Shown here: in pieces, positions 1 through 64,000 of the stretch | Layout of the letters: each line of letters begins with the position of its first letter | Numbering within the stretch: position 1 is the first letter of the stretch | DNA from: Lytechinus pictus | Taxonomy: Eukaryota | Reading direction: 5' to 3' | Assembly (NCBI RefSeq): GCF_037042905.1 | Contig: NC_087251.1 | Coordinates: 45,386,001-45,450,000 of the forward strand | DNA length: 64,000 nt | Position numbers and translations under genes: made by a program | Notes under the pieces: model-generated | Told to the model about the DNA's origin: nothing | The model's input: the letters and a program-made list of their open reading frames with translations, nothing else | The model's database searches: none

Positions 1-900
1 ATGAATTTGTCCGTCACGCAGAAGTGACAAGCTCGGAGTAGCCTATGGCTAAAGTACATCATTCATAATTCAGGAGTGAAGTGATTCAGATCTCTGCTAC
101 AAACAGATGGATAGAGAAGAAATTGAGGTATAGGGGTAATGTCATGGCAAGTGTACTCAAACAAGGCTTATTTTTTAAGTAAATATTGTGTTTCCTCTTA
201 ATCCTCCTCCATTTTTTCTTTTTGTATGCATACTGTAATTCTCATCATAATAAAAAGGGACTCCTGGTTGAAAGTTGTGTGATTTGACCATATATAGTAA
301 AATCAGACAAACAAAACACTGACAATTCAATCACCATTGGAAAAAGGAGAACAAAGTTGTGACATTTCAAAGTTTTACATTAGTCCTCATGAAATGCAAC
401 AAACAAGCTGATAATTCCAGTGTGACAATTTGTCAGCATATATTTCATTGTTTTACAAAGTTAGGTTTATATGAATGAACCATATCTAGACAATTTACGA
501 TGACACAGTGACAACTGATCATAATTTTAGAGACTATCTCATGATATTGTTTGCTGTGTCTGCATTAGTTTATCATTAATTTATGATTAAGACGATAAAC
601 ACATATTTATCGACCCTTTTTGTTTGATAATTATACATCATTCAATATTTTTCAAGTTCAATAGAGCTCTCTCCATCCATGTCAATCCAAGTCATCTATG
701 CCCTTTAGCAATTCATAATTCATGTTCATCCGAATATCCGCCCACACCATCAATAAAGATCATTTCCGATCAACTACCCCCTCTTCCTGTAGTGTAAACT
801 TTCTCTCATGATCTCTTTCCCTTGCATATCCCCCCCCCCTCCGTTTCTTGTTGCCCTTGGTTTAAAAAAAAACCCACAAAATTCATGGGCTCCTGTCAAC

Positions 901-1197
901 TAATAATAATAATAATAATAGGCATTTATAAAGCGCCATCTATCTATAAATATTCTATTCCGAGGCGCGTTGTTATTATTATTACCCCGGCTTTAGCTCG
1001 AGCTGCCTTTCAGCGCTCATGCATTCAAGGAATTAATCCTGCCGGGTACCCATTCACCTCACCTGGGTCGAGTGCAGCACAATGTGGATACATTTCTTGC
1101 TGAAGGAAATTACGCCATGGCTGGGATTCGAACCCACGACCCTCTGTTTCATAGTCAGGAGACTTATCCACTGGGCCACAAGGCTCCACAACGCTCC
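901..1197 (-). mobile_element. tRNA-derived SINE, family A
   Basis: A and B boxes (TGGCCCAGTGG, GGTTCGAATCC), core TGCACTCGACCCAGGTGAGG, (TAT)n tail. Confidence 0.85.
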
Positions 1198-1469
1198 ACA
1201 ACTACACTAACTGGTTGGATCACTTTTTGATCAGATTTCTTTTCTACTTTTCTCAGGTTAGCACGATTGCACTTACATTGTAAAAGTAGCTTATGTTCGT
1301 TGCATTCAAAACACAAGGGCATATATACCTCAGAAATATGCTTGGTTTTTTTTAATCTGCAAGTAAATAATGACATTTCAAAAATGATTGTGATTTGGCA
1401 CATATTAATATAAAATGCACATTGGTACATGCAGCTTTTAAAGCACTTACTATAAGTTTTTATCATCAA

Positions 1470-2014
1470 AGGTCAAGTCCACCCCAGAAAAATGTTGATT
1501 TGAATATATAAAGAAAAATCAAACTAGCATAACGCTGAAAATTTCATCAAAATTTGATGTAAAATAAGAATGTTATGACATTTTAAAGTTTCGCTTATTT
1601 TTCACAAAACAGTTATATGCACAACTCAGTGACATGCAAATGAGACAGTCGATGATGTCCCTCACTATTTCTTTTGTTTTTTATTGTTTGAATTATGTAA
1701 TATTTCATTTTTTTCCAGATTTTAAAATAAGGACCAACTTGACTAAACCATATAGCATAAAAAACAATGCTAATTCCACATGTTCAGGAAGGAATTAATT
1801 GTTGTTTCACTTGACAATGAGGAGAAAATTAGAATATTTCATATTTCATATCATAAAATACAAAAGAAATAGTGAGTGGATGATGTCATCGGTCTCCTCA
1901 TTTGCATACCAACCAGGATGTGAATATAACTTTAAAATGTCATAACTTTCTTATCATACATCCGTTTTGATGAAATTTTCAGTGTTATGCTTATTGATGG
2001 GGTGGACTTGTCCT
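1470..2014 (-). mobile_element. Kolobok-like ~600-bp MITE with long palindromic arms, reverse orientation
   Basis: Ends AGGTCAAGTCCACCCC and GGGGTGGACTTGTCCT; same family as the copies at 6162, 11043, 14957 and 17183. Confidence 0.85.
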
Positions 2015-3148
2015 TTATTTCTACATGTACACATGCACAGAAAAAAAATTTGTATTGTGACTCATTATAAAAAAAAATCATCCTCTGCATTCATCAACAT
2101 TTATGATTTCATGTAAAACAGTACTCAACTCTATAAAGAGTGAGAATAGTTCACATGTATTTCCAAAATTTGCCATCATTTTATTTCATGCATTTTTATT
2201 TAATGTAGTGATTTTAGACTTTCTGTAAATTAACCTCCTGAAAACAATTAAACAGATCAAAAGCTTGATATATTTATCAAATATTTATCTTAAATTTCTG
2301 AACGTCTGATCAAATATAAGTACAGCTCCCATATATACATGTATGTTTTTTTTTCGAATTCATGCATGAGGTGACAATACACGTTTTAGGTGATTAGAAG
2401 AACCCCTGCTTCTGCCTGTAACAAAAACTCAGTCTCATTCAATCTATCATATTTGACAATGGGATAAAGAATGTAAAAAAGACATCTGTAAAACCTTCAT
2501 GTGCCATACCTCATAATGATTATATCTTCATGAACAATATAGTAAATATGAAAGAGCAAGAGCAAGAGCAAGTTTTCATGTAGCTACGGCTATCAGTTAC
2601 CAGTTTATAAATTCCCTCTCTATTTCGCAATTTTGTAATTATTTTCCTTTCAATACATATCCTCTCTATCTAACCTCTTCCTTATCTTACTTCTACCAAC
2701 GACCAGTTTTTTAAAAAAATTAAATTTTTTTCTCATCCTCTCTCCTCAGCTTCATGACTAATGTGCTACTTAAACGCTAAGGCACAAATTCACCTTAAAA
2801 CATGAATAAATTATAATTAGTCTCATTTTCATTCATACAAACAAAATGATACATGTTATCTATTATAATACATAATCATCAACATAATCATCAATAGAAA
2901 GATATACCAAAGAGACAAGTCTAAACAGCTTAGTTTAGAATCTCACTGCTATATTAATGATATATTCTTGGTCAGATTTATAGAAATAACTCAAAATCCT
3001 TTAAAAGAGACACCATAGCAATTGAAGGATTAGATTCCTTGATTGAAAATAAATCCTTATCAGGAGATTCTTCTTGTAGGTGGATTTCACTGATAAATTT
3101 TGCTTTGAGCCAATCAGATGCAAGGATTTCAGAAGTTTCTAACAAATA

Positions 3149-3624
3149 AGGCGGTTTCAAACCGCCTCGATCACAAGAATCCCTGTTAAATTACAAGAAC
3201 ATTTTTAGGCTAAAAAATACCCATTAATTATTCCTGCATTCACACCGCCCCGAGACATACCCTTCAGGATAAATTCCTGAAGTTAGGAGCATGCGCAGTA
3301 TGGTCTAATAAGCAGGCAAGGCGCGAGATTCAAAACCACTAGCCCAGCAGCCACCCACGGCGCCCGCGCCCAACGACACGCTGGGTTAAAAGTTCCCGTA
3401 AATTGCTTTCACATTGCCAAAATACCTGCGACCTTGGAAAAATCCCCACGAAAGTTCTCGTAATTTCGCCAAGTACCTACTATTTAGCGGGTATTTTCTT
3501 TCGGGGAAATTACGCGTAGTTTGCTTTCACATTACCAAAATACCTGGTATTTTCTGATCGGGGTAGATTTCCCGATCAGAGAATACCTGGAACTGACGAA
3601 CTTCGAGGCGGTCTGAAACCACCT
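3149..3624 (+). mobile_element. ~475-bp MITE (PHIS/Harbinger-like, AGGTGGTTTCA ends), inserted in an older repeat
   Basis: TIRs plus high similarity to the copies at 18950, 24586 and 31367. Confidence 0.88.
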
Positions 3625-4168
3625 AATTAGTTTCATGAAGTATCCCCTGAAATTATCAGAGGTGCAGAGCTCAAAGTAAGCCTTTCTTATTTTCTAATAA
3701 GTATATACCCTTCCATTTGAAGTTTTAAAGGCGTTCCAATGACGCCCAATTTGCATCCAATAAAAGGGGCTGCCACACGTGTAACGGCCCGCACAGAAAC
3801 ATTGCGCTAACAGAGACCCTGTCACAACCGGTAAAGTCGCAGCGATGCATAACTGCAAAACAGTGCATTATGTACATCTTGGATACACGTTTGACTTCAC
3901 AGTCGGAAACGTGTGACCGGCCCCGTTACAATTCTGTTAGCACTAACAATGATTCACTGCAGCTGGTACAGTAGCGGACACTTTACCTAATGTAGGCCGA
4001 TGCACTGCATGTGTGACCAGTCACATTTCTCGATTTCATGAATTGCATTTTGCTAACATCACAAAATATCAAAATATCAAAAATTCAAATTCTTTACATT
4101 CAGAATCATTTGCGATAATGGTAATAATAATAATAATAATAATAGTAATAATAATAATAATAATTATT

Positions 4169-4370
4169 ATGGCGTAATTTCCTTCAGCAAGAAACTGATC
4201 CACAATGTGCTGCACTCAACCCAGGTGAGGTAAATGGGTACCAGTAGGAAGTAATTCCTTTAAAAGCTGTGTGCGCTATGAACGCCTAGCTTAGCCGGGT
4301 AATATAGGAGCGCCTTGAGCACCTAACAAGGTGGATATGTGCGCAATATAAATACCCTATATTATTATTA
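4169..4370 (+). mobile_element. 5'-truncated SINE, family A; tail-to-tail with a minus-strand SINE tail at 4371-4427
   Basis: Shared core CCACAATGTGCTGCACTCAACCCAGGTGAGG; (TAT)n tail. Confidence 0.8.
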
Positions 4371-4480
4371 TAATAATAGGCATTTATATAGTGCCATCTA
4401 TCTAGAAATATTCTATTCCGAGGTGCACAAGAAAAAAAAGAATGAGAAGTTTGGACGAGTGTCAAAGCGCCAATAACTAA

Positions 4481-5295
4481 GGCTGCGTTTATGCGACCTC
4501 AAGCCAGAATCATGATTTGAATCATGATTTGAATCATGATTCAAAACACAAACATGAATCACGATATCACAGAATCAGCGTTTAGACGACCTTCATTCCA
4601 ATGCTGTTTCTCCTCAGATTCGGGCCAATCCAGTGCGCATCACTAGTGCGCAGTTTGACAGAGGAAGTTTTTCGCACGTGTTTCGGCTCTCGAAAAATCT
4701 TTTGCTTCCAGAATTCAGTCTATACCTAATTTTGTTTAATTCTATCATATAGGGTCCATATGCTTCTATTCATCTTGTTAGTTTATCCAAAATGGTGTTC
4801 GGAAGTGAATTTCAGCGTAGATCCAATTTAATATTGACACTCTATACTCAACAACAACTGAGATCATTGTCTGTCCAGTTAATTCATTTACTAGAACTTG
4901 AAGTTGAAGACATGACCAAAAAATGAAAAGTAGTGGACGATGCGATGACCAACACAGAACTTGAACATGACAAGAAATGCATGCAGAGTAATCATGTACA
5001 TACAATGAGCATATAGAGAGCCTTGAGCTTGGCAAGAGTCAAACCGAAAGTAGCCCGACACAGTGAGGTCATATAATCATGATTCAAATCACGATATCGT
5101 TTATTCGAACATTTTCGTACGTGATTCTGCAGAAACGTCGTTCCAAACGCCCCTTTTTTCGTGTTTCATGTTTGTGATTCTAATCATGATTATATTCAAT
5201 TTCGACTAAACGCAATCGTGATTCTGCAGAATCATGATTTAAATCATGATTCAGATCATGATTCTAGGGTGAAAAAGTGGCGGATAAACGCGACC
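4481..5295. mobile_element. Harbinger-like non-autonomous element with AATCATGATT subterminal repeats
   Basis: GGCTGCGTTTAT...ATAAACGCGACC ends; TAA and TCA flanks; related copy at 7083. Confidence 0.75.
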
Positions 5296-5669
5296 TCATA
5301 CTGTTAGAAAAGATAAGACTTAAAGGTATTGTTTAACTTTGTGAGCAGCCGATTAAAAAAATTCTCAAACCAAGATGAAACATGTGTACAAGTGCATGTA
5401 CAATATTAGAACTAATAAACCCTGAAAACAACCATAAATGAAAAGCTAAAACTACAAGGCAAACCCCGATTTTGTAAATAGGCGTCTTATAGACGTCTAA
5501 ATAGTACACATAAGTGTATGGGATGAAATTAAGATAGTGTTTTCGGTCACTTTATATTTCAATTTTTGAAGCACTAAATAATTATTTTCGAACACAATTT
5601 TTTCTGGGCTTCATTTTTGTAACATATCACAGACACAGGTGACAAGTGTGACCTTCTAACTCAGATTTT

Positions 5670-5843
5670 TTAAAAGTGAAGGTCTCCAGTGATGGTAAAA
5701 TTCTTAAATTCAATGGCAAATTATTCCAGAGAGAAGGTGCTGAGGCAGAGAAAGCTCGCACACCATATGCTACACGTGTCTTGGGAGTCTTAAGAAGTTG
5801 CTGGTGTGATGATCTTAGGCTACGAGCTGGTGCATAAGGCATA
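5670..5843 (-). mobile_element. L2/CR1-group LINE ORF2 C-terminal fragment
   Basis: YAPARSLRSS...GVRAFSASAPSLWNNLPLNLRILPSLETF matches the conserved end of L2-clade ORF2. Confidence 0.8.
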
Positions 5844-6161
5844 TTATGAAATATGATTAAGAAATGCACACTTCGTCGGCACACACTGGCTAACACATTC
5901 AGAAGCGACAGCCCCTGATAAAGGGGCTCCAGAGTCACTACCTGTAAGATATGAATGGTGCTTCATATAGTGGCTACTTCTTGACCATGTTAATATTTGC
6001 ACAGTTGATAAAGGCAAGTGTGTATAAAGCTGATTGGGGTTGACCAGTATCAAATAACCAATCAAACAATATGCAATGGGCATGATCTCCATTGGTATTT
6101 TCACATGTTTCTGATTAGGAAATTGCCCATTATTTATGAGAATCCACTCATTCCTTCTTTA

Positions 6162-6768
6162 AGGACAAGTCCACCCCGACAAAAAGTTAATTTGAATAAA
6201 AAGAGAAAAATCCAACAAGCACAACACCAAAAATTTCATCAAAATCGGATGTATAATAAGAAAGTTATGACATTTTAAAGTTTCACTTAATTTCACAAAA
6301 CAGTTATATGCACATCTTGGTCGGTATGCAAATGAGGAAACTGATGACGTCATCCACTCACTATTTCTTTTGTATTTTATATATGAAATATGAAATTTTC
6401 TAATTTTCTCCTCATTGACAAGTGAAACAACAATTAATTCCTCCCTGAACATGCATGTGAAATCGACACTGATTAATACTACATGGTTCAGTCAAGTTGG
6501 CCCTTATTGTCAAATCTGTAAAAAATGAAATATTGTATAATTCAAACAATAAAAAACAAAAGAAATAGTGAGTGAGGGACATCATTGACTGTCAATTTGC
6601 ATGTCACTGAGTTGTGCATATTACACTGTTTTGTGAAAAATAAGCAAAACTTTAAGATGTCATAACTTTCTTATTTTACACCCGATTTTGATGAAATTTT
6701 TAGCATTATGCTAGTTTGATTTTTCTCTATTTATTCAAATCAACGTTTTTCTGGGGTGGACTTGACCT
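6162..6768 (+). mobile_element. Kolobok-like MITE
   Basis: AGGACAAGTCCACCCC...GGGGTGGACTTGACCT followed by TTAA. Confidence 0.88.
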
Positions 6769-7082
6769 TTAACTAAATATATTGCAATGGGATTATATTT
6801 GTGAATTGTGCAACTAAAAATAAAGAGAAATAAGGTTTTTTTTTGCTAGTTTTCATTCACATCTAACTGATATTTTCTGAATTGGATCAGAATTTCCAAT
6901 CTGAAAAAAAAATTCCAGGTATTTCCTCCATTTGTGGTGTGTGTGAAATCTAGAAATTTATGGTATAAAGTGATTGAGCTTGTCAAGAAAAACAATAACA
7001 TCCTGGTTTGCCTACACTGCTGCTTCATGAAGGTGGGAATACCCCTATTTTTATCATGTTGCACAACACAATGTTCAATTTA

Positions 7083-7580
7083 GGCTGCGTTCAGGCAATA
7101 TCATAAAGCTGGAATCATAAACATAAATCATTTATGGGTACAAACATAAATCACAGTAACTGCAGAATAAGGTTCAATCAAGCCTCTCTCAAACACTGAT
7201 TCTCCCTCATTTCAAGCCCAGCCAGAGCGCATCATAGCGCGCAGTTTGACCAAGTTAGGATAGGTCAACTATCCTGACGGTTTTAATTGCAAAAGATACA
7301 CAGTCTTTTTCCATGCATGCGTATGGGTACTGTGGAGAACTAGTATTGCACAAACATGGAACTAGGCTGACATAATGACGTCGTAGAATCATAATTCAAA
7401 TCCCTGTTACGTTTATTTGACCTTTTTCGAACGTGTTTCTTTTTCTGTGTTTCATGTTTGTGACTTGAAAGTAAAACATATTTAATTTGACTGAATGCAA
7501 CCGTGATTCTGTAGAAACGTCTTTTTATACGTGTTTCAAATGATGATTCTAGGGTGAAAGAGTGGCTTATAAATGCACCC
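7083..7580. mobile_element. Older, shorter relative of 4481-5295
   Basis: Shares GCGCAGTTTGAC and GATTCTAGGGTGAAA blocks and similar ends. Confidence 0.65.
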
Positions 7581-7621
7581 CTAGAATTGTACATCATGTC
7601 GCTGAACTAGAGTTTTAAAAC

Positions 7622-7800
7622 CTAGTCTGCAGGCACAGACCCTGATTGAAACTGATCAACAAGTGGGTCTCCACGCAAAGACCAGCACATACAAAACTTG
7701 CTGTTTCAATTCCTGAGCGAGAGGGCCTTCAGTACACAAGGCATTACAGGACGTATATTCAGACCCTTGACTCGAGTGTAGGGTTTGCACAGCAAACTAG
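7622..7800. mobile_element. Small MITE with CTAG ends
   Basis: Imperfect TIR CTAGTCTGCAGGCACAGACCCT / AGGGTTTGCACAGCAAACTAG; TTAAAAC on both flanks. Confidence 0.65.
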
Positions 7801-8526
7801 TTAAAACCTCACATCTAAAAATTCATAACAAATGAGGGCAGCTAAACAAAAGCTTCACATTTTAAATATGGCAATGGCATCCAAACATCATTTGAACATA
7901 GTCTCTTTATTCCTGGAGAGAACTCTTTTATAAAGGCAAAAACAGGTTGCTATAAAAGTCTTTACTATCAAGCTTTTTGGAGCTGTCCTATGTTTTAACA
8001 TCACATGAAGATCATGATACATAGATTTCTTGTCATGACATGACGAATTGAGACAACTCAGTCCTCCTGGTCACTACATCAATAATTCGAAATTTCTGGG
8101 TGCCCCCCCCCCCCCTTCCGGGCTGTTATTTTTAGTGGGGAACTTTTTAGTTATTAGAAAAAAAATCAATGCACACTCTGGCTCTTGTATTGGAAAAATT
8201 AGATGTCCAATGTTGCCAAATCTTTTTACTCAGAAAGGCATTTCCTGAAGATTAAGAAACTGAGCCATTTGAGATTTTGGCTTCTATATGACTATTGTGG
8301 TTTGGGTCAAAATACCCTAACAATAGACAAAAAAGGTGATTTAGTAATTCAGCTGATGATTGATAACAAGGATTAATGTTTCCTTCCTCATCTGTTTCCA
8401 TTAAATGACCTTTTGAGAATGAGCCTTTATCACAGGAGTGCAGAGTACCACTACCAGATGAGAACTATGCTCACAAAAACAGATGTATAGGCCTACATGT
8501 ATTGATCACAGGGAAAAACTTACTTA

Positions 8527-8925
8527 TACCCCTTTCATAAACCCAATAAACCTATCCTCCAATTAGCCGCCTAAGAGTTATGCGGATAATTCAATAAAAA
8601 TTGCGTTCACAAACTCCGAAAATTATCCGCATTATTTTTACGAGCGCCCGTCCTGAAAAAGGCGGATAATCGTCATGACAACTGGACACGCCCCCTCCGA
8701 TGCGGTTGTGTTGGGAAAGGGTGACCTTGTGACCGCACCATGGCAATTATCCGCATTATTTGGAAATACGTTCATAAACTCCAAATCTTGTCCCGATGCC
8801 GCTATTATGCGGATAATAGCAGCATCAGAATAATGCGGATAACTCTTGTCCTCCTCTGATTTTACGACCAAATTATGCTGCTATTAGCCGCATAATTGGG
8901 TTTTATTGGGTTTATGAAAGGGGTA
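8527..8925 (-). mobile_element. PIF/Harbinger MITE with TACCCCTTTCATAAACCC TIR
   Basis: TTA TSD; internal ATTATCCGCAT repeats; three copies in the window. Confidence 0.9.
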
Positions 8926-9177
8926 TTAGGGGCTCAGGGCAATCCCCCAAAAAAATTGCTCACAAGAACCCCGGGAAATCACTTCAGGGCCCGATGGGTA
9001 TCATACACGATTGTAGATGAAATGGAATATGAAAAACATTCTCAAGCATTTTCAACTTTCAATTCTCAACTTTTTTTCACTTACTATTAAACAAATGTTT
9101 TGGGGCCAGGGGGAGGAGGACAAGCTGCGTGATCACATATGCTACACATAATAGTTCATTTCCATTGTACTAACACA

Positions 9178-10130
9178 AACAAGTGGAATGCCTCTGGCCG
9201 TCTCACCTGCATCACGCGATTCAATATAGCAGCAGTGCTGATTTTGAAAACTACTATAACTCGCACAAGATGTTCAGTGATACTTGGTTACTCTTATTTC
9301 CACGTTTTATGAACTAGACCAATACACTTATAGAGATATGATGGCAATTCAACAAATACCCCTCAACGTGGCCAAAGTTCTTTGACCTTACATGACCTTT
9401 GACCTTGATCATGTGACCTGAAACTCGCACAGGATGTTCAGTGATACTTGATTACTATTATGTCCAAGTTTTATGAACTAGACCAACACACTTTCAAATT
9501 TATGGCTGTAATTCAACAAATACCCCAATTTGGCCAAAGTTCATTGACCCTAAATGACCTTTGACCTTGATCATGTGACCTGAAACTTGCACAGGATGTT
9601 CAGTAATACTTGATTACTATTATGTCCAAGTTTCATGAATCAGATCCATAAACTTTCAAAGTTACGATGGTAATTCAACAGATACCCCCAATTCGGCCAA
9701 AGTTCATTGACCCTAAATGACCTTTGACCTTGGTCATGTGATGTGAAACTCATGCAGGATGTTCAGTGATACTTGATTAACCTTATGTATAAGTTTCATG
9801 AACTAGGTCCATATATTTTCTAAGTTATGATGACATTTCAAAAACTTAACCTTAGGTTAAGATTTTGATGTTGATTCCCCCAACATGGTCTAAGTTCATT
9901 GACCCTAAATGACCTTTGACCTTGGTCATGTGACATGAAACTCAGGCAGGATGTTCAGTAATACTTGATTAACCTTATGGCCAAGTTTCATGAACTAGGT
10001 CCATATACTTTCTAAGTTATGCTGTCATTTCAAAAACTTAACCTCAGGTTAAGATTTGGTGTTGACGCCGCCGCCGCCGTCGGAAAAGCGGCGCCTATAG
10101 TCTCACTCTGCTATGCAGGTGAGACAAAAA
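9178..10130 (-). mobile_element. Helentron-associated (HINE/DINE-like) element with internal ~162-bp tandem units
   Basis: Minus strand: T-run, subTIR GTCTCACCTG with nearby inverted copy, (GGC)n, tandem units, 3' subTIR CAGGTGAGAC, ends ACTTGTT. Confidence 0.8.
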
Positions 10131-11042
10131 TGTCTCAAGACCCCAGAAGCCCCACCAAAGTATTAAGTCTAGAAACGGGCCTGATCAGTATGACCAGCAT
10201 TATGTGAGGCAACAATTAAAGATGGTAATTAGAAGAAAGATCACAAAACACCTTTAGAGAAAATATGATTTTTCAAAAAGGTAAGAAAAAAGTAGGACAT
10301 ATAAAATCAGAATAAAACTATGATTAATGATATGGTTTTGATTGAATTCCCCAAGTAAATAGCACATCTGTATATCAGGCTACCCAGTGGACTCTTAAGT
10401 CTTAAACTCTTCATATTTTCCAAGAATAAAAATATTAATACTCTTCAAGTAATTAGAAAATACTGTATTAAGATATCAATTTTTTTTATCTGAGTAACCA
10501 GCAGTAGAAACCCGAGCAAGGAAGTGAGAAACTGCTTAAAATTCAGTCGGGGTGGTTTGAAATTCCATATATGAAATCTACTTATCAGTGATACATGTAT
10601 CTCCAAGGGATACCATCAACACAAATATAAAACGCAGGAAGAATACAAGATATTCCCATTAGCATCAAGATTGAATAGGGAGCATTAGAAAATTAAAGCC
10701 CTGATAAACACGTAAATGTCAGATTTGTAGCTGGTAGCTGGTACATCTATGTGTACTTATTGCCAGTATGAAACGAGAAAATGTGAGATGTCTCCTGATA
10801 GCTTTCTATAATTGAAAGCTACGACAATTTTTGATAACATATTTCGGTAGAGCACACCACCACACCCAAATTTGGTGGGAATCAGTCCATGGGGGCACAA
10901 GATATGACCTCACACAGTAAAAACACTTGTTTAAAATGTTTAAACAATGCTGTTTACTATATGAATTGCACAGTAGTTGTTTGCAGTTTAAAATCTTAAA
11001 CAACAAAATTTAATTTCCAATATTCAATTCTCAATCAATTAA

Positions 11043-11612
11043 AGGACAAGTCCACACCAACAAAAAGTTAATGTGAATAAAAAGAGAAAAATCCAACAAG
11101 CATAGAACTGAAAATTTCATCAAAATCGGATGTAAAATAAGAAAGTTATATTTTAAAGTTTTGCTTAATTTCACAAAACAATTATATGCATAATCTGGTC
11201 GGTATGCAAATAGGGAGACTGATGACATCATCCACTCACTATTTCTTTTGTACTTTATTTCTCCTCATTATCTAGTGAAACATGATTAATTCATCCCTGA
11301 ACTTGTGGAATTAGCATTGTTTAATACTATATGTTTCAGTCAAGTTGGTCCTTAGTGCCAAATCTGTAAAAAATGAAATATTGTATAATTCAAACAATAA
11401 AAAACAAAAGAAAAACCGAGGGACATCATCAACTGTCTCAATTGCATGTAACTGAGTTGTGCATATCACTGTTTTGTGAAAAATAAAGTGGAACTTTAAA
11501 ATGTCATAACTTTCTTAAATTACATCCGATTTTGATGTCATTTTCCGTGTTATGCTGGTTTGATTTTTCTCTATTTATTCAAATCAAAATTTTTTTGGGG
11601 TGGACTTGACCT
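11043..11612 (+). mobile_element. Kolobok-like MITE
   Basis: TTAA on the left; same TIRs. Confidence 0.88.
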
Positions 11613-11948
11613 TTCAGCATGGTTGTTTGATTCATAAAATAAACAGCATTGTTTAAAAAATTTTAACAGTGCATGAATACATAATTAGCTCTATTAAAAT
11701 CAACGTATCATTGGCCAAGATCGAGAGGTTATGAACCAGGCATAAAATACATTGATTTCAATGGAGCTAATCATGTATTAATGAGGTCATATATTAGGCC
11801 GCCATGGACCGATTCCCCCTAAATTCAGGCGATTCCCCCCAATTTTGACTGTGGGTTTTTTCATCATGCCCTGCCAATAGGATGGATGGTAGAAAAAGCG
11901 CGTTTTTTGTGACATCACTTTGGTACTCTATAATGAAATCAAATTTAC

Positions 11949-12025
11949 CTCTAGATGTGATTTGAGTCTGCCTGCTTCGGTATGCTCCGGTCTGTAGTAC
12001 CATAGTAGACTCATCATCAGATCAC
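11949..12025 (-). CDS. BAHD1: BAHD1 BAH-domain exon, absent from the ORF track
   Basis: Acceptor atcttgatgttatcag|GT, donor GAG|gtaaat. 77 nt, phase 1 in and 0 out. Encodes (G)DLMMSLLWYYRPEHTEAGRLKSHLE, like BAHD1 GELMMSLLWYYRPEH. I did not find the remaining C-terminal exons in 1-11948. Confidence 0.95.
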
Positions 12026-14095
12026 CTGATAACATCAAGATAAAAACAAAAACAAAAACAACATTGAAAGCAGAGAAAAGTATAATTAAACTATTAGAAC
12101 TTACCACTCACTACCACATCCTAGAACATAACATCCCTATTGTGAAAGAGGATGGTAGTCAATACAGGATATATGGTTTGAGTAATTAAAGAAAGTATTA
12201 CTGCAGCTCATCATGAATGAGGTCGAGGGGGAATACTATTTTATTTGTACAAGAGAAAGAATCTCGTATAATTCCAGACAGCAAAGATCCATGAGATGAT
12301 ATTTTGTGAGATAAGAAAATGAATTCATGCATGTTGTTTAATGGATCTTTACTAAAACTTATCTGGATAAATGTATTTCATGGGAGTTTGTCTGCAATCA
12401 AAATGCACATGCTGCTTCATGAGATAACTACACTCTAACTTTGAAGGATTGAAAATAAATCCAGACTGGCTGTGAACAGTGAGTGATCAGCACAATATAA
12501 GATTGAGATAAAGTGCATTTTTATTCAACGTTTAAAGATTTGAAATTCAATCTTATGAGATTTCAAAATAATTCATTAGGATTCATAATACCCCCCCCCC
12601 CATTTTGTGGGTGTGTGCGGGGGGGGGGGGGTCTGAAATGTAGTTGCACTTGAGAATACTTCACTAGATTACCAATTCTAATATTTTTATTGACAATACA
12701 ATATTCCCTACTTCATGAAATGCACTAGAATAATCAAGAAGAGTGAAACATCAAGAACATATATTCAATTGACAGTATTTCAAATATATATCTAATAATA
12801 TATCTAATAATATATAATATGCACTATGGATACCATGATATTGCCCTTTTCTTCATTATTAGCTGGTCGTAATGGCTGATATACCATTTGAAGGTGACAG
12901 ATAAAGTCAAAGTTGAAGCACTGAGATCTAGTGACTGACAATCTACCAATAATGATTAATATTTCAGTACCACTTCAGACAATCCGGAGTCATCAGACTA
13001 ATATCCATGCATTGCTATGGTAACTCTTGATCAATAATCTTTTTTTTTCTCTAGCTATGTATAATGGATAGCAAATAAAAAGAAATCTTAAAAGATATAG
13101 AGTTCCCACAGGCAGATATGTTGGAGGGCAAACAATGCTATGGTAACTCTTGGTCAGTCGATAATTAATTTTTAGCGATATCACAATGGATAATATAAAA
13201 TGAAATCCTAAGACACAAATGAAATAAAAATAGCCTATAAGTCCTTTTCTTGTAAGTATTCATTGTCATAATTGTTGTTATAAAATATTATGAAAACCAG
13301 ATTGGGTTATACAAAGACGTACAACAAAGTATAAAACTGTACAATGATTAAAAGCAGCTAGAATCAATAGCCTTTTAAATTAAAAAATCCAGACGATTTT
13401 CAAATATTTATCAATACTTTAAAGAAATATGATATATCACAGTATATGATTTCAAAATACAAATTTGCATGTTATTGTTAGCAATCACAGTAGAAGCCTA
13501 TTCCTTTAATTCTAATTAAAACTGATACTTTATTGCCCCTGAAGACAAGCAAATCACTTGATCAGGTTATGTGGTAATCCATTATCTTCATGATATGGAA
13601 ACAAATCGGCATGCATATCCTAAGTGTTTGGCCAGTGAAGCCAAGCCAAGGTGGAGATAATAAGGTCAGATTTCCAACGCATGCCTGAGATACATGTAGA
13701 TGATAAAGAGAGAGAGAGAGGAGCGGACTTGGAGAAGGCGAAGAGTGCCGTGATTTTGATCTGATCGGAAAGGATGCGTTCAACACCCGTGTGTACAGTA
13801 CAAGCTGATGGTTTCTTTAGCCAGTAGACGAGGTTGGGTTGTCGGTTGTGGCCCTCACTATTGTCTCTGGTTTTATCTGTGCAAGAGGTGAAGACTTCGT
13901 TCTCAGTGAGCAGGGCTAAACAAAGATTAATTAACTAATCCCCACATCAAGATTGCTGTCATGATCATTGTGTATCTTTCTATCCCCTATAAGTAATCTT
14001 TTATTATATCATAATCGTGTTCAAAGGATTACAAGCATGAACTATCATACTCATATACATGTATTACATTTGTATTTCACATCTAGTTAGCTTAA

Positions 14096-14488
14096 AGCTA
14101 AATTACAGTAGTTGCAGTAAAACACTTATTTCGTGAGAAAGTCTGTAAAACCAAGGTTAAGTATGACTATATCATCGTGGATCTAGATCTGGTACAGTTA
14201 CATAAACTGAACTTTGTGAAATCATAAAATCTAAGCTGAAATACGATCACACTGAAGATCGCCAACACAGATAGGCACACGTGGGACAGTGTATTATTAT
14301 TGCAGGAATAAAGACCCGACGGAAGTGACCAATCCGCGCTTATTTTGCTTATTTCTCAGCAATTACACAATTTCTTCCAGAATCCTTTGGCACATATTTT
14401 TTATTCATACAAACAGACACATGGGGGTCATTATATTAGATTCTGTAAAAAGTCATTTTGAGATCGTTACCAGAACTGGAATTTACCT
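14096..14488. mobile_element. TTAA-flanked Kolobok-like MITE, separate family
   Basis: TTAA|AGCTAAATTACAGT...ACTGGAATTTACCT|TTAA. Confidence 0.7.
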
Positions 14489-14956
14489 TTAATTGGTTTG
14501 ACACAATAGAGAGTCTTCGCTTGCGACACACGGCGGATTCAAGAACATAGAAAATGCTTTGTCGATTGCCTTACACCCAAAGAACAGCCAAGAAGTCTTT
14601 GTTGAAAATTGGGGAATCAAAACAGCAGTTTTGTCCTGGACCCTGGACAAAATTGAAATATTTGAATTTTGAAATTTTTCATCACCAATTTTAGAAAAAG
14701 ACCTCCCAGCTGTTCTCTGCCATTTGACAGGCATTTTCAATACATTTACTGTGTACTTGAATCCGTCTTGTGTCAAAGAGCAAAAAACTTCTTATTATCA
14801 AGCATGTCAAAACAAATCTAAATGTCCACAACAGCAGATCCCCACCCCTTAAAAAAATCTACAACATCCTGTTTGCCCATTCAATGCACATAATATAAAG
14901 ATATGTTTTACTCCCCTTTAACTGTATAATCATGACCACAGCTCTATAAAGGTTAA

Positions 14957-15558
14957 AGGACAAGTCCACTCCAACAAATAGTTGATTTGAATAAAAAGAG
15001 AAAAATCCAACAAGAACAACACTGAAAATTTCATCAAAATCGGATGTAAAATAAGAAAGTTATGACATTTTAAAGTTTTGCTTCATTTCACAAAAACAGT
15101 TATATGCACATCCTAGTCAGTATGCAAATGAGGGGACTGATGACGTCATCCACTCACTATTTCTTTTGTATTTTATAATAAGAAATATGAAATATTCTAA
15201 TTTTCTCCTCGTTGTCAAGTGAAACAATGATTAATTTCTCCCTGAACATGTGGAATAAGCATTGTGTGATTATATGGTTCAGTCAAGTTGGTCCTTATCG
15301 TCAAATATGTAAAAAATGAAATATTGTATAATTCAAACAATAAAAAACAAAAGAAATAGTGAGTGAAGGAGATCATTGATGTTCTCATTTGCATGTCACT
15401 GAATTGTACATATCACTGTTTTGTGAAAAATATGTGAAACTTTAAAATGTCATAACTTTCTTATTTTACATCCAATTTTGATGAACTTTTCAGCGTTATG
15501 CTAGTTTGATTTTTCTCCATTTACTCAAATCAACATTTTTCTGGGGTGGACTTGTCCT
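14957..15558 (+). mobile_element. Kolobok-like MITE
   Basis: TTAA on both sides, AGG...CCT termini, inverted arms over 100 bp. Confidence 0.9.
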
Positions 15559-15914
15559 TTAAGTTCACTTTAACTACGTGAACATGCATGTATCAAAATG
15601 AAAATAATTGGATGAAAAAGACAGTGAATCCTTCCATCAAATAGACACAATAACTCTCATGCTAAGCATAACATGTGAGCCTGTCATCAGCTTCCTTTCA
15701 ACTTTTGTAGTAAATGTTATAAAACTGCTCTAACCATGGAGCTAACCCATGCTTTAACAACCAGCCTTGCCTATGAAACAATACGTTCTGCATTTCATTA
15801 TGAGGAAAACATACATGTACATGGGAGCAGACATGCAGATGGAACTTGCAATACAAAAAGGAATGAACGCATTTCCACAAGGAATAAAGCAAGTTTAATG
15901 TTTCCAGCACTGTG

Positions 15915-16077
15915 CTTTCAAGGAATTATGCTGGGCAGCTATTCCTTTCTCCTGCGTTGAGTGCAGCACAATGTGGATCAATTTCCTGGTGAAGGACATT
16001 GTGCCATGGCTGGCATTTGAACCCATGACCCCCTGTTCACAAGACCAGAGACTAATCCACTGGACCACAACATTCCA
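15915..16077 (-). mobile_element. Degraded SINE, family A
   Basis: Similar to the head and core of 901-1197. Confidence 0.7.
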
Positions 16078-16092
16078 ACTTCAGCTCATTAA

Positions 16093-16835
16093 CCCTTTAG
16101 CACCTACAGATTCTTATGCATAATGGCAATTACTCACTGGAGGAAACAATAAAACTGGAAATAAGTAGGCATTGTTCCAAACAAATTGAAATAGTTTTTT
16201 ATAAATTTACTTTTGTTCATTACAAGTTATATTTATTTTGTAGCATAGGACCTGTTGAATAGAATGGTACATGGCAAAGTTCAATCAGATGTACGAATAT
16301 TGACCTTTGACAATCGTTTGCAGAGCGAGAAGAAAAAAAAAAAAAAGTTCGGGTTTCAGCCGCCCCAGTCCCACGCCTTCAAAAAAATGTAAAGTATCAC
16401 TGACAGAATACTTAAGTTTTCGCCAAATCTTGGATCAAATATGTCAAAAATTAATTCCAACTCACATCTAGATGTCACTCTGTGTGATATCCAACGTTTT
16501 GATGAACATATAGCAACGCCCGAGCTTCTTCGGCGAAGTAAGTGGTTTTCCGAGACATGGACGCAGCCATCTTTGCTGAGATCGACTGCGCAACAGTCTG
16601 GAACTTGCTACACACCGATGCATGTCAATCGGTTTTTCTCTATTATACTCAATAGGAGCATACACTTTTCTATGCAGATCTATGTAGCAGCCAACCTATG
16701 CGGTATGCACACGCAATATTACCACGGTAAATCATAGACAAGAGATACTATAGCGCGAAGAAAACGTACGGGCGGTTAAAGGCGGTTCAGTGTGAAATAG
16801 GAAGGGCGGTCTCGGGCGGTTCAGGTGCTAAAGGG
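16093..16835. mobile_element. piggyBac-like MITE
   Basis: TTAA|CCCTTTAGCACCT...AGGTGCTAAAGGG|TTAA, perfect 13-bp TIR. Confidence 0.88.
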
Positions 16836-17182
16836 TTAATTAGCATCAACTGATGTCAGTATCAGAATTGCAAAGTGCTTTGACTAAATAAATCATTTAT
16901 ATCCCACTAGGCTAATTGTAATAAATTTCCAGTCATTGAATTTTGCTAAATTTTCATTTTAATAATTTGACATGGTATAATTTTCCAGGAATTTGCAGCT
17001 TCACATCAACCGGACTGATTCTTCACACTCAACTACCATCTCTATGGATACCATGATATCATATAGGGCTTGATGAAGCAGTATATTCTGATTGGTCTTT
17101 TTCAATACAACCACTTTGTCTACTACACATTTGGTCTTATCGCAGATGATATAATGAGTCTAATCTCATTTTGTCTACTTAC

Positions 17183-17766
17183 AGGACAAGTCCACCCCAA
17201 CAAAAAGTTTATTTGAATAAAAAGAGAAAAATCCAACAAGCATAACGCTGAAAATTTCATCAAAATCGGATGTAAAATAAGAAAGTTATGACATTTTAAA
17301 GTTTTGCTTAATTTCACAAAAACAGTTATTTGCACATCCTGGTGGGTATGCAAATGAGGAGACTGATGACATCATCCACTCACTATTCATTTTGTAGTTT
17401 ATTATATGAAATAGCGAATATTCTATTTTTCTCCTTATTGTCAAGTGAAACAGCAATTAATTCCTCCCTGAACATATGGAATGAACATTGTTTTATACTA
17501 TATGATTCAGTCAAGTTGGTCCTTATTGTCAAATCTATAAAAAATGAAATATTGTATAATTCAAACAATAAAAACAAAAGAAATAGTGAGTGAGGGACAT
17601 CATCGACTTTCTCATTCGAGTTGTGCATATCACTGTTTTGTAAAAAATAAGCAAAACTTTAAAGTGTCATAACTTTCTTATTTTACATCCGATTTAGATG
17701 AAATTTTCAGCGTTTTGGTAGTTTGATTTTATTCAAATTAACATTTTTCTGGGGTGGACTTGACCT
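17183..17766 (+). mobile_element. Kolobok-like MITE
   Basis: Same TIRs; TTAA on the right. Confidence 0.88.
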
Positions 17767-17771
17767 TTAAT

Positions 17772-18020
17772 AGACAAGTCTGTCTAATAGTGTTTTTGGT
17801 CTAACTGCCACTTAGTCTAATTACCAGTTTGTCTAATTCCAATTTAGGCTACAGGCCTACCTATTTAGTCTGATACCACTTCGTCTTTTTAAGATGAACT
17901 GGTTATAAACAAACTCTTCATTTGACAAAGTAAAAACAAGCAGATGAAGTGGACATTAGACCAAGTGTAGAATAGACCAAACAGCAATAAGACCAGGTTG
18001 AAAGTAGAGCAAATGGGTTT
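17772..18020. repeat. Foldback-like relic with inverted arrays of ~15-bp units
   Basis: GTCTAA-type units on the left and TAGACCAA-type units on the right. Confidence 0.55.
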
Positions 18021-18053
18021 AACACCTATAGACCCAAGTTTTCTGTTCTCTAA

Positions 18054-18444
18054 TACCCCTTTCATAAACCCAATAAAACACAATTATGCGGCTAATAGCA
18101 GCATAATTTGGTCGTAAAATCAGAGGAGGACAAGAGTTATCCGCATTATTCTGATGCTGCTATTATCCGCATAATAGCGGCATCGGGACAAGATTTTGAG
18201 TTTATGAACGTATTTCCAAATAATGCGGATAATTGCCATGGTGCGGTCACAAGGTCACCCTTTTCCAACACAACCGCATTGGAGGGGGCGTGTCCAGTTG
18301 TCATGACGATTATCCGCCTTTTTCAGGACGGGCGCTCGTAAAAATAATTTACGGAGTTTGTGAACGCAATTTTTATTGAATTATCCGCATTACTCTTAGG
18401 CGGCTAATTGGAGGATATGTTTTATTGGGTTTATGAAAGGGGTA
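18054..18444 (+). mobile_element. PIF/Harbinger MITE, same family
   Basis: TAA TSD. Confidence 0.9.
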
Positions 18445-18949
18445 TAAAGTGCCAAATTCAGTGTTCTAAAACATCAAATTCTGTGTTCTTTGGTGACTAA
18501 ACATACGATATTGTACATAGAGAAAATGTTAGAATATTTCCAATGGAGGTAAAATTTGGCAAAGATGCTCTACACTGTGAATAGGTATGATGGCCAAATA
18601 TGTTTCCAGAATTCTGTGATTTATTTTTGTTGTTTTCCTTATGGAGCAGGGGGACTATAGTTTAACCCATGTTGTCATAGCCCAACTGCAGTAAATATAA
18701 ACCAATGAAACATGACTCTGGTGTGTCCTCAGATGCCCTCTTGATCCTGTCATTGTTTGCACAAAGCGTAGAGTTGTTCATTCATGTAATACAGCTCTCC
18801 TGTCATCTCGAACTCGGGAGCGAAAGGAGCAAGCGCTGAGGGGCAAATCTTCCTGTACAGTCAGTCAGCAGGAGTAGGAGTGGGAGTGATTAAGAGATTG
18901 TTTATCTTGGCTTTCTGTGGGATCCATTCAAGACAGTCACAACCAGATA

Positions 18950-19441
18950 AGGGGGCTTCAGACCGCCCTTGAAGTCCTACAGTTCCAGGTATTTTCTGAT
19001 CGGGAAATTTGCCCTGATCTACCCCGATCAGGTAATTTTGGAAGTGCGAAAGCAAATTACGGGCAATATCTCCGAAAGAAAATACCCACTATTGTTAGTA
19101 GGTAGTCACTAGGTACTTGTCATAATTACGAGAACTTTCGCAGGGAAGTTTTCCAAGGTGGCAGGTATTTTGGCAGTTTGAAGGCAAATTACCGGAACTT
19201 TCTTATAGCCCAGCGTGTAGTTGCGCGTGGGCGCCGTGTGTGGCTGCTGAGCTAGCGATTTTGAACCTCGCGCCTTGCTTGCTTATCAGACCATACTGCG
19301 CTAGCTTGTAACTTTAGGAACTTATCCCGAACAGTATGTTTCGAGACGGTGTGAATGCAACAAATATTGGGTATTTTGAGCCTGAAAAGTTTCTTGTAAA
19401 TTAACGGGGATTCTTGAGATCGAGGCGGTTTGAAACCACCT
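18950..19441 (-). mobile_element. Same ~475-bp MITE family, diverged copy
   Basis: Reverse complement of 3149-3624. Confidence 0.85.
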
Positions 19442-19813
19442 ATTGAGAGAGAGTGAATGCATCATTTGATGTTCTTCACATACAACATGACAGCTTGAGT
19501 AAATGACCAAACATTCGGGAATTCATTGGCATTAACCCAAGGATGAGCAACATTAGAAGATGATAATCATGATATAATAATAATGAATGACATTTGTAGG
19601 GTGCCTTATATGGTTATTTCAAACCTGTAATAGTACTGACTATTTAAACTATTAAAAGCAACAGGTCTATTTAGAATAAAAAAGGGGTGTGCCTCCATCA
19701 AACTAAACAGTTTAATAGAGAGGTGAGTTATAAGCAGTGATTTAAATTATCCAATTAATGGAGTACCTATCCATAGTAAAACGTTTTCATCTGACTGGAT
19801 CATACCATACTTA

Positions 19814-20193
19814 TACCCCTTTCATAAACCCAATTATGCGGCTAATAGCAGCATAATTTGGTCGTTAAATCGGAGGAGGACCAGAGTTATCCGCATTATT
19901 TTGATGCTGCAATTATCCGCATAATAGCGGCATCGGGACCAGATTTTGACTTTATGAACGCATTTCCAAATAATGCGGATAATTGCCATGGTGCGGTCAC
20001 AAGGTCACCCTTTTCCCACACAACCGCATCGGAGGGGGCGTGTGCAGTTGTCATGACGATTATCCGCCTTTTTCAGGACGGGCGCTCGTAAAAATAGTGC
20101 GGATTATTTTCGGAGTTTGTGAACGCAATTTTTATTGAATTATCCGCATTACTCTTAGGCGGCTAATTGGAGGATGGGTTTCAAAAAGGGGTA
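19814..20193 (+). mobile_element. PIF/Harbinger MITE, same family
   Basis: TTA TSD. Confidence 0.88.
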
Positions 20194-20419
20194 TTAAGTG
20201 TTTCAAGAAGAACTCACCAGAACAATGTTTGGAAATCTACAAAATATTTACCAGTTTATCCCACTTGAGTGTTTCATGATCATGAGAGTGTCTAGTCCGA
20301 AGGAGTAACTCACTAATGATTTACGCATACCACTGATGCACAAAGGCATGGCTAAAAAAAGTTAAAACACAAAGCTACTAGCACTGAAAAACACAAGGAG
20401 TCATTAAATGAGTAACTGT

Positions 20420-20635
20420 TTATAATTATATACCGAGGTTTTTTACCTGACTGCTAAGAAAGCATGAATGCCTGTGAGCAAGCAACCAGGGGACCAACGG
20501 CTTAAGGTCTTCTCCAAGGGACCTGGTAATGAGGATAAATGCCTTACCAAAGGGCACTTGCGCACCACTTGGGGAATCGAACCCGGGTCACCGGAATCCG
20601 AAACCCCACTCTACCGACTGAGCTATCGCGCCTCC
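20420..20635 (-). mobile_element. tRNA-derived SINE, family B
   Basis: Minus-strand head GGAGGCGCGATAGCTCAGTCGGTAGAG...GGTTCGATTCCC followed by a non-tRNA body. Confidence 0.78.
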
Positions 20636-22033
20636 ATCATTAGTCATGATGCTACCCTAAACAGCTCATATCACACATACGACGATGCGAACCCATTTCA
20701 GAGAAAATCGACTTCAAAGTTTACTATTACACACTATATTCACACTTAGTTCCCCAGCCTTACAACATATTCATTGCTAGACAAATACATGGTTGGAAAG
20801 ACCAAGACAATTGCTTGACAATGGTATCTTTATTTTTATTTTATTAAACAAAAACAAGGATCAGAGAAAATATAACATAAGAGCTACATGCTTGTAATAA
20901 TGGTTTGAGCGGTTTATATTTTCCCTGTACAAAAACGCCATAGGGGATACAACAACCCTGACTGCGATTTCAGTGCGTGCGTTCCGTCAAAACGTTGTCT
21001 CGCATTTTCACTTGTAAAGTCGATGCAGTGCTGATATGACAGTTTGGCAGACCTCGCATTTGCATATTAAGTGCGTGCAGCAATTGTTTGCTTTACTACA
21101 GTACACGTTTCCAATGGGATAGGCGCATTTTATGAATAATTTATATGGCATCGCCGTGGAAATCCCCTCATATCTCAGAAACTAAAATGAATTGCTGCCT
21201 AGAAATTCAGTTATGAACAGAATAGGAATTGTACTTTCATTTTCTGCAAAAATCTCAAAATTGATTTTTTTTTTTTAAATAAAAATTTACACGATGGTTC
21301 GGATGAACGCCGACGATTTAAGGCAGTTACACACTTTAAAAGAGCTACATGTATATGTAGGATCATTTATGGCATGATCCATGATCAGATTTTTCTCTTA
21401 TGAAAAGAAATTTCAAAATTCCCTTTTGGGAGCTTATACAGGACATTTCTTGGAATGGCAATTCATCGTCAGAAAGATCATGTCTTCCATTAATGGCTTT
21501 CTTCTCTTCTCAATATTCACTGTAATATTACCAGGTTTAAATGGTCTAAGTACTGTTATTTTCAATCACTATTGTTGTAGGCCAACATCTATGCTTTGAA
21601 GAAATAATTATTAATATAAATTATAGAAATGGTAACTGCAATGTATTATCCTTATCCACATAATAATGATACACAAGACTCAAAATTGGTCAATGAGACT
21701 GAAGTAGTATAGTGTGATGTGTCTCAAATATTTCAATTAAGAAAAAAAAAAACCAGAGCCTGACCTTGTGAGAAGCACTGGCAAGCACCGGAAACCACAA
21801 AATCAAAGTCAATTCCTCCTTTTAACATGATACTGTATACACAGACCAGAATGGAATAGTGTACATACATGTACATGAACAGTATAGTTCATATGGACGC
21901 ACATGTGAGTTGTTCTTCTGACATTATTTTGTTCAAGCAGGGATATGGTAGTAGTAGTACACTCAAAATAATTTGAACAATCCTCTATAAGTCGGTACAA
22001 TATACATATTATAGGCCTACACAAAACACATAA

Positions 22034-22501
22034 GGGCTATTCCACGGTTACTCCACGGTTACTCACGTTACATTTGGAGACACCTTGACTCATACTTGGA
22101 GCTGTAACTCCATTATTATTGATAGGAACTAAACATCTCTTTATCACAACATAGTACGCAGTCTGACTATCCTTTGTATAAAAACAAAACTTGGGAAATT
22201 TCATTATGCTCCTGGCAAATCTTTGAAATGTGTCGGTTACTCATGTTACATGATTTGGACATGCATAAAATGAAAAGTGGACATAAGTGAAAAGTGTCCT
22301 CATGCAAGGCTTTTATGAAAGTTGATTATATCCATTTCAAAGAAATATATTATGGAGACAAATTTGTATATAATTAAAAAAATAAAGAACACATTGTCTT
22401 TACAAGGGGTGCAGATAAAGTGCTTACTCACGTTACGGCTCAGATGGGCTACATGTACAAAGACACATTGAGCTCATGTCCACCAACCTATGGAATTGCC
22501 C
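22034..22501. mobile_element. Sola2-like MITE
   Basis: ATAA|GGGCTATTCCA...TGGAATTGCCC|ATAA; internal GGTTACTCACGTTAC repeats. Confidence 0.75.
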
Positions 22502-23068
22502 ATAAGGCAAAAAGGGTGGAAAAGGGCCAAGGAGTCCCTCCCTCTGACCTTCAAAGGAAGATTTTACCCCTTTCCACCCTTTAACTTTTAGAGTGTATTA
22601 TATTTAGTGTTGAAATATCTACAACAATCACTAAACCTAAGAAGTTAAATAAACATTCCAATAAAATTTACTTAATTGAATCATATCTTTAATAACTTAA
22701 GATGGGCTTTAAAGGAAAACGTATATATGCATTCCCCAATAAATTTACATAATTTACCAAATACCAAATAAAGCTGTCAAAGGTAGTAACAGAAGATCGT
22801 CAATAATCAATTACCCACATGATGATCGAATATTACATTCATTACTACAAGGGCTGGATCATCAGCTGGCTCTATTGTTATAGAAACCAATCATTGATTG
22901 GCACAGCTATTAAGCAGCAGCCATTAACCAACATCAAAGTGCAGTGACGTGAATAATAATACACCATTCAATCATCTCAGGAGCTACCTACCCAGCCTGA
23001 TGCCTGGTGAACTATTGGTCCATTCCACATTAAAGAATCGAGTATTACACAACATAAAACATGTACAT

Positions 23069-23269
23069 CAGTGGCGAAATTTGCCAAAAATTTTGAGGGG
23101 GCCAGTCGGCCAGATATTATGGCGTACCTGGCAAAATTTATAAAAATGTATTGAAAAGAAATCAAATTTTGTGATACATTTTGACATAATATTCAGAAAA
23201 TACACCATATTTTCCCCTTTTCTCTTTTTTTTTCTTGGTCGTGAAAGCCCCCCCCCCCGTACACCACTG
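23069..23269. mobile_element. hAT-like MITE
   Basis: CAGTGG...CCACTG ends; flanks ATGTACAT and ATGTACTT (7/8). Confidence 0.7.
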
Positions 23270-24585
23270 ATGTACTTTTTAATGGTTTCTGAGTACTTAA
23301 TAAGTACTTGTATCATCACATTTGCAGTATCATCAGTTCCGTGAAATTCAATTCAAATACTTAAACTCACTAGAATAGCGTTTAAACAGTTGTCTCTATG
23401 TATTATTTTCTGTCTGCTATCATGAAAACGATGAGGATATGTACCATAAAAAGCACAAACAGCAAACACATGAATTCTACAATTGAAACTACATGTAGCT
23501 TTGTTGCATTACTTCACTTTCTGTTTTGTTTGGGAGATTTTATGAACATTCCTAAATTTCCTTTGTTAATTTTAGCTTTTTTTCTCTCCCAAAAAACTTG
23601 TAAAAATGGTTCACCTGGAAAGCTACAATGTCATTCTAATAAATAAGCATTAAGATACATAACAATGTAATGGTTATGTAAAAATATGTGTACCGCTAGT
23701 CAAGAAGGAAATTCATAGAACTGACAAAATTGTGTTTAATCAAAATTCCAAAAAAAAAAAACTTTTGTAATTTCATTTTTTTTTACAACAGGTGAGGTTA
23801 CATCGTGTCTGCAGGGATATACAAGAAATCAAATTAATTAATTATACTAATATGCATCTACGCTACACAGCTTTTTGTTCTCGCCACAATGTGATTGGTT
23901 AACGACCTACAAGTACTGTGATTCAAGGTCAGGCAAGCACATCATAGATCATACACCATAATCCGTTTTCAGAGCAAAATGAATATCATCATGAAAACGA
24001 AAATCAAACACAGTACTGACTGGAAAGTCTGTGTGATCTAAAGTCACTTACTATCTATTACAAAGAGGGAAGAACAAAATGAAAATTACCATGAAACTGA
24101 TTTAGAATATTACACCAATGGGAAAGTCTTCATGATCTCTATCGACTTTAAATATCATAGACCATACTCAGTTGTCAGAGGAAAATAAAAACTATAATGA
24201 AACTGATTAAATGTACAATACTAAACCAAATTTAAGTCACTTTATAGATCAGACCACACTCTGTTTGCAGAACAAAATCAATATTATCATGAAATTGCTA
24301 CAAAGTTTGTGATCTTTATTAACTGTATGGATCGTAGATACTCAGTTTTTTGAGCAAAAATGAATAAGCATGTTTGAGTGTTTTGATTGTATCATTTGCT
24401 AGACTAATGCCTCTCTTTCTTCAATTCAAATCAGCTCAATATTGAAAAACTGTTCTGGGCTCATTGGATCTCATCGGGTTTTCAATTCATGTGATTCATG
24501 ACACATATCATGTGATCAATAGCAGCAGCTGCGCTCACAGTGGCCCATTCATTCCCTGACTGACGGCCGAACCTTATACCACAGT

Positions 24586-25060
24586 AGGTGGTTTCAGACC
24601 GCCTCGAAGTTCGTCAGTTCCAGGTATTCTCTGATCGGGAAATTTACCCCGATCAGAAAATACCAGGTATTTTGGTAATGTGAAAGCAAACTACGCGTAA
24701 TTTCCCCGAAAGAAAATACCCGCTAAATAGTAGGTACTTGGCGAAATTACGAGAACTTTCGCGGGGATTTTTCCAAGGTCGCAGGTATTTTGGCAATGTG
24801 AAAGCAATTTACGGGAACTTTTAGCCCAGCGTGTCGTTGGGCGCGGGCGCCGTGGCTGGCTGCTGGGCTAGTGGTTTTGAATCTCGCGCCTTGCCTGCTT
24901 ATTAGACCATACTGCTCATGCTCCTAACTTCAGGAATTTATCCCGAAGGATATGTTTCGGGGCAGTGTGAATGCAGGAATAATTAATGGGTATTTTTTAG
25001 CCTAAAATGTTCTCGTAATTTAACGGGGATTCTTGTGATCGAGGCGGTTTGAAACCACCT
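24586..25060 (-). mobile_element. Same ~475-bp MITE family
   Basis: AGT duplication on both sides; AGGTGGTTTCA TIR. Confidence 0.9.
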
Positions 25061-26559
25061 AGTGTTCCAATTTCTGTCATTTGATAACTGCTATGATACA
25101 AATCATTCTCTTAAAGGTAATTATGGTGTTTATTCTGGCTTTCAGAAAGCAGAAATATCACAATGATGATTTTGAAAAACAATAAACTGAAAACATGTTT
25201 TCTTTTATGCAATAATTATATGGTAAAGACTTTAGAATGGCAATCTCATTAGGGCATTTTCACGGTAACTGACATTACACGGCACAATGTTTCCACACCT
25301 TTCATTGTGTGTATCTCTAAAACAACAAATGATGGGAGTTTGCTTTTGATAGAGTTAATAAAGTGAACCTTGCTGTATACTCTGATACTAAGTTTTTCTA
25401 TGTAACCACATTTTTTTACGCATCAGCAAGCAAAAATGTGTCGGTAACTGACATTACGAAAAAGGACATGCAATTTTAGGGTGTTCATTAAAATTGGAAT
25501 ATCTCATGTCCCTGAGTAGATAGAGTAATAATTTGAATATGTAAATATACCTCCGTTACTAGGTTAAGATGTGTCAAAATATTAAACAATTTGTTTTTGT
25601 CTTTTGGGGGCTATGATAATTTTTCCGCAACCATGCTGGTAACTGATATTACGGTAACTGACATTACACTTAATTTGCCATAGAGATAACACATGGAAGT
25701 CAAATGTGTGGAATCATTGCATTGTATCTTCTGTGCAGGGCTTCACATGAAAGTGAGCTTGGTGTGGAAGTATACTCGAGTTTCTAGGAACATTTCAATG
25801 AAAAAAAAATTTCTTTTTCTTAATTCCTTTCTTTGATTTGAACATTTTTATCATTACTTGTCGGTAACTGACAATACACATTAACATTTACCAGTGCTAT
25901 ATGATTTTCAAAAGCATAATTTTCTTCGTACTTTTATGTGAGGCTTTTTAAAATCATAAAAGTTTCATAATACTTCACATTTTGAATTATCAAAAGATAA
26001 GAAATGTATGTTTTACTTACTCGGGGGGGGGGGGGGGGGGGGGGTCATTGCAGCTACATGTTTTCCTATAGTAATTTAATATTGCATTGACTGTACACAT
26101 GGATTTTTCTGACTATACACCCATAATATATTCATCAGTTTTATATTGAAGTTTTAAATCTTTTCCTTCTCCAACCTCCCCCTCCCCTCAAAAAAGGCAA
26201 AATGAATAAGGGTCTCCTCCCCTAGGCTACACGTACCCCTCCCCCGAATCTCATGCAGCCATGTAGTTTTATTGATTTCTATTCTGGTCAGTGCAAGCAA
26301 TGCTTGTTCATATCTGTCAGATTTCTATTCTCTTCATAATTTGTTTAATCATTTTCTTTGCTAATTTCTTTTTTAAGCTGTCAACAAAAAATAAACTCCA
26401 GCTTCTAAACTGAAACTGAACTATTTGTAAATTAGAAAAAAAAACCACAGTTTTAGTAGATCCATGCAACATTGATCAGAACTGTCAAATTTCACTTTTC
26501 ATCTATACTTGTATATAATTGTATCACACATCCACACTACTAACAGGCATAAAAACCAG

Positions 26560-27608
26560 GGGTGGTATTCTGAGATCCATTTTATCTCAGATAAAATAAA
26601 ACATTTTATCTCCGTTAAAATCAGTGAGATAAAATACCCTAAAAATCTCTCCAAATTGCTATTCTGAGAACAATTTTATCTTCATTTTATCTCTGCAAGA
26701 CATACCTATTTTTTAATCAATATCCAATTAGAAATGCGCTTTTATAACTCTCTCATTTCACTCAACCAATGGAAATCCATTCCGCTAGGTGTGGCGAAGG
26801 AGTGAGATTGCGTCAAATTTGTTGACTTCAATACCCTTGCACTATACGCTTGCGCATCTTTACAGAGATTTCTTTTTAACAACAAGTGGAATGCCTCTGG
26901 CCGTCTCACCTGCATCACGCGATTCAATATAGCAGCAGTGCTGATTTTGAAAACTACTATAACTCGCACAAGATGTTCAGTGATACTTGGTTACTCTGTT
27001 TTCCACGTTTTATGAACTAGACCAATACACTTATAGAGATATGATGGCAATTCAACAAATACCCCCAACGTGGCCAAAGTTCTTTGACCTTACATGACCT
27101 TTGACCTTGATCATGTGACCTGAAACTCGCACAGGATGTTCAGTGATACTTGATTACTATTATGTCCAAGTTTTATGAACTAGACCAACACACTTTCAAA
27201 TTTATGGCTGTAATTCAACAGATACCCCCAATTCGGCCAAAGTTCATTGACCCTAAATGACCTTTGACCTTGGTCATGTGATGTGAAACTCATGCAGGAT
27301 GTTCAGTGATACTTGATTAACCTTATGTATAAGTTTCATGAACTAGGTCCATATATTTTCTAAGTTATGATGACATTTCAAAAACTTAACCTTAGGTTAA
27401 GATTTTGATGTTGATTCCCCCAACATGGTCTAAGTTCATTGACCCTAAATGACCTTTGACCTTGGTCATGTGACATGAAACTCAGGCAGGATGTTCAGTA
27501 ATACTTGATTAACCTTATGGCCAAGTTTCATGAACTAGGTCCATATACTTTCTAAGTTATGCTGTCATTTCAAAAACTTAACCTCAGGTTAAGATTTGGT
27601 GTTGACGC

Positions 27609-27639
<31 letters not shown>

Positions 27640-27953
27640 GGAAAAGCGGCGCCTATAGTCTCACTCTGCTATGCAGGTGAGACAAAAATGGCAATACTCT
27701 CATCTTTTTTTCGAAGTCTATATCGCATCTTTTCAAGCATCATTTCAAAGCGCAAGCACATCACCCGCGTTGCAATGGCCAGATACGCGATGGGTATGTC
27801 TACGCAGCCACTGCTCTGTTGCGTATCATCATAAATACGCAAGATAAAATTTTGGATTTTATCTGAGAGATAAATGTCATCTCAGAATACCAATTTCATT
27901 TTAAGAGATAAAATTAAATATTTTAAAGATAAAATGACCTCAGAATACCGCCC
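26560..27953. mobile_element. PHIS-type MITE with CAG TSD, containing a HINE
   Basis: CAG|GGGTGGTATTCTGAG...CTCAGAATACCGCCC|CAG; subterminal GAGATAAAA repeats. Confidence 0.8.
26881..27688 (-). mobile_element. HINE-like element, near-identical to 9178-10130 minus one unit
   Basis: Same termini; nested inside two other elements. Confidence 0.82.
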
Positions 27954-29889
27954 CAGGAATTTACTTTTAGCGAGGCAATGCTCAAAAGAATCCTAGAAAC
28001 TAAAAAAGGGACCCTGGAAATCCCCTTCATCACAATGTTAAGCTTAAAAAAATATTGCAGATTTAGGCAATACAATAGCAAGCTCCTTCTGGTGTGACTT
28101 TTAAAGTGAAAGACTTGAATAACAAGTATACAATACTTCTTCACCATAAAATTGACCACATATTTGCATTTCAATATTGGTAACCAAAGTTTTATCATGG
28201 TAACTGACATTACATTTTTCACTTGGTAACTGACATTACATATATTCAATGGTACCCTATGGCTTCATTGTTAATTGGTAATCTTTAATTTTGGTGTAGA
28301 AGGGAGGGGTGTTACCTAGAGAGGAAATCTACCAAGTTTCATATAATTTATCCTCTTTTCCAAGAAAAGAGAAAAAAAAGTTCATGTTTTCGGTAACTGA
28401 CATTACATACCATATCACATATTTCATCAATGTTTTTTTATCAGATGAATGAATTACTGGTGTTTCTTTCTGTGGGATTTTAAAAAGTGTTATAATAGCA
28501 AGCTAAATCACAGGCGAAAACATCATGATCAAACCTGTTCTTTAAAAATCTGTCAAAACAAATTATGTATCAATATACTATTTTCAGCACTAATTTTTAT
28601 CCATACTTTGGCAGCCAATTTGAAATAAAAAATGGCTGCCAGAGTCGGAAAAAAATTTTGTCTCAGAAACTTCAGGTCTTGTATTATTAAAAAACATAAA
28701 GCATTTGACATGAATATCAACTTGATTTTTTTGCCTCTGTGTCCATCTGTGGTGAAAATGCCCATTAGTAGTATCATCATGCCTATTTAATATGATTCTC
28801 CCAACCTAGAACAATGCTGGAAGCTGATGTCCCACTTTTCAGTTTATTTTCTCTTCTTCTTCTTTTTTTTTTTGGGGGGGGGGCAATCAGATTCTTTTTT
28901 TACAATTTTTATTTATCTGTATAGGCCTACATGTATTTATTTGAATGTCCATATCCTCATTATTTTCATGATTAATTGGTCTATAAATTGGTTCTGCTCC
29001 CAAATATGGCATTGTTCTAGTACACTCAAAATTTTGAGTGTGAAACCGCACAAAGTCCTCTCCATGAGATTGGGCTATAAGTGGAATCAAATGCGTAGTG
29101 TGCTTCACCATTGAGATAGCAACTGAAACTGAAGCGTGTACCTGGAAGTGTTTCGAGCGCAGGGATGATCGGGATAATACCCCATATTAATTTCAAATCA
29201 ATGCTCAATGCCGAAACCCATGACAAGTATCGGTAACATGGCCTTCCATGCACCACCAAATGAGTGGTAACCTCCAGTTTATTAATGATCTAGACTTAAC
29301 TTTAATTGTCAGAATGGAAAAAATATGTGTAATCAAGAGGCTAAAACATGTGCGACTGTGAACTGAAAATCATGGCCCCAGAAACATGGACCTAAAAGGA
29401 ACTAAAATTAAAAGAGCTGGATAAAATGTCATCATGCAAGGAGGGGTAGTGAAAAAAAAAGAAAATATATATATTAAAATTTGTGAAAAAACTGATTGAA
29501 AGCATAAAATATCACACTGGCCAATCATTTCAAACATGTGTGTACCTCATGTTTGGAAATCTTTTCCACCATAAAAATGAAAGTGACATTTAATAACTCA
29601 ACTGGATTAATTTTGAGTGAATCATGGGAATAATGACGGTTTTACTGATTGCTGTTTGAATGATCGCTACAAAAACAACCCATTTCTTCTATACTGTGTA
29701 TGTAGACCTACAGTGTCCATGTGAATCTTTATTTCGTATTAGAATGTGCTGAATTCTACAAAGACCAGCCCCTCCCACATTTTGACACGTTCCTCTGCAC
29801 AATTTGCTTTCACATTATTTGACATATCAGGGTGGATGGTTGAACATTCATGAGGAAAAACTGGGCAGCTCAATTAACTTTTCTAGGAA

Positions 29890-30160
29890 CCATTTTTGCA
29901 CTGGGCAAAGCCGGCCCATACCTCTCCCCTTTTAAGAGGCACAATTAAAATTTGTAATGTAAAAATGCTGTTAAAACAGATGTGTGCCGACTGTGCCCCC
30001 CCCCCCTTTGATAGTGAAGACGTTTTTATTTTTTGTTTTATTTCCAAAATCTTTGCGTGGACGTAATGTCCTTTTTTTTGTTTTTGTTTTTTGCTTGTCA
30101 AATTTTTCCTCTGGGAAAATGTGCCCCCCCCCCATTTGGAAAATCCTGGATCCGCCCCTG
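29890..30160 (-). mobile_element. CAGGGGCGGATCCAGG-family MITE, left end decayed
   Basis: End similar to 45854-45930. Confidence 0.55.
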
Positions 30161-30692
30161 TTAATGATTTTAAAATGCAAATTTATAGACATGCATGTGC
30201 AAGTGTGTTGCATACTGCAGTACATGTATCTTCTTCTGGATTTCAGCCAGTTTGTGGTCTGTAGGAGCTCCATGTAGCTTTTCCATCACTGGAGTGGCTA
30301 GGTGATACACATCGGGGATTGTAAAACACAGGGGGATGCCATTCCATTGTCAAGTGCATGGTTATAATGTAAACATTATAAGTTTTGTGGTGGAGCGGGA
30401 GTGAAGACAGGCAGGCTGAGAATGGATTTGAATGTATCCCATTGCATGGGGGACCCTCTCCGTGCTGCAAACTGATCAATAAAGACAGCTGCGTAGCTGT
30501 GACAATGAATAAATGATGATGATGCCGTCAAGCAAACCACACTCGGGTTGCGATTCCTGTCATGTCATTGATTTCAACTTAATAGCCATATCGGGTGGTT
30601 CGTTAAAGGATTAGCTTGGTTACCACCTCAAGCACTCCCACTCCTCTTCCGATTGGAGATATTCTTCATTATCTTCACTGACAGACCACTCC

Positions 30693-30822
30693 AGGGTCCC
30701 GTAACACAAAGGTTAGCGATTGATCGTACGCCTGATTTTCACGATTGATTGCACATTGTAGTCAATGGAATCAATCATTAACAATATTCTACTATGATTG
30801 CTAAGCTTTGTGTTATGGGCCC
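30693..30822. mobile_element. Small palindromic MITE
   Basis: AGGGTCCCGTAACACAAAG...CTTTGTGTTATGGGCCCT inverted ends. Confidence 0.65.
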
Positions 30823-30957
30823 TTGATGGTGTTCTACAAAGATTGTAAGTGTGACTTAAGCTTTTGCCGAAGTGCCGCCACGCCCAAGTTCTTTAACACC
30901 TACTCTGATTGATGGATGCACAGTAACATGGATCCAGTGCGCATGATCTAACCAATG

Positions 30958-31108
30958 CAGGGGCCATGGAACGGTTTTCAGAGTGGGGGGGCTGAGACAA
31001 AAGTGGGGGGCTGACCATGCAAAAAATCACAATCCTTTGGTCATTCTTACGTTTTTGTACACGGTTTTGGGAAAAAGCCCCCCCCCCCCCCCGCTTCTGC
31101 GGCCCCTG
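30958..31108. mobile_element. hAT-like MITE with 5-bp TSD
   Basis: CAATG|CAGGGGCC...GGCCCCTG|CAATG. Confidence 0.72.
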
Positions 31109-31366
31109 CAATGTGGCGATGCATTATATACCACAGGTAATTTGAGATATAAAAGTGATTTTTAGTAAGACTTAAATCTGTGAGAAACACCTGCATGAAT
31201 ATATTCCATGGAGTTACAAGCATGGAGTTACAGAGAAACTCCATCCTAAGGTGTAGGCAGACCAGCAGTTCTGCTCACTATGAGTAGTATTTAGTAGTAA
31301 ACCCCTCCTACATGTATTAACAAGTTGAAGATCCGACCAAAAATGACACAGCAGACACCAATCAAT

Positions 31367-31846
31367 AGGTGGTTTCAAACCGCCCCGATCATAATTAAGA
31401 ATCCCCGTTAAATTACAAGAACATTTTTAGGCTAAAAAATACCCATTAATTATTTCTGCATTCACACCGCCCCAAAACATACCCTTCGGGATAAGTTCCT
31501 GAAGTTACGAGCATGCGCAGTATGGTCTGATAAGCAGGCAAGGCGCGAGATTCAAAATCACTAGCTCAGCAGCCACCCACGGTGCCCACGCTCAACTAAA
31601 CGCTGGGCTAAAAGTTCCCGTAAATTGCTTTCACATTGCCAAAATACCTGCGACCTTGGAAAAATCCCAGCGAAAGTTTTCGTAATTTTGACAAGTACCT
31701 GCTATTTAGTGGGTATTTTCTTTCGGGGAAATTACGCGTAGTTTGCTTTCACATTACCAAAATACCTGGTATTTTCTGATCGGGGTAAATTTCCCGATCA
31801 GAGAATACCTGGAACTGGCGAACTTCGAGGCGGTCTGAAACCACCT
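31367..31846 (+). mobile_element. Same ~475-bp MITE family
   Basis: AAT duplication on both sides. Confidence 0.9.
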
Positions 31847-33963
31847 AATGAGAAGGATGAAAATGACACAGAACTGGGAGCCTGACTGCTGGGATCCACA
31901 GCACTCTTCCATAATCTCGGATAAAGATTTAGTTTTATCAAAGAGTTTTATCATGGAGTAACTAGTAACTCTATGATAAAACTAAATCTTATAGGAATAA
32001 AGATAAAAACATGCCTTGAGTTACTAGCATATCTTCAGGGCTGATAGAGGTGTCACAGGACCTTGTGAAAACTGAAAAGTCACCATTATGATAACTTTGC
32101 CTTCCAATGATAACTTGCACAGAATCCCTGATTTTGATTGGCTGGTCGTTACAATTGGAAGCAAAGTTGACAAGATGGTCAGTTTTATGGTGGAGTCATG
32201 TCCACGGACTGCAGATCGAAAGGTACAGTACATGTACGGGGTTTCAAAACTTCAAATCCTGCTGCGGCACTGTACATGTACCTCTTGGCAAGACTTTGAT
32301 CTACAATTGCAATGTATGGAGGTTTCTTTTTACTTTTATAAAGGATTTAAATCCATAGCAGCTACATGTAGATAGGATGTCCACAGAAATTGTCGCTTGT
32401 CAAAGCACCACCATCAACAACATCAACTGCACATCAAAGTGAAATAACCATGTACAGGTGCCTGACAGGAATTTATTCTATGAAATGCAGAAGAGCCATA
32501 TTGGCAGCTATGCTTATATAAAGTCAGGGTTCATTGGGGATATCACTCAGACGGACATGAATACTAGAAAAGTATCCATCATTATCATCATGTTTTTCGA
32601 TTATTGAAAATAATTTAAAAAAAATCATGATCAATGTATGCAAAGAATCAAAAGATTTTGAATGAATATTAAAGACCATGTAACCAGTTGGAGGGGGGAT
32701 GAGTTACATACACATAGATTCTACTCAGTCACAGAGCAGTGAAGTATAAATCCTGATTTTGAACTGATTGAATGAAAAAACATTATACTAAAGTGCACTC
32801 TGAATACCATTTTTTTTCTTTTGCTTAATCTTCTTACATTTTATTTGTTTGAAACTACATGTACAGAACAGAGACAGATCAGTATTATCAAATAGATTTA
32901 CATTAAATGTACATGATCTCTTTTATGCAAATGTTACTTTGTAGCTTGATCTATTTGTAAATGCTTTAAGAATTCACATATACATGTGAGTAAATTTCAT
33001 ACAAAGTGCTATCAAATCAGGATTGGAGCATACATATAAAAAGAACATGCGCTAATAAAGAAAGCAAAATACAGGTACCTTTTATCAACTCCATGAAGTA
33101 CATGTGTAGCATACAAGTTATGAGAGTTTAAAAAGCAAGATGCTCAAAGGGACAGCATTTCTGTAGCTATTAGAAAGATTGAACTCTACATCAATTCCCT
33201 TCATCTTCAACAAAAAACGAACATCTCAAAACTTCAGGCTAATAACAAAAGCAGGAAATAACTGTTCAAAAACCGGAGAGAACAAACATGCACAATGTAA
33301 AGTATGAAATGGAAAGGTCAACTGCCCTGAAATAAACACATAATTCACATCCTATCTCCGTCATGGACAACAATCAATTTGTTACAATCCACGTCAGGAA
33401 ATCATACTCGATCAAATAGCCGATAATTGAACTACAGTGTACTGCAGTGAGGTTAATGATTCTCTATCATCAACCATCCCTCACCAAACTCATCAAATTT
33501 ATCAAAATGTCATTAAAATATCACTGCTTTGCTTGGGAGAGAATATATCTTAAATGGTGAGACATGGCACCTTTTACTATGTAGCCGAGGACGAGAGTGA
33601 TTCGATCAAATTCAATCAATCGTCTCGGTTTCTTTCCCCCGCTTAACCAGCCCTTAGAGTAAGCATGGCGGTCGGTCGTTTGGCCATGGGTGTCTTGTAT
33701 ATATCTGGCGTGCCAAATAAAGACACTAGTAGCCTACATGTTAGAAGCACTGTGTGGGCTGTCGATAAGCGGATACGTGAGCAGCAGTAGAGTTGAGACT
33801 GTGTCCCTCGCATATACTGTGAGTACACGCTGGCAGGAAGCGGGAGGGGAGTACATGTATGAATATCAGATAAATACCCTACATCTATATTAGTTACATT
33901 TTCTCCTATCCAATGGTGTGTAGAGTAAGCCTATGCAATACAAATTGAGGCTTATATCCTTGT

Positions 33964-34280
33964 GGAGCGTTGTGGCCCAGTGGATTAGTCTCCGGACTTT
34001 GAAACAGAGGGTTGTGGGTTCGAATCCCAGCCATGGGGTAATTTCCTTCGGCAAGAAATTTATCCACAATGTGCTGCACTCAACCCAGGTGAGGTGAATG
34101 GGTACCTGGCAGGAATTTATTCCTTGAAATGCGTGTGCGCTGTAATCTTAGTAATTACTGCTGCCAAGCTACAGCTGGGGTAATAATATCCAAGTCCTTT
34201 GGAAGCGCATAGAGACATTATTCATAATCGTGATATATGCGCTATACAAGAACTGTTTATTATTATTATTATTATTATTA
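33964..34280 (+). mobile_element. tRNA-derived SINE, family A, full length
   Basis: tRNA-like head with A and B boxes, shared core, (TAT)n tail. Confidence 0.88.
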
Positions 34281-35007
34281 AATGACAAAATTATAATGGA
34301 CAGATGATGTATATTTATTTTATGAGACATGATCTGCACAATGAGTATGGTCAAACTTTGTGTTCAGCAAATTTCCAAGTTTGATGGGTTTTCATATGTT
34401 AGGCAATTATTGGCAGGATCATGACAACAAAGAGGACTACAAAGAAAAACTGATAAACTAAACAAGAGAAATAGAATCGTATAATTTTAAATCAGTTCAT
34501 CATTGTACATAAATTTGGTGTCCATTAACTTGATGCTTTATAGGGTGTTTTGAGGATGTAAATTACACTCATTTATTTAACAGTGATTGTATTCTAAATG
34601 GCCAACTGTACTGATTTTTTGCACAAATTCAGATCTAATAAAGAAATATAAATTGGTGTCATACAATGCTTTGGGATTTATTGGAATACTAATTTCGCTT
34701 TATTTGAAAAAAACTGAATGCATTCCAAAGGGACCCCCAAAACAACAAATCTTTATTAAATAGCAAACCATTCAGGAGAAACAAATCAAATCAAGCAGCA
34801 ATCAAAGCACAAAAGTAAATAAATAAAACAATTAGCATAATTACGTAAAGAAGCTGGGAACTGAACTTATGTAAAACACACACGCAGGAAACAAATTACA
34901 CAGACTGCTTCCTCAATTATGATCTCATTGAATATTTTAGGCTACAATACTATTGACTTATTCATCCTGTCATAGATTTTTTTCGTTAAGAAAATCTTCC
35001 ACACATG

Positions 35008-35466
35008 GACACCATTGTCACTACCTTCCTAAAACTAGTTTACTGGAAACTAGTTTTGTGGAAATTGGTTTAACGTGTAGTGAGAATGGTCGAAGCGATC
35101 TTGGAAGCGATCTTCCAAACCGGTTCAGAAAACCACCTCGTGAAGTAGTTTTAAGGATTGCTTTGCCTCGTTACAGTAGTTTTAGCGTAAGTGAGGACAC
35201 AATCATTCTTCGGGAAGCGATCTTCACACATTTTGAGCGCGCTACTCCACACGACAGGTGTAGAATGCCTACGCTGCGGTTTCGAATTTTGCGTGGACCG
35301 TGTCACCCCACTGAGAGCGTTTCCATAGCAACAAGATCGCTTTACGTGAAGTGATTTTGAAAACCACTTTCGTGTGATCAAGTGGGAAAGCTACAGTGAT
35401 CTTCCAAACTGGTTTCCTGAATCGGTTTCCACAACTTGTTTTAGAAAGAGTAATGAGAACAGTGTC
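35008..35466. mobile_element. MITE with ~35-bp imperfect TIRs and GAAGCGATCTT repeats
   Basis: GACACCATTGTCACTACCTTCCTAAAACTAGTT inverted against AACTTGTTTTAGAAAGAGTAATGAGAACAGTGTC. Confidence 0.65.
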
Positions 35467-35659
35467 ATGATCATATTTCCCTACCAGTCATTTTTGCCTA
35501 TCAACTCTGAGCATCTGAACAATATATTTTTCAGAGATGAATAATGTGAAGAAAAAAATGAAGCAACATTGGCTAGAGATACACACCAACATACAACAAA
35601 TAATATTGGCAAAGATTAGAGAAAAAAAAATTGCAATAAAAGGCAGAGGATAGTCCCGT

Positions 35660-35822
35660 CAACATCGTCATTGTCATCGTCATCATCATCCTCCTCCTTC
35701 TCATCATTAACATTATCATCCCTAGAGTCACTACTGTCATCATCATCCTTCTCATCTTAATCATTCATCATCATCATCATCATCACCTGATCACCATTAC
35801 CCCACCACCATCATCATCATCT
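35660..35822. repeat. Degenerate (ATC)n microsatellite
   Basis: Imperfect CAT runs. Confidence 0.8.
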
Positions 35823-38097
35823 TCCCTGTTTCACCCGCTTGTAATGCAGAGATCTATCATCTTTTTGTTTGCCCCCTAACCACTGAAAATTGACTGACTG
35901 ACAAGAGGACGAGTATCAGGTGACTGTTGTATTCTCTGAAGAGCCTTGTTACCGATGGACAATCTCGAACTTTTACACATACTCAATCATCTCATCGCAA
36001 AACAGATGGGACTCTCCCAACTTCAACAGACGATTCTTTGCTCGCAGTGGTTAACCGGGGCGATCTTCGTGTTGTGATAGCGATCGCTGAAATACAGTAT
36101 GTGGCATAAACACGGGACTATTTATGGAGGTTTGTCCCCAGACACAGGATATATGCTTATGATGTAATATATCACAACCCATGAATGTCTCATCAAATAC
36201 GAGAATGGTTAAAGGGGAGACGCATACAGCATACGTGTAGACACAGTGATAAGTAGCAGTGAATTTCCTTTTATAATCTCGGAAACTTGATATTTATGGA
36301 ATTGACAATGTACTTTCATTTTGAACAGATAATTTACATGTACATACATGTATTAAATATGAAGCAAATAATTTTTAATCCATGCTACATGTCATACTAA
36401 ATTTGAAAAATTATATCAATATCAATGTGCAATTGTATGAGTTGAATATAAAAACTATGGCAATATCACTTCCTTTGCATGTGCATATGCAAGGAGTCAT
36501 AGCATCTGAGAGGGCTGGGTTGATCCGGGAGATTACATGTATCTGGCTGGATTTGGCCATCTTTTCTGCTTTAATTTTCACTACAGTACCCCGTGACGAA
36601 ATGGGATTCATATGAGAGTCTGCCAAGAGTTGTTCGCTGAATACCATAAGGGCAAGTTATCTGCACACAAACCCATTCAAAAAGGCTTGCTCTCAGAATG
36701 AAATCCCCGATCTCGCATGGCTATTGCATGAGATCTGAACTGGAAGATATATTGTCCAAAGAATCATGATTACACTAGGGTAATTTAATAGCTTGCTGGC
36801 TGTATAACAGTTAGCATTAATCGGTGAAGCCATGGAGCTGGAGCTGGTAGCTCCATAGTGAAAGTGATGCAGGTATTTCCAATAAAATATAAAAAAAAGT
36901 GATGGGCTGCCTCATTGTCTGAATCAAATAAATTTACACGTCAAGTTCAACTAACATAATCTATCGACAGAAAGAAAAGGGGACATACATGTAAATAGAT
37001 TATATTTAAAAACGAAAGAAATCTATGACATTGTGACATATGGATATTGCCTCAAAAGAGCTTACACATGCCTAACGTGTGTGAGAACTATGCAATGCAC
37101 CCTTAGGCAATGATTACTTCGAAAAATTTCCATCGTGCTTTCATTTACATGTAGCTTGCAAACTTTTAATTAGCATTGTTAGAAGTATTGCGACTCTTCA
37201 AATGGACTAGAAAGGGGAACTATGAAGCACACAGTATCATCATGAAAAGGTCAGACATAGCGGTTACTCACTTTTTTATTATGACACTAAAGGGCAAGCA
37301 AACTACATGTAGGCCTACATGTAGTCGATGTAGATACATGTATGTACAACACAACAAACTGCATTTTGATAATATTTTAAATATGTTTCTCAATAATATG
37401 ATTATTACAGAGAATATTGGCCATGCATCGTGATAACAGCAACCCAATGTCTGCAATTGGTATCGTACAGTAACATTACATCGCTCTGGTTCAAAATGTA
37501 CCGATTTCTGAGCACTCCAATATGGACTAGTTGAAAACAACTGTTATTGATTGATATGAAACAAAATTCTCAGGAGGAAATCGATACTCCCTCTGAAAAG
37601 TTTGCTGTACAGTCAGTATCAAATTTCAAACTTTGGTATATGTCAGCGATTGCCTAGATCACTTCTTTCTTCAGGCATACTGGGCAAAAATCAACATAAA
37701 TCAGATCACTAGCGCTGCCTCATACCATAGAGATCTGGCATAGTCTATATTAAACATCAACAAGTACTGAAATATGTTCATAAAACTATCTTGCGATTGT
37801 TATCTTAAAAATATCATCAAAATCTTTATCTATTTTTGTCACCATTATCGCTGCACAATACTTCAATTCAATTTTCAATTTATTTTTCTCAGTATAAAAA
37901 CAATATAAATAGTACAAACATGAAATAAATCAGACATCGACATAAATAAAGTGTTATACTGAAAGGGTAGCAGCCAAAAAGAAGTTAACCTTATGTACGG
38001 CCGACCCAATGAATAGTATCTTGATGAATTTAATTCTAAATTATTCATAATATCTGAATGTTGTATTTCACATCTGCATAGTTATAAATCAAAATCA

Positions 38098-38220
38098 TTG
38101 TCACCACCACCAGCACCACCATCATTTTTATCATTTTTCAATCATCTTCAATTCGTCATCATCACCACTAAAATCATCATCACCACTATAATCATCACCA
38201 CTAAAATCATCAAAACCAAT

Positions 38221-38252
<32 letters not shown>

Positions 38253-38484
38253 CATGACATCATCATCATCATCATCACCACCATCATCATCATTCATCAC
38301 CATCATCATCATCATCATCATAATCTTCATCATCATCATCATCATCGTCATCGTCATCATCATCTTCATCATTCATCACCATCATCATCATCATCACAAC
38401 CACCATCACTGGCACCCCACCTCCATTATTAACATCATTATCATTAAATCACCAATATCATCATCATCACCATCATCATCATCA
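38098..38484. repeat. Compound (ATC/CAT)n microsatellite, left flank of the LTR element
   Basis: Degenerate ATC runs organised in a ~240-bp higher-order unit. Confidence 0.95.
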
Positions 38485-39901
38485 TGTTAGAGATTCAACC
38501 TTCCCCCTCAAGTGTATTCTTAATCCTTTGTATTATGTAATGCACAATAGTGCTCTGGAGTGAATAGTGAGTAGTTAGGCTCAGTGGTTAGGCTCCATCG
38601 CACTTAATTGTAATTAACATACTCAGCATTTTTGAACTGGGTGGGTTGCCTGTTTTAGCAGGAGTACCTCACTATCTGCACAGCTTTCACACAGGCAGGA
38701 CCTATTGGTCCTTGGGTCCAGTTGGGTGATTGGAAATGGAGAGTTAGAGTTTTAAGCCAAACACTTGCGCTGCAATAAAACTATATTCCAGAGTCAAGAT
38801 TCACTAAACCAACATGGAGGCCTGTTCCTGATTTCCTGCATTTAGTCATCCCAGTCAAACTGTAAGTTTAGTTGTTTTTTTGTCTCATTTATGTCTTGGA
38901 TTTTTATTATTCATTGAGAATAACAAAAGGTCAAAGAAAACCTCTAAAATGTGAGATGTGAAAGATGCTAACTATATTTTTTCATTAAAAGATTATTATA
39001 TGTCAACAAGAATTCCATCTGTTGAAATATTGAAAGGTCTTAAAATGATATTCTTAAAATATATAAGAAACTTTGCTTTTCCTAAGCATTAATGGATTAT
39101 GGAAAGTGTTTCTCATGTCATGGAATTTCTTTGTATGAAATGTTCGATTTAAGAGAAATGATGATGCTTTCTTTTCAATGACCGAATTATGTCATTCTAG
39201 ATTATACTTGAATACTTGAATTAAGCTAGGGAAATGATGTTTCCTTGAATATAGATAACCTATTATGTTATGGTTATTGTCCTATATGTATTCCGTAGAC
39301 TTTTTAAGTTTTGGAAATTGTTTAATTGTAGATGGGTTCTTCTTCATCTACATGGGAGTTCACCCAGTGGTTCTTCAGAAGTAAAGAAGTCTGGCAGCTC
39401 ATTTTCAGCCATTGACCAGACCAGTCAAGAGTAGGAGTAAAGGTTTATTAGAGGGCACCCACCAAGAACGGACAGCACCCTCGCTGACAAGATCTGATGA
39501 TGGTCGTTTATCATCGCTCGTTTTACTCATTCGTTACTCCTCATGAATTTTTAGCAGGAAGCAACAGTTGATTAAAGTGGGTTATTTTATTTATACCCTC
39601 CAGAGACTTAAAGCATTGTTTTGTAACCATATATATACTATTGTGTAACTTCCTTCGAGTTGAATATATTTTTGTTATTATTGTTTATCTTCTGTTTATT
39701 CTGGTCCACCTAAAACCAGAAGATTGAATTTAAATGTTGGAAGTTGAAGCCGGAAAACGAGTAATAAAACTAAACATATTTTATTTGTTGAACTAAATAA
39801 TAATTGTCTTCCATGGTCATTTATTTAGTTTTACAGTAGTGAGTTGAGAGAGTCACCATTCGACACAAGTTATGTCCATTTGAATTTATTCAGGTGTGAC
39901 A
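38485..39901 (+). repeat. 5' LTR
   Basis: TG...CA ends; direct repeat of 49406-50822 with the same length. Confidence 0.97.
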
Positions 39902-39905
39902 TTTT

Positions 39906-39944
39906 TGGGGGCTTGTCCGGGAGTCGAACCCGGGACCTCTCGCA
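39906..39944 (+). other. Extended primer-binding site complementary to the 3' half of tRNA-Pro
   Basis: TGGGGGCTTGTCCGGGAGTCGAACCCGGGACCTCTCGCA begins 4 nt after the 5' LTR. It matches the reverse complement of metazoan tRNA-Pro (recalled vertebrate sequence) at 36/39, including CCA. Confidence 0.9.
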
Positions 39945-40396
39945 GAATAAGGTTTCCTCTTATACTTCTTTATTACCAAAAGTGAAATAGATATTCTCAT
40001 TTTGTGAAGTACAAATTTGGAATTTTTCTACCTAAGAATATTCATAGATTGTTCTTGGACATTATTTTTGCTTTGTATAATGGGATATATTAGATATTAT
40101 CAAGTCAAAGCAGGATACTCCATAGAATGTAATTTCATGTGAATATTATTTACCGTTTTGATCGTTAATGCTACTTCTCTTTGAATGTTTTGTATTCTCT
40201 TCAATAATAGGAATAGTTGTGATTTGGTGATTAGAACGGAAATCGGATGCAAGTCTTCCAAGTCGGTTAAAGTGTTCTTGATTCTTTGGTAAGTAATCAT
40301 TTTGCGTAACTTTGCGCGCGTGTTTGGAAGAAGTTATTTTCTCAGATAGAATTTTAACCTTTTGATACAATAGTCCTGCCTGGTTAAGTTTTCATA

Positions 40397-43300
40397 ATGG
40401 ATTCTATTGATGAAAAATTGATTAACTTAGGTAAGGAGTTAGGATTAGTGGGTAAAGACTTGTTGGATTTCATTAAGGATAGAGAACAACAAGCAAGAGA
40501 AGAGAGAGCAACTGTAAGGGAAGATAGGAGACAGGAAATTGAGTTAAAGCAGTTAGAGGAAAATATATTAGATAAACAGTTGGCCTTAGTGCAGGCTAAT
40601 AAGGGTAATGAATCCCAGTTAGGAAATAACAGTATGCGAACCCATAGTTTGACAAAAGTCCCAAAGTTACCTCACTTTGACGAAAGTAGGGATAACATAG
40701 ATGCATACCTAGAGCGTTTTGAAAGGTACGCAAATAGTCAGAAATGGCAAAGTGATTGTTGGGCCATTAATTTAGGTGCACTTCTACAAGGGAAGGCTCT
40801 AGAAGTCTACAGTAGGTTGGCACCAGATGAAGCTGCTAAGTATTCAACTCTCAAGGACGCCCTCCTTCGTAGATACCAGATGTCTGCAGATGACTTCCGG
40901 AAGAAGTTCTACAGAGCAACTCCAGAGACAGGAGAGTCTGCTGGTCAGTTTATGGCGAGGTTAGAACATTACTTCGAGAGATGGGTAGATCTGACAGATA
41001 CAGCCAAATCATTTGAAGGGTTGAAAGATTTGATAATTAGACAGCAGTTCTTAGAGCAGATAAATCCAGGATTAGCTATTTACCTGAGAGAGCGTACTCC
41101 TCAGTCGACAAGGGAAATGACTGAAACTGCTCAGATTTATATTTCAGCACATGGTGGTCATTTCAAGGGTCCAAGAAAGGAAACCAAAGTAATGACACCT
41201 CATAAGTCTGAAACAAAGAGTGATGGTTTTCATAGGGAAAAGCCTAAGGGCCGAAAGCAAATTGGTCCTTGCTATCTGTGTGATCAAATGGGTCACCTTG
41301 CAAGAAATTGTAAGTCAAGTTCTAAATCAAAACTTGAGAAGGGTGGAAGTTTTGTAGATATTGGGTCCAAAACCAATAAACATAGGAAGTCTTCAGGTAA
41401 GACTAAATCTCATGATCCATGTCCTACGTGTTCTTCTTCTAAAGATTTAGGTGATGGCAGTGATATATCCCAGCTTGAGAGTGGGCTGTTTGTCATGATG
41501 TCTGCCTCAGGTATGGACCAGACAAGACCTACGAGGAAACAGAGGAAGAAACAGAAGAAGAAAATATCTGAGATGTGTGCGACTTGTAAAGGTAAGTTAC
41601 GCGAACTAATGCCTGTTACTGATGGTATTGTGAATTCTCAGACAGTTTCTGTTCTTAGAGACACAGGGTGTACTTGTGTTGTGATTCGGAAGAAACTAGT
41701 CAAGAAGGATCAGATGACTGGGAAATACAAGCTGTGTATTCTCATTGATGGTACGGTACGTTGGTATCCTACGGCTACGATACATATTGATTGTCCGTTT
41801 TTTGTAGGAACCGTTGTGGCGCTTTGTGTACGAGCACCACTGTTTGATGTTATTGTAGGAAATATCCAGAATGTTCTTCCTCCAGATGCGCCGAATCCAA
41901 ATTGGGGAATGCCGACATCAGGTAATGTTGTCACAGATAATGCTTTGTCTGAGGTGGGGATGGCTGTTGAGACGAGGTCACAGGTTAAAGCTGCTGAGAG
42001 AAAGCAAGCTCCTTTGAAGGTAATGTCTCCCATTCCAGAAGTTTCTCCACAGGATATACAGGAAGCACAGTTAGCAGATCCTACACTTAAGAAGGCAAGA
42101 GAACTTGCTGAGACCGAGGATGGTAGCAAAGAAGGTAAGAGAAATTATTTTTTCTTTCAGGATGGTTTGCTGCATAGAGTTTTCCAACCAAGTAGTGTTG
42201 TGAATGGAAACCAGGTTGTGCAACTTGTTGTGCCTAAGCCCTATCGGAAGGTTGTTATGAAACTGGCACATGAAGGTATTATGGGTGGACATCAGGGTGT
42301 CAAAAAGACTTCAGATAAGATAATGTTGAGTTTCTTTTGGCCAGGATTACAAGCAGATGTGAGTAGATTCTGCCAGTCGTGTGATATCTGTCAGAGAACT
42401 ATTAGCAAGGGAAGGGTCCCACGAGTTCCTCTTGGCAAGATGCCAATTATCGATGTTCCATTCAAGAGAATAGCTGTTGATTTGATAGGACCGATTCAAC
42501 CTATCACTTCCAGGAAGAATAGGTATATTCTTACAGTGGTTGATTGTGCTACTAGGTACCCAGAGGCGGTAGCCTTGCCCAACATAGAGACAACTACTGT
42601 TGCAGAGGCACTTGTTCAGATTTTCTCCAGAGTCGGTGTACCACAGGAGATTTTGTCAGATCGGGGCACTCAGTTCACCTCTGATCTTATGAAGGATATT
42701 GGGAAGTTGCTTTCAATAAAGCAAATGATGACGACCCCATATCACCCTGCCTGCAATGGGCTCGTTGAACGATTCAACGGCACGTTGAAGAAGATTTTAC
42801 GAAGAACTTGTTCAGACCGTCCCTCTGATTGGGATCGGTATCTCGCACCTATTTTGTTTGCTTACAGGGAGGCTCCTCAGGCTTCTATGGGTTTCTCACC
42901 TTTCGAACTCCTGTATGGACGCACTGTAAGAGGACCCTTAATGATTCTCAAGGAACTTTGGACGGGTAAGCAGCAGAATGAGGAGTTGAAATCAACCTAC
43001 CAGTATGTAGTCGAGCTGAAGGAACGACTGGAATCGACGTTAGAGGTTGCACAGCAAGAGCTGAGGAAGTCGATGGAAAGAAGTTCAAAGTACTACAACT
43101 CGAAGAGTAGGGAGAGAAGATTTCAGGTAGGAGATCAAGTTTTGTTGTTGTTACCTACTGAACACAACAAATTGTTAGTACAGTGGAAAGGTCCATTCAC
43201 TGTTGTGCACAAGCTCAGTGATCAGGATTATAGGTTAGACATTAATGGAAAACTTAAGACTTTCCATGCTAATTTGTTGAAACGTTATATCAGCAGAGAA

Positions 43301-44739
43301 GAAGACAGAGAAGAGTCTTTGACGGGTGATGAAGATCCAGCGGTTAGCGCTCAAGCTGTTGTCGTGACCGAGGATGATGACAGTGAAGCTAGTCCGATGT
43401 CAGGGAAGCTCAAGTCCATCGGTATTCATCTCCATCCACTTGAAGCAACTGAGACGACAGAAGATGTTTCAGTGTGCAAGAACTTATCTAAGGAGCAGAA
43501 GCGTGAGGTAAAGTCTTTGTTACTTGATTACAGGGAAGTCCTTACTGATCTTCCAGGAGAGTGTAAGTTGGGCACTCATTCAATCAAGCTGACTACAGAT
43601 GAGCCAGTACGTCAGAGACCATACCCAACTGCACATGCTCGCAAGAACACAATTGAGGAAGAAGTCAAGAAGATGCTCGAGATGGGAGTGATTGAGCAGT
43701 CTGAGTCTCCTTATTCATCGCCAATTGTGTTAGTTGGAAAAACTGATGGGACAAACCGTTTCTGCGTAGATTTTCGTCGATTGAATCGAGTGACAGTGTT
43801 CGACGCAGAACCCATTCCCAACAGTGATGAGATTTTCGCAAGTCTATCAGGATGTAAGTACTTCTCAAAAGTAGATCTATCTAAAGGGTACTGGCAGATT
43901 CCCTTATCCGAGGATGCTAAAGAGAAGACTGCATTCCGTAGTCCAAGTGGACTGTACCAGTTTTGCAGGATGCCTTTCGGTCTTGTTAATGCGCCGGCAA
44001 CTTTCAGTCGGGTAATGAGATCACTGCTCAAAGGTATGCCTTGCGTTCATAACTACTTGGATGACATACTCATCCATACTCGTACATGGGAGGAACATCT
44101 CCATGTTCTTGGAGAAGTCTTCAACAGACTTCGTTCAGCTGGTTTGACGGCACGGCCAAGTAAGTGTCAAATAGGATGTAACCAGATTGAATATCTAGGC
44201 CACATCGTGGGAGAGGACAAGCTTCTACCGATGCAAGACAAGGTGGAAAAGATTCGCAACGCTCCACCGCCAGAGACAAAGAAGCAGATGAGATCGTTCA
44301 TCGGGATGATAAACTACTACCGCAAGTTTATCCCTGATTTTGCATCAATTGCAGCTCCTCTGACAGACAAGACCAAAGGTCGTCAGCCCAACAAGCTTGT
44401 TTGGAGTGAATCAGACAAGAAGGCTTTTCAGCAGTTGAAAGACTGTTTGTCTACAGCTCCAGTTCTTTGCTTAGCTGATGTCGCTAAGCCCTTCATCATT
44501 CGCACTGATGCCTCGTCAACAGGTATCGGAGCAGTTCTCTTTCAAGAAAAAGAAGAAGGAAAACGCCCTGTTGCTTATGCCAGCAGAAAGTTACTTCCCA
44601 GGGAGCAAGCGTACTCTGCCATTGAACGCGAATGTCTCGCAATCGTTTGGGGAATTAGTAAATTTCAGGTATACCTAGATGGACGAGAGTTCATATTGGA
44701 GACAGATCACAAACCCCTCGTCTACCTTAACCAGTCTAA
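40397..44739 (+). CDS. Gag-Pol polyprotein, main part: SCAN-like capsid, CCHC knuckle, protease, integrase, RT and most of RNase H
   Basis: CYLCDQMGHLARNC knuckle; LRDTG protease; HHCC, DDE core and WKGPF integrase; FCVDFRRLN and YLDD RT; TDAS, ERECLA and TDHKPL RNase H. The ORF-track tail after 44739 reads into the inserted element. Confidence 0.95.
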
Positions 44740-45734
44740 TGGGGTGTTGCAAGAAAGTTACGTTGCAATTGATTGCAAATCGACTGCAACTTTGCAGCCG
44801 ATCCCGATCGACTGCAACTAGCAATCAATCGCCAATTTGCGTTGCAAGAAAAAGGCTTGCGATTGAACGCAAGTTGCAGCTGATTTGCAGACGATTTGCA
44901 GCTGTAAACAGGGTCTGCAGCACAAGACTAGCTGATGAAGCAAAATAATCCTTGCAATAATCGTGATTGTGGAAGAGAGTAAGTAGAAAATATTCATTTT
45001 TCACTGCTTTCTTTCTCCATTATGTATGTTTTCAGAGAATTTATATGTTTTAGACCTATGCCAGGGAAAAAATTATTTTGTAAAATGTGAAAATGTATCT
45101 TTATCGCCAGTCGAAATTTCACCTTCAAATTTTTTTTTACCACACAGTTTAAACCCAGTCCCACACTTGACTTTTTGTGTCGGTAATGCACTGTTGTACC
45201 AACAACACGGCAGGACATTCCCGGTGCAGTGCTGTTAAAAATCACCCTGAAGCAAGTAAATTTGTAGGCTCTAATTATGTATGAAACATCGAAAATGACC
45301 TTAAAAGATTATTATTGTTCATATTTGAAATGATTTTTAAGTTATATAAGTTTCAACGGCTAATAACCATCCAGTGAATCAGGCCAAAAAAAAACAACAA
45401 AGGTATAGGGGGTCTACATGTAGGCCTATATTATTAATTATTTTTAAAGATGTTATTGGGCTATTAAACCTATTGGCCACATCTGCCACATTCTTTGGGA
45501 AGTTTTAACATTGAACAGGGAGTTGCCCGCCCGGGGCTCTTTTTAAAATTTCTTACGGGTAGATTGCACAAGAGGTTCTTTGCAAGGACAGTCTATTTGT
45601 GTCGTTGATTTGTAATGATGTGCCGTATGAGTCACATTTTTAATATCCATCACATATAAATATAAAAAGATATAGGGCCTACATGTAAGCCTAAATAATT
45701 CTATTTTTTAGATTCAATATGTAGGTCTACTATG

Positions 45735-46155
45735 CCGGGGGGAAGGTACTTAGATTTGGTTTGGACAAAGGTGTGCGGCTGAAGGTTTGAAACCCGTACC
45801 CATATTTACAGGTCATTTCGGCTAAAAAGGTACCCATTATTAGGGATTCATTACAGGGGCGGATCCAGGATTTCCACAAGGGGGGGGGGGCACATTTTCG
45901 CCTGGAAAACTTGACAAGCAAAAAAAAAAGAAAAAAGTTATCGCCCAAAATGTAAGGTAATTTTGTATTTGCACCAAAGACAAGAGTAGAATATGGACCC
46001 ATGTTTAAGGCCAGTATCTAAAAATTGGGCCATGTTTAGGGATTTTCCAGCATAAAATCATACCCCATGTTTAGGGATTTCTTCCAAAAAGGCAACCCAT
46101 TCCAGCGGCACATCCCCATATGCATTATTTTGTGAGTCCCCCCCCCCCCCCCGGG
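45735..46155. mobile_element. CC(G)n...(C)nGG-ended MITE inside the Harbinger-like element, with a CAGGGGCGGATCCAGG-family fragment inside it
   Basis: Ends CCGGGGGGAAGGTACT and GAGTCCCC...CCGGG. The segment from 45854 matches the minus-strand element ending at 30160. Confidence 0.6.
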
Positions 46156-48172
46156 CTACTATTTAACTGACTCTAGTCTTAACTTGATTTTTATGCAAGC
46201 ACATGAGGTGCTATATAGATGACAGATTTTTTTTCACTTTAAATTGTTTAATGGATGATTACAATGCTTTTCCAGGTGCTTACAGTAAAAGGGTGTCTCA
46301 TATGGTGCATCATTATCATTTTATTAATATTGAATGCATAATCATGATTTTTTTTTTACATCCTTTTACATCAAGCACAATACTCGGGGGGGGGGGGGCA
46401 TATGGTCCCCCTTCACATTTTTCAGAATAAATCTGCAACTCAAAATTTTATTACCGCACCACTGACTGGCGTTTTACTTTCAAGTCTCGCGCAACTTTTG
46501 AGACCAAATTTGCAATTCCCAGGTACAGGGTCAGGAAATTTTGCAACATTGTGTTTGTTTAAGTACATGTCAGACAAAAACATGATTACATGTAAAAAGT
46601 TAATTGGGTAATTTTTTTTATTGACAATAGTAATTTAATGTCACTGATGAACTTTGTCTTGAAAATAACAACAACAAAAAATACATTTAAGAAGTTAAGA
46701 AAAAATATTAAAAAAAAAACATGAAAGGATTTTTTTTTATACCAGATTTTTTAAAGTAAAGTTGTTAGGAATGCTCTTGAAAGGAATATGTACACCAAAG
46801 TTTAGCATTCTATTACAAGCTTTTTTTAGTAAATTAAAGCAAAAGGTATGATTCATAATTTTCTTATTGCGCCGCCCATAGCTGAGGAACCATAGTACCC
46901 CTCCCCAGGACAGAAGTGACTTTAATCAAAACACCCTGGGACTACTATAATGATTAACACACTGGCAACTGAGCTTAACTTGTATATTAATTTCATGAAT
47001 ATGTTTTATCTCTTTGCTTTTTGCTTTTAATTGCTTACTACAGTTATGACAAGGAAGTCTGGAATAAACCGAACCACCATAACTGTGTCTGCTACCATGT
47101 GTGTTCTTGCAACCAGCTGATTGATTCATTTTATCAACTCTTGAATGGTAGGTTGCATGTAAACTGTATTATTATTAATAATTCACCATGATTGTAATGC
47201 GGATGGGGGTGAAATCTGTACACATTGACCAAAGGATAATGCAAAATGAAAAAAAGGCAAACACAAATCTCTATCTTGACTGGACTTCACAGCAATGAAG
47301 ACATCCCATTGATGGGGGGGGGGGGAGGGGGCGGTTGTTGTGCTCATCCAAGGTGTACTGTATGAAAGTGTGTATTTTGCTTTCATTGATTTAATTTATT
47401 GCATATTTTAATTTCCATGATTCATTTATTTGGGGAAAAACAATCAGTTCACACTTTTTTAGATTACATCATGGCAAATTGCCAATTACTATGGTCTCAG
47501 GAGTAAGCCACTTTCCCTCTATCTTATCATCATGTCGGTGCAAACAACGCCCTTACCAGCAGGCATAGGGGCATTTCTGCACCAATGGGGTGCACAAAAA
47601 TGTTTTGCTAAGGGCGTTTTTACACTGAAAGGACAAAATTTGAACTAACCCAAGCTACATGTATGTATAGTTATGGGCTTGCATTATTTCCTATATTATT
47701 ATTTTTTTATGGACAGGTTGATTATCAGAACTGAATTCAGAGCTGCTCCTGTCTGTAGTAAGATCATTTAGAGTGGACTTCAGAATGAGGGCGTTGCTTG
47801 TTTAAAATCTTCACTCCATGAAGCTCTCCAAATTCATCTCAAATTAGACTGCTTCTGGAAACCAGATTTGTTCCTTCAAGCAGAGACGCTTGTGGCTTTC
47901 CTGACTGGACTTCTATGGATTCTTCATGCCAACCTTAAGGACTGTGGTCTTCTGCATGATACGTCAATTTCAAACAAGACATTCTGTGGTGAAACACTTG
48001 ATGTAGATGATATGAAATTTTATTTCATATAACTGAATCTCAGAAGTAATTCCTCGGGAGCAAGAAACATTGAAAAATAAAAATAAAAGGTCCATCAATA
48101 TTGAATGTCTTGAGCAGTGTTCTTTTTTTTGTGCACAGATCAATGGATCTTTTCAAGTCCAAGCAGCCGAAG

Positions 48173-48303
48173 CAGGGATGTAGTCAATGCTGACCTCGAG
48201 GCAACATTTTGCTGGCCTTGGTCCGAGTCACTGTACAGAATCTATGGGAAGTTCTCTCAAGCTGCCTCATGACTCGGAAGAATCAGCCTCGACCTCATCC
48301 CTG
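48173..48303. mobile_element. Small hAT-like MITE inside the Harbinger-like element
   Basis: TIR CAGGGATG...CATCCCTG; no TSD recognised. Confidence 0.5.
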
Positions 48304-49169
48304 TATGCAAGTGTGATATATATCTACGATGCAATCTTATGATTAAAGAGAGCTTCAGATTTTGAAGTGTAGCAATCTCCTGAAATGTATGTTTTATTTG
48401 AAAATCAAACTAAAATAACTTAATTGGGCATGTTATTCATTATGATATGTATGAATGAAAGCATTTAAGCAATTTAGTGCTCTTGCAAAATAAATTCTGA
48501 GTTGTATTTACTGCAAACCCTCAGATATATTTATAAGCATTTGCCAGTGCATGAAGTGTTTTAATAAAGAGTGGCTTTTGTGCCTATGGAGAGTTATTAT
48601 TTCTTCAACATTTCTTCATACAAATTATTTCAGAAATCACAATTTGAATATTCCATGACCTCTGATAACAAGAGCAGAATATTTTTGGTGATTGACACAC
48701 TTTAAAATGATATTAGGAGAGAATGTACTGAAATTGTGTGAAAATAATGGCATAATTGCTGAAGAGGCCTATAAAGATTGAAAATAACATTATTTCAAGT
48801 TTTTCTTGAAAAAAACCCATGGAAAATTGAAAATGGCATAATTTACACAAGTTTTCAAAACAAAATACAAAAAAAAAAATTTTGCAGAATTTTTAGTACA
48901 CAAGCCTATGGACAATCAATTGAACGTAAATCGAACGCAAATTTTGCGCGTCCTCCAAAATCTCACATAAGTTACGTTCGATTTGCAATCAATCGCAAAG
49001 CTTGCGCTTGATCTACGTTCAATTGATCAAACGCAACTTCTTCTTGCAACAGGATTGAAAGTAACTTGCGTTCAATTGCAGATTTGCGTTTAATCGGAGG
49101 ACTTACGCTCAATTTTGGGAGTTGCGTTCGATTTGCGTTCAATCGCAAGTTTCTTGCAACACCCCATAA

Positions 49170-49287
49170 GTCGACTAATAGTAGAATCATGAGGTGGGCT
49201 TTATCTCTCCAACCTTACAGGTTCCATATTGAAGCTATACCAGGTTCGGAGAATGTTGGCGCGGATTTTCTAAGCAGGGCAGTTTGA
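49170..49287 (+). CDS. Displaced C-terminus of Pol (end of RNase H)
   Basis: STNSRIMRWALSLQPYRFHIEAIPGSENVGADFLSRAV*. It joins in frame to ...LVYLNQSK once the insert and one TAA are removed, giving 1486 aa. Confidence 0.93.
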
Positions 49288-49392
49288 GTTTAAATTAAGT
49301 TTAAGTAAAGCAAGAGAGCTTAGATTTATTTCTATGTCAATCCACTTTTGGGGATAGATTGAATATTTAATGTAAATATGAAATATTTTCTT

Positions 49393-49402
49393 AAGGAGGG
49401 GG
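49393..49402 (+). other. Polypurine tract
   Basis: AAGGAGGGGG ends 3 nt before the 3' LTR. Confidence 0.85.
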
Positions 49403-49405
49403 TGA

Positions 49406-50822
49406 TGTTAGAGATTCAACCTTCCCCCTCAAGTGTATTCTTAATCCTTTGTATTATGTAATGCACAATAGTGCTCTGGAGTGAATAGTGAGTAGTTAGG
49501 CTCAGTGGTTAGGCTCCATCGCACTTAATTGTAATTAACATACTCAGCATTTTTGAACTGGGTGGGTTGCCTGTTTTAGCAGGAGTACCTCACTATCTGC
49601 ACAGCTTTCACACAGGCAGGACCTATTGGTCCTTGGGTCCAGTTGGGTGATTGGAAATGGAGAGTTAGAGTTTTAAGCCAAACACTTGCGCTGCAATAAA
49701 ACTATATTCCAGAGTCAAGATTCACTAAACCAACATGGAGGCCTGTTCCTGATTTCCTGCATTTAGTCATCCCAGTCAAACTGTAAGTTTAGTTGTTTTT
49801 TTGTCTCATTTATGTCTTGGATTTTTATTATTCATTGAGAATAACAAAAGGTCAAAGAAAACCTCTAAAATGTGAGATGTGAAAGATGCTAACTATATTT
49901 TTTCATTAAAAGATTATTATATGTCAACAAGAATTCCATCTGTTGAAATATTGAAAGGTCTTAAAATGATATTCTTAAAATATATAAGAAACTTTGCTTT
50001 TCCTAAGCATTAATGGATTATGGAAAGTGTTTCTCATGTCATGGAATTTCTTTGTATGAAATGTTCGATTTAAGAGAAATGATGATGCTTTCTTTTCAAT
50101 GACCGAATTATGTCATTCTAGATTATACTTGAATACTTGAATTAAGCTAGGGAAATGATGTTTCCTTGAATATAGATAACCTATTATGTTATGGTTATTG
50201 TCCTATATGTATTCCGTAGACTTTTTAAGTTTTGGAAATTGTTTAATTGTAGATGGGTTCTTCTTCATCTACATGGGAGTTCACCCAGTGGTTCTTCAGA
50301 AGTAAAGAAGTCTGGCAGCTCATTTTCAGCCATTGACCAGACCAGTCAAGAGTAGGAGTAAAGGTTTATTAGAGGGCACCCACCAAGAACGGACAGCACC
50401 CTCGCTGACAAGATCTGATGATGGTCGTTTATCATCGCTCGTTTTACTCATTCGTTACTCCTCATGAATTTTTAGCAGGAAGCAACAGTTGATTAAAGTG
50501 GGTTATTTTATTTATACCCTCCAGAGACTTAAAGCATTGTTTTGTAACCATATATATACTATTGTGTAACTTCCTTCGAGTTGAATATATTTTTGTTATT
50601 ATTGTTTATCTTCTGTTTATTCTGGTCCACCTAAAACCAGAAGATTGAATTTAAATGTTGGAAGTTGAAGCCGGAAAACGAGTAATAAAACTAAACATAT
50701 TTTATTTGTTGAACTAAATAATAATTGTCTTCCATGGTCATTTATTTAGTTTTACAGTAGTGAGTTGAGAGAGTCACCATTCGACACAAGTTATGTCCAT
50801 TTGAATTTATTCAGGTGTGACA
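49406..50822 (+). repeat. 3' LTR
   Basis: Direct repeat of 38485-39901. Confidence 0.97.
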
Positions 50823-50974
50823 ATCATCATCATCATCATAATCTTCATCATCATCATCATCATCGTCATCGTCATCATCATCTTCATCATTCATCACCAT
50901 CATCATCATCATCACAACCACCATCACTGGCACCCCACCTCCATTATTAACATCATTATCATTAAATCACCAAT

Positions 50975-51006
<32 letters not shown>

Positions 51007-51190
51007 CATGACATCATCATCATCATCATCATCACCACCATCATCATCATTCATCACCATCATCATCATCAAAATCTTCATCATCATCATCATCATCGTC
51101 CTTCGTCGTCATCATCATCATCATTCATCATCATCACAACCACCATCACTGGCACCCCACCTCCATTATTAACATCATTATCATCAAATC
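50823..51190. repeat. Compound (ATC/CAT)n microsatellite, right flank of the LTR element
   Basis: Same unit; contains GGCACCCCACCTCCATTATTAAC twice. Confidence 0.95.
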
Positions 51191-52000
51191 AAAATGAATC
51201 AAATACTGCAATATGACAAATCATAATCATATGGTCATGTGAACACTTCCTTTCTTGCGTGAAGAGAAAGGGACCTTTAATTTAATGTGAAGGCTGTGAA
51301 GGTGAGGATTGGGCCGAGAGCACATTAATTTGATATCCATATGTACCCCTGTCAACTGTTTTGATTAACGCTAATACAACCGGAACACAAACATTCTCAA
51401 GTGTGTCAAGTCATGTATACTGGCTTTGAGCATGAGACTGTAACTACTCAAAGAAAATAGAATGGACAATTATTTGGAAAGAAAGCTAATACCAATTTAT
51501 GACAGTTTACACTATAATCTCACGAATTTGTATGAAACCACTTGGCAAATTTGTGGTGGCTTGGTTTAATTTTTTTTAAATACTGTGTATCAAGTGTATC
51601 TTTATATTTTTGTTTATTTAATTTCCAGGAACATATAACAATTAATAATGACAAGACAACAAATAAAAAAAAAAAAAACTTGACAATATATGAAACAAGC
51701 ATCAACCAATGAGCCGGGATCATCTGAAAGAAATTACATGTATTTGTTTAGGTTAATCAACATCCAGAAAAGTGATCAATAAAGCTGTCCTTAACAATTT
51801 GTCACACATAAAAACTTGACAAATGACTAGGACTGCATGTACATGTATGGCAAGGCAAAATGGGTATCTGAACTTTCTTTTAATAGCCAAAGTTGATACA
51901 TGCAGGATTTAACATTTGTTTCAGAAAGATCTTACCAGGTTGCATAAAAATTTAAAGTTCTTTGATTTTGTTTTTACTATGTGTTAAAGGTAAGACATAC

Positions 52001-52160
52001 CTGTTTCGGGATCCTCGTAAAGTGCTGCTACCTTGGCAACAAACGGCAGGTCTCGTTTCCTCAGGTCTGCTCTCAGTAAGACACAATCTCTGGTCTTGAT
52101 GACATCATCTTTCCTTCTGATGGACTCGTAGCAGAAACGCACCTCTTGGACACTCTCATT
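52001..52160 (-). CDS. BAHD1: BAHD1 BAH-domain exon, absent from the ORF track
   Basis: Acceptor ctcttcctttgtcag|AAT, donor ACAG|gtatgt. 160 nt, phase 0 in and 1 out. Encodes NESVQEVRFCYESIRRKDDVIKTRDCVLLRADLRKRDLPFVAKVAALYEDPET, like BAHD1 [33 protein letters not shown]. Confidence 0.95.
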
Positions 52161-52296
52161 CTGACAAAGGAAGAGAACGGAACAATCTTAAACAGTACTT
52201 ACATAATCAACTACTGAAGTAGTCCTGTTTCACATACATGTAGCAAGACATTTTGTAGTGGAAACTCATTCAATTTCAAAGTATTTGAAGTAATTT

Positions 52297-52765
52297 CCCC
52301 CAGGGGGGGCCAGTCAAACATATTGCTGTACACATGCGTGACCAAGAAATTTCCAAACACCCCCTAAACGAGTTTTTCTCAGGGTGCAAAATAAATAATT
52401 TAATAAAATAAACAACTTTTTCGCGGGCTTTATTCACACATTTTGGCCCCTAAACAAGATGTCGCCAAAATATGACCTCGGGGGAAAAAGCTTGGGAAAA
52501 AAAATACCCTAGACACGTTTGGCTAGTCTTAAAAAAAAAGCTTTGGGGGAAAAAACACACCCTAAATACATGTACGTTTGACCCCGCGATTGACCATTGA
52601 CCAGTCTTTCAAAACCACCCTTTTTCTTGAAAATCAGTGTTTTTGATACCCGTAACGAGTCCACGCGCGGACCGCGTACAACACTGAAAAAACACCCCTT
52701 TTAACGCGTTTTTTGGTCACGCGTGTGTACAGCAATATATTTGACTGCCCCCCCCCCCCCCGGGG
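52297..52765. mobile_element. CCC...GGG-ended MITE with ~45-bp TIR
   Basis: CAGTCAAACATATTGCTGTACACATGCGTGACC inverted at both ends; TAATTT on both flanks. Confidence 0.8.
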
Positions 52766-52805
52766 TAATTTCTTTTTTAGTTTTTACCAATTTATGTTTA
52801 CTATA

Positions 52806-52862
52806 TTAAAAGTGTCTGTGGATGGATTCACAGCAGTAACGCACCTCTTGGACACTCTCATT
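52806..52862 (-). pseudogene. Partial duplicate of the BAHD1 BAH exon 5' end, AG acceptor retained
   Basis: cag|AATGAGAGTGTCCAAGAGGTGCGTT; 38/42 nt identical to the real exon start; reads NESVQEVRYCCESIHRHF*. Confidence 0.8.
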
Positions 52863-55130
52863 CTGATCGGCAGACAAAGTTCTAGAGAACAACACAGAAA
52901 TAATCAACTAACCAAGAACTGAAGAACTGTTTCATAACACATGCATTTTGTTATGAAAGCTAATTCAAACAGAGTGATTATTATTCCAAATAATTTCTTT
53001 TATACCTATGATGTTGCAAAGCTGGTGTCTGTGGACAATAAGAATTCTCCCGATCATAGAAATATGGGTACATTTAGGTTTTACACAACTAATATAGGCA
53101 TACAAAATAAAGCCAATTGCATATCACTCTCATTTATCATTAACACAAGGTTTTGATGTAACAAGTTATCTTCAATACAATTTATTATGAGAATGCTAAA
53201 TTTTACATGTACAACAAAATCTCTGGGTTCATAAAAGGAAAAAAAAAATATTGAGGAAGTTGTTCATCATTCAAGTCTTATTTAATTTTACTTGTTATGA
53301 TATTCTGTTTTCTTTATCCAACTACATGTACAATGTCCTTGTTAACCCATAAGACTTTATCAAATATATGGATAAATGTTATGTACATGCATGTATGTAC
53401 ATGTACACATGTAGTATGAGTCAGAACTGTTTTATATTTAAAAAACACCTTAGAGACTTTAATTATCAGTTGCCAATTTGCATCTTCAAAAATTGCAGAG
53501 ATGTCTCCTAAAGCTCCAAAAGGAGATTTTATAAATGTAGTCATGTCCACTTCATAGTGGTATACAATATAGAAGTTTTGGCTGACATCGAAAATTTGAA
53601 AAAAAAAGTGCTCTCAGATTTCAAGTAAAATAGTGTATTTCAAATACCCCACTGAAAAAAAATGATGTTAATTTATTTGCTAAGCCATAATTCACAATAA
53701 ACGTATATACTCTAAAGGTTTAATAGCATCTGTCTACAATGTATGCCAGCTGAAATCCAATTGCACAGGGTACTGGTGCTCAATCACATGTATTTTCAAT
53801 TTAACAAGAAAGCTGTAAATACAATATGGCTTTTAAACTTGACCTATGATCTCTATATATGAAAGCAGTCTTGATGATCAGACACTTTGTTGCATTGCAA
53901 ACTCTTTTCCTTCTATGATTTTCTGCGGTTGAATGGAACACATAAATCTATATCAATGCCTGTTAAATCTTTATGATTACAAAATAACTAAGCATGTACA
54001 GTACATGGACATTACACAATCTAATCTATCGTTGAAATGATCCTCATCATTAGCTCTGTTCTATCAATTAAAACCACGTTATCACATCCAAAGATTACAA
54101 AATGTATCATAATGTATACAAATATTGACTGCACATGAGAATGACTGTGTAAATTTATCATTCCCAAGGTGCATTCATACCAGCCCTTCTATCACCCCCC
54201 CCCCCCCCCGAGTCCTTGGCCCAGGGTTGAAAGAAGGGGGCCCAGTATGAAAAGCACCGAGGGAATGATGATTTTTACTGTCATCTGAATAAAGAGCAGT
54301 CCATGTTTGTTTTATACATGTATATACCTCATTGTTAATCACATCAGCCTAGACCTACGGGTTTCAATTTTAGGACCACTCTCTAATTTGATTTGTTATG
54401 TCCCTTTCATACTGGCCTCTTCCTTTTTCCCCAGCAAACTTCTCCGGCAAGCATTCCTCACTTTCCCCAGCAAAGAGAAAACTGTGCCCTTTTGCATCAA
54501 CATCTCTTCCCTGGCGAAAGTCGATGGGCGATTTGCCCGGGCGGAGGTGCAGACCGGGGTAAAATGAAGGCCAGCGCTTTTTTAATTTTCCGATATATCG
54601 CAATACAGAAATCAACGTTTAATACTCATTAGCCTGAGCTGAACAAGCTCAGCACGTGCACAATGAACAAAAAGAAAATTGTCAACATTGCTTCTTATCA
54701 AGTACTAAAGGTATTAAAAAGTTTAAATTACAATATCTTTTAGAAAGATTAAAAGAAAAAAAAATCAGAGTATTTCAATATTTTCAGTGCATCTTTAGCA
54801 TGTAAAAGATGCTTTTATCATAAATATCATTAGTAAAAAAGAAACGGTATGTTCGAGGGTATTTAACTCTATGGATTGATCGGTCCTCCGCTTTATTCAG
54901 CATGCAGAATCTCGGTTCAGAGTATTTTCGGGATATGAAATTTGACCTCTGACGTCATTAAAGCAGAGAAGTTCTCACGGTGAGCTTTCATATTGGCCTT
55001 TTCACTTGCAAACTTCGCCGGGGACGTTCTCCTGTGTACCTTTCATACACTGGACACTTTCCCCTTTGCTGGTGAAGTTCACCGGCGAAAAGCAGTCTTA
55101 TGTAAGTGGAATAATCACTTTGTAATTTAA

Positions 55131-55310
55131 ACTGGGCGTTGTTGTGGCGTGCGCCTGTAATCCAAACTGTGGGGAAGTTCCAAATTGACGCAAAGGTTCG
55201 AGCCCTGGTCACATCTTTCGGCTGGTGACTATAAAGGTCGGTCCCAGACGTAAATAATCATATCTGATTGATACACATCTGACAAAACTCAAATACACAC
55301 ACACACACAC
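55131..55310 (+). mobile_element. Putative 7SL-derived SINE: Alu-domain head, Deu/Nin-like body, (CA)n tail
   Basis: ACTGGGCGTTGTTGTGGCGTGCGCCTGTAATCC resembles the 7SL/Alu 5' end. B-box GGTTCGAGCC at 55195; (CA)n tail. No TSD seen. Confidence 0.65.
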
Positions 55311-57022
55311 GAGCTGCACTGCTATGGCCAGCCAGGGCACCATTGGCTGCGCACACATGACCCGAGCAGTAGCATGAAAAGCGCAGCAGCAGTCAGTTAA
55401 TGTTCAATAGCTCTAGCCAGGTAGATGCGCGCTTTATAGCAACATAACTTGCGGTCCCGCTCTCAGGTGATATAAGTACTATCAGAGGGTTCGATAGAAG
55501 AAATTGACAGTAAGTAAAAGCCCTAAGATGATGATAGACGGCATAGCACCTCGTCACATGATGCAGTTTTGACCAATCAGTGATAACTATCTTAGTATGA
55601 GGTATATAATAAATTATGTTCCACTGCTAAAATGAACTAAAACGTACATGTACATGTACCTGAAAGCTAACAATGGCAATGTCAGAATAAAGAAATAAAA
55701 ACTTGTTCCATCTCCTCTTTAAAAAGCAGATCTATACAAATATTGTACCAAAGAAAGAGTATTTCAACAAAAGATTAAAACTATTGTCACTCAGAATTGA
55801 GTGTCATTTCTAAACTACTCATGTACATGTACATTGTATTGATTGCCCTTTTCATTTTCATGACGACCGCTGTACCGAAATGACACATTGATTAAACACA
55901 TCAGAAGCGACGAAAGCCTGCCAATAGAGACTAAGTATCATTATTCTGATCGGAGTGTTTAGAGTATTTACACTCAACTTATCACTTGGCATATTACGGA
56001 TGACAGCCTGACTGGGCTGGGTGCCACATGAAATTTGTAGGGTTGCATTTCATACATATTGCAAAGGATTCACAAGCTAATACATGAAAGAGTGATTGTC
56101 TCCCAGACTCTCCGGGTATGATGCGCCATACAGAAGCGAAGTGGTATACATACCGTATTTGAAACTTAACCCAGAAGAAAGAGATCGGTTGCAAACAAGG
56201 AGACGCTTTTGTTCAAGTACAAATAATCTACCCCAAATTATCCACAGTGATTCTTCATCCACATGATCCAAAAGCAATATTGTAATGTTATCGTAATACA
56301 TGTACCAAAACTACCAGTATAAATGCAAATTGATGAATTACAGCAAAACTAAAAATCTAATTATTATGATGAAGAAGTAGATCATAAATGACACATATAT
56401 CAATAGCTTAAATATCACCCCAACATTTATGATTCTGTCTATTTGGTAAAATATTATAATCACAAACATAAAAAATAAATGCATATCCATGAAAATTGAA
56501 TTTCCATTAAATGTGATCACATTTTTGAAATTCAGTAATTTTGAGCCAAATGTAGTATTGTCACACAAGAGGATTGAGTGGATGGGGGATACACTACACT
56601 ACAGGCGACCAGCAACTCCACCCCTAAACTTGTCTTTGCTTGGTCAAAATAATACTTAAAGACCAACTTAATAACCATCATCAATGTAGCCCTGAAAATT
56701 CTGTACAAATATGAAAGGGGGAAAATACCCTGAACACGATCCTTTTCTGATTGGTTATTTATGATACCCTAACACACCATGCACGTACACTGTATGATAT
56801 TAAGCCAATTACAATAGAGCAAAAACATGTACTTCTCATCACGTTTGTGAATGTGTAGGCCCCTACCTAGTGATATATTTCTGCCCCCCCCCCCCCCCTA
56901 GACTTAAATATGATCCACATGTGAATAAACAAAATATACCCTTTTCTTTTTTAGGACACAATATAACACATCTGAGTATCTATTTCGGACTAAATTTAAA
57001 GATAAAGGAAAAATTTGCTTAC

Positions 57023-57243
57023 ATTAATGATAACAGGTTTCTGCACTGGATTGCCTTCCCCTCGCCATCCATTGGTAGATTTCCTTCGATGAAAGGGTTT
57101 GAGACCGGGCCTTTTCACCACCTTCCGAACGACTTTCGACTTGGAGTTGATGAACTCCGTGACGGTAGTTCCACCGTCGTTAGGCTGGGGGACTGTAACT
57201 ATTGTACCATTGTTTGGCGTACCGTTTGATGCATGCAAATTTC
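57023..57243 (-). CDS. BAHD1: BAHD1 coding exon, basic stretch plus TNGW motif before the BAH domain
   Basis: Acceptor tctctcttctcacag|GA, donor AAT|gtaagc. 221 nt, phase 1 in and 0 out. HRRKSTNGWRGEGNPVQKPVIIN resembles vertebrate BAHD1 [22 protein letters not shown] (from memory). Confidence 0.9.
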
Positions 57244-57808
57244 CTGTGAGAAGAGAGAATCAATTATTGTCAATATCACATTCTCATGCTCATATGTATG
57301 TAGTAAATCTGCTCAGTTTAAATTAACTGAATGAATAAATCTAATGATAATAAAAAAATAACATTGTAAACCAACAATTGTGTGATCAAATTTCGCATCA
57401 TTCATCAATAAGTAGGCCTATACATTTAGAAACATACATATACAGTATAAGCAAATTGATTATTGAATTACATGTACACAGTAGCTTGGCATAGATTTGA
57501 ACGACATAGATGAAACACAAATTCATTAGCTTCTAAAATATTGTACAACTTTGTGTGAAGTACATACTGCCGCACTTGATGTCATATTCCAGTTGTTGTA
57601 AGCCTACATGTAGTTTCCCTGTTGGTGCTATTATTTTCGGTAAATTTTTGAAGCCCTTGTCAACTGTACTGTAAATGGCGAAAATGAGGCTGCTTTAATC
57701 ATTTAATTGGGCTTGGATGAAGTGCAAAGTTTCCACTTGGGTTCTGGAAATTCCAAAATCTTTCTACTTTAAACATTAATAGGCAAGATGGGGGAACCCG
57801 TAACAGAG

Positions 57809-58785
57809 AACAAGTGGAGCGCCTCTGGCAGTCTCACCTGCATCATGCGATTCAATATAGCAGCAGTGCTGACTTTGAAAACTACTATAATTATTCACAA
57901 AAAACACAATTCATATAATGATACAATATGTTCATTGACAATAAATGACATTTGACCTTGATCATGCGACCTAAGACTTGTCAGTGATACTTGATTACCC
58001 ATATATCCACATCTGATTATCTATAAACTTGAAAGTTATGACAGCAATCTAATAATTACCTCCAAAATGGCCAAAGTTCATTGACCTTAGATGACCTTTG
58101 ACTTTGGTCATGTGACCTGAAACTCATGTGAGATGTTCAGTGATACCTGATTACTCTTATGTCCAAATTCTATGAACTAGAGCGATGCACTTTCGGAGTT
58201 ATGATGTTTATTCAACAATTCCCCCCAACATGGCCAAATTCATTTACCTTTGTCATGTGACCTAAAACTTGCACAGGATGTTCAGTGATACTTGACTACT
58301 CTTATGTCCAAGTTTTATGAACTACATGTAGACCAATACACTTACAAAGTTATGATGGTAATTCAACAAATACCCCCAACATGGCCAAAGTTCATTGACC
58401 TTAAATGACCTTTGACCTTGGTCATGTGACCTGAAACTTGCACAGGACGTTCAGTGATACTTGATTACCGGTACTTTTATTTCCAAGTTTTATGAAATCA
58501 GATCCACAAACTTTTAAATTTATGATGGTAATTCAACAAATACCCCCAACTTGGTCAAAGTTCATTTACCCTAAATGACCTTCGACCATGGTCATGTGAC
58601 TTGAAACTCAGGCAGGATGTTCAGTAATACTTGATTAACCTTATGTCCAAGTTTCATGAACTAGGTCCATATACTTTCTAAGTTATGCTGTCATTTCAAA
58701 AACTTAATTTTCTGTTAAGATTTGATGTTGATGCCGTCGGAAAACTGGCGCCTATAGTCTCACTCCGCTATACAGGTGAGACAAA
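57809..58785 (-). mobile_element. HINE-like element, older copy
   Basis: Same termini and tandem units, more diverged. Confidence 0.8.
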
Positions 58786-59848
58786 ACTTTGAAATACGGG
58801 AATTTAAAATGTAGCACAACTTGTCAACTAACCACTACCCTCAAAAGACAGACTATAATATATAATTAATTAATTATACAAAGAGAAAAACACAGAGCAA
58901 ATACATATAGATGCTGAGAATTCACAATGGGGAGAAGGAGAAAAAAAGTGCATGAACTGTACATGTAGGCCTATTGGAAGGAGGAAAAGTGGATATTAGA
59001 CAGAGGTGATACAAAATAGATCGTGGAAGGATGCCATGGCAAAAAATAGACGAGTTCAGAATAAATCAGAAAGGGAGCATTTTATAAAGAGTTTGGTCAG
59101 AAATTCCACTGACTAATTTGTTCTCAGCCAATCAGATGCAAGGATTTCAGTAACAATTGTCAGTGTAAATCACCTACTGTTTGTTTCATGAAACCCTTAC
59201 CCGAAAAGGGGAAATCCACAGGAGAGCCAAGGGAAATTAGAGAAAAACAAGAAGAGAAGACCGTCAGTCAGGAAATTGAATACAGGTTGCGAAAGCTTCA
59301 CCAATTGTCTGTTTCATTATTTGCACCCATAAAGTGGAAGATTTGACACTGATGGCCAATATCAGTTTCTTACGAGGAAAAATATATCATTACACTGTTC
59401 CAACATATTACACTGTACATGTGCCTTGACATTTACTTTTTCTCAGTATGCTGTATTCTACGGTGTGTCGAGTGTCTGATGTTTCCATGTAACATGTATG
59501 AATATTTGGATCTGGATTAAACCCCATTGGAAACGAGCCATCTCGGCTTTCAATAGCTTTCCCGTCACAGTATTTTGATACTTTTTATCTCATGAATACT
59601 TGCATCTGTTATGACATAATGTATCTGGGGAATAAAATGAATCAACAAATCAATTGATTGTGAATAATCATTTTTATTAAATCTACTACCATAGTGTGTT
59701 TAAAACTCAAACTTCAAAGTTTTCATAATCATATATAAGATAACCTATTTATAATTTCAAACATTTATCACCCTCCTCATCATACTTGTAAATTTTCTTG
59801 CATTGAAATCTACAGTACAATAATCTTGTTTCACAATCTACATAAATG

Positions 59849-60105
59849 TAATAATATAGGATTTGTATAGCTCAAGGTGCTCAAGGCGCTCCTATATTAC
59901 CCCGGCTAAGCTAGTCTACCGATTCTGGTGCACACAGCTTTTTGAGGAATTTCTTCCTGCCAATACCCATTTACCTCACCTGGGTCGAGTGCAGCACAGT
60001 GTGGATAAATTTCTTGCTGAAGGAAAACACGCCATGGCTAGGATTCGAACCCACAACCCTCTGTTTGAAAGGCGACAGTCAGAACCACTAGACCACGACG
60101 CGCCC
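59849..60105 (-). mobile_element. tRNA-derived SINE, family A
   Basis: Head, core and short (TAT)n tail as in the other copies. Confidence 0.82.
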
Positions 60106-60749
60106 ACATGTACGCGAATTCAAGGAATATATAGTGCTTGAAAATGCATGTTTTTCAAATAAATTTTATTCATAAAATCAATAAATTTTTTGCATTTGCA
60201 AACATCTTTAGAAATATGTAAAGTCTACAACTTTCCTTTGATCAATATAAAACAGTATGTACGTGTCAGTCATTGCTGCTTTTTTACTTTCTTCATTTAT
60301 TATGCTTACTGTTCTCTGTTAATATGTTGTGGTATCACTGTCTATTCTCACGGGATCAATATACATAATCAGAGCTAAAACACACATCAAAGACATCCCT
60401 CCAGGCACAGTCCCCCTTCACTTTGTATTTGCTTGTGAGATTGAATTCACCTACAGACAAGAAAGCGGCTTTGTGCTGATTTAACACTCGGGGAAACACA
60501 TTGACCCTGGCATTTGTCTGTGCTGTGCAACTCAACTGTACATGTTTACACGTCGTCGAATGGAGAGAAGCAAAGCGTGTTGTGAACATACATGTACAGG
60601 GGATGAGACCCCAGGGATCTTAGATGGTATCAAATGAATGACTGATTTCTATATATGAAGTTGGCTATGTTACAATGATGGTTTCATGTCTTTCTGTCTC
60701 CCGTTTTGCACATCGAGTGAATGGCTTTTAATAGGAATTTCCATGTTAA

Positions 60750-61351
60750 AGGGATGGTCCGGGCCGAAAATATTTATAACTAAATAAATATAACAAAATT
60801 CACAGAGCAAAATGCTGAAAATTTCATCAAAATCGGATGACAAATAACAAAGTTATTGAATTTTAATGTTTATCAATATTTTGTGAAAACAGTTACATGT
60901 ATATATGCACATCGTCATGAATATTCATTAGGTGGGCTGATGATGTCACATCTCCACTTTCCTTTTTCTTATGTTATTACATGAAATCATGTTTCATTTT
61001 TTCATACCTGTGTAAATGATGTGTCTGCATCATAATGAAATAAGTTGCGGCAATAAATAATGCACTCAATCAATTGTCAATCCAATTGTTTTAGTTTTTG
61101 GTAGAAATTTTTTGAATAAACCTAATTTCATATAATAAAATACAAAAGAACAAGTGGGGATATGACATCATCAGCCCACATAATAAATATTCATAAAGAC
61201 ATGCCTTGAACTGTTTCACCAGTATAATACAAATCTTTAAAATTCAATAACTTTGTTATTTGTTATCCGATTTTGATCAAATTTTCAGCATTTTGCTCTG
61301 TGAATTTTACTCTTTATTGAGATATAAATATTTTCAGCCTGGACCATCCCT
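60750..61351. mobile_element. Kolobok-like MITE, related subfamily
   Basis: TTAA|AGGGATGGTCC...GGACCATCCCT; shares the internal GAAAATTTCATCAAAATCGGAT motif. Confidence 0.85.
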
Positions 61352-62586
61352 TTTATTGAAATGTACATGAAAATATACATGTAAGGAAACTTAGTTTGAT
61401 AATCTTGTTAATAGCCTAGAAAAATGCACATAGGGCCTACATGTAAGGTAACTAAAAAGTTTAATAATCTCTATGGTAGCGATTTGAATTTCAAATGAAG
61501 GTTAATGAAGAGAAATAGTGAAAAATCTATGTACAGTATAAAGTATAGGCAATAATTACAGACTTGGAATATTAGTTTTGAGTTAATAACTGGAGCTCTG
61601 TCAATTCACTCTACATTGTTGCAGGTATTTGAATGAGACATGTCAATTTTAAACTCAGGAATACTCTGAAAGTAGTCAGCTGTATGAATTTTCATTATTT
61701 TTAGTTTTTACTGCAGAATGAAACAAAATATCAGACTTAGATGTATGCCACACTCTCTGCATGCATTTGCATACAAGAGAACTACGAGGAAGAGACAAAG
61801 GGAAAGAGTGAGAGTAGAAGAGAGACAGAGCGAGTGTGGAAGGGAGAGGGGGGGGGGACACCTTGCAGTAGCATGGGAGTAGTCACTCTTCTGAAGGTGT
61901 ACAATTTGTCACAATCGCCGTAGCCGCATGGTGTGGCTACACTGGACGCATGCCATACAGACGAGCTGCAAGTCAGATTGAAGCTACCCCTACCGTCTGG
62001 CTTATAAATAGCTTACACAGGTGTCTGATGCCGTGATCTCTCTAATGAGCTCTACGAGGGCCATAATATACACACCCCAGCATGGACATAGCCAAGAGGT
62101 ACATGTAAACATGTCGAGCAGGCCTAGCCTGCTGATTTACAAGCAATGATACAACTTGGTACACGATGCAAAGGACATGTAATAAACAACTATGAAGAGG
62201 AAATATATTTGATTTCATACTGGAGTGATTTAAATTGAAACTATTAAAAAGAAACATGTGGAATAGACATTTGGTGAGAATTGTTCCTTGTTGGATCTAA
62301 TGTATGGTGCACCCGAGGTTATATACCAATTTCCTAATAAATATTATGTCATGATATAAAAGGGGTTCAATTAATCCAAGACCATGACTTTGGGTGCCCT
62401 ATTGGCCCAAATGTCCCTCTCATTGGCCTTAAGATATTTTGTTTTCCCTTTTTACTTTTTTTTTTTGCCAATTGTGCTTTATTATTTATATAACAGTAGC
62501 CTTTCACTACAAAATATCAAACTTAATGGCCTGCATGAGTACCATAGATTTATATACATGTATGTGAATCAGAACTTTGAGCTTAC

Positions 62587-64000
62587 CTGATTGAAGGATA
62601 CCCAGTTGGGCTAAAGGTAGAGAAAGCTGGTTGGCAATGGTTGTAGGTGCATCAATGGAATGTCTTGATAGCCTCAGCAGGAAAGCCCCTTTCAAAGATG
62701 CGTTCAGTTTTTCACATTCGGCAGCATCAATAGAGGCCCTTCTCGGCTGCCCCAGTAGAGGCGCTAAAGCTTTCATGAGGGCATTGTCTGGCGCAGGCTC
62801 AGAAATACTCCTCTGAGCCTGCGTGCACGAGCATGATAAGTGGTTTGGAGTTGCTGTAGAATGCGGAACCACTGCAGGTTCTTTGAGGGTCGGTAAGAGA
62901 GTTGTACTGCTGGGGCTACTGATTTTGTTGTTAGGTGAAGTTTCCGTTTTCAGATTGTTACTCTTTCTATCTGAGGCTTCATCTGGAGTTCTATTGCCTT
63001 GAGGTTTTATAGGTTTTCCACAGCGGGAGCATGTTTGTGCACTTGTCTCAGTAGCAAGTTCAGATTTGCTAGATGTTGGGGGTGTATCATTTTTCAGTTT
63101 TGCCTTTATGGCAGGTTTCTTGGGTTCCTTAGCTTTTTCCTGTCCATTCGTCACACTAGTATGTTCCGTAATCCTTTTCCCCTTGGAATCACTTCCAACT
63201 TTACATGTATCCTTTGCAACTTTGATATCTGATGATATAGATCTACTTGTCAACAAATCACCTCCCTGTGCATCACTTACACTCTGACTTGCCTTAGGTT
63301 TCTTTGGTGCTGACACTTTTACAGGCATTTTCTCAACAAAATCATCCCTTTCGTACAACAGATGCACTTTGGTCTCTGCCGTCAGACTCGCTTCTCGTCT
63401 TGCCCTTGGAGCACGCGGCGGTAGCGTGTCTGCAAATTTGAACCTGCGCTTTTTCGGCTTTCCATCTTCGGGAGAGCTAAGACCTTCGCGTCCCGCCATG
63501 CTTCCATCGTCAGTGAATGAATCCTCTGTGCAACTGCTTAATACAGACTCGCTCCCAACACTCTCTGAGACGGATCCCTTTCGTTTCCTCTTGCTATCAA
63601 CACCTGAATCGCTTGAGCCAAGAGTATTTTTCCGAACGACTTCCTTTGGCTTGCCACCCCCTCTGGGTGATGTTCTTCCTGTAGCTTGTTTAGGTTTACC
63701 CATATCTCCTGCTGCGTTATTCTTTACCCCAGGCGTCCTAATGAAGGCAACCTCACTGTCAACCTTCTCAAATCTTTCTTCGTCGATTTCATTGGGTTCC
63801 GAAACATTTTCATCAAAAACAGAATCGTTCGAGATGCTGTGGGAAAGGCTTGGTCTCTTATGTTCACCTATCGATGCATGGCTGCTTTTCAGACGTCCAT
63901 TCTGCTGCACCTTTGCACTGGTAGGAGAAACGCTGTTGGTATGCCTGTCCGCATTGTGGGTGTCTTTGTGATTGTTCTGCGTTTTGGAATTTGGGAATGC
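62587..64000 (-). CDS. BAHD1: BAHD1 large coding exon, low-complexity S/K/P-rich region; begins beyond the window end
   Basis: Frame is open from 64000 (AFPNSKTQ...) through the 467-aa ORF. Donor TCAG|GTAAGC at 62587/62586 is phase 1 and matches the next exon. Identity comes from the downstream BAH exons. Confidence 0.8.

Follow-up and report, generated by a model that had tools for sequence, protein, structure and literature searches.

Why would an LTR retrotransposon match its tRNA primer over 39 nt, exactly the 3' half of the molecule? The window, the whole stretch of 64,000 nt of Lytechinus pictus DNA that we analyzed, raises this question at positions 39906–39944 (the site and the features of its element lie on the plus strand). 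Here TGG is followed by 36 nt, together complementary to positions 38–76 of the host tRNA-Pro(AGG/CGG), CCA included, at 39 of 39 positions. The initial annotation had predicted a primer-binding site (PBS) of this span from a 36/39 match to a vertebrate tRNA-Pro; comparison with the species' own tRNA-Pro genes, as called by ARAGORN, made the match exact, and the reverse complement of the host AGG gene plus CCA is identical to the 39-nt site. The predicted end at position 38 was borne out as well. Opposite G37 the element has a G where a C is required, so complementarity stops exactly at position 38, one nucleotide before G37, and this boundary recurs across families. Both m1A58 and m1G37 are modifications that we assume to be present in tRNA-Pro of this species.

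The site can be divided into three segments. The first, at 39906–39923, is a canonical 18-nt PBS complementary to tRNA-Pro 76–59 (CCA, discriminator, 3' strand of the acceptor stem, 3' strand of the T stem, and nucleotides 60 and 59). It lies 4 nt (TTTT, 39902–39905) 3' of the 5' LTR, and, with TGG a few nucleotides past the LTR and the complement of a host tRNA 3' end plus CCA, it has the layout of a standard tRNA-primed PBS. Because it begins with the CCA complement, it is not an internal-stretch PBS of the half-tRNA (copia/Ty5-type) kind. The second segment, a 10-nt T-arm filler at 39924–39933, is the complement of tRNA-Pro 58–49; in sister families an unrelated spacer of 24–208 nt is found there. 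The third, at 39934–39944, is an 11-nt box, GACCTCTCGCA, the complement of tRNA-Pro 48–38, which stands apart from the PBS in six families with 18-nt PBSs. A second template segment that matches a part of the primer other than the 3'-terminal 18 nt, as in a bipartite PBS, is thus present, fused to the first in the window and separate from it in those six families.

Since the site includes CCA, its source was a mature tRNA rather than a tRNA gene or a SINE head. We also rejected a tRNA gene, pseudogene, or SINE head as the identity of the site itself: neither ARAGORN nor Rfam reported a tRNA gene in the window (the only Rfam match was an 18-nt T-arm stretch assigned to a tmRNA family, E 0.01), the CCA is present, and in several families the site follows the LTR at an equivalent place. 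The concern, raised in the initial annotation, that a SINE head might match better did not materialize. ARAGORN, run on 10 fetched loci of the same genome, called 13 tRNA-Pro genes in eight of them (6 AGG, 4 CGG, and 3 TGG); positions 47 and 59 set the TGG isodecoder apart. Our pattern searches covered the 812-Mb assembly, in which the 33-nt core of the site, in tRNA sense and with at most three mismatches, matched 95 places, many of them clustered tRNA genes judging by their flanks. One cluster of about 50 kb holds several dozen tRNA-Pro(TGG) genes (G000 C12:26776919-26829909), and smaller AGG/CGG/TGG clusters lie on C3, C14, and C18. The leader downstream of the site (39945–40387) contains no other tRNA-complementary run of at least 9 nt. 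Upstream of the PBS, a scan of 200 nt turned up tRNA-complementary or tRNA-like runs of at least 8 nt at one of eight loci (a single run), with none in common. RNA folding predicted no structure at the PBS region (z –0.86) or in the spacers of three two-part families (z +0.7 to +1.5).

The element and its family

The 5' LTR (TGTTAGAG...GTGTGACA) spans 38485–39901, its start being set from sibling and polypurine-tract junctions, and the 3' LTR spans 49406–50822; the pair is 100% identical over 1417–1418 nt by blastn (38484/5–39901 vs 49405/6–50822). After the leader comes a gag-pol open frame of 1477 aa (40388–44821), in which Pfam recognized a SCAN-like capsid, CCHC, integrase (615–967), RT (1118–1274), and RNase H (1339–1451). 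The pol domains RVT_1, RT_RNaseH_2, rve, and Integrase_H2C2 are those of a gypsy-type RT, RNase H, and integrase, and the integrase precedes the RT, which is the Gmr1-type order implied in the initial annotation. The frame is followed by about 4.5 kb (44822–49392) with no frame longer than 104 aa, which is extra relative to most sibling copies, and then by the polypurine tract AAGGAGGGGGTGA (49393–49405), with the same junction in L007. This stretch from the pol stop to the polypurine tract may be a nested insertion. With its LTR pair, a PBS following the 5' LTR, as well as a polypurine tract ahead of the 3' LTR, the element has the organization of an LTR retrotransposon, and by its domains and integrase-before-RT order we class it as a young Gmr1-like Ty3/gypsy element. 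Retrotransposons of this kind were reportedly described by Butler in 2001 and by Goodwin and Poulter in 2002. A gypsy-type RT, RNase H, and integrase, with the integrase upstream of the RT, are features shared with the Gmr1-like Ty3/gypsy elements as far as these are described in PMC8220671. The literature we searched held no report of a 39-nt PBS or a 38–48 box in Gmr1-like elements; the original Gmr1 papers lay outside that search and may contain an earlier description.

The window family comprises 11 copies that are 98.6–99.7% identical around the PBS (10 siblings, 701 nt) and is therefore too young to reveal constraint. Five of the seven testable sibling pairs have 5-bp target duplications, which, together with the copy number, indicates that the contiguous site does not prevent spread. 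From the PBS to the end of the 3' LTR, the window element measures about 10.9 kb and five of nine sibling pairs about 6.4 kb; the others measure 5.5–6.9 kb (three) and 12.2 kb (one). One sibling, L010, has the base of the TGG isodecoder at position 59 but not at 47, a pattern with a chance of coincidence of about 5% by rough estimate. This fits an ordinary stop at A58, with only 18 nt copied from the primer in that event.

Two features of the surroundings stand out. The 5' flank, an ATC-rich minisatellite (38305–38484), is 100% identical by blastn to the 3' flank (50823–51002), so that the window element sits within a perfect direct duplication of 180–181 nt (38305–38485 = 50823–51003), compared with the 5-bp duplications of its siblings; it could stem from atypical integration or repair, or be an artifact of assembly. 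Elsewhere, window-family LTR ends occur four times on C10, about 14.7 kb apart (G000 C10:33182919-33227161), and in L007 a polypurine tract precedes the LTR upstream of the PBS. The C10 spacing and the order in L007 point to tandem arrays with common LTRs.

Contiguous and two-part sites in related families

The 39-nt site is common to four autonomous families (that of the window, L041/L063, L036/L061, and L039/L062), and at other loci it adjoins different LTR ends. The pol sequences of the other three are collinear with that of the window and 80–87% (L063), 37–60% (L061), and 37–57% (L062) identical to it. The 21-nt extension past the canonical PBS was identical at 21 of 21 positions in all six pairwise comparisons of the four families, whereas the 60 nt on each side of the site were identical at a fraction of 0.48–0.67, the shuffled mean being 0.57. 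The extension was therefore kept while its surroundings changed.

A census of the genome with a pattern of the exact 18-nt PBS, 16 unspecified nt, and a non-G base yielded 35 sites; requiring the exact 18 nt biases this census toward intact sites. Fifteen of them reach at least position 42, two are partial (to 43 and 47), and 18 end at 18 nt, just before A58, thus keeping to the PBS length of at most 18 nt that the window site exceeds. A second pattern, the 18-nt PBS with ACA 0–6 nt upstream, gave 38 sites. All five of the non-extended families that we fetched (L067–L071) have GTGACA LTR ends and a pol or gag sequence collinear with that of the window at 31–57% identity, which makes them Gmr1-like as well. 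Sister families with 18-nt PBSs rule out the 39-nt extension as a property of Gmr1-like RTs across the clade.

The history of the extension appears in trees built from elements of this genome only. One subclade of the RT tree consists of three 18-nt families and the other of the four 39-nt families together with the 18-nt family L068, and at least two changes between the 18-nt and 39-nt states are required. The gag tree places L067 next to L061 and L062. At the three loci of the L067 family the 18-nt PBS is perfect, the extension has decayed (13/21 identical in a gapped alignment, with many CpG-type changes), and the same leader as in L062 follows. In the comparison across copies and families that the initial annotation had proposed, the extension held for the four families with the 39-nt site, and did not hold for about half of the tRNA-Pro sites, which stop at 18 nt, or for L067, where it decayed.

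We also searched for long PBSs complementary to other tRNAs behind TGACA LTR ends. This gave 20 matches, 18 of them to tRNA-Pro, compared with three in the control. One of the remaining two looks like chance, and the other, L072 (C18:9240072), is a full-length tRNA-like match. There (G000 C18:9240027-9240101), TGACAT and TGG are followed by a whole tRNA-like complement of about 72 nt that ARAGORN passed over; possible origins are strong-stop copying of a complete tRNA lacking modifications, a retro-pseudogene, and a SINE head. The primer is tRNA-Pro in every family studied here, so there is no primer variation to set beside the box sequence. A viral contig collection contained no match to the site pattern and no pol relative. 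One contig of a metagenome contig collection, L082, carries a 39-nt site of equal extent. In this contig, from another organism, an LTR-like end (...GTTACA) and TCT precede the site (positions 2449–2487, minus strand), which has four differences, in the acceptor stem and T-loop, and also stops at 38; the 2.4 kb downstream contain no recognizable gag or pol.

The last 11 nt of the site turned up in families with 18-nt PBSs when we scanned their leaders for complementarity to the whole tRNA. In six such families the box lies 25–209 nt downstream of the PBS. It matches at 11/11 in the L071 family (5/5 loci, +121 to +125 after the PBS), L091/L099 (+60), L094/L101 (+64, and 13/13 with two more G), and L097/L102 (+25), and at 10/11 in the L068 family (3/3 loci, +201 to +209) and L092/L100 (+149). 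Shuffled leaders reached these scores 0–1 times per 500–2000 trials. In five of the six families the last tRNA position covered by the box is 38; in the L068 family it is 37. Weak matches were seen in the L069 family (8/11 without gaps, 10/11 once a single gap is allowed, and 7/11 at a second locus) and in L093/L106 (8/11), and no box was present in the 125–600 nt of leader examined in the L070 family, L095/L103, L096/L104, and L098/L105. The 13 non-contiguous families therefore comprise six with the box, two with a weak match, four without it, and one, L067, with a decayed extension; the families that lack the box or have let the extension decay indicate that it is dispensable for some lineages. 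By gag, L099 is related to the window family, L100 to the L068 family, and L101 to the L061 family; L102 has no detectable gag. In the contiguous family L041/L063 (C8:3462052 onward), the leader contains tandem repeats of about 36–40 nt, each with a box at its end, amounting to two more exact copies and two at 9/10.

Conversions and aberrant copies of the tRNA

Two pairs of close relatives differ in the form of the site. The two-part element L101 and the contiguous element L061 are 98.5% identical over 1357 nt (98.3% in gag) and share the LTR end, the 18 nt, the 13-nt box region, and the leader. The spacer of L101, about 61 nt long, has as its counterpart in L061 an 8-nt T-arm copy, which brings the site to the full 39 nt. 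Similarly, L046 and L068 are 98.5% identical from the box onward, and in L046 a T-arm copy replaces 212 nt of the L068 leader, with a 9-nt microhomology across the junction. The box of L046 has the tRNA's own base at the position where the L068 family is mismatched. The inserted letters are missing from the two-part relatives, and their nearest source would be the primer tRNA on minus-strand DNA, from which we infer read-through past A58 followed by annealing to the box. Parsimony suggests that in both conversions the change ran from the two-part to the fused form.

Copies of the tRNA also occur in aberrant elements, where they end at position 47 (L073), 46 (L075), and 43 (a second site in L062). 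In L062 (4860–4930; G000 C6:18095773-18095807) the pol stop and a tract resembling a polypurine tract are not followed by a 3' LTR; in its place are a second tRNA-Pro complement (76 to 43) and then unrelated DNA. In L077 (C12:8929725) and L080 (C5:55589799) a tRNA copy to about 41–42 is followed by a further, incomplete PBS, after which comes the leader; read-through strong-stop DNA that rejoined close to where the PBS starts would give such a layout. The PBS of L077 matches another tRNA-Pro isodecoder, for which there is a gene in L078. In L059/L066 the copy reaches 37 and an RNase H fragment follows. In a short-LTR family the copy runs past 38, to 32 in L055/L065 (C16:23012957) and, in decayed form, to the D-loop in L074 (C8:3228988). 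Position 34 is G in both L055 and L074. Among 56 tRNA-Pro anticodon arms in the genome, 39 are TGG, 12 AGG, 5 CGG, and none GGG, so that a G34 fits inosine 34 copied as G. The aberrant copies look like failed versions of the read-through and fusion event. Together with the two T-arm conversions, these genomic fossils, copied to 47, 46, 43, 41, 32, or further, lend support to the part of the initial annotation that had the RT reading through A58.

A different rearrangement was found in L045/L064 (G000 C13:26740690-26741130), where an LTR of about 189 nt (TGTCA...TGACA), the 39-nt site, and a single A are followed by an inverted copy of the LTR. The palindrome arms are 198 nt long and 99% identical, 9 nt of flank included, with the tRNA half at the center. 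An inverted duplication that took place in DNA is the likeliest origin.

Origin and role of the extended site

The initial annotation had offered two explanations for the length of the site, a stop of the RT at m1G37 or priming by a 3' tRNA half. That choice misses the separate, conserved box of the last 11 nt in sister families with 18-nt PBSs, which argues for an extended, two-part primer–template pairing of which the 39-nt site is the fused form. Our preferred reading, to which we assign a probability of roughly 60% on the sequence comparisons above, is that the 39-nt site arose as the fused form of a two-part tRNA-Pro binding site when strong-stop synthesis read through past A58 onto the box. 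During initiation, the box would pair with the anticodon stem's 3' strand in the primer and with the variable loop, and this pairing would stabilize or shape the initiation complex as happens through the second segment of the PBS in Ty1 and Ty3 and through extended contacts in HIV-1. Pairing would stop at U38 because G37, expected to be m1G, could neither pair nor be passed by the RT, and because the anticodon varies between isoacceptors. Fusion would follow when plus-strand strong-stop DNA copied the tRNA still attached to minus-strand DNA past A58 and its 3' end annealed to the box rather than to the PBS; such annealing would delete the spacer and leave the T-arm copy in place. The fused site presumably still functions, given that the window family spread while carrying it. 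Box pairing alone is no explanation for the perfect 10-nt T-arm filler in old lineages. We also count against this reading the non-contiguous families with no box, a weak match, or a decayed extension, and the sibling L010, in which apparently no more than 18 nt were copied.

The modifications invoked here are described in the literature: m1G37 in tRNAs for CNN codons other than CAN, and m1A58 in primer tRNAs including tRNA-Pro, with strong-stop products in vitro ending at 58, 55, 54, and 37 (PMC13191261). In having a short PBS for the tRNA 3' end and a second template segment for the same tRNA, the elements resemble Ty1 and Ty3, whose PBSs are bipartite, and the window element is, like Ty3, of the Ty3/gypsy type. 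They differ in their primer, tRNA-Pro here and initiator tRNA-Met there; in the part of it that is matched, 38–48 (anticodon-stem 3' strand and variable loop) as opposed to the T and D arms; and in the placement of the second segment, 25–209 nt downstream or fused into a 39-nt duplex, with conservation as the basis for the pairing proposed here. The comparison also holds a point that we counted against the two-part reading, namely that Ty1 and Ty3 do not inherit sequence from the primer (all from PMC5371799). The extended contacts between HIV-1 and tRNA-Lys3 involve a 7-nt partner upstream of the PBS, with a disputed role, whereas the partner here is 11–13 nt long, lies downstream, and is contiguous with the PBS in some families (PMC3185550).

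How far could the blocking modifications account for the site by themselves? The PBS may have been set purely by RT stops, the extension and box having no part in initiation, with strong-stop DNA blocked at m1G37 being rescued by a matching acceptor. Read-through fossils are common, the match stops at 38, right next to G37, and a stop at position 37 is known in vitro (PMC13191261). A close parallel would be the second RT-stop site proposed for HIV-1, whose complementarity reaches the second stop at m5Um54: there the template stays complementary to the tRNA beyond 18 nt, as far as the nucleotide preceding the next RT block, which leaves read-through DNA usable (PMC8599865, PMC13191261), and the same would hold here with m1G37 as the presumed block. 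The extension is 4 nt in HIV-1, compared with 21 nt here, into the anticodon loop and with assumed modifications (PMC8599865). We consider rescue without pairing an unlikely account of the whole pattern because a strong-stop DNA landing on the box yields fused, not two-part, progeny, and rescue alone therefore cannot keep the box in six diverged lineages; for this reason we ranked pairing first.

The alternative carried over from the initial annotation is that the primer is a 3' half of tRNA-Pro (38–76) cut in the anticodon loop, which would pair over its whole length, either contiguously or through PBS plus box, and off whose 5' end plus-strand copying would run. Gypsy-type elements would then select an anticodon-cleaved 3' half, and PBS and box would read it end to end. 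The complementarity does correspond to exactly a 3' half, in the fused as well as the two-part form, and positions 38–48 would be free to pair in a half. A cut between G37 and U38, however, is not known as the usual anticodon-nuclease site, and copies past 38 (to 32 in L055, to the D-loop in L074, and to 37 in L046, L059, and the L068 box) required longer templates in those events. Half-tRNA primers are known, but as 5' halves and in Ty1/copia elements only; elements of this kind (copia, Ty5, and the Osser, Bryco, and Bianca lineages of plants) share with the window site a complementarity ending in the anticodon loop, and Bianca also a trace of inosine 34 in the element sequence. Their primers use a 5' half with a 3' end made by cleavage, whereas the window site matches the natural CCA end and the 3' half (PMC6317226, PMC5371799). 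To this reading we give little credence; if it were true, 3'-half priming would be the first such mode and would tie retrotransposon replication to tRNA cleavage. Still less credible, and in our view very improbable, is a neutral relic of one or a few accidental read-through insertions inherited without function: the L067 family does keep spreading with a decaying extension, and window-family copies are too young for visible constraint, but a 21/21 extension in four families with change-saturated flanks and a separate box at 10–11/11 in six families argue against it.

The fused form of a two-part site, our favored reading, bears on a broader question. Knowledge of extended primer–template contacts comes from a few laboratory models (Ty1, Ty3, HIV-1, and avian viruses), and the role of these contacts is debated. 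One genome, one clade, and one tRNA here provide a natural series of two-part sites with varied spacing, fused sites, decayed sites, and recent conversions. This series makes it possible to test how important pairing with primer positions 38–48 is, how often strong-stop DNA reads through past A58 in vivo, and whether pair-blocking methylations at A58 and G37 set the possible lengths of a PBS. The aberrant copies can be read as fossil primer-extension stops on the tRNA, with an inosine-34 signature, and the 39-nt site also offers a long target for 3' tRNA fragments.

RNA reads from three runs (about 6% of each was read) that fell on a 2.2-kb stretch numbered 12, 1, and 5, too few for the window family. 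In run X9, the source of five reads covering the PBS (window position 39924) was a short-LTR family copy rather than the window element. Opposite A58 each of these reads has C instead of T, and a pattern search of the assembly found no such copy; this base might stem from misincorporation at m1A58 preserved as a fossil, from a copy that is polymorphic, or from editing.

Follow-up and report, generated by a model that had tools for sequence, protein, structure and literature searches.

A putative SINE family of Lytechinus sea urchins that joins a 7SL-derived head to a tRNA-type box B and a Deu-like domain

In the 64-kb stretch of Lytechinus pictus DNA analysed here (the window, 64,000 nt), positions 55131-55310 of the plus strand hold a 180-nt copy of a short retroposon that we interpret, with a probability of about 85%, as a member of a chimeric, 7SL-headed SINE family of Lytechinus sea urchins. 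The edges of the copy were placed from contig depth in two public DNA runs, X1 and X6 (see below). The motifs that an initial annotation had described in this interval were all found there, and its interpretation of the element as an Alu-like retroposon is supported, with the restriction that only the 5' domain (~46 nt) corresponds to 7SL. By the origin of its head, the urchin family would be classed as SINE1.

The assignment of the first ~50 nt to the 5' domain of 7SL/Alu, together with the SRP model proposed as a check on it, was upheld by Rfam. In an 801-nt scan the best match was Metazoa_SRP (RF00017) at 55131-55198 (24.2 bits, E 3.6e-4), and the model aligned the 5' Alu domain of metazoan SRP RNA to 55131-55178 (48 nt, plus strand), with its closing helix, two hairpins and UGUAA junction. 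The gathering score of 70 was not reached because 248 of the 299 positions of the SRP model were skipped in the alignment. Across the whole window the same match has an E-value of 0.029 and ranks second of 13 by E-value, behind a miRNA-hairpin match (E 0.0041) that is probably due to chance. Rfam scans around the element also gave matches to EBV sisRNA-1, snoU2-19 and sR52, which were set aside as chance or CA-driven. Standard pairs occupy 12 of the 14 model pairs in the head of the window copy, namely 3/3 in the closing helix (55131-33/55176-78), 6/8 in the first hairpin and 3/3 in the second, both hairpins lying on the plus strand within 55131-55178. In the first hairpin, 55140/55150 is a true mismatch (U-U), and 55141/55149 is a non-standard pair that is non-standard in the Rfam consensus as well. 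The closing helix had been described as altered and still able to pair, and this was confirmed, with two of its three pairs changed on both sides relative to the Rfam consensus and pairing retained. Minimum-energy folding of the head gave no gain over shuffled sequences (z +0.54 for 48 nt, z +1.98 for 82 nt), and the fit to SRP RNA therefore rests on sequence and known architecture rather than on stability.

The strongest sequence evidence for a 7SL head is the match to the consensus of the hagfish family SINE1-1_EBu (supplement of PMC7245038), with which 55144-55163 is identical over 20 nt. Roughly calculated, 20 identical nt shared by a 282-nt query and the window would be expected in about 3 of 100,000 cases. 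Read by eye on the majority letters of the family, that is with a 3-nt duplication of the window copy and position 55166 set to the majority state, the head agrees with SINE1-1_EBu at 28 of the first 30 positions and at 36 of the first 45. After nt ~46 the likeness to the 7SL-derived head of the hagfish element falls to 4 of 15 positions (by eye), which indicates that 7SL sequence does not extend beyond the 5' domain. Over 60 nt the by-eye comparison amounts to 40/60, with all of the signal in the first 46 nt; SINEBase asks for 60% identity or more to tRNA, 5S or 7SL across a minimum of 60 nt, and the reference used here is a hagfish SINE, not a 7SL gene. A 3' Alu segment of 7SL was found neither in the SRP alignment nor as an SRP match in 55170-55330, the folds of the element contained no long stem, and by the SRP alignment the element is not a near full-length 7SL with S domain (P7SL type). 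By the SRP and hagfish comparisons, the head is 7SL.

We regard it as very improbable that the element is an ordinary tRNA-headed SINE resembling 7SL by chance. All sea-urchin SINEs in PMC3747384 are given as tRNA-derived, the tRNA-headed SINE of the window starts with a similar 10-nt word and the Rfam score is weak, all of which would suit a chance resemblance. Such a resemblance would nevertheless have to produce the exact 20-nt match, the 36/45 agreement with a 7SL-derived head and a three-helix junction. Moreover, a true tRNA head gives the opposite result with Rfam, since the 801-nt control scan around the tRNA-headed SINE of the window returned a weak tRNA-clan match (14.4 bits, E 9.6) and no SRP match. 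A head fitting a tRNA better than SRP RNA had been named as grounds for abandoning the 7SL interpretation, and what was found is an SRP match with no tRNA match, the reverse of the control. No tRNA was detected in the element by ARAGORN or Rfam, a result that is weak for worn heads, the control itself reaching only E 9.6. No significant alignment was obtained between the head and the tRNA heads of the window; the best of 12 tests (p 0.027) lies towards the 3' end of the tRNA-headed SINE, in its 3' part. A tRNA-derived head with a tRNA box A, as in SINE2, was not found, and the box-A-like stretch sits inside the 7SL 5' domain at 55131-55178.

The 7SL part is followed on the plus strand by a linker (55179-55194) that is not 7SL-like and is possibly the worn 3' half of a tRNA; Rfam gave neither an SRP nor a tRNA match in 55170-55330. 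A tRNA-type Pol III box B then follows at 55195-55204 (plus strand), assigned by pattern match to a consensus that we take to be the usual one. This pattern was found 15 times in the window and is weak evidence on its own; the box has 7 nt in common with box B of the tRNA-headed SINE at 33960-34150. The initial annotation had placed a B box where 7SL/Alu carries its own. The pattern at 55195 bears this out in part, but the motif that it had named for 7SL is not the 7SL box B, which occupies positions 76-86 (PMC7245038), and the sequence is unlike the 7SL-derived head past nt ~46.

Alternatively, the entire front of the element could be a diverged 7SL 5' segment of ~70 nt in which mutation created a tRNA-like box B, with no tRNA SINE head ever involved. 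Box B and a GAG-containing motif in the hagfish 7SL-derived head do lie in nearly the same register, differing by ~3 nt at most. However, the low identity past nt 46 (4/15, by eye), the skipping of the part after the 5' domain in the Rfam alignment, and the succession of box B and Deu start, which is the layout of tRNA-headed Deu SINEs, make this origin unlikely.

A Deu/Nin-like central domain, aligned by eye, would be represented by its 5' ~38 nt (55208-55245, plus strand). Compared by eye with the post-Meta part of BivaMD-SINE1_AsNo, 29 of 42 columns are identical; the majority letters at 55213, 55222 and 55231 raise this to 32, while the change at 55230 is neutral. By eye, the Deu/Nin resemblance noted in the initial annotation is limited to this first part. 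A Deu-like motif is also found in the hagfish SINE2-7B_EBu. A by-eye comparison with the post-head part of BivaMeta-SINE1 revealed no likeness to the Meta-domain, and energy folding of the element body gave no signal.

At 55245-55281 (plus strand) lies a 3' stem-loop made up of an outer stem, an internal loop and a 6-bp inner hairpin. Folding of 55243-55295 gave -7.2 kcal/mol (z -2.40), with 6 of 200 shuffles equally good, and 55245-55281 alone gave z -1.35, with 20 of 200 shuffles equally good. The outer stem has a single mismatch, at 55249/55277. As modelled, the stem-loop is a probable LINE recognition signal. It is followed by an A-rich end and a (CA)n tail of variable length (55282-55310, plus strand), from which loose ends lead into unrelated DNA from 55303-55310. 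The element contains no T4 run, and the first downstream, a possible Pol III stop, is at 55567-55570 (plus strand).

The initial annotation was also correct in describing a (CA)n tail, a single copy in the window and no target-site duplication, of which 0 candidates of 5-20 nt were found at the window copy. Lack of a target-site duplication together with a 3' hairpin also fits rolling-circle elements, and could point to capture of a 7SL 5' domain by a multicopy small-RNA gene or by a non-autonomous DNA element of rolling-circle or MITE type. We consider such an element highly improbable, as no inverted repeat joining the two ends was present among the 25 longest of 56, and box B, the Deu-like domain, the variable (CA)n tail and the 3' bias of the copies (see below) are traits of SINEs. 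A target-site duplication is usual for SINEs and not required (PMC11481361).

Sequences from public runs of another sample, organism A, allowed the window copy to be compared with its family. Differences from the window copy are described here for the 41 of 139 that were displayed, and the majority letters come from organism A, which may be another species. The displayed differences within the element are near-fixed in DNA runs X1 and X6, and several of them improve structures for which there was an independent prediction. The 3-nt duplication of the window copy (55138-55143, plus strand), an insertion relative to the Rfam model, is absent from most run copies, the 3 nt at 55138 being omitted in 7,239 of 7,742 depth in X1 (93.5%) and 12,009 of 12,361 in X6 (97.2%). 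At 55166 the majority letter is G, with more than 99% of depth in X1 and X6 and 226 of 234 reads in RNA run X11, which brings back the GCU that the Rfam consensus has in its second loop. In SRP, that GCU pairs with the first loop (loop-loop pairing). At 55277 a majority G (97% of depth in X1 and X6) closes the outer-stem mismatch with 55249. None of the displayed majority differences falls at the mismatch places of the first hairpin. The family therefore fits the 7SL, Deu and 3'-stem models better than the window copy does, and the window copy is a worn family member.

That the element is dispersed is evident from the same runs. Ten of 24 public runs (all of organism A, from four studies) contained 0.08-0.13 of the words of a 2-kb stretch and none contained half, a share of 8-13% that is about the share of the element in this stretch. 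DNA runs X1 and X6 (two studies), a small run and RNA run X11 were then aligned on 54801-55700 at 80% likeness. Summed depth in X1/X6 was 640/1,011 before the 5' edge (55101-130), 208,894/239,303 in the first bin of the element (55131-160), 655,209/755,738 at 55281-310, reaching more than 1.1 million close to the tail, and 264/605 beyond the 3' edge (55311-340). The jumps are thus 326-fold/237-fold at the 5' edge and 2,480-fold/1,249-fold at the 3' edge. At the places listed in 55303-55310, at least 135 contigs in X1 and at least 102 in X6 exit into differing flanks, counts in which alleles may appear twice, and the 3' flanks of element contigs agree only at 0.37-0.41 (X1, X6). This is a dispersed repeat with fixed edges, interspersed rather than tandem, and at 180 nt with unrelated 3' flanks it agrees with the definition of a SINE as short (<1 kb), interspersed and not tandem (SINEBase, PMC3531059). 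A single-copy sequence, which would have spoken against the initial annotation, is not what was found, since the repeat has the same edges in two DNA runs of two studies.

Summed contig depth is not copy number, as short overlapping contigs inflate it, and the number of loci is better approached through the least covered places within the head. In X1/X6 these have depths of 7,742/12,361 (55138) and 31,802/61,088 (55180). Contigs with unique flanks have depths of 14-67 (X1) and 40-55 (X6) among the eight listed per run, so that depth at 55180 is roughly 1,100-1,300 times that of single-flank contigs. These figures point to a few hundred to ~1,300 head-bearing loci in organism A. Depth climbs from the 5' to the 3' end, a rise that agrees with 5'-truncated retroposition and could partly reflect other families sharing the tail or loss of alignment near the changes of the window copy itself. 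No empty-site joint was present among the 15 joints listed.

The element might also be human Alu contamination, or the product of a single event at this locus that joined a headless SINE to a piece of 7SL, and its single copy in the window could be read in this way. Against a one-off join, the head is itself repeated, with 74 and 84 contigs covering 55166 in the two DNA runs, and is joined to the body in both contigs and reads. Two contigs of X6 carry head and body on one molecule (55146-55299 and 55150-55281), 213 RNA reads have head-side sequence before 55194 (agreement 0.85), and the join is present in runs of four studies, three of which cover the head. Against a contaminant, the element lies within a sea-urchin intron. 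Either origin is hardly credible.

Organism A has a depth of 0 over 55371-55430 of the unique flank, and is probably a close relative, not the window's own animal. If it is a separate relative, the family would predate the split of both. In RNA run X11, which is uninformative on strand and starts for this element, both directions are equally represented, 88% of reads run on into other sequence and there is no pile-up of starts; the run therefore shows copies embedded in longer transcripts and gives no sign of a Pol III RNA. A minority of tail-to-head joints was also observed in X1 and X6 (at least 12); in 9 of the 12 listed, 55303-55311 is joined to 55141 with 5-23 letters between (best depth 465). 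These may represent tandem copies, insertion into the tails of older copies or a dimeric subfamily. The repeats that flank the SINE at 54921-55100 and 55460-55610 are multi-copy in organism A as well (depth up to ~37,000 and ~7,500), the latter is also found in RNA reads, and 54985-55090 resembles 54404-54519.

We propose that the family would have arisen during reverse transcription of a tRNA-headed Deu-type SINE, through a jump of the enzyme onto 7SL RNA as its new template. The front of the tRNA head would have given way to the initial ~46 nt of 7SL, and the tRNA-type box B, the Deu start and the LINE-type tail would have stayed. Descent of box B from a tRNA SINE by such a switch is probable. 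There are precedents, as the 5S plus partial-tRNA heads of DeuSINEs arose by template switch (PMC4824008) and in hagfish 7SL was added to an older tRNA SINE (PMC7245038). Within the window, no tRNA-headed sister with the body of the element was found, and the tRNA-headed SINE of the window was rejected as their donor, nine alignment tests of body and tail having given nothing significant. Pol III would then transcribe a copy from the 7SL box A and the tRNA-type box B, and from these motifs such transcription is very likely. The 5' domain would fold as in SRP, bind SRP9/14 and carry the RNA to ribosomes, and the reverse transcriptase of the partner LINE would recognise the 3' stem-loop and (CA)n end. 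The copy, frequently shortened at its 5' end, would then be inserted by target-primed reverse transcription.

In human cells, a 5' Alu domain of 46 nt equals the 86-nt domain in SRP9/14 binding and supports retrotransposition (PMC11760393). We consider it reasonably likely that the urchin head binds SRP9/14, and tentatively suggest that this binding helps mobility. Ribosome targeting aided by SRP9/14 is favoured because the element keeps just the 46-nt 5' domain. It is quite possible, however, that in the same family the 7SL piece acts as a Pol III box-A donor only, with the Alu fold as inherited baggage and mobility ensured solely by the 3' stem-loop. Folding of the head shows no stability signal, the U-U mismatch of the first hairpin is not changed among the displayed majority differences, and the 3' Alu segment kept by all other 7SL SINEs is missing here; LINEs that read a 3' structure may also have no need of ribosome targeting. 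Against a role as box-A donor only, the 7SL part ends exactly where the SRP9/14-binding 5' domain does, and all three helices and the junction motif are retained. Youth of the family or a structure-guided template switch could also account for this. The full proposal, in which the urchin family is a natural minimal 46-nt Alu and the first 7SL-headed SINE outside vertebrates, made by template switch and not by central deletion, and hijacks a structure-reading non-L1 LINE through ribosomes, is in our judgement slightly short of an even bet. If true, the SRP9/14 route of retrotransposition would be general and recurrent, and would work without 3' Alu stem, poly(A) or L1.

For the partner LINE, we slightly favour the CR1/L2 group over Nimb/I. 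An absent target-site duplication fits CR1/L2 partners. The urchin SINEs listed in PMC3747384 are tRNA-derived with CR1 or L2 partners. In favour of Nimb, some bivalve SINEs with Nimb-related tails (PMC11481361) end in a similar A-rich and (CA)n way, although this likeness, by eye, is weak. No LINE with the tail of the element was found in the window. A tail 24-mer had 0 matches in genome_contigs, 0 in viral_contigs and 1 in metagenome_contigs, collections that hold no urchin genomes. The single metagenome match (L001) is a bacterial contig sharing ~27 nt (465-491) with no likeness to head or flank, and was discarded as chance; the same contig carries the end of a group II intron at 2412-2488 on its minus strand (48.3 bits).

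Amongst known SINEs, the nearest in construction is the hagfish SINE1-1_EBu of Eptatretus burgeri (PMC7245038), which likewise has a 7SL head on an older tRNA-SINE body, a microsatellite tail and a likely non-L1 partner. It differs in keeping a 96-nt 5' 7SL segment that includes the 7SL box B, together with a 3' 7SL segment, compared with ~46 nt in the urchin element, in which a tRNA-type box B and a Deu-like start are found. The hagfish family also has a bipartite RTE sequence and target-site duplications of ~17 bp, whereas the urchin copy has a short stem-loop tail and no duplication. Alu, FLAM, B1 and Tu of Euarchontoglires and Urop of a shrew mole share with the urchin element a 5' Alu domain at the very start and an internal Pol III promoter (PMC13023118). 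All of them arose by central deletion of 7SL with both ends kept, have poly(A) and use L1. Having no 3' 7SL segment, it falls outside the central-deletion type of Alu, B1, Urop and Ebu1-1, and its (CA)n tail sets it apart from SINEs with a poly(A) tail and L1 partner. The nearest precedent for a hybrid head is one tree-shrew Tu unit of dual 7SL/tRNA origin (PMC13023118).

In the DeuSINE/Nin group (SINE2-3_SP, BivaMD-SINE1 and the 5S-headed AmnSINE1; PMC4824008) the Deu domain similarly starts right after box B, and head swaps by template switch (5S plus partial tRNA) are known. The Deu domain measures ~38 nt in the urchin element compared with 70-330 nt in the members described, and no 7SL head was encountered for the superfamily in the passages of PMC4824008 consulted. 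The same 7SL extent, the 5' domain alone, is found in SA46/AY46, an engineered 46-nt minimal Alu domain (PMC11760393). That is a laboratory construct used with poly(A) and L1 in human cells, unlike the urchin element, which would be a natural family with a structured tail. The SINE2-n_SP families (PMC3747384, PMC4758252) come from the same animal group and may have body or tail in common with it, but carry tRNA-derived labels and CR1/L2 partners.

The initial annotation had placed 7SL SINEs mainly in Euarchontoglires, plus a hagfish family. This largely agrees with the literature, with Urop of the shrew mole as a third vertebrate case. The hagfish family was called the first evident SINE1 outside Euarchontoglires in 2020 (PMC7245038), and a 2024 paper places 7SL SINEs in primates, rodents and hagfish only (PMC10886601). 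According to PMC13023118 (2026) they are exceptional, being found in supraprimates, hagfish and one shrew mole, and the central deletion is said to enable them. No report of a 7SL-headed SINE from an echinoderm or other invertebrate was found in the accessible literature, which mostly excludes subscription journals and Repbase Reports. Repbase lists 282 families for S. purpuratus (PMC4455052), and the family may be catalogued in Repbase or Dfam without its 7SL head having been recognised; it could even be identical with one of the SINE2-n_SP families, which differ from it here by label and not by compared sequence.

An echinoderm family would extend the 7SL-SINE type to invertebrates, and an urchin family without any 3' Alu segment would break the central-deletion rule of PMC13023118. 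Its 7SL part ends at the minimal SRP9/14-binding unit as placed by experiment (PMC11760393). Why Alu-type heads do so well could then be put to the test in a separate lineage, and in a sea urchin genus used in the laboratory, where hundreds to thousands of copies would allow selection on the fold to be examined.

The single copy in the window lies antisense within an intron of a Lytechinus BAH-domain gene. The flanking exons on the minus strand are 57253-~56996 and 52172-51987 (splice edge approximate, ~52160); a search with the latter gave three matches, each of them a sea-urchin protein. At 64000-62579, the exon agrees with Lytechinus pictus LOC129264149 at 469 of 474 positions and with the Strongylocentrotus counterpart, which has the BAH domain, at 377 of 480. 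An intron of 40 kb appears to separate 51987 from 12029 in this gene (minus strand). The exon at 12029-11931 carries the continuation of the Strongylocentrotus and Diadema proteins, while the L. pictus model reads into the intron and ends, and the annotation of the gene in L. pictus may be cut short.

The surrounding DNA is rich in other repeats. The tRNA-headed SINE, with boxes A and B, is present in five copies, at 1008-1191 (minus), 4169-4350, 15913-16077 (minus), 33960-34145 and 59925-60104 (minus); its body presumably represents a CORE domain, and the 10-nt word that its start has in common with the 7SL head may be chance. A Gypsy-type LTR retrotransposon at 38484-50822, with two 1,418-bp LTRs that are 100% identical, lies within an (ATC)n tract. 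Its 1,477-aa ORF (40388-44821) encodes SCAN, a zinc knuckle and an integrase ahead of RT and RNase H, an order that we take to recall Gmr1-like elements, and the end of pol seems set apart by ~4 kb of other DNA. On the minus strand, 5627-5962 is an open frame that may correspond to the C-terminal end of a CR1/L2-type ORF2; it has no tail in common with the SINE. MITEs of ~480 bp with short terminal inverted repeats, 80-97% alike, are found at 3149-3630, 18942-19445, 24582-25064 and 31363-31852. Imperfect palindromes of ~600 bp, probably non-autonomous DNA transposons, occur at 1465-1996, 6158-6772, 11039-11617, 14953-15563, 17175-17770 and 60748-61353. Repeats with internal tandem units of 162-192 bp lie at 9171-10132, 26881-27690 and 57801-58786, one of them ending in (CGCCGT)n, and repeats of ~400 bp, 89-96% alike, lie at 8524-8929, 18050-18451 and 19810-20200, with an internal hairpin that draws chance miRNA matches.

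Follow-up and report, generated by a model that had tools for sequence, protein, structure and literature searches.

Palindromic six-base gains at TA sites in animal-like DNA as probable excision scars of Tc1/mariner-type transposons

Excision of the transposon Tc1 from the germ line of Caenorhabditis elegans can leave TACATGTA, a TA-CA-TG-TA product with a net gain of 6 bp that arises by way of 2-base 3′ overhangs (PMC4490562). It accounts for 24 of the 103 germline Tc1 revertants reported, 10 of 36 in lig-4 mutants and 3 of 39 in polq-1 mutants, and the pathway in the worm germ line depends on polymerase theta (PMC4490562). The assay, which selects in-frame products, found 26 footprint classes, and uniform footprints are therefore not the rule in worms. 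The canonical footprints of Sleeping Beauty, TACAGTA and TACTGTA, are 7 bp in length and likewise combine a TA duplication with terminal bases kept by end joining (PMC6943129). In rice, fixed excision marks of DNA transposons have been read by genome comparison; the excisions are heterogeneous, perfect in 8 of 94 cases and fewer than the insertions (PMC4423477). Himar1 and Tc1 share a target bias for A at −3 and T at +3 of the TA (PMC8525568; PMC9635669), and Sailor (DD82E), also of the IS630/Tc1/mariner (ITm) group, has inverted repeats that start with CC, is recorded from one echinoderm and duplicates mostly TATA (PMC8533490).

We analysed a 64-kb stretch of AT-rich, animal-like DNA (the whole of which is called the window) that holds several MITE families, three copies of a tandem-unit repeat, a Gypsy-type retrotransposon and, at its right end, an exon-like frame. 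The worm product recurs in the window with the A−3/T+3 bias of Tc1 (PMC9635669). In worms it is one of 26 classes, comes from a known element and is rare in natural isolates (PMC4490562), whereas in the window it is a standing mark for which no parent was found there, and GG and CC cores and compound forms are added to it. Sleeping Beauty leaves heptamers (PMC6943129), whereas the main product in the window is a palindromic 8-mer; the GGC/GCC heptamers of the window would represent the same geometry for GGC ends. Rice excisions are ragged (PMC4423477), whereas the marks in the window are uniform and outnumber visible parents by 61 to 0 in 64 kb. The footprint chemistry is already known; the unusual features are how dense and uniform the marks are and their multi-core and compound pattern. 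Within the accessible portions of the literature searched, to which subscription papers did not belong, we found no earlier description of such dense, serial and compound scars. Judging from sequence comparison, we give a probability of about three in four to the reading that cut-and-paste transposons of the ITm kind, which target TA, left these gains as scars on excision.

Two gains in one copy of a tandem-unit repeat

The gains that can be polarised against repeat copies or related contigs lie in the following features.

57809..58786, + strand: host repeat, non-coding, with a subterminal inverted repeat and tandem units of about 165 bp; HINE-like, a label taken from the first-pass annotation
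58323..58330, unstranded: TACATGTA, a gain of 6 bp (CATG and a second TA) at a repeat-unit TA, with A at −3
58466..58473, unstranded: TACCGGTA, a gain of 6 bp (CCGG and a second TA), with T at +3; the sole CCGG site of the window
52567..52574, unstranded: TACATGTA in a MITE (52298-52764) with an 8-bp target duplication; 6 bp longer than in some related contigs
60894..60903, unstranded: TACATGTATA in a TTAA-type MITE (60748-61353); 8 bp longer than in five copies of another subfamily

The inverted repeat of the host copy is visible near both of its ends. The copy is 88–89% identical to its siblings at 9171-10132 and 26881-27690, which are 95% identical to one another; the doubly scarred copy is thus the most diverged of the three. 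We aligned 13 units from the three copies. At 58323, a single unit carries the additional CATGTA and reads gaacTAcatgTAgacc where 10 of the 12 others read gaacTAg; the remaining two read CA there, likewise without a gain. At 58466, one unit carries the additional CCGGTA and reads gatTAccggTAct, and the site is unexpanded in all 12 others. Neither core is copied from adjacent bases. Aligning the window with itself gave cleanly flanked 6-bp indels at three distinct places, these TA-palindrome-TA gains being two of them (a fourth row, a second alignment of 58466, was not counted); no GGCC gain was found inside any repeat of the window.

For comparison we used contigs from four public runs (X1, X2, X6 and X10) of a related organism A, which differs from the window by around 3% in the exon and around 6% in introns. 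The runs contain at most 0.19 of the words of the window, and the comparison is swamped by repeat contigs, so that the indel figures represent 12 of 319 rows and the loose-end figures 24 rows. The six letters at 58323 are left out in at least 10, 13, 7 and 4 contigs of the four runs, and loose ends (at 58329) match the unexpanded sibling in at least 116 (X1), 148 (X2) and 14 (X10) contigs. At 58466 (58468), unexpanded loose ends occur in at least 113 (X2) and 81 (X6) contigs. Because the 12 other units and many of the public-run contigs are unexpanded, the consensus of the repeat family is without the octamers. The first-pass annotation had reported a 6-bp gain at TA at both positions, which the unit alignment bears out, and the objection it raised against itself, a family consensus that already holds the octamers, therefore falls away. 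X6 contigs span the junctions at either end of the host copy, which is thus common to the window genome and organism A; among the matches listed, no read of the orthologous copy showed either gain.

The first-pass annotation had also placed CATGTA gains at 52567 and 60894, and these two claims fared differently. At 52567, the six letters are left out in at least 3 (X1) and 6 (X2) contigs, which establishes a 6-bp gain relative to some related contigs; among the matches listed, X6 and X10 gave no such contig, and no sibling copy was found within the window. The gain at 60894 is 8 bp (CATGTA plus TA) rather than 6 bp, and this site is therefore not a clean case. At 58323, 58466 and 52567, a TA that was already present has accordingly been duplicated in the gain, and 60894 has an extra TA.

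At least four octamers of the window (53204, 62100, 62555 and 63202) cannot lack 6 bp in organism A and are common to both genomes, as judged by span arithmetic over 26 listed pieces; by the same arithmetic, scar-free pieces are up to 31 letters short as well, so that such shortfalls are not evidence for empty alleles. The octamer at 63202 sits in an exon, possibly by chance. It is in frame in an exon-like low-complexity frame on the minus strand (62588-64000); the region 62510-64000 has no Pfam or Atlas match.

A field of probable CATG scars with a target-site bias

Across the window, TACATGTA occurs 54 times against 3.3 expected and TAGGCCTA 7 times against 0.28–0.35, both far above chance; TACCGGTA, with 1 occurrence against 0.22, is not above chance. 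The sites form one field.

2022..62562, unstranded: scar field of 54 clusters with 61 CATG, GGCC or CCGG octamers in non-coding DNA

The octamer at 63202, inside the exon-like frame, is additional to these. The density of TACATGTA is approximately one per 1.2 kb of window, and the CATG core is constant at 54 different, unrelated flanks. Words one mismatch away from TACATGTA show only a slight excess (63 versus 43 expected), so most sites are young. Recognised repeats carry scars at 4 of 1,074 TA sites, compared with 57 of 3,367 in the remaining non-coding DNA; the Gypsy frame has none at 241 TA sites and its LTRs have none either. That repeats and the Gypsy frame are poor in scars and that the doubly scarred copy is the most diverged of its family fits an accumulation of scars with the age of the DNA. 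We dropped TACGCGTA (3 versus 0.16) as a scar class because all three occurrences are one site of one repeat family. They lie in three copies of a MITE family with AGG..CCT ends and an apparent ANT duplication (3149-3630, 18942-19446, 24578-25064 and 31362-31852), and may represent an old scar fixed in a master copy.

Sequences of other animals were obtained from at least 121 metagenome loci, chosen by a 20-mer compound scar, the hosts of which are animal-like. For counting, 20 redundant alleles and one tandem array were removed and the searched cluster was collapsed, leaving 100 loci.

If elements once sat at these TA sites, their target bias should persist in the flanks. T at +3 (or A at −3) was found in 59 of 108 flanks versus 33% (p = 3e-6) at the 54 clusters, nearly all of which bear CATG, and 18 of the 54 show the bias on both sides, against 0.10. 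It is retained when flanks that might themselves be decayed scars are left out (42 of 88 versus 0.30), when the first two bases are used as strata (z = 5.1) and relative to the local background; control TA-N4-TA words are flat, with T at +3 in 284 of 866 (0.33). A at +1 is depleted at scarred TAs, and T at +1, which belongs to the Tc1 consensus, shows no enrichment (40 of 108 flanks). At CATG sites of the metagenome loci, T stands at +3 in 74 of 152 flanks versus 0.30, and in 41% for single sites only.

The scars are best explained by four steps. A transposase would insert an element at a TA, preferring the A−3/T+3 context observed here, and would duplicate the TA. Later excision would leave two or three terminal bases as 3′ overhangs on each flank, a chemistry that is well known, and end joining that keeps two bases per end would give TA-CA-TG-TA, the net +6 product found in the window. 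Were this a germline event, the near-neutral, frame-keeping scar could drift while the element is gone, and older DNA would come to hold more scars. Where the population is large, an active element would probably have quit a site before reaching fixation there, leaving the scar behind.

The excision origin proposed in the first-pass annotation is supported for the CATG class, for which gains at pre-existing TA sites, the target bias and a known Tc1 product agree; its statement that TACATGTA is a described Tc1 footprint is correct (row L of Supplementary Data 3, PMC4490562). Its term ‘direct evidence’ was too strong: the repeats prove the polarity of insertion, not excision, and because neither parent ends nor full-element alleles were found, membership of the ITm group is not proven.

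GG and CC cores and probable compound scars

The GG cores form a series. In the window, GGC/GCC heptamers occur 12 times against 3.4 expected (3 of the 12 are one site of a repeat family) and GGGCC twice against 0.11, beside the seven GGCC octamers. The 100 metagenome loci hold 82 GGC/GCC against 24, 114 GGCC against 3.3 and 24 GGGCC against 1.1. The GG heptamers of the window have no A−3/T+3 bias (4 of 24); single GGCC sites of the metagenome loci show little (both sides in 13 of 108), and across the GG series of these loci T at +3 reaches 82 of 224 (p = 0.04). Both GG and CC classes prefer C at +1, with frequencies of 0.36, 0.42 and 0.46 for GGC/GCC, GGCC and GGGCC in the metagenome loci versus 0.22.

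The series points to a candidate transposon family with GGC ends. A second family with GGC..GCC ends and a 3-base overhang could yield all three forms as three joins of the same ends, a reading to which we give even odds: full overlap with a mismatch would produce GGC/GCC, two-base annealing GGCC and one-base overlap GGGCC. Some of the shorter and longer forms could also stem from slippage within the G/C run. In the available text of three ITm reports (PMC8533490, PMC7386202 and PMC11544213), we found no GG-ended TA family, and that of the latter two provided no useful end motifs; in the literature searched, we found no record of an experimentally observed footprint for GGCC or CCGG.

CCGG has one site in the window and 7 occurrences versus 1.9 expected in the metagenome loci, a modest support, with none of 8 showing A−3/T+3 on both sides. 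It might derive from a rare CC-ended family, for which we set the odds somewhat short of even. Sailor shares the ITm group and the CC start with such a putative family (PMC8533490); however, its TATA duplication is absent at 58466, and the available text reports no GG start for it. The proposal of the first-pass annotation that three families each left their own scar is thus supported for CATG; the GG class is real but appears to be serial, unlike a simple 2+2 product, and the CC class amounts to one site in the window.

Scars of different cores are also fused.

58960..58973, unstranded: compound scar TACATGTAGGCCTA
37304..37323, unstranded: triple compound scar, CATG-GGCC-CATG
8488..8501, unstranded: compound scar GGCC-CATG, with the same form at 28922-28935
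45415-45428, unstranded: compound scar CATG-GGCC
45673..45693, unstranded: GGGCC variant fused to a CATG scar, followed by TAAGCCTA
61431..61445, unstranded: GGGCC variant fused to a CATG scar
55645..55658, unstranded: double CATG scar, the one perfect CATG-CATG double

A CATG scar is present at 6 of the 14 TA ends of TAGGCCTA (p = 6e-9) and at both GGGCC sites. Nested events number 7 extra, compared with 0.84 in simulation (0 of 5,000 runs). Fusion of GG and CATG scars is not predicted under independent events, and hot sites alone would predict more CATG-CATG doubles; one of the two families may preferentially insert at scars left by the other. The same words and compounds recur in unrelated assemblies among the metagenome contigs.

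Parent elements, alternative readings and implications

The 64-kb window yielded no element that is flanked by TA and has true CA, CC or GG ends. None of 14 allele pairs from contigs of other animals sets a full element against a scar, and none of the organism A contigs, among the matches listed, has a full element at a scar site. The host repeat motif had no match in viral and metagenome contigs. A comparison with Rfam gave no match.

We rejected as parents the TWA-, ANT-, 8-bp- and TTAA-flanked MITEs of the window, its AT-flanked GG-ended element, and a TA-flanked GGC-ended hairpin in one metagenome locus (L051, 2767-2814), the palindrome of which runs past the TA. One MITE family with TWA duplications and TACCCC ends has copies at 8524-8929, 18050-18451 and 19810-20200, and an inverted-repeat element at 10869-11825 holds a nested TTAA-type MITE (11039-11614). 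The AT-flanked element is 4.4 kb in length (44741-49165), has terminal inverted repeats that begin with GG and a 2-bp duplication of AT, and interrupts the pol frame of the Gypsy-type retrotransposon. Within the element lie genomic DNA of ordinary appearance, other repeats and 5 scars, on account of which it looks like a very recent pack-type element. The LTRs of the retrotransposon (38484-39901 and 49405-50822) are 1,418 bp in length and 100% identical; its polyprotein (40388-44821) has integrase ahead of reverse transcriptase and a weak SCAN-domain match in gag.

TA-flanked inverted-repeat elements with CAG ends occur in four metagenome loci (L006, L046, L062 and L037). Two bases separate a triple scar in L046 (2190-2393) from the end of a TA-flanked, CAG-ended MITE 180 bp in length; the alleles aligned with it, L037 and L076, have no large gap at this site.

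Among the alternatives, repair without a transposon is unlikely but survives best: TA breaks would be healed with short palindromic filler by host end joining or snap-back, and no element would ever have been present. This would account for perfect palindromes, for compound and nested forms, for the clustering of scars within 200–500 bp of each other and for the lack of a parent in the window, and there is a slight local excess of the core 4-mer, which recurs within 20 nt of 18 of 58 sites versus a background of 0.20. However, at 58323 and 58466 the core is not copied from the bases beside it, a single fixed core stands at 54 different flanks, and the Tc1/Himar1 target bias is present at the scars. 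We know of no host pathway that makes such filler.

Two further classes of transposon footprint were rejected. A hAT-type hairpin (P-nucleotide) footprint is a palindrome copied from the flanks within an 8-bp target duplication, whereas the core here is independent of the flanks and the duplication is 2 bp. PIF/Harbinger footprints are GG-ended with a 3-bp TWA (TAA/TTA) duplication; AAGGCCTA and its complement are absent from the window, and each of the seven GGCC sites is bounded by TA on either side, beyond which the bases vary.

A different TA-duplicating superfamily outside ITm is slightly less probable still. Animal EnSpm/CACTA-like elements duplicate TA and have CAC ends, and any CA end would give the same 2+2 core; TA-flanked CAC-ended inverted-repeat elements are indeed present in two metagenome loci (L063 and L026). 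Against this, TA-CAC/GTG-TA is not in excess in the window (8 versus 7.8), whereas TA-CAG/CTG-TA heptamers are about twofold enriched (22 versus 9.3), although these show no target bias (15 of 42). The A−3/T+3 bias, moreover, is documented for ITm elements in the available text of PMC8525568 and PMC9635669.

That the octamers are selected binding sites, or an ancestral state lost by the siblings, is very improbable and is largely refuted for the four sites cited in the first-pass annotation: at least four octamers are common to organism A, but the 12 sibling units and the family contigs lack them, they sit within transposon-like repeats, and decayed forms are few. An assembly or sequencing artefact, which the failure to see the two gains in independent reads of the orthologous copy among the matches listed might suggest, is the least probable reading, given the four octamers common to independent runs, the same words and compounds in unrelated assemblies, and the scar-free Gypsy frame (0 of 241 TA sites) and LTRs.

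If the scars are products of ITm-type excision, the window may preserve a dense fossil record of hit-and-run transposition in this lineage and in other marine animals, a broader view that we advance tentatively and at clearly less than even odds. TA-targeting families would have scarred the genome about once per kb while almost never being retained; the ends and cut geometry of the GGC-ended family would be readable from its scar series, and one family would insert with strong preference at scars of the other. On this view, palindromic gains of six bases would rank as a major class of indel that keeps the frame and can be dated. Excision rate is the hardest term in population models of DNA transposons, as excisions are usually reversed or ragged; uniform scars, polarised within repeat families, would make excision countable, datable and mappable and would also report on germline end joining. 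They would explain, in addition, a strong word bias that motif finders could take for regulatory sites.

Related metagenome sequences differ by 11 distinct 6-bp indels, of which 3 are clear TA-palindrome-TA gains (GGCC, CATG and AGCT) and one is ambiguous; 5- and 7-bp TA-bounded gains are also present. Other cores (AGCT, GGTCC, CCCGG and GCC) are seen in TA-bounded gains between alleles or orthologues at L064 477, L087 424, L065 950 and L028 1338, and TACTAGTA is raised in the metagenome loci (16 versus 2.9). Sixteen viral loci with the 14-mer have almost no further scars. The tandem array set aside from the counts (L035, 950-1141) consists of 12-bp units in which CATG alternates with AGCC, AGCT or GGCC cores, and scars may thus seed minisatellites.
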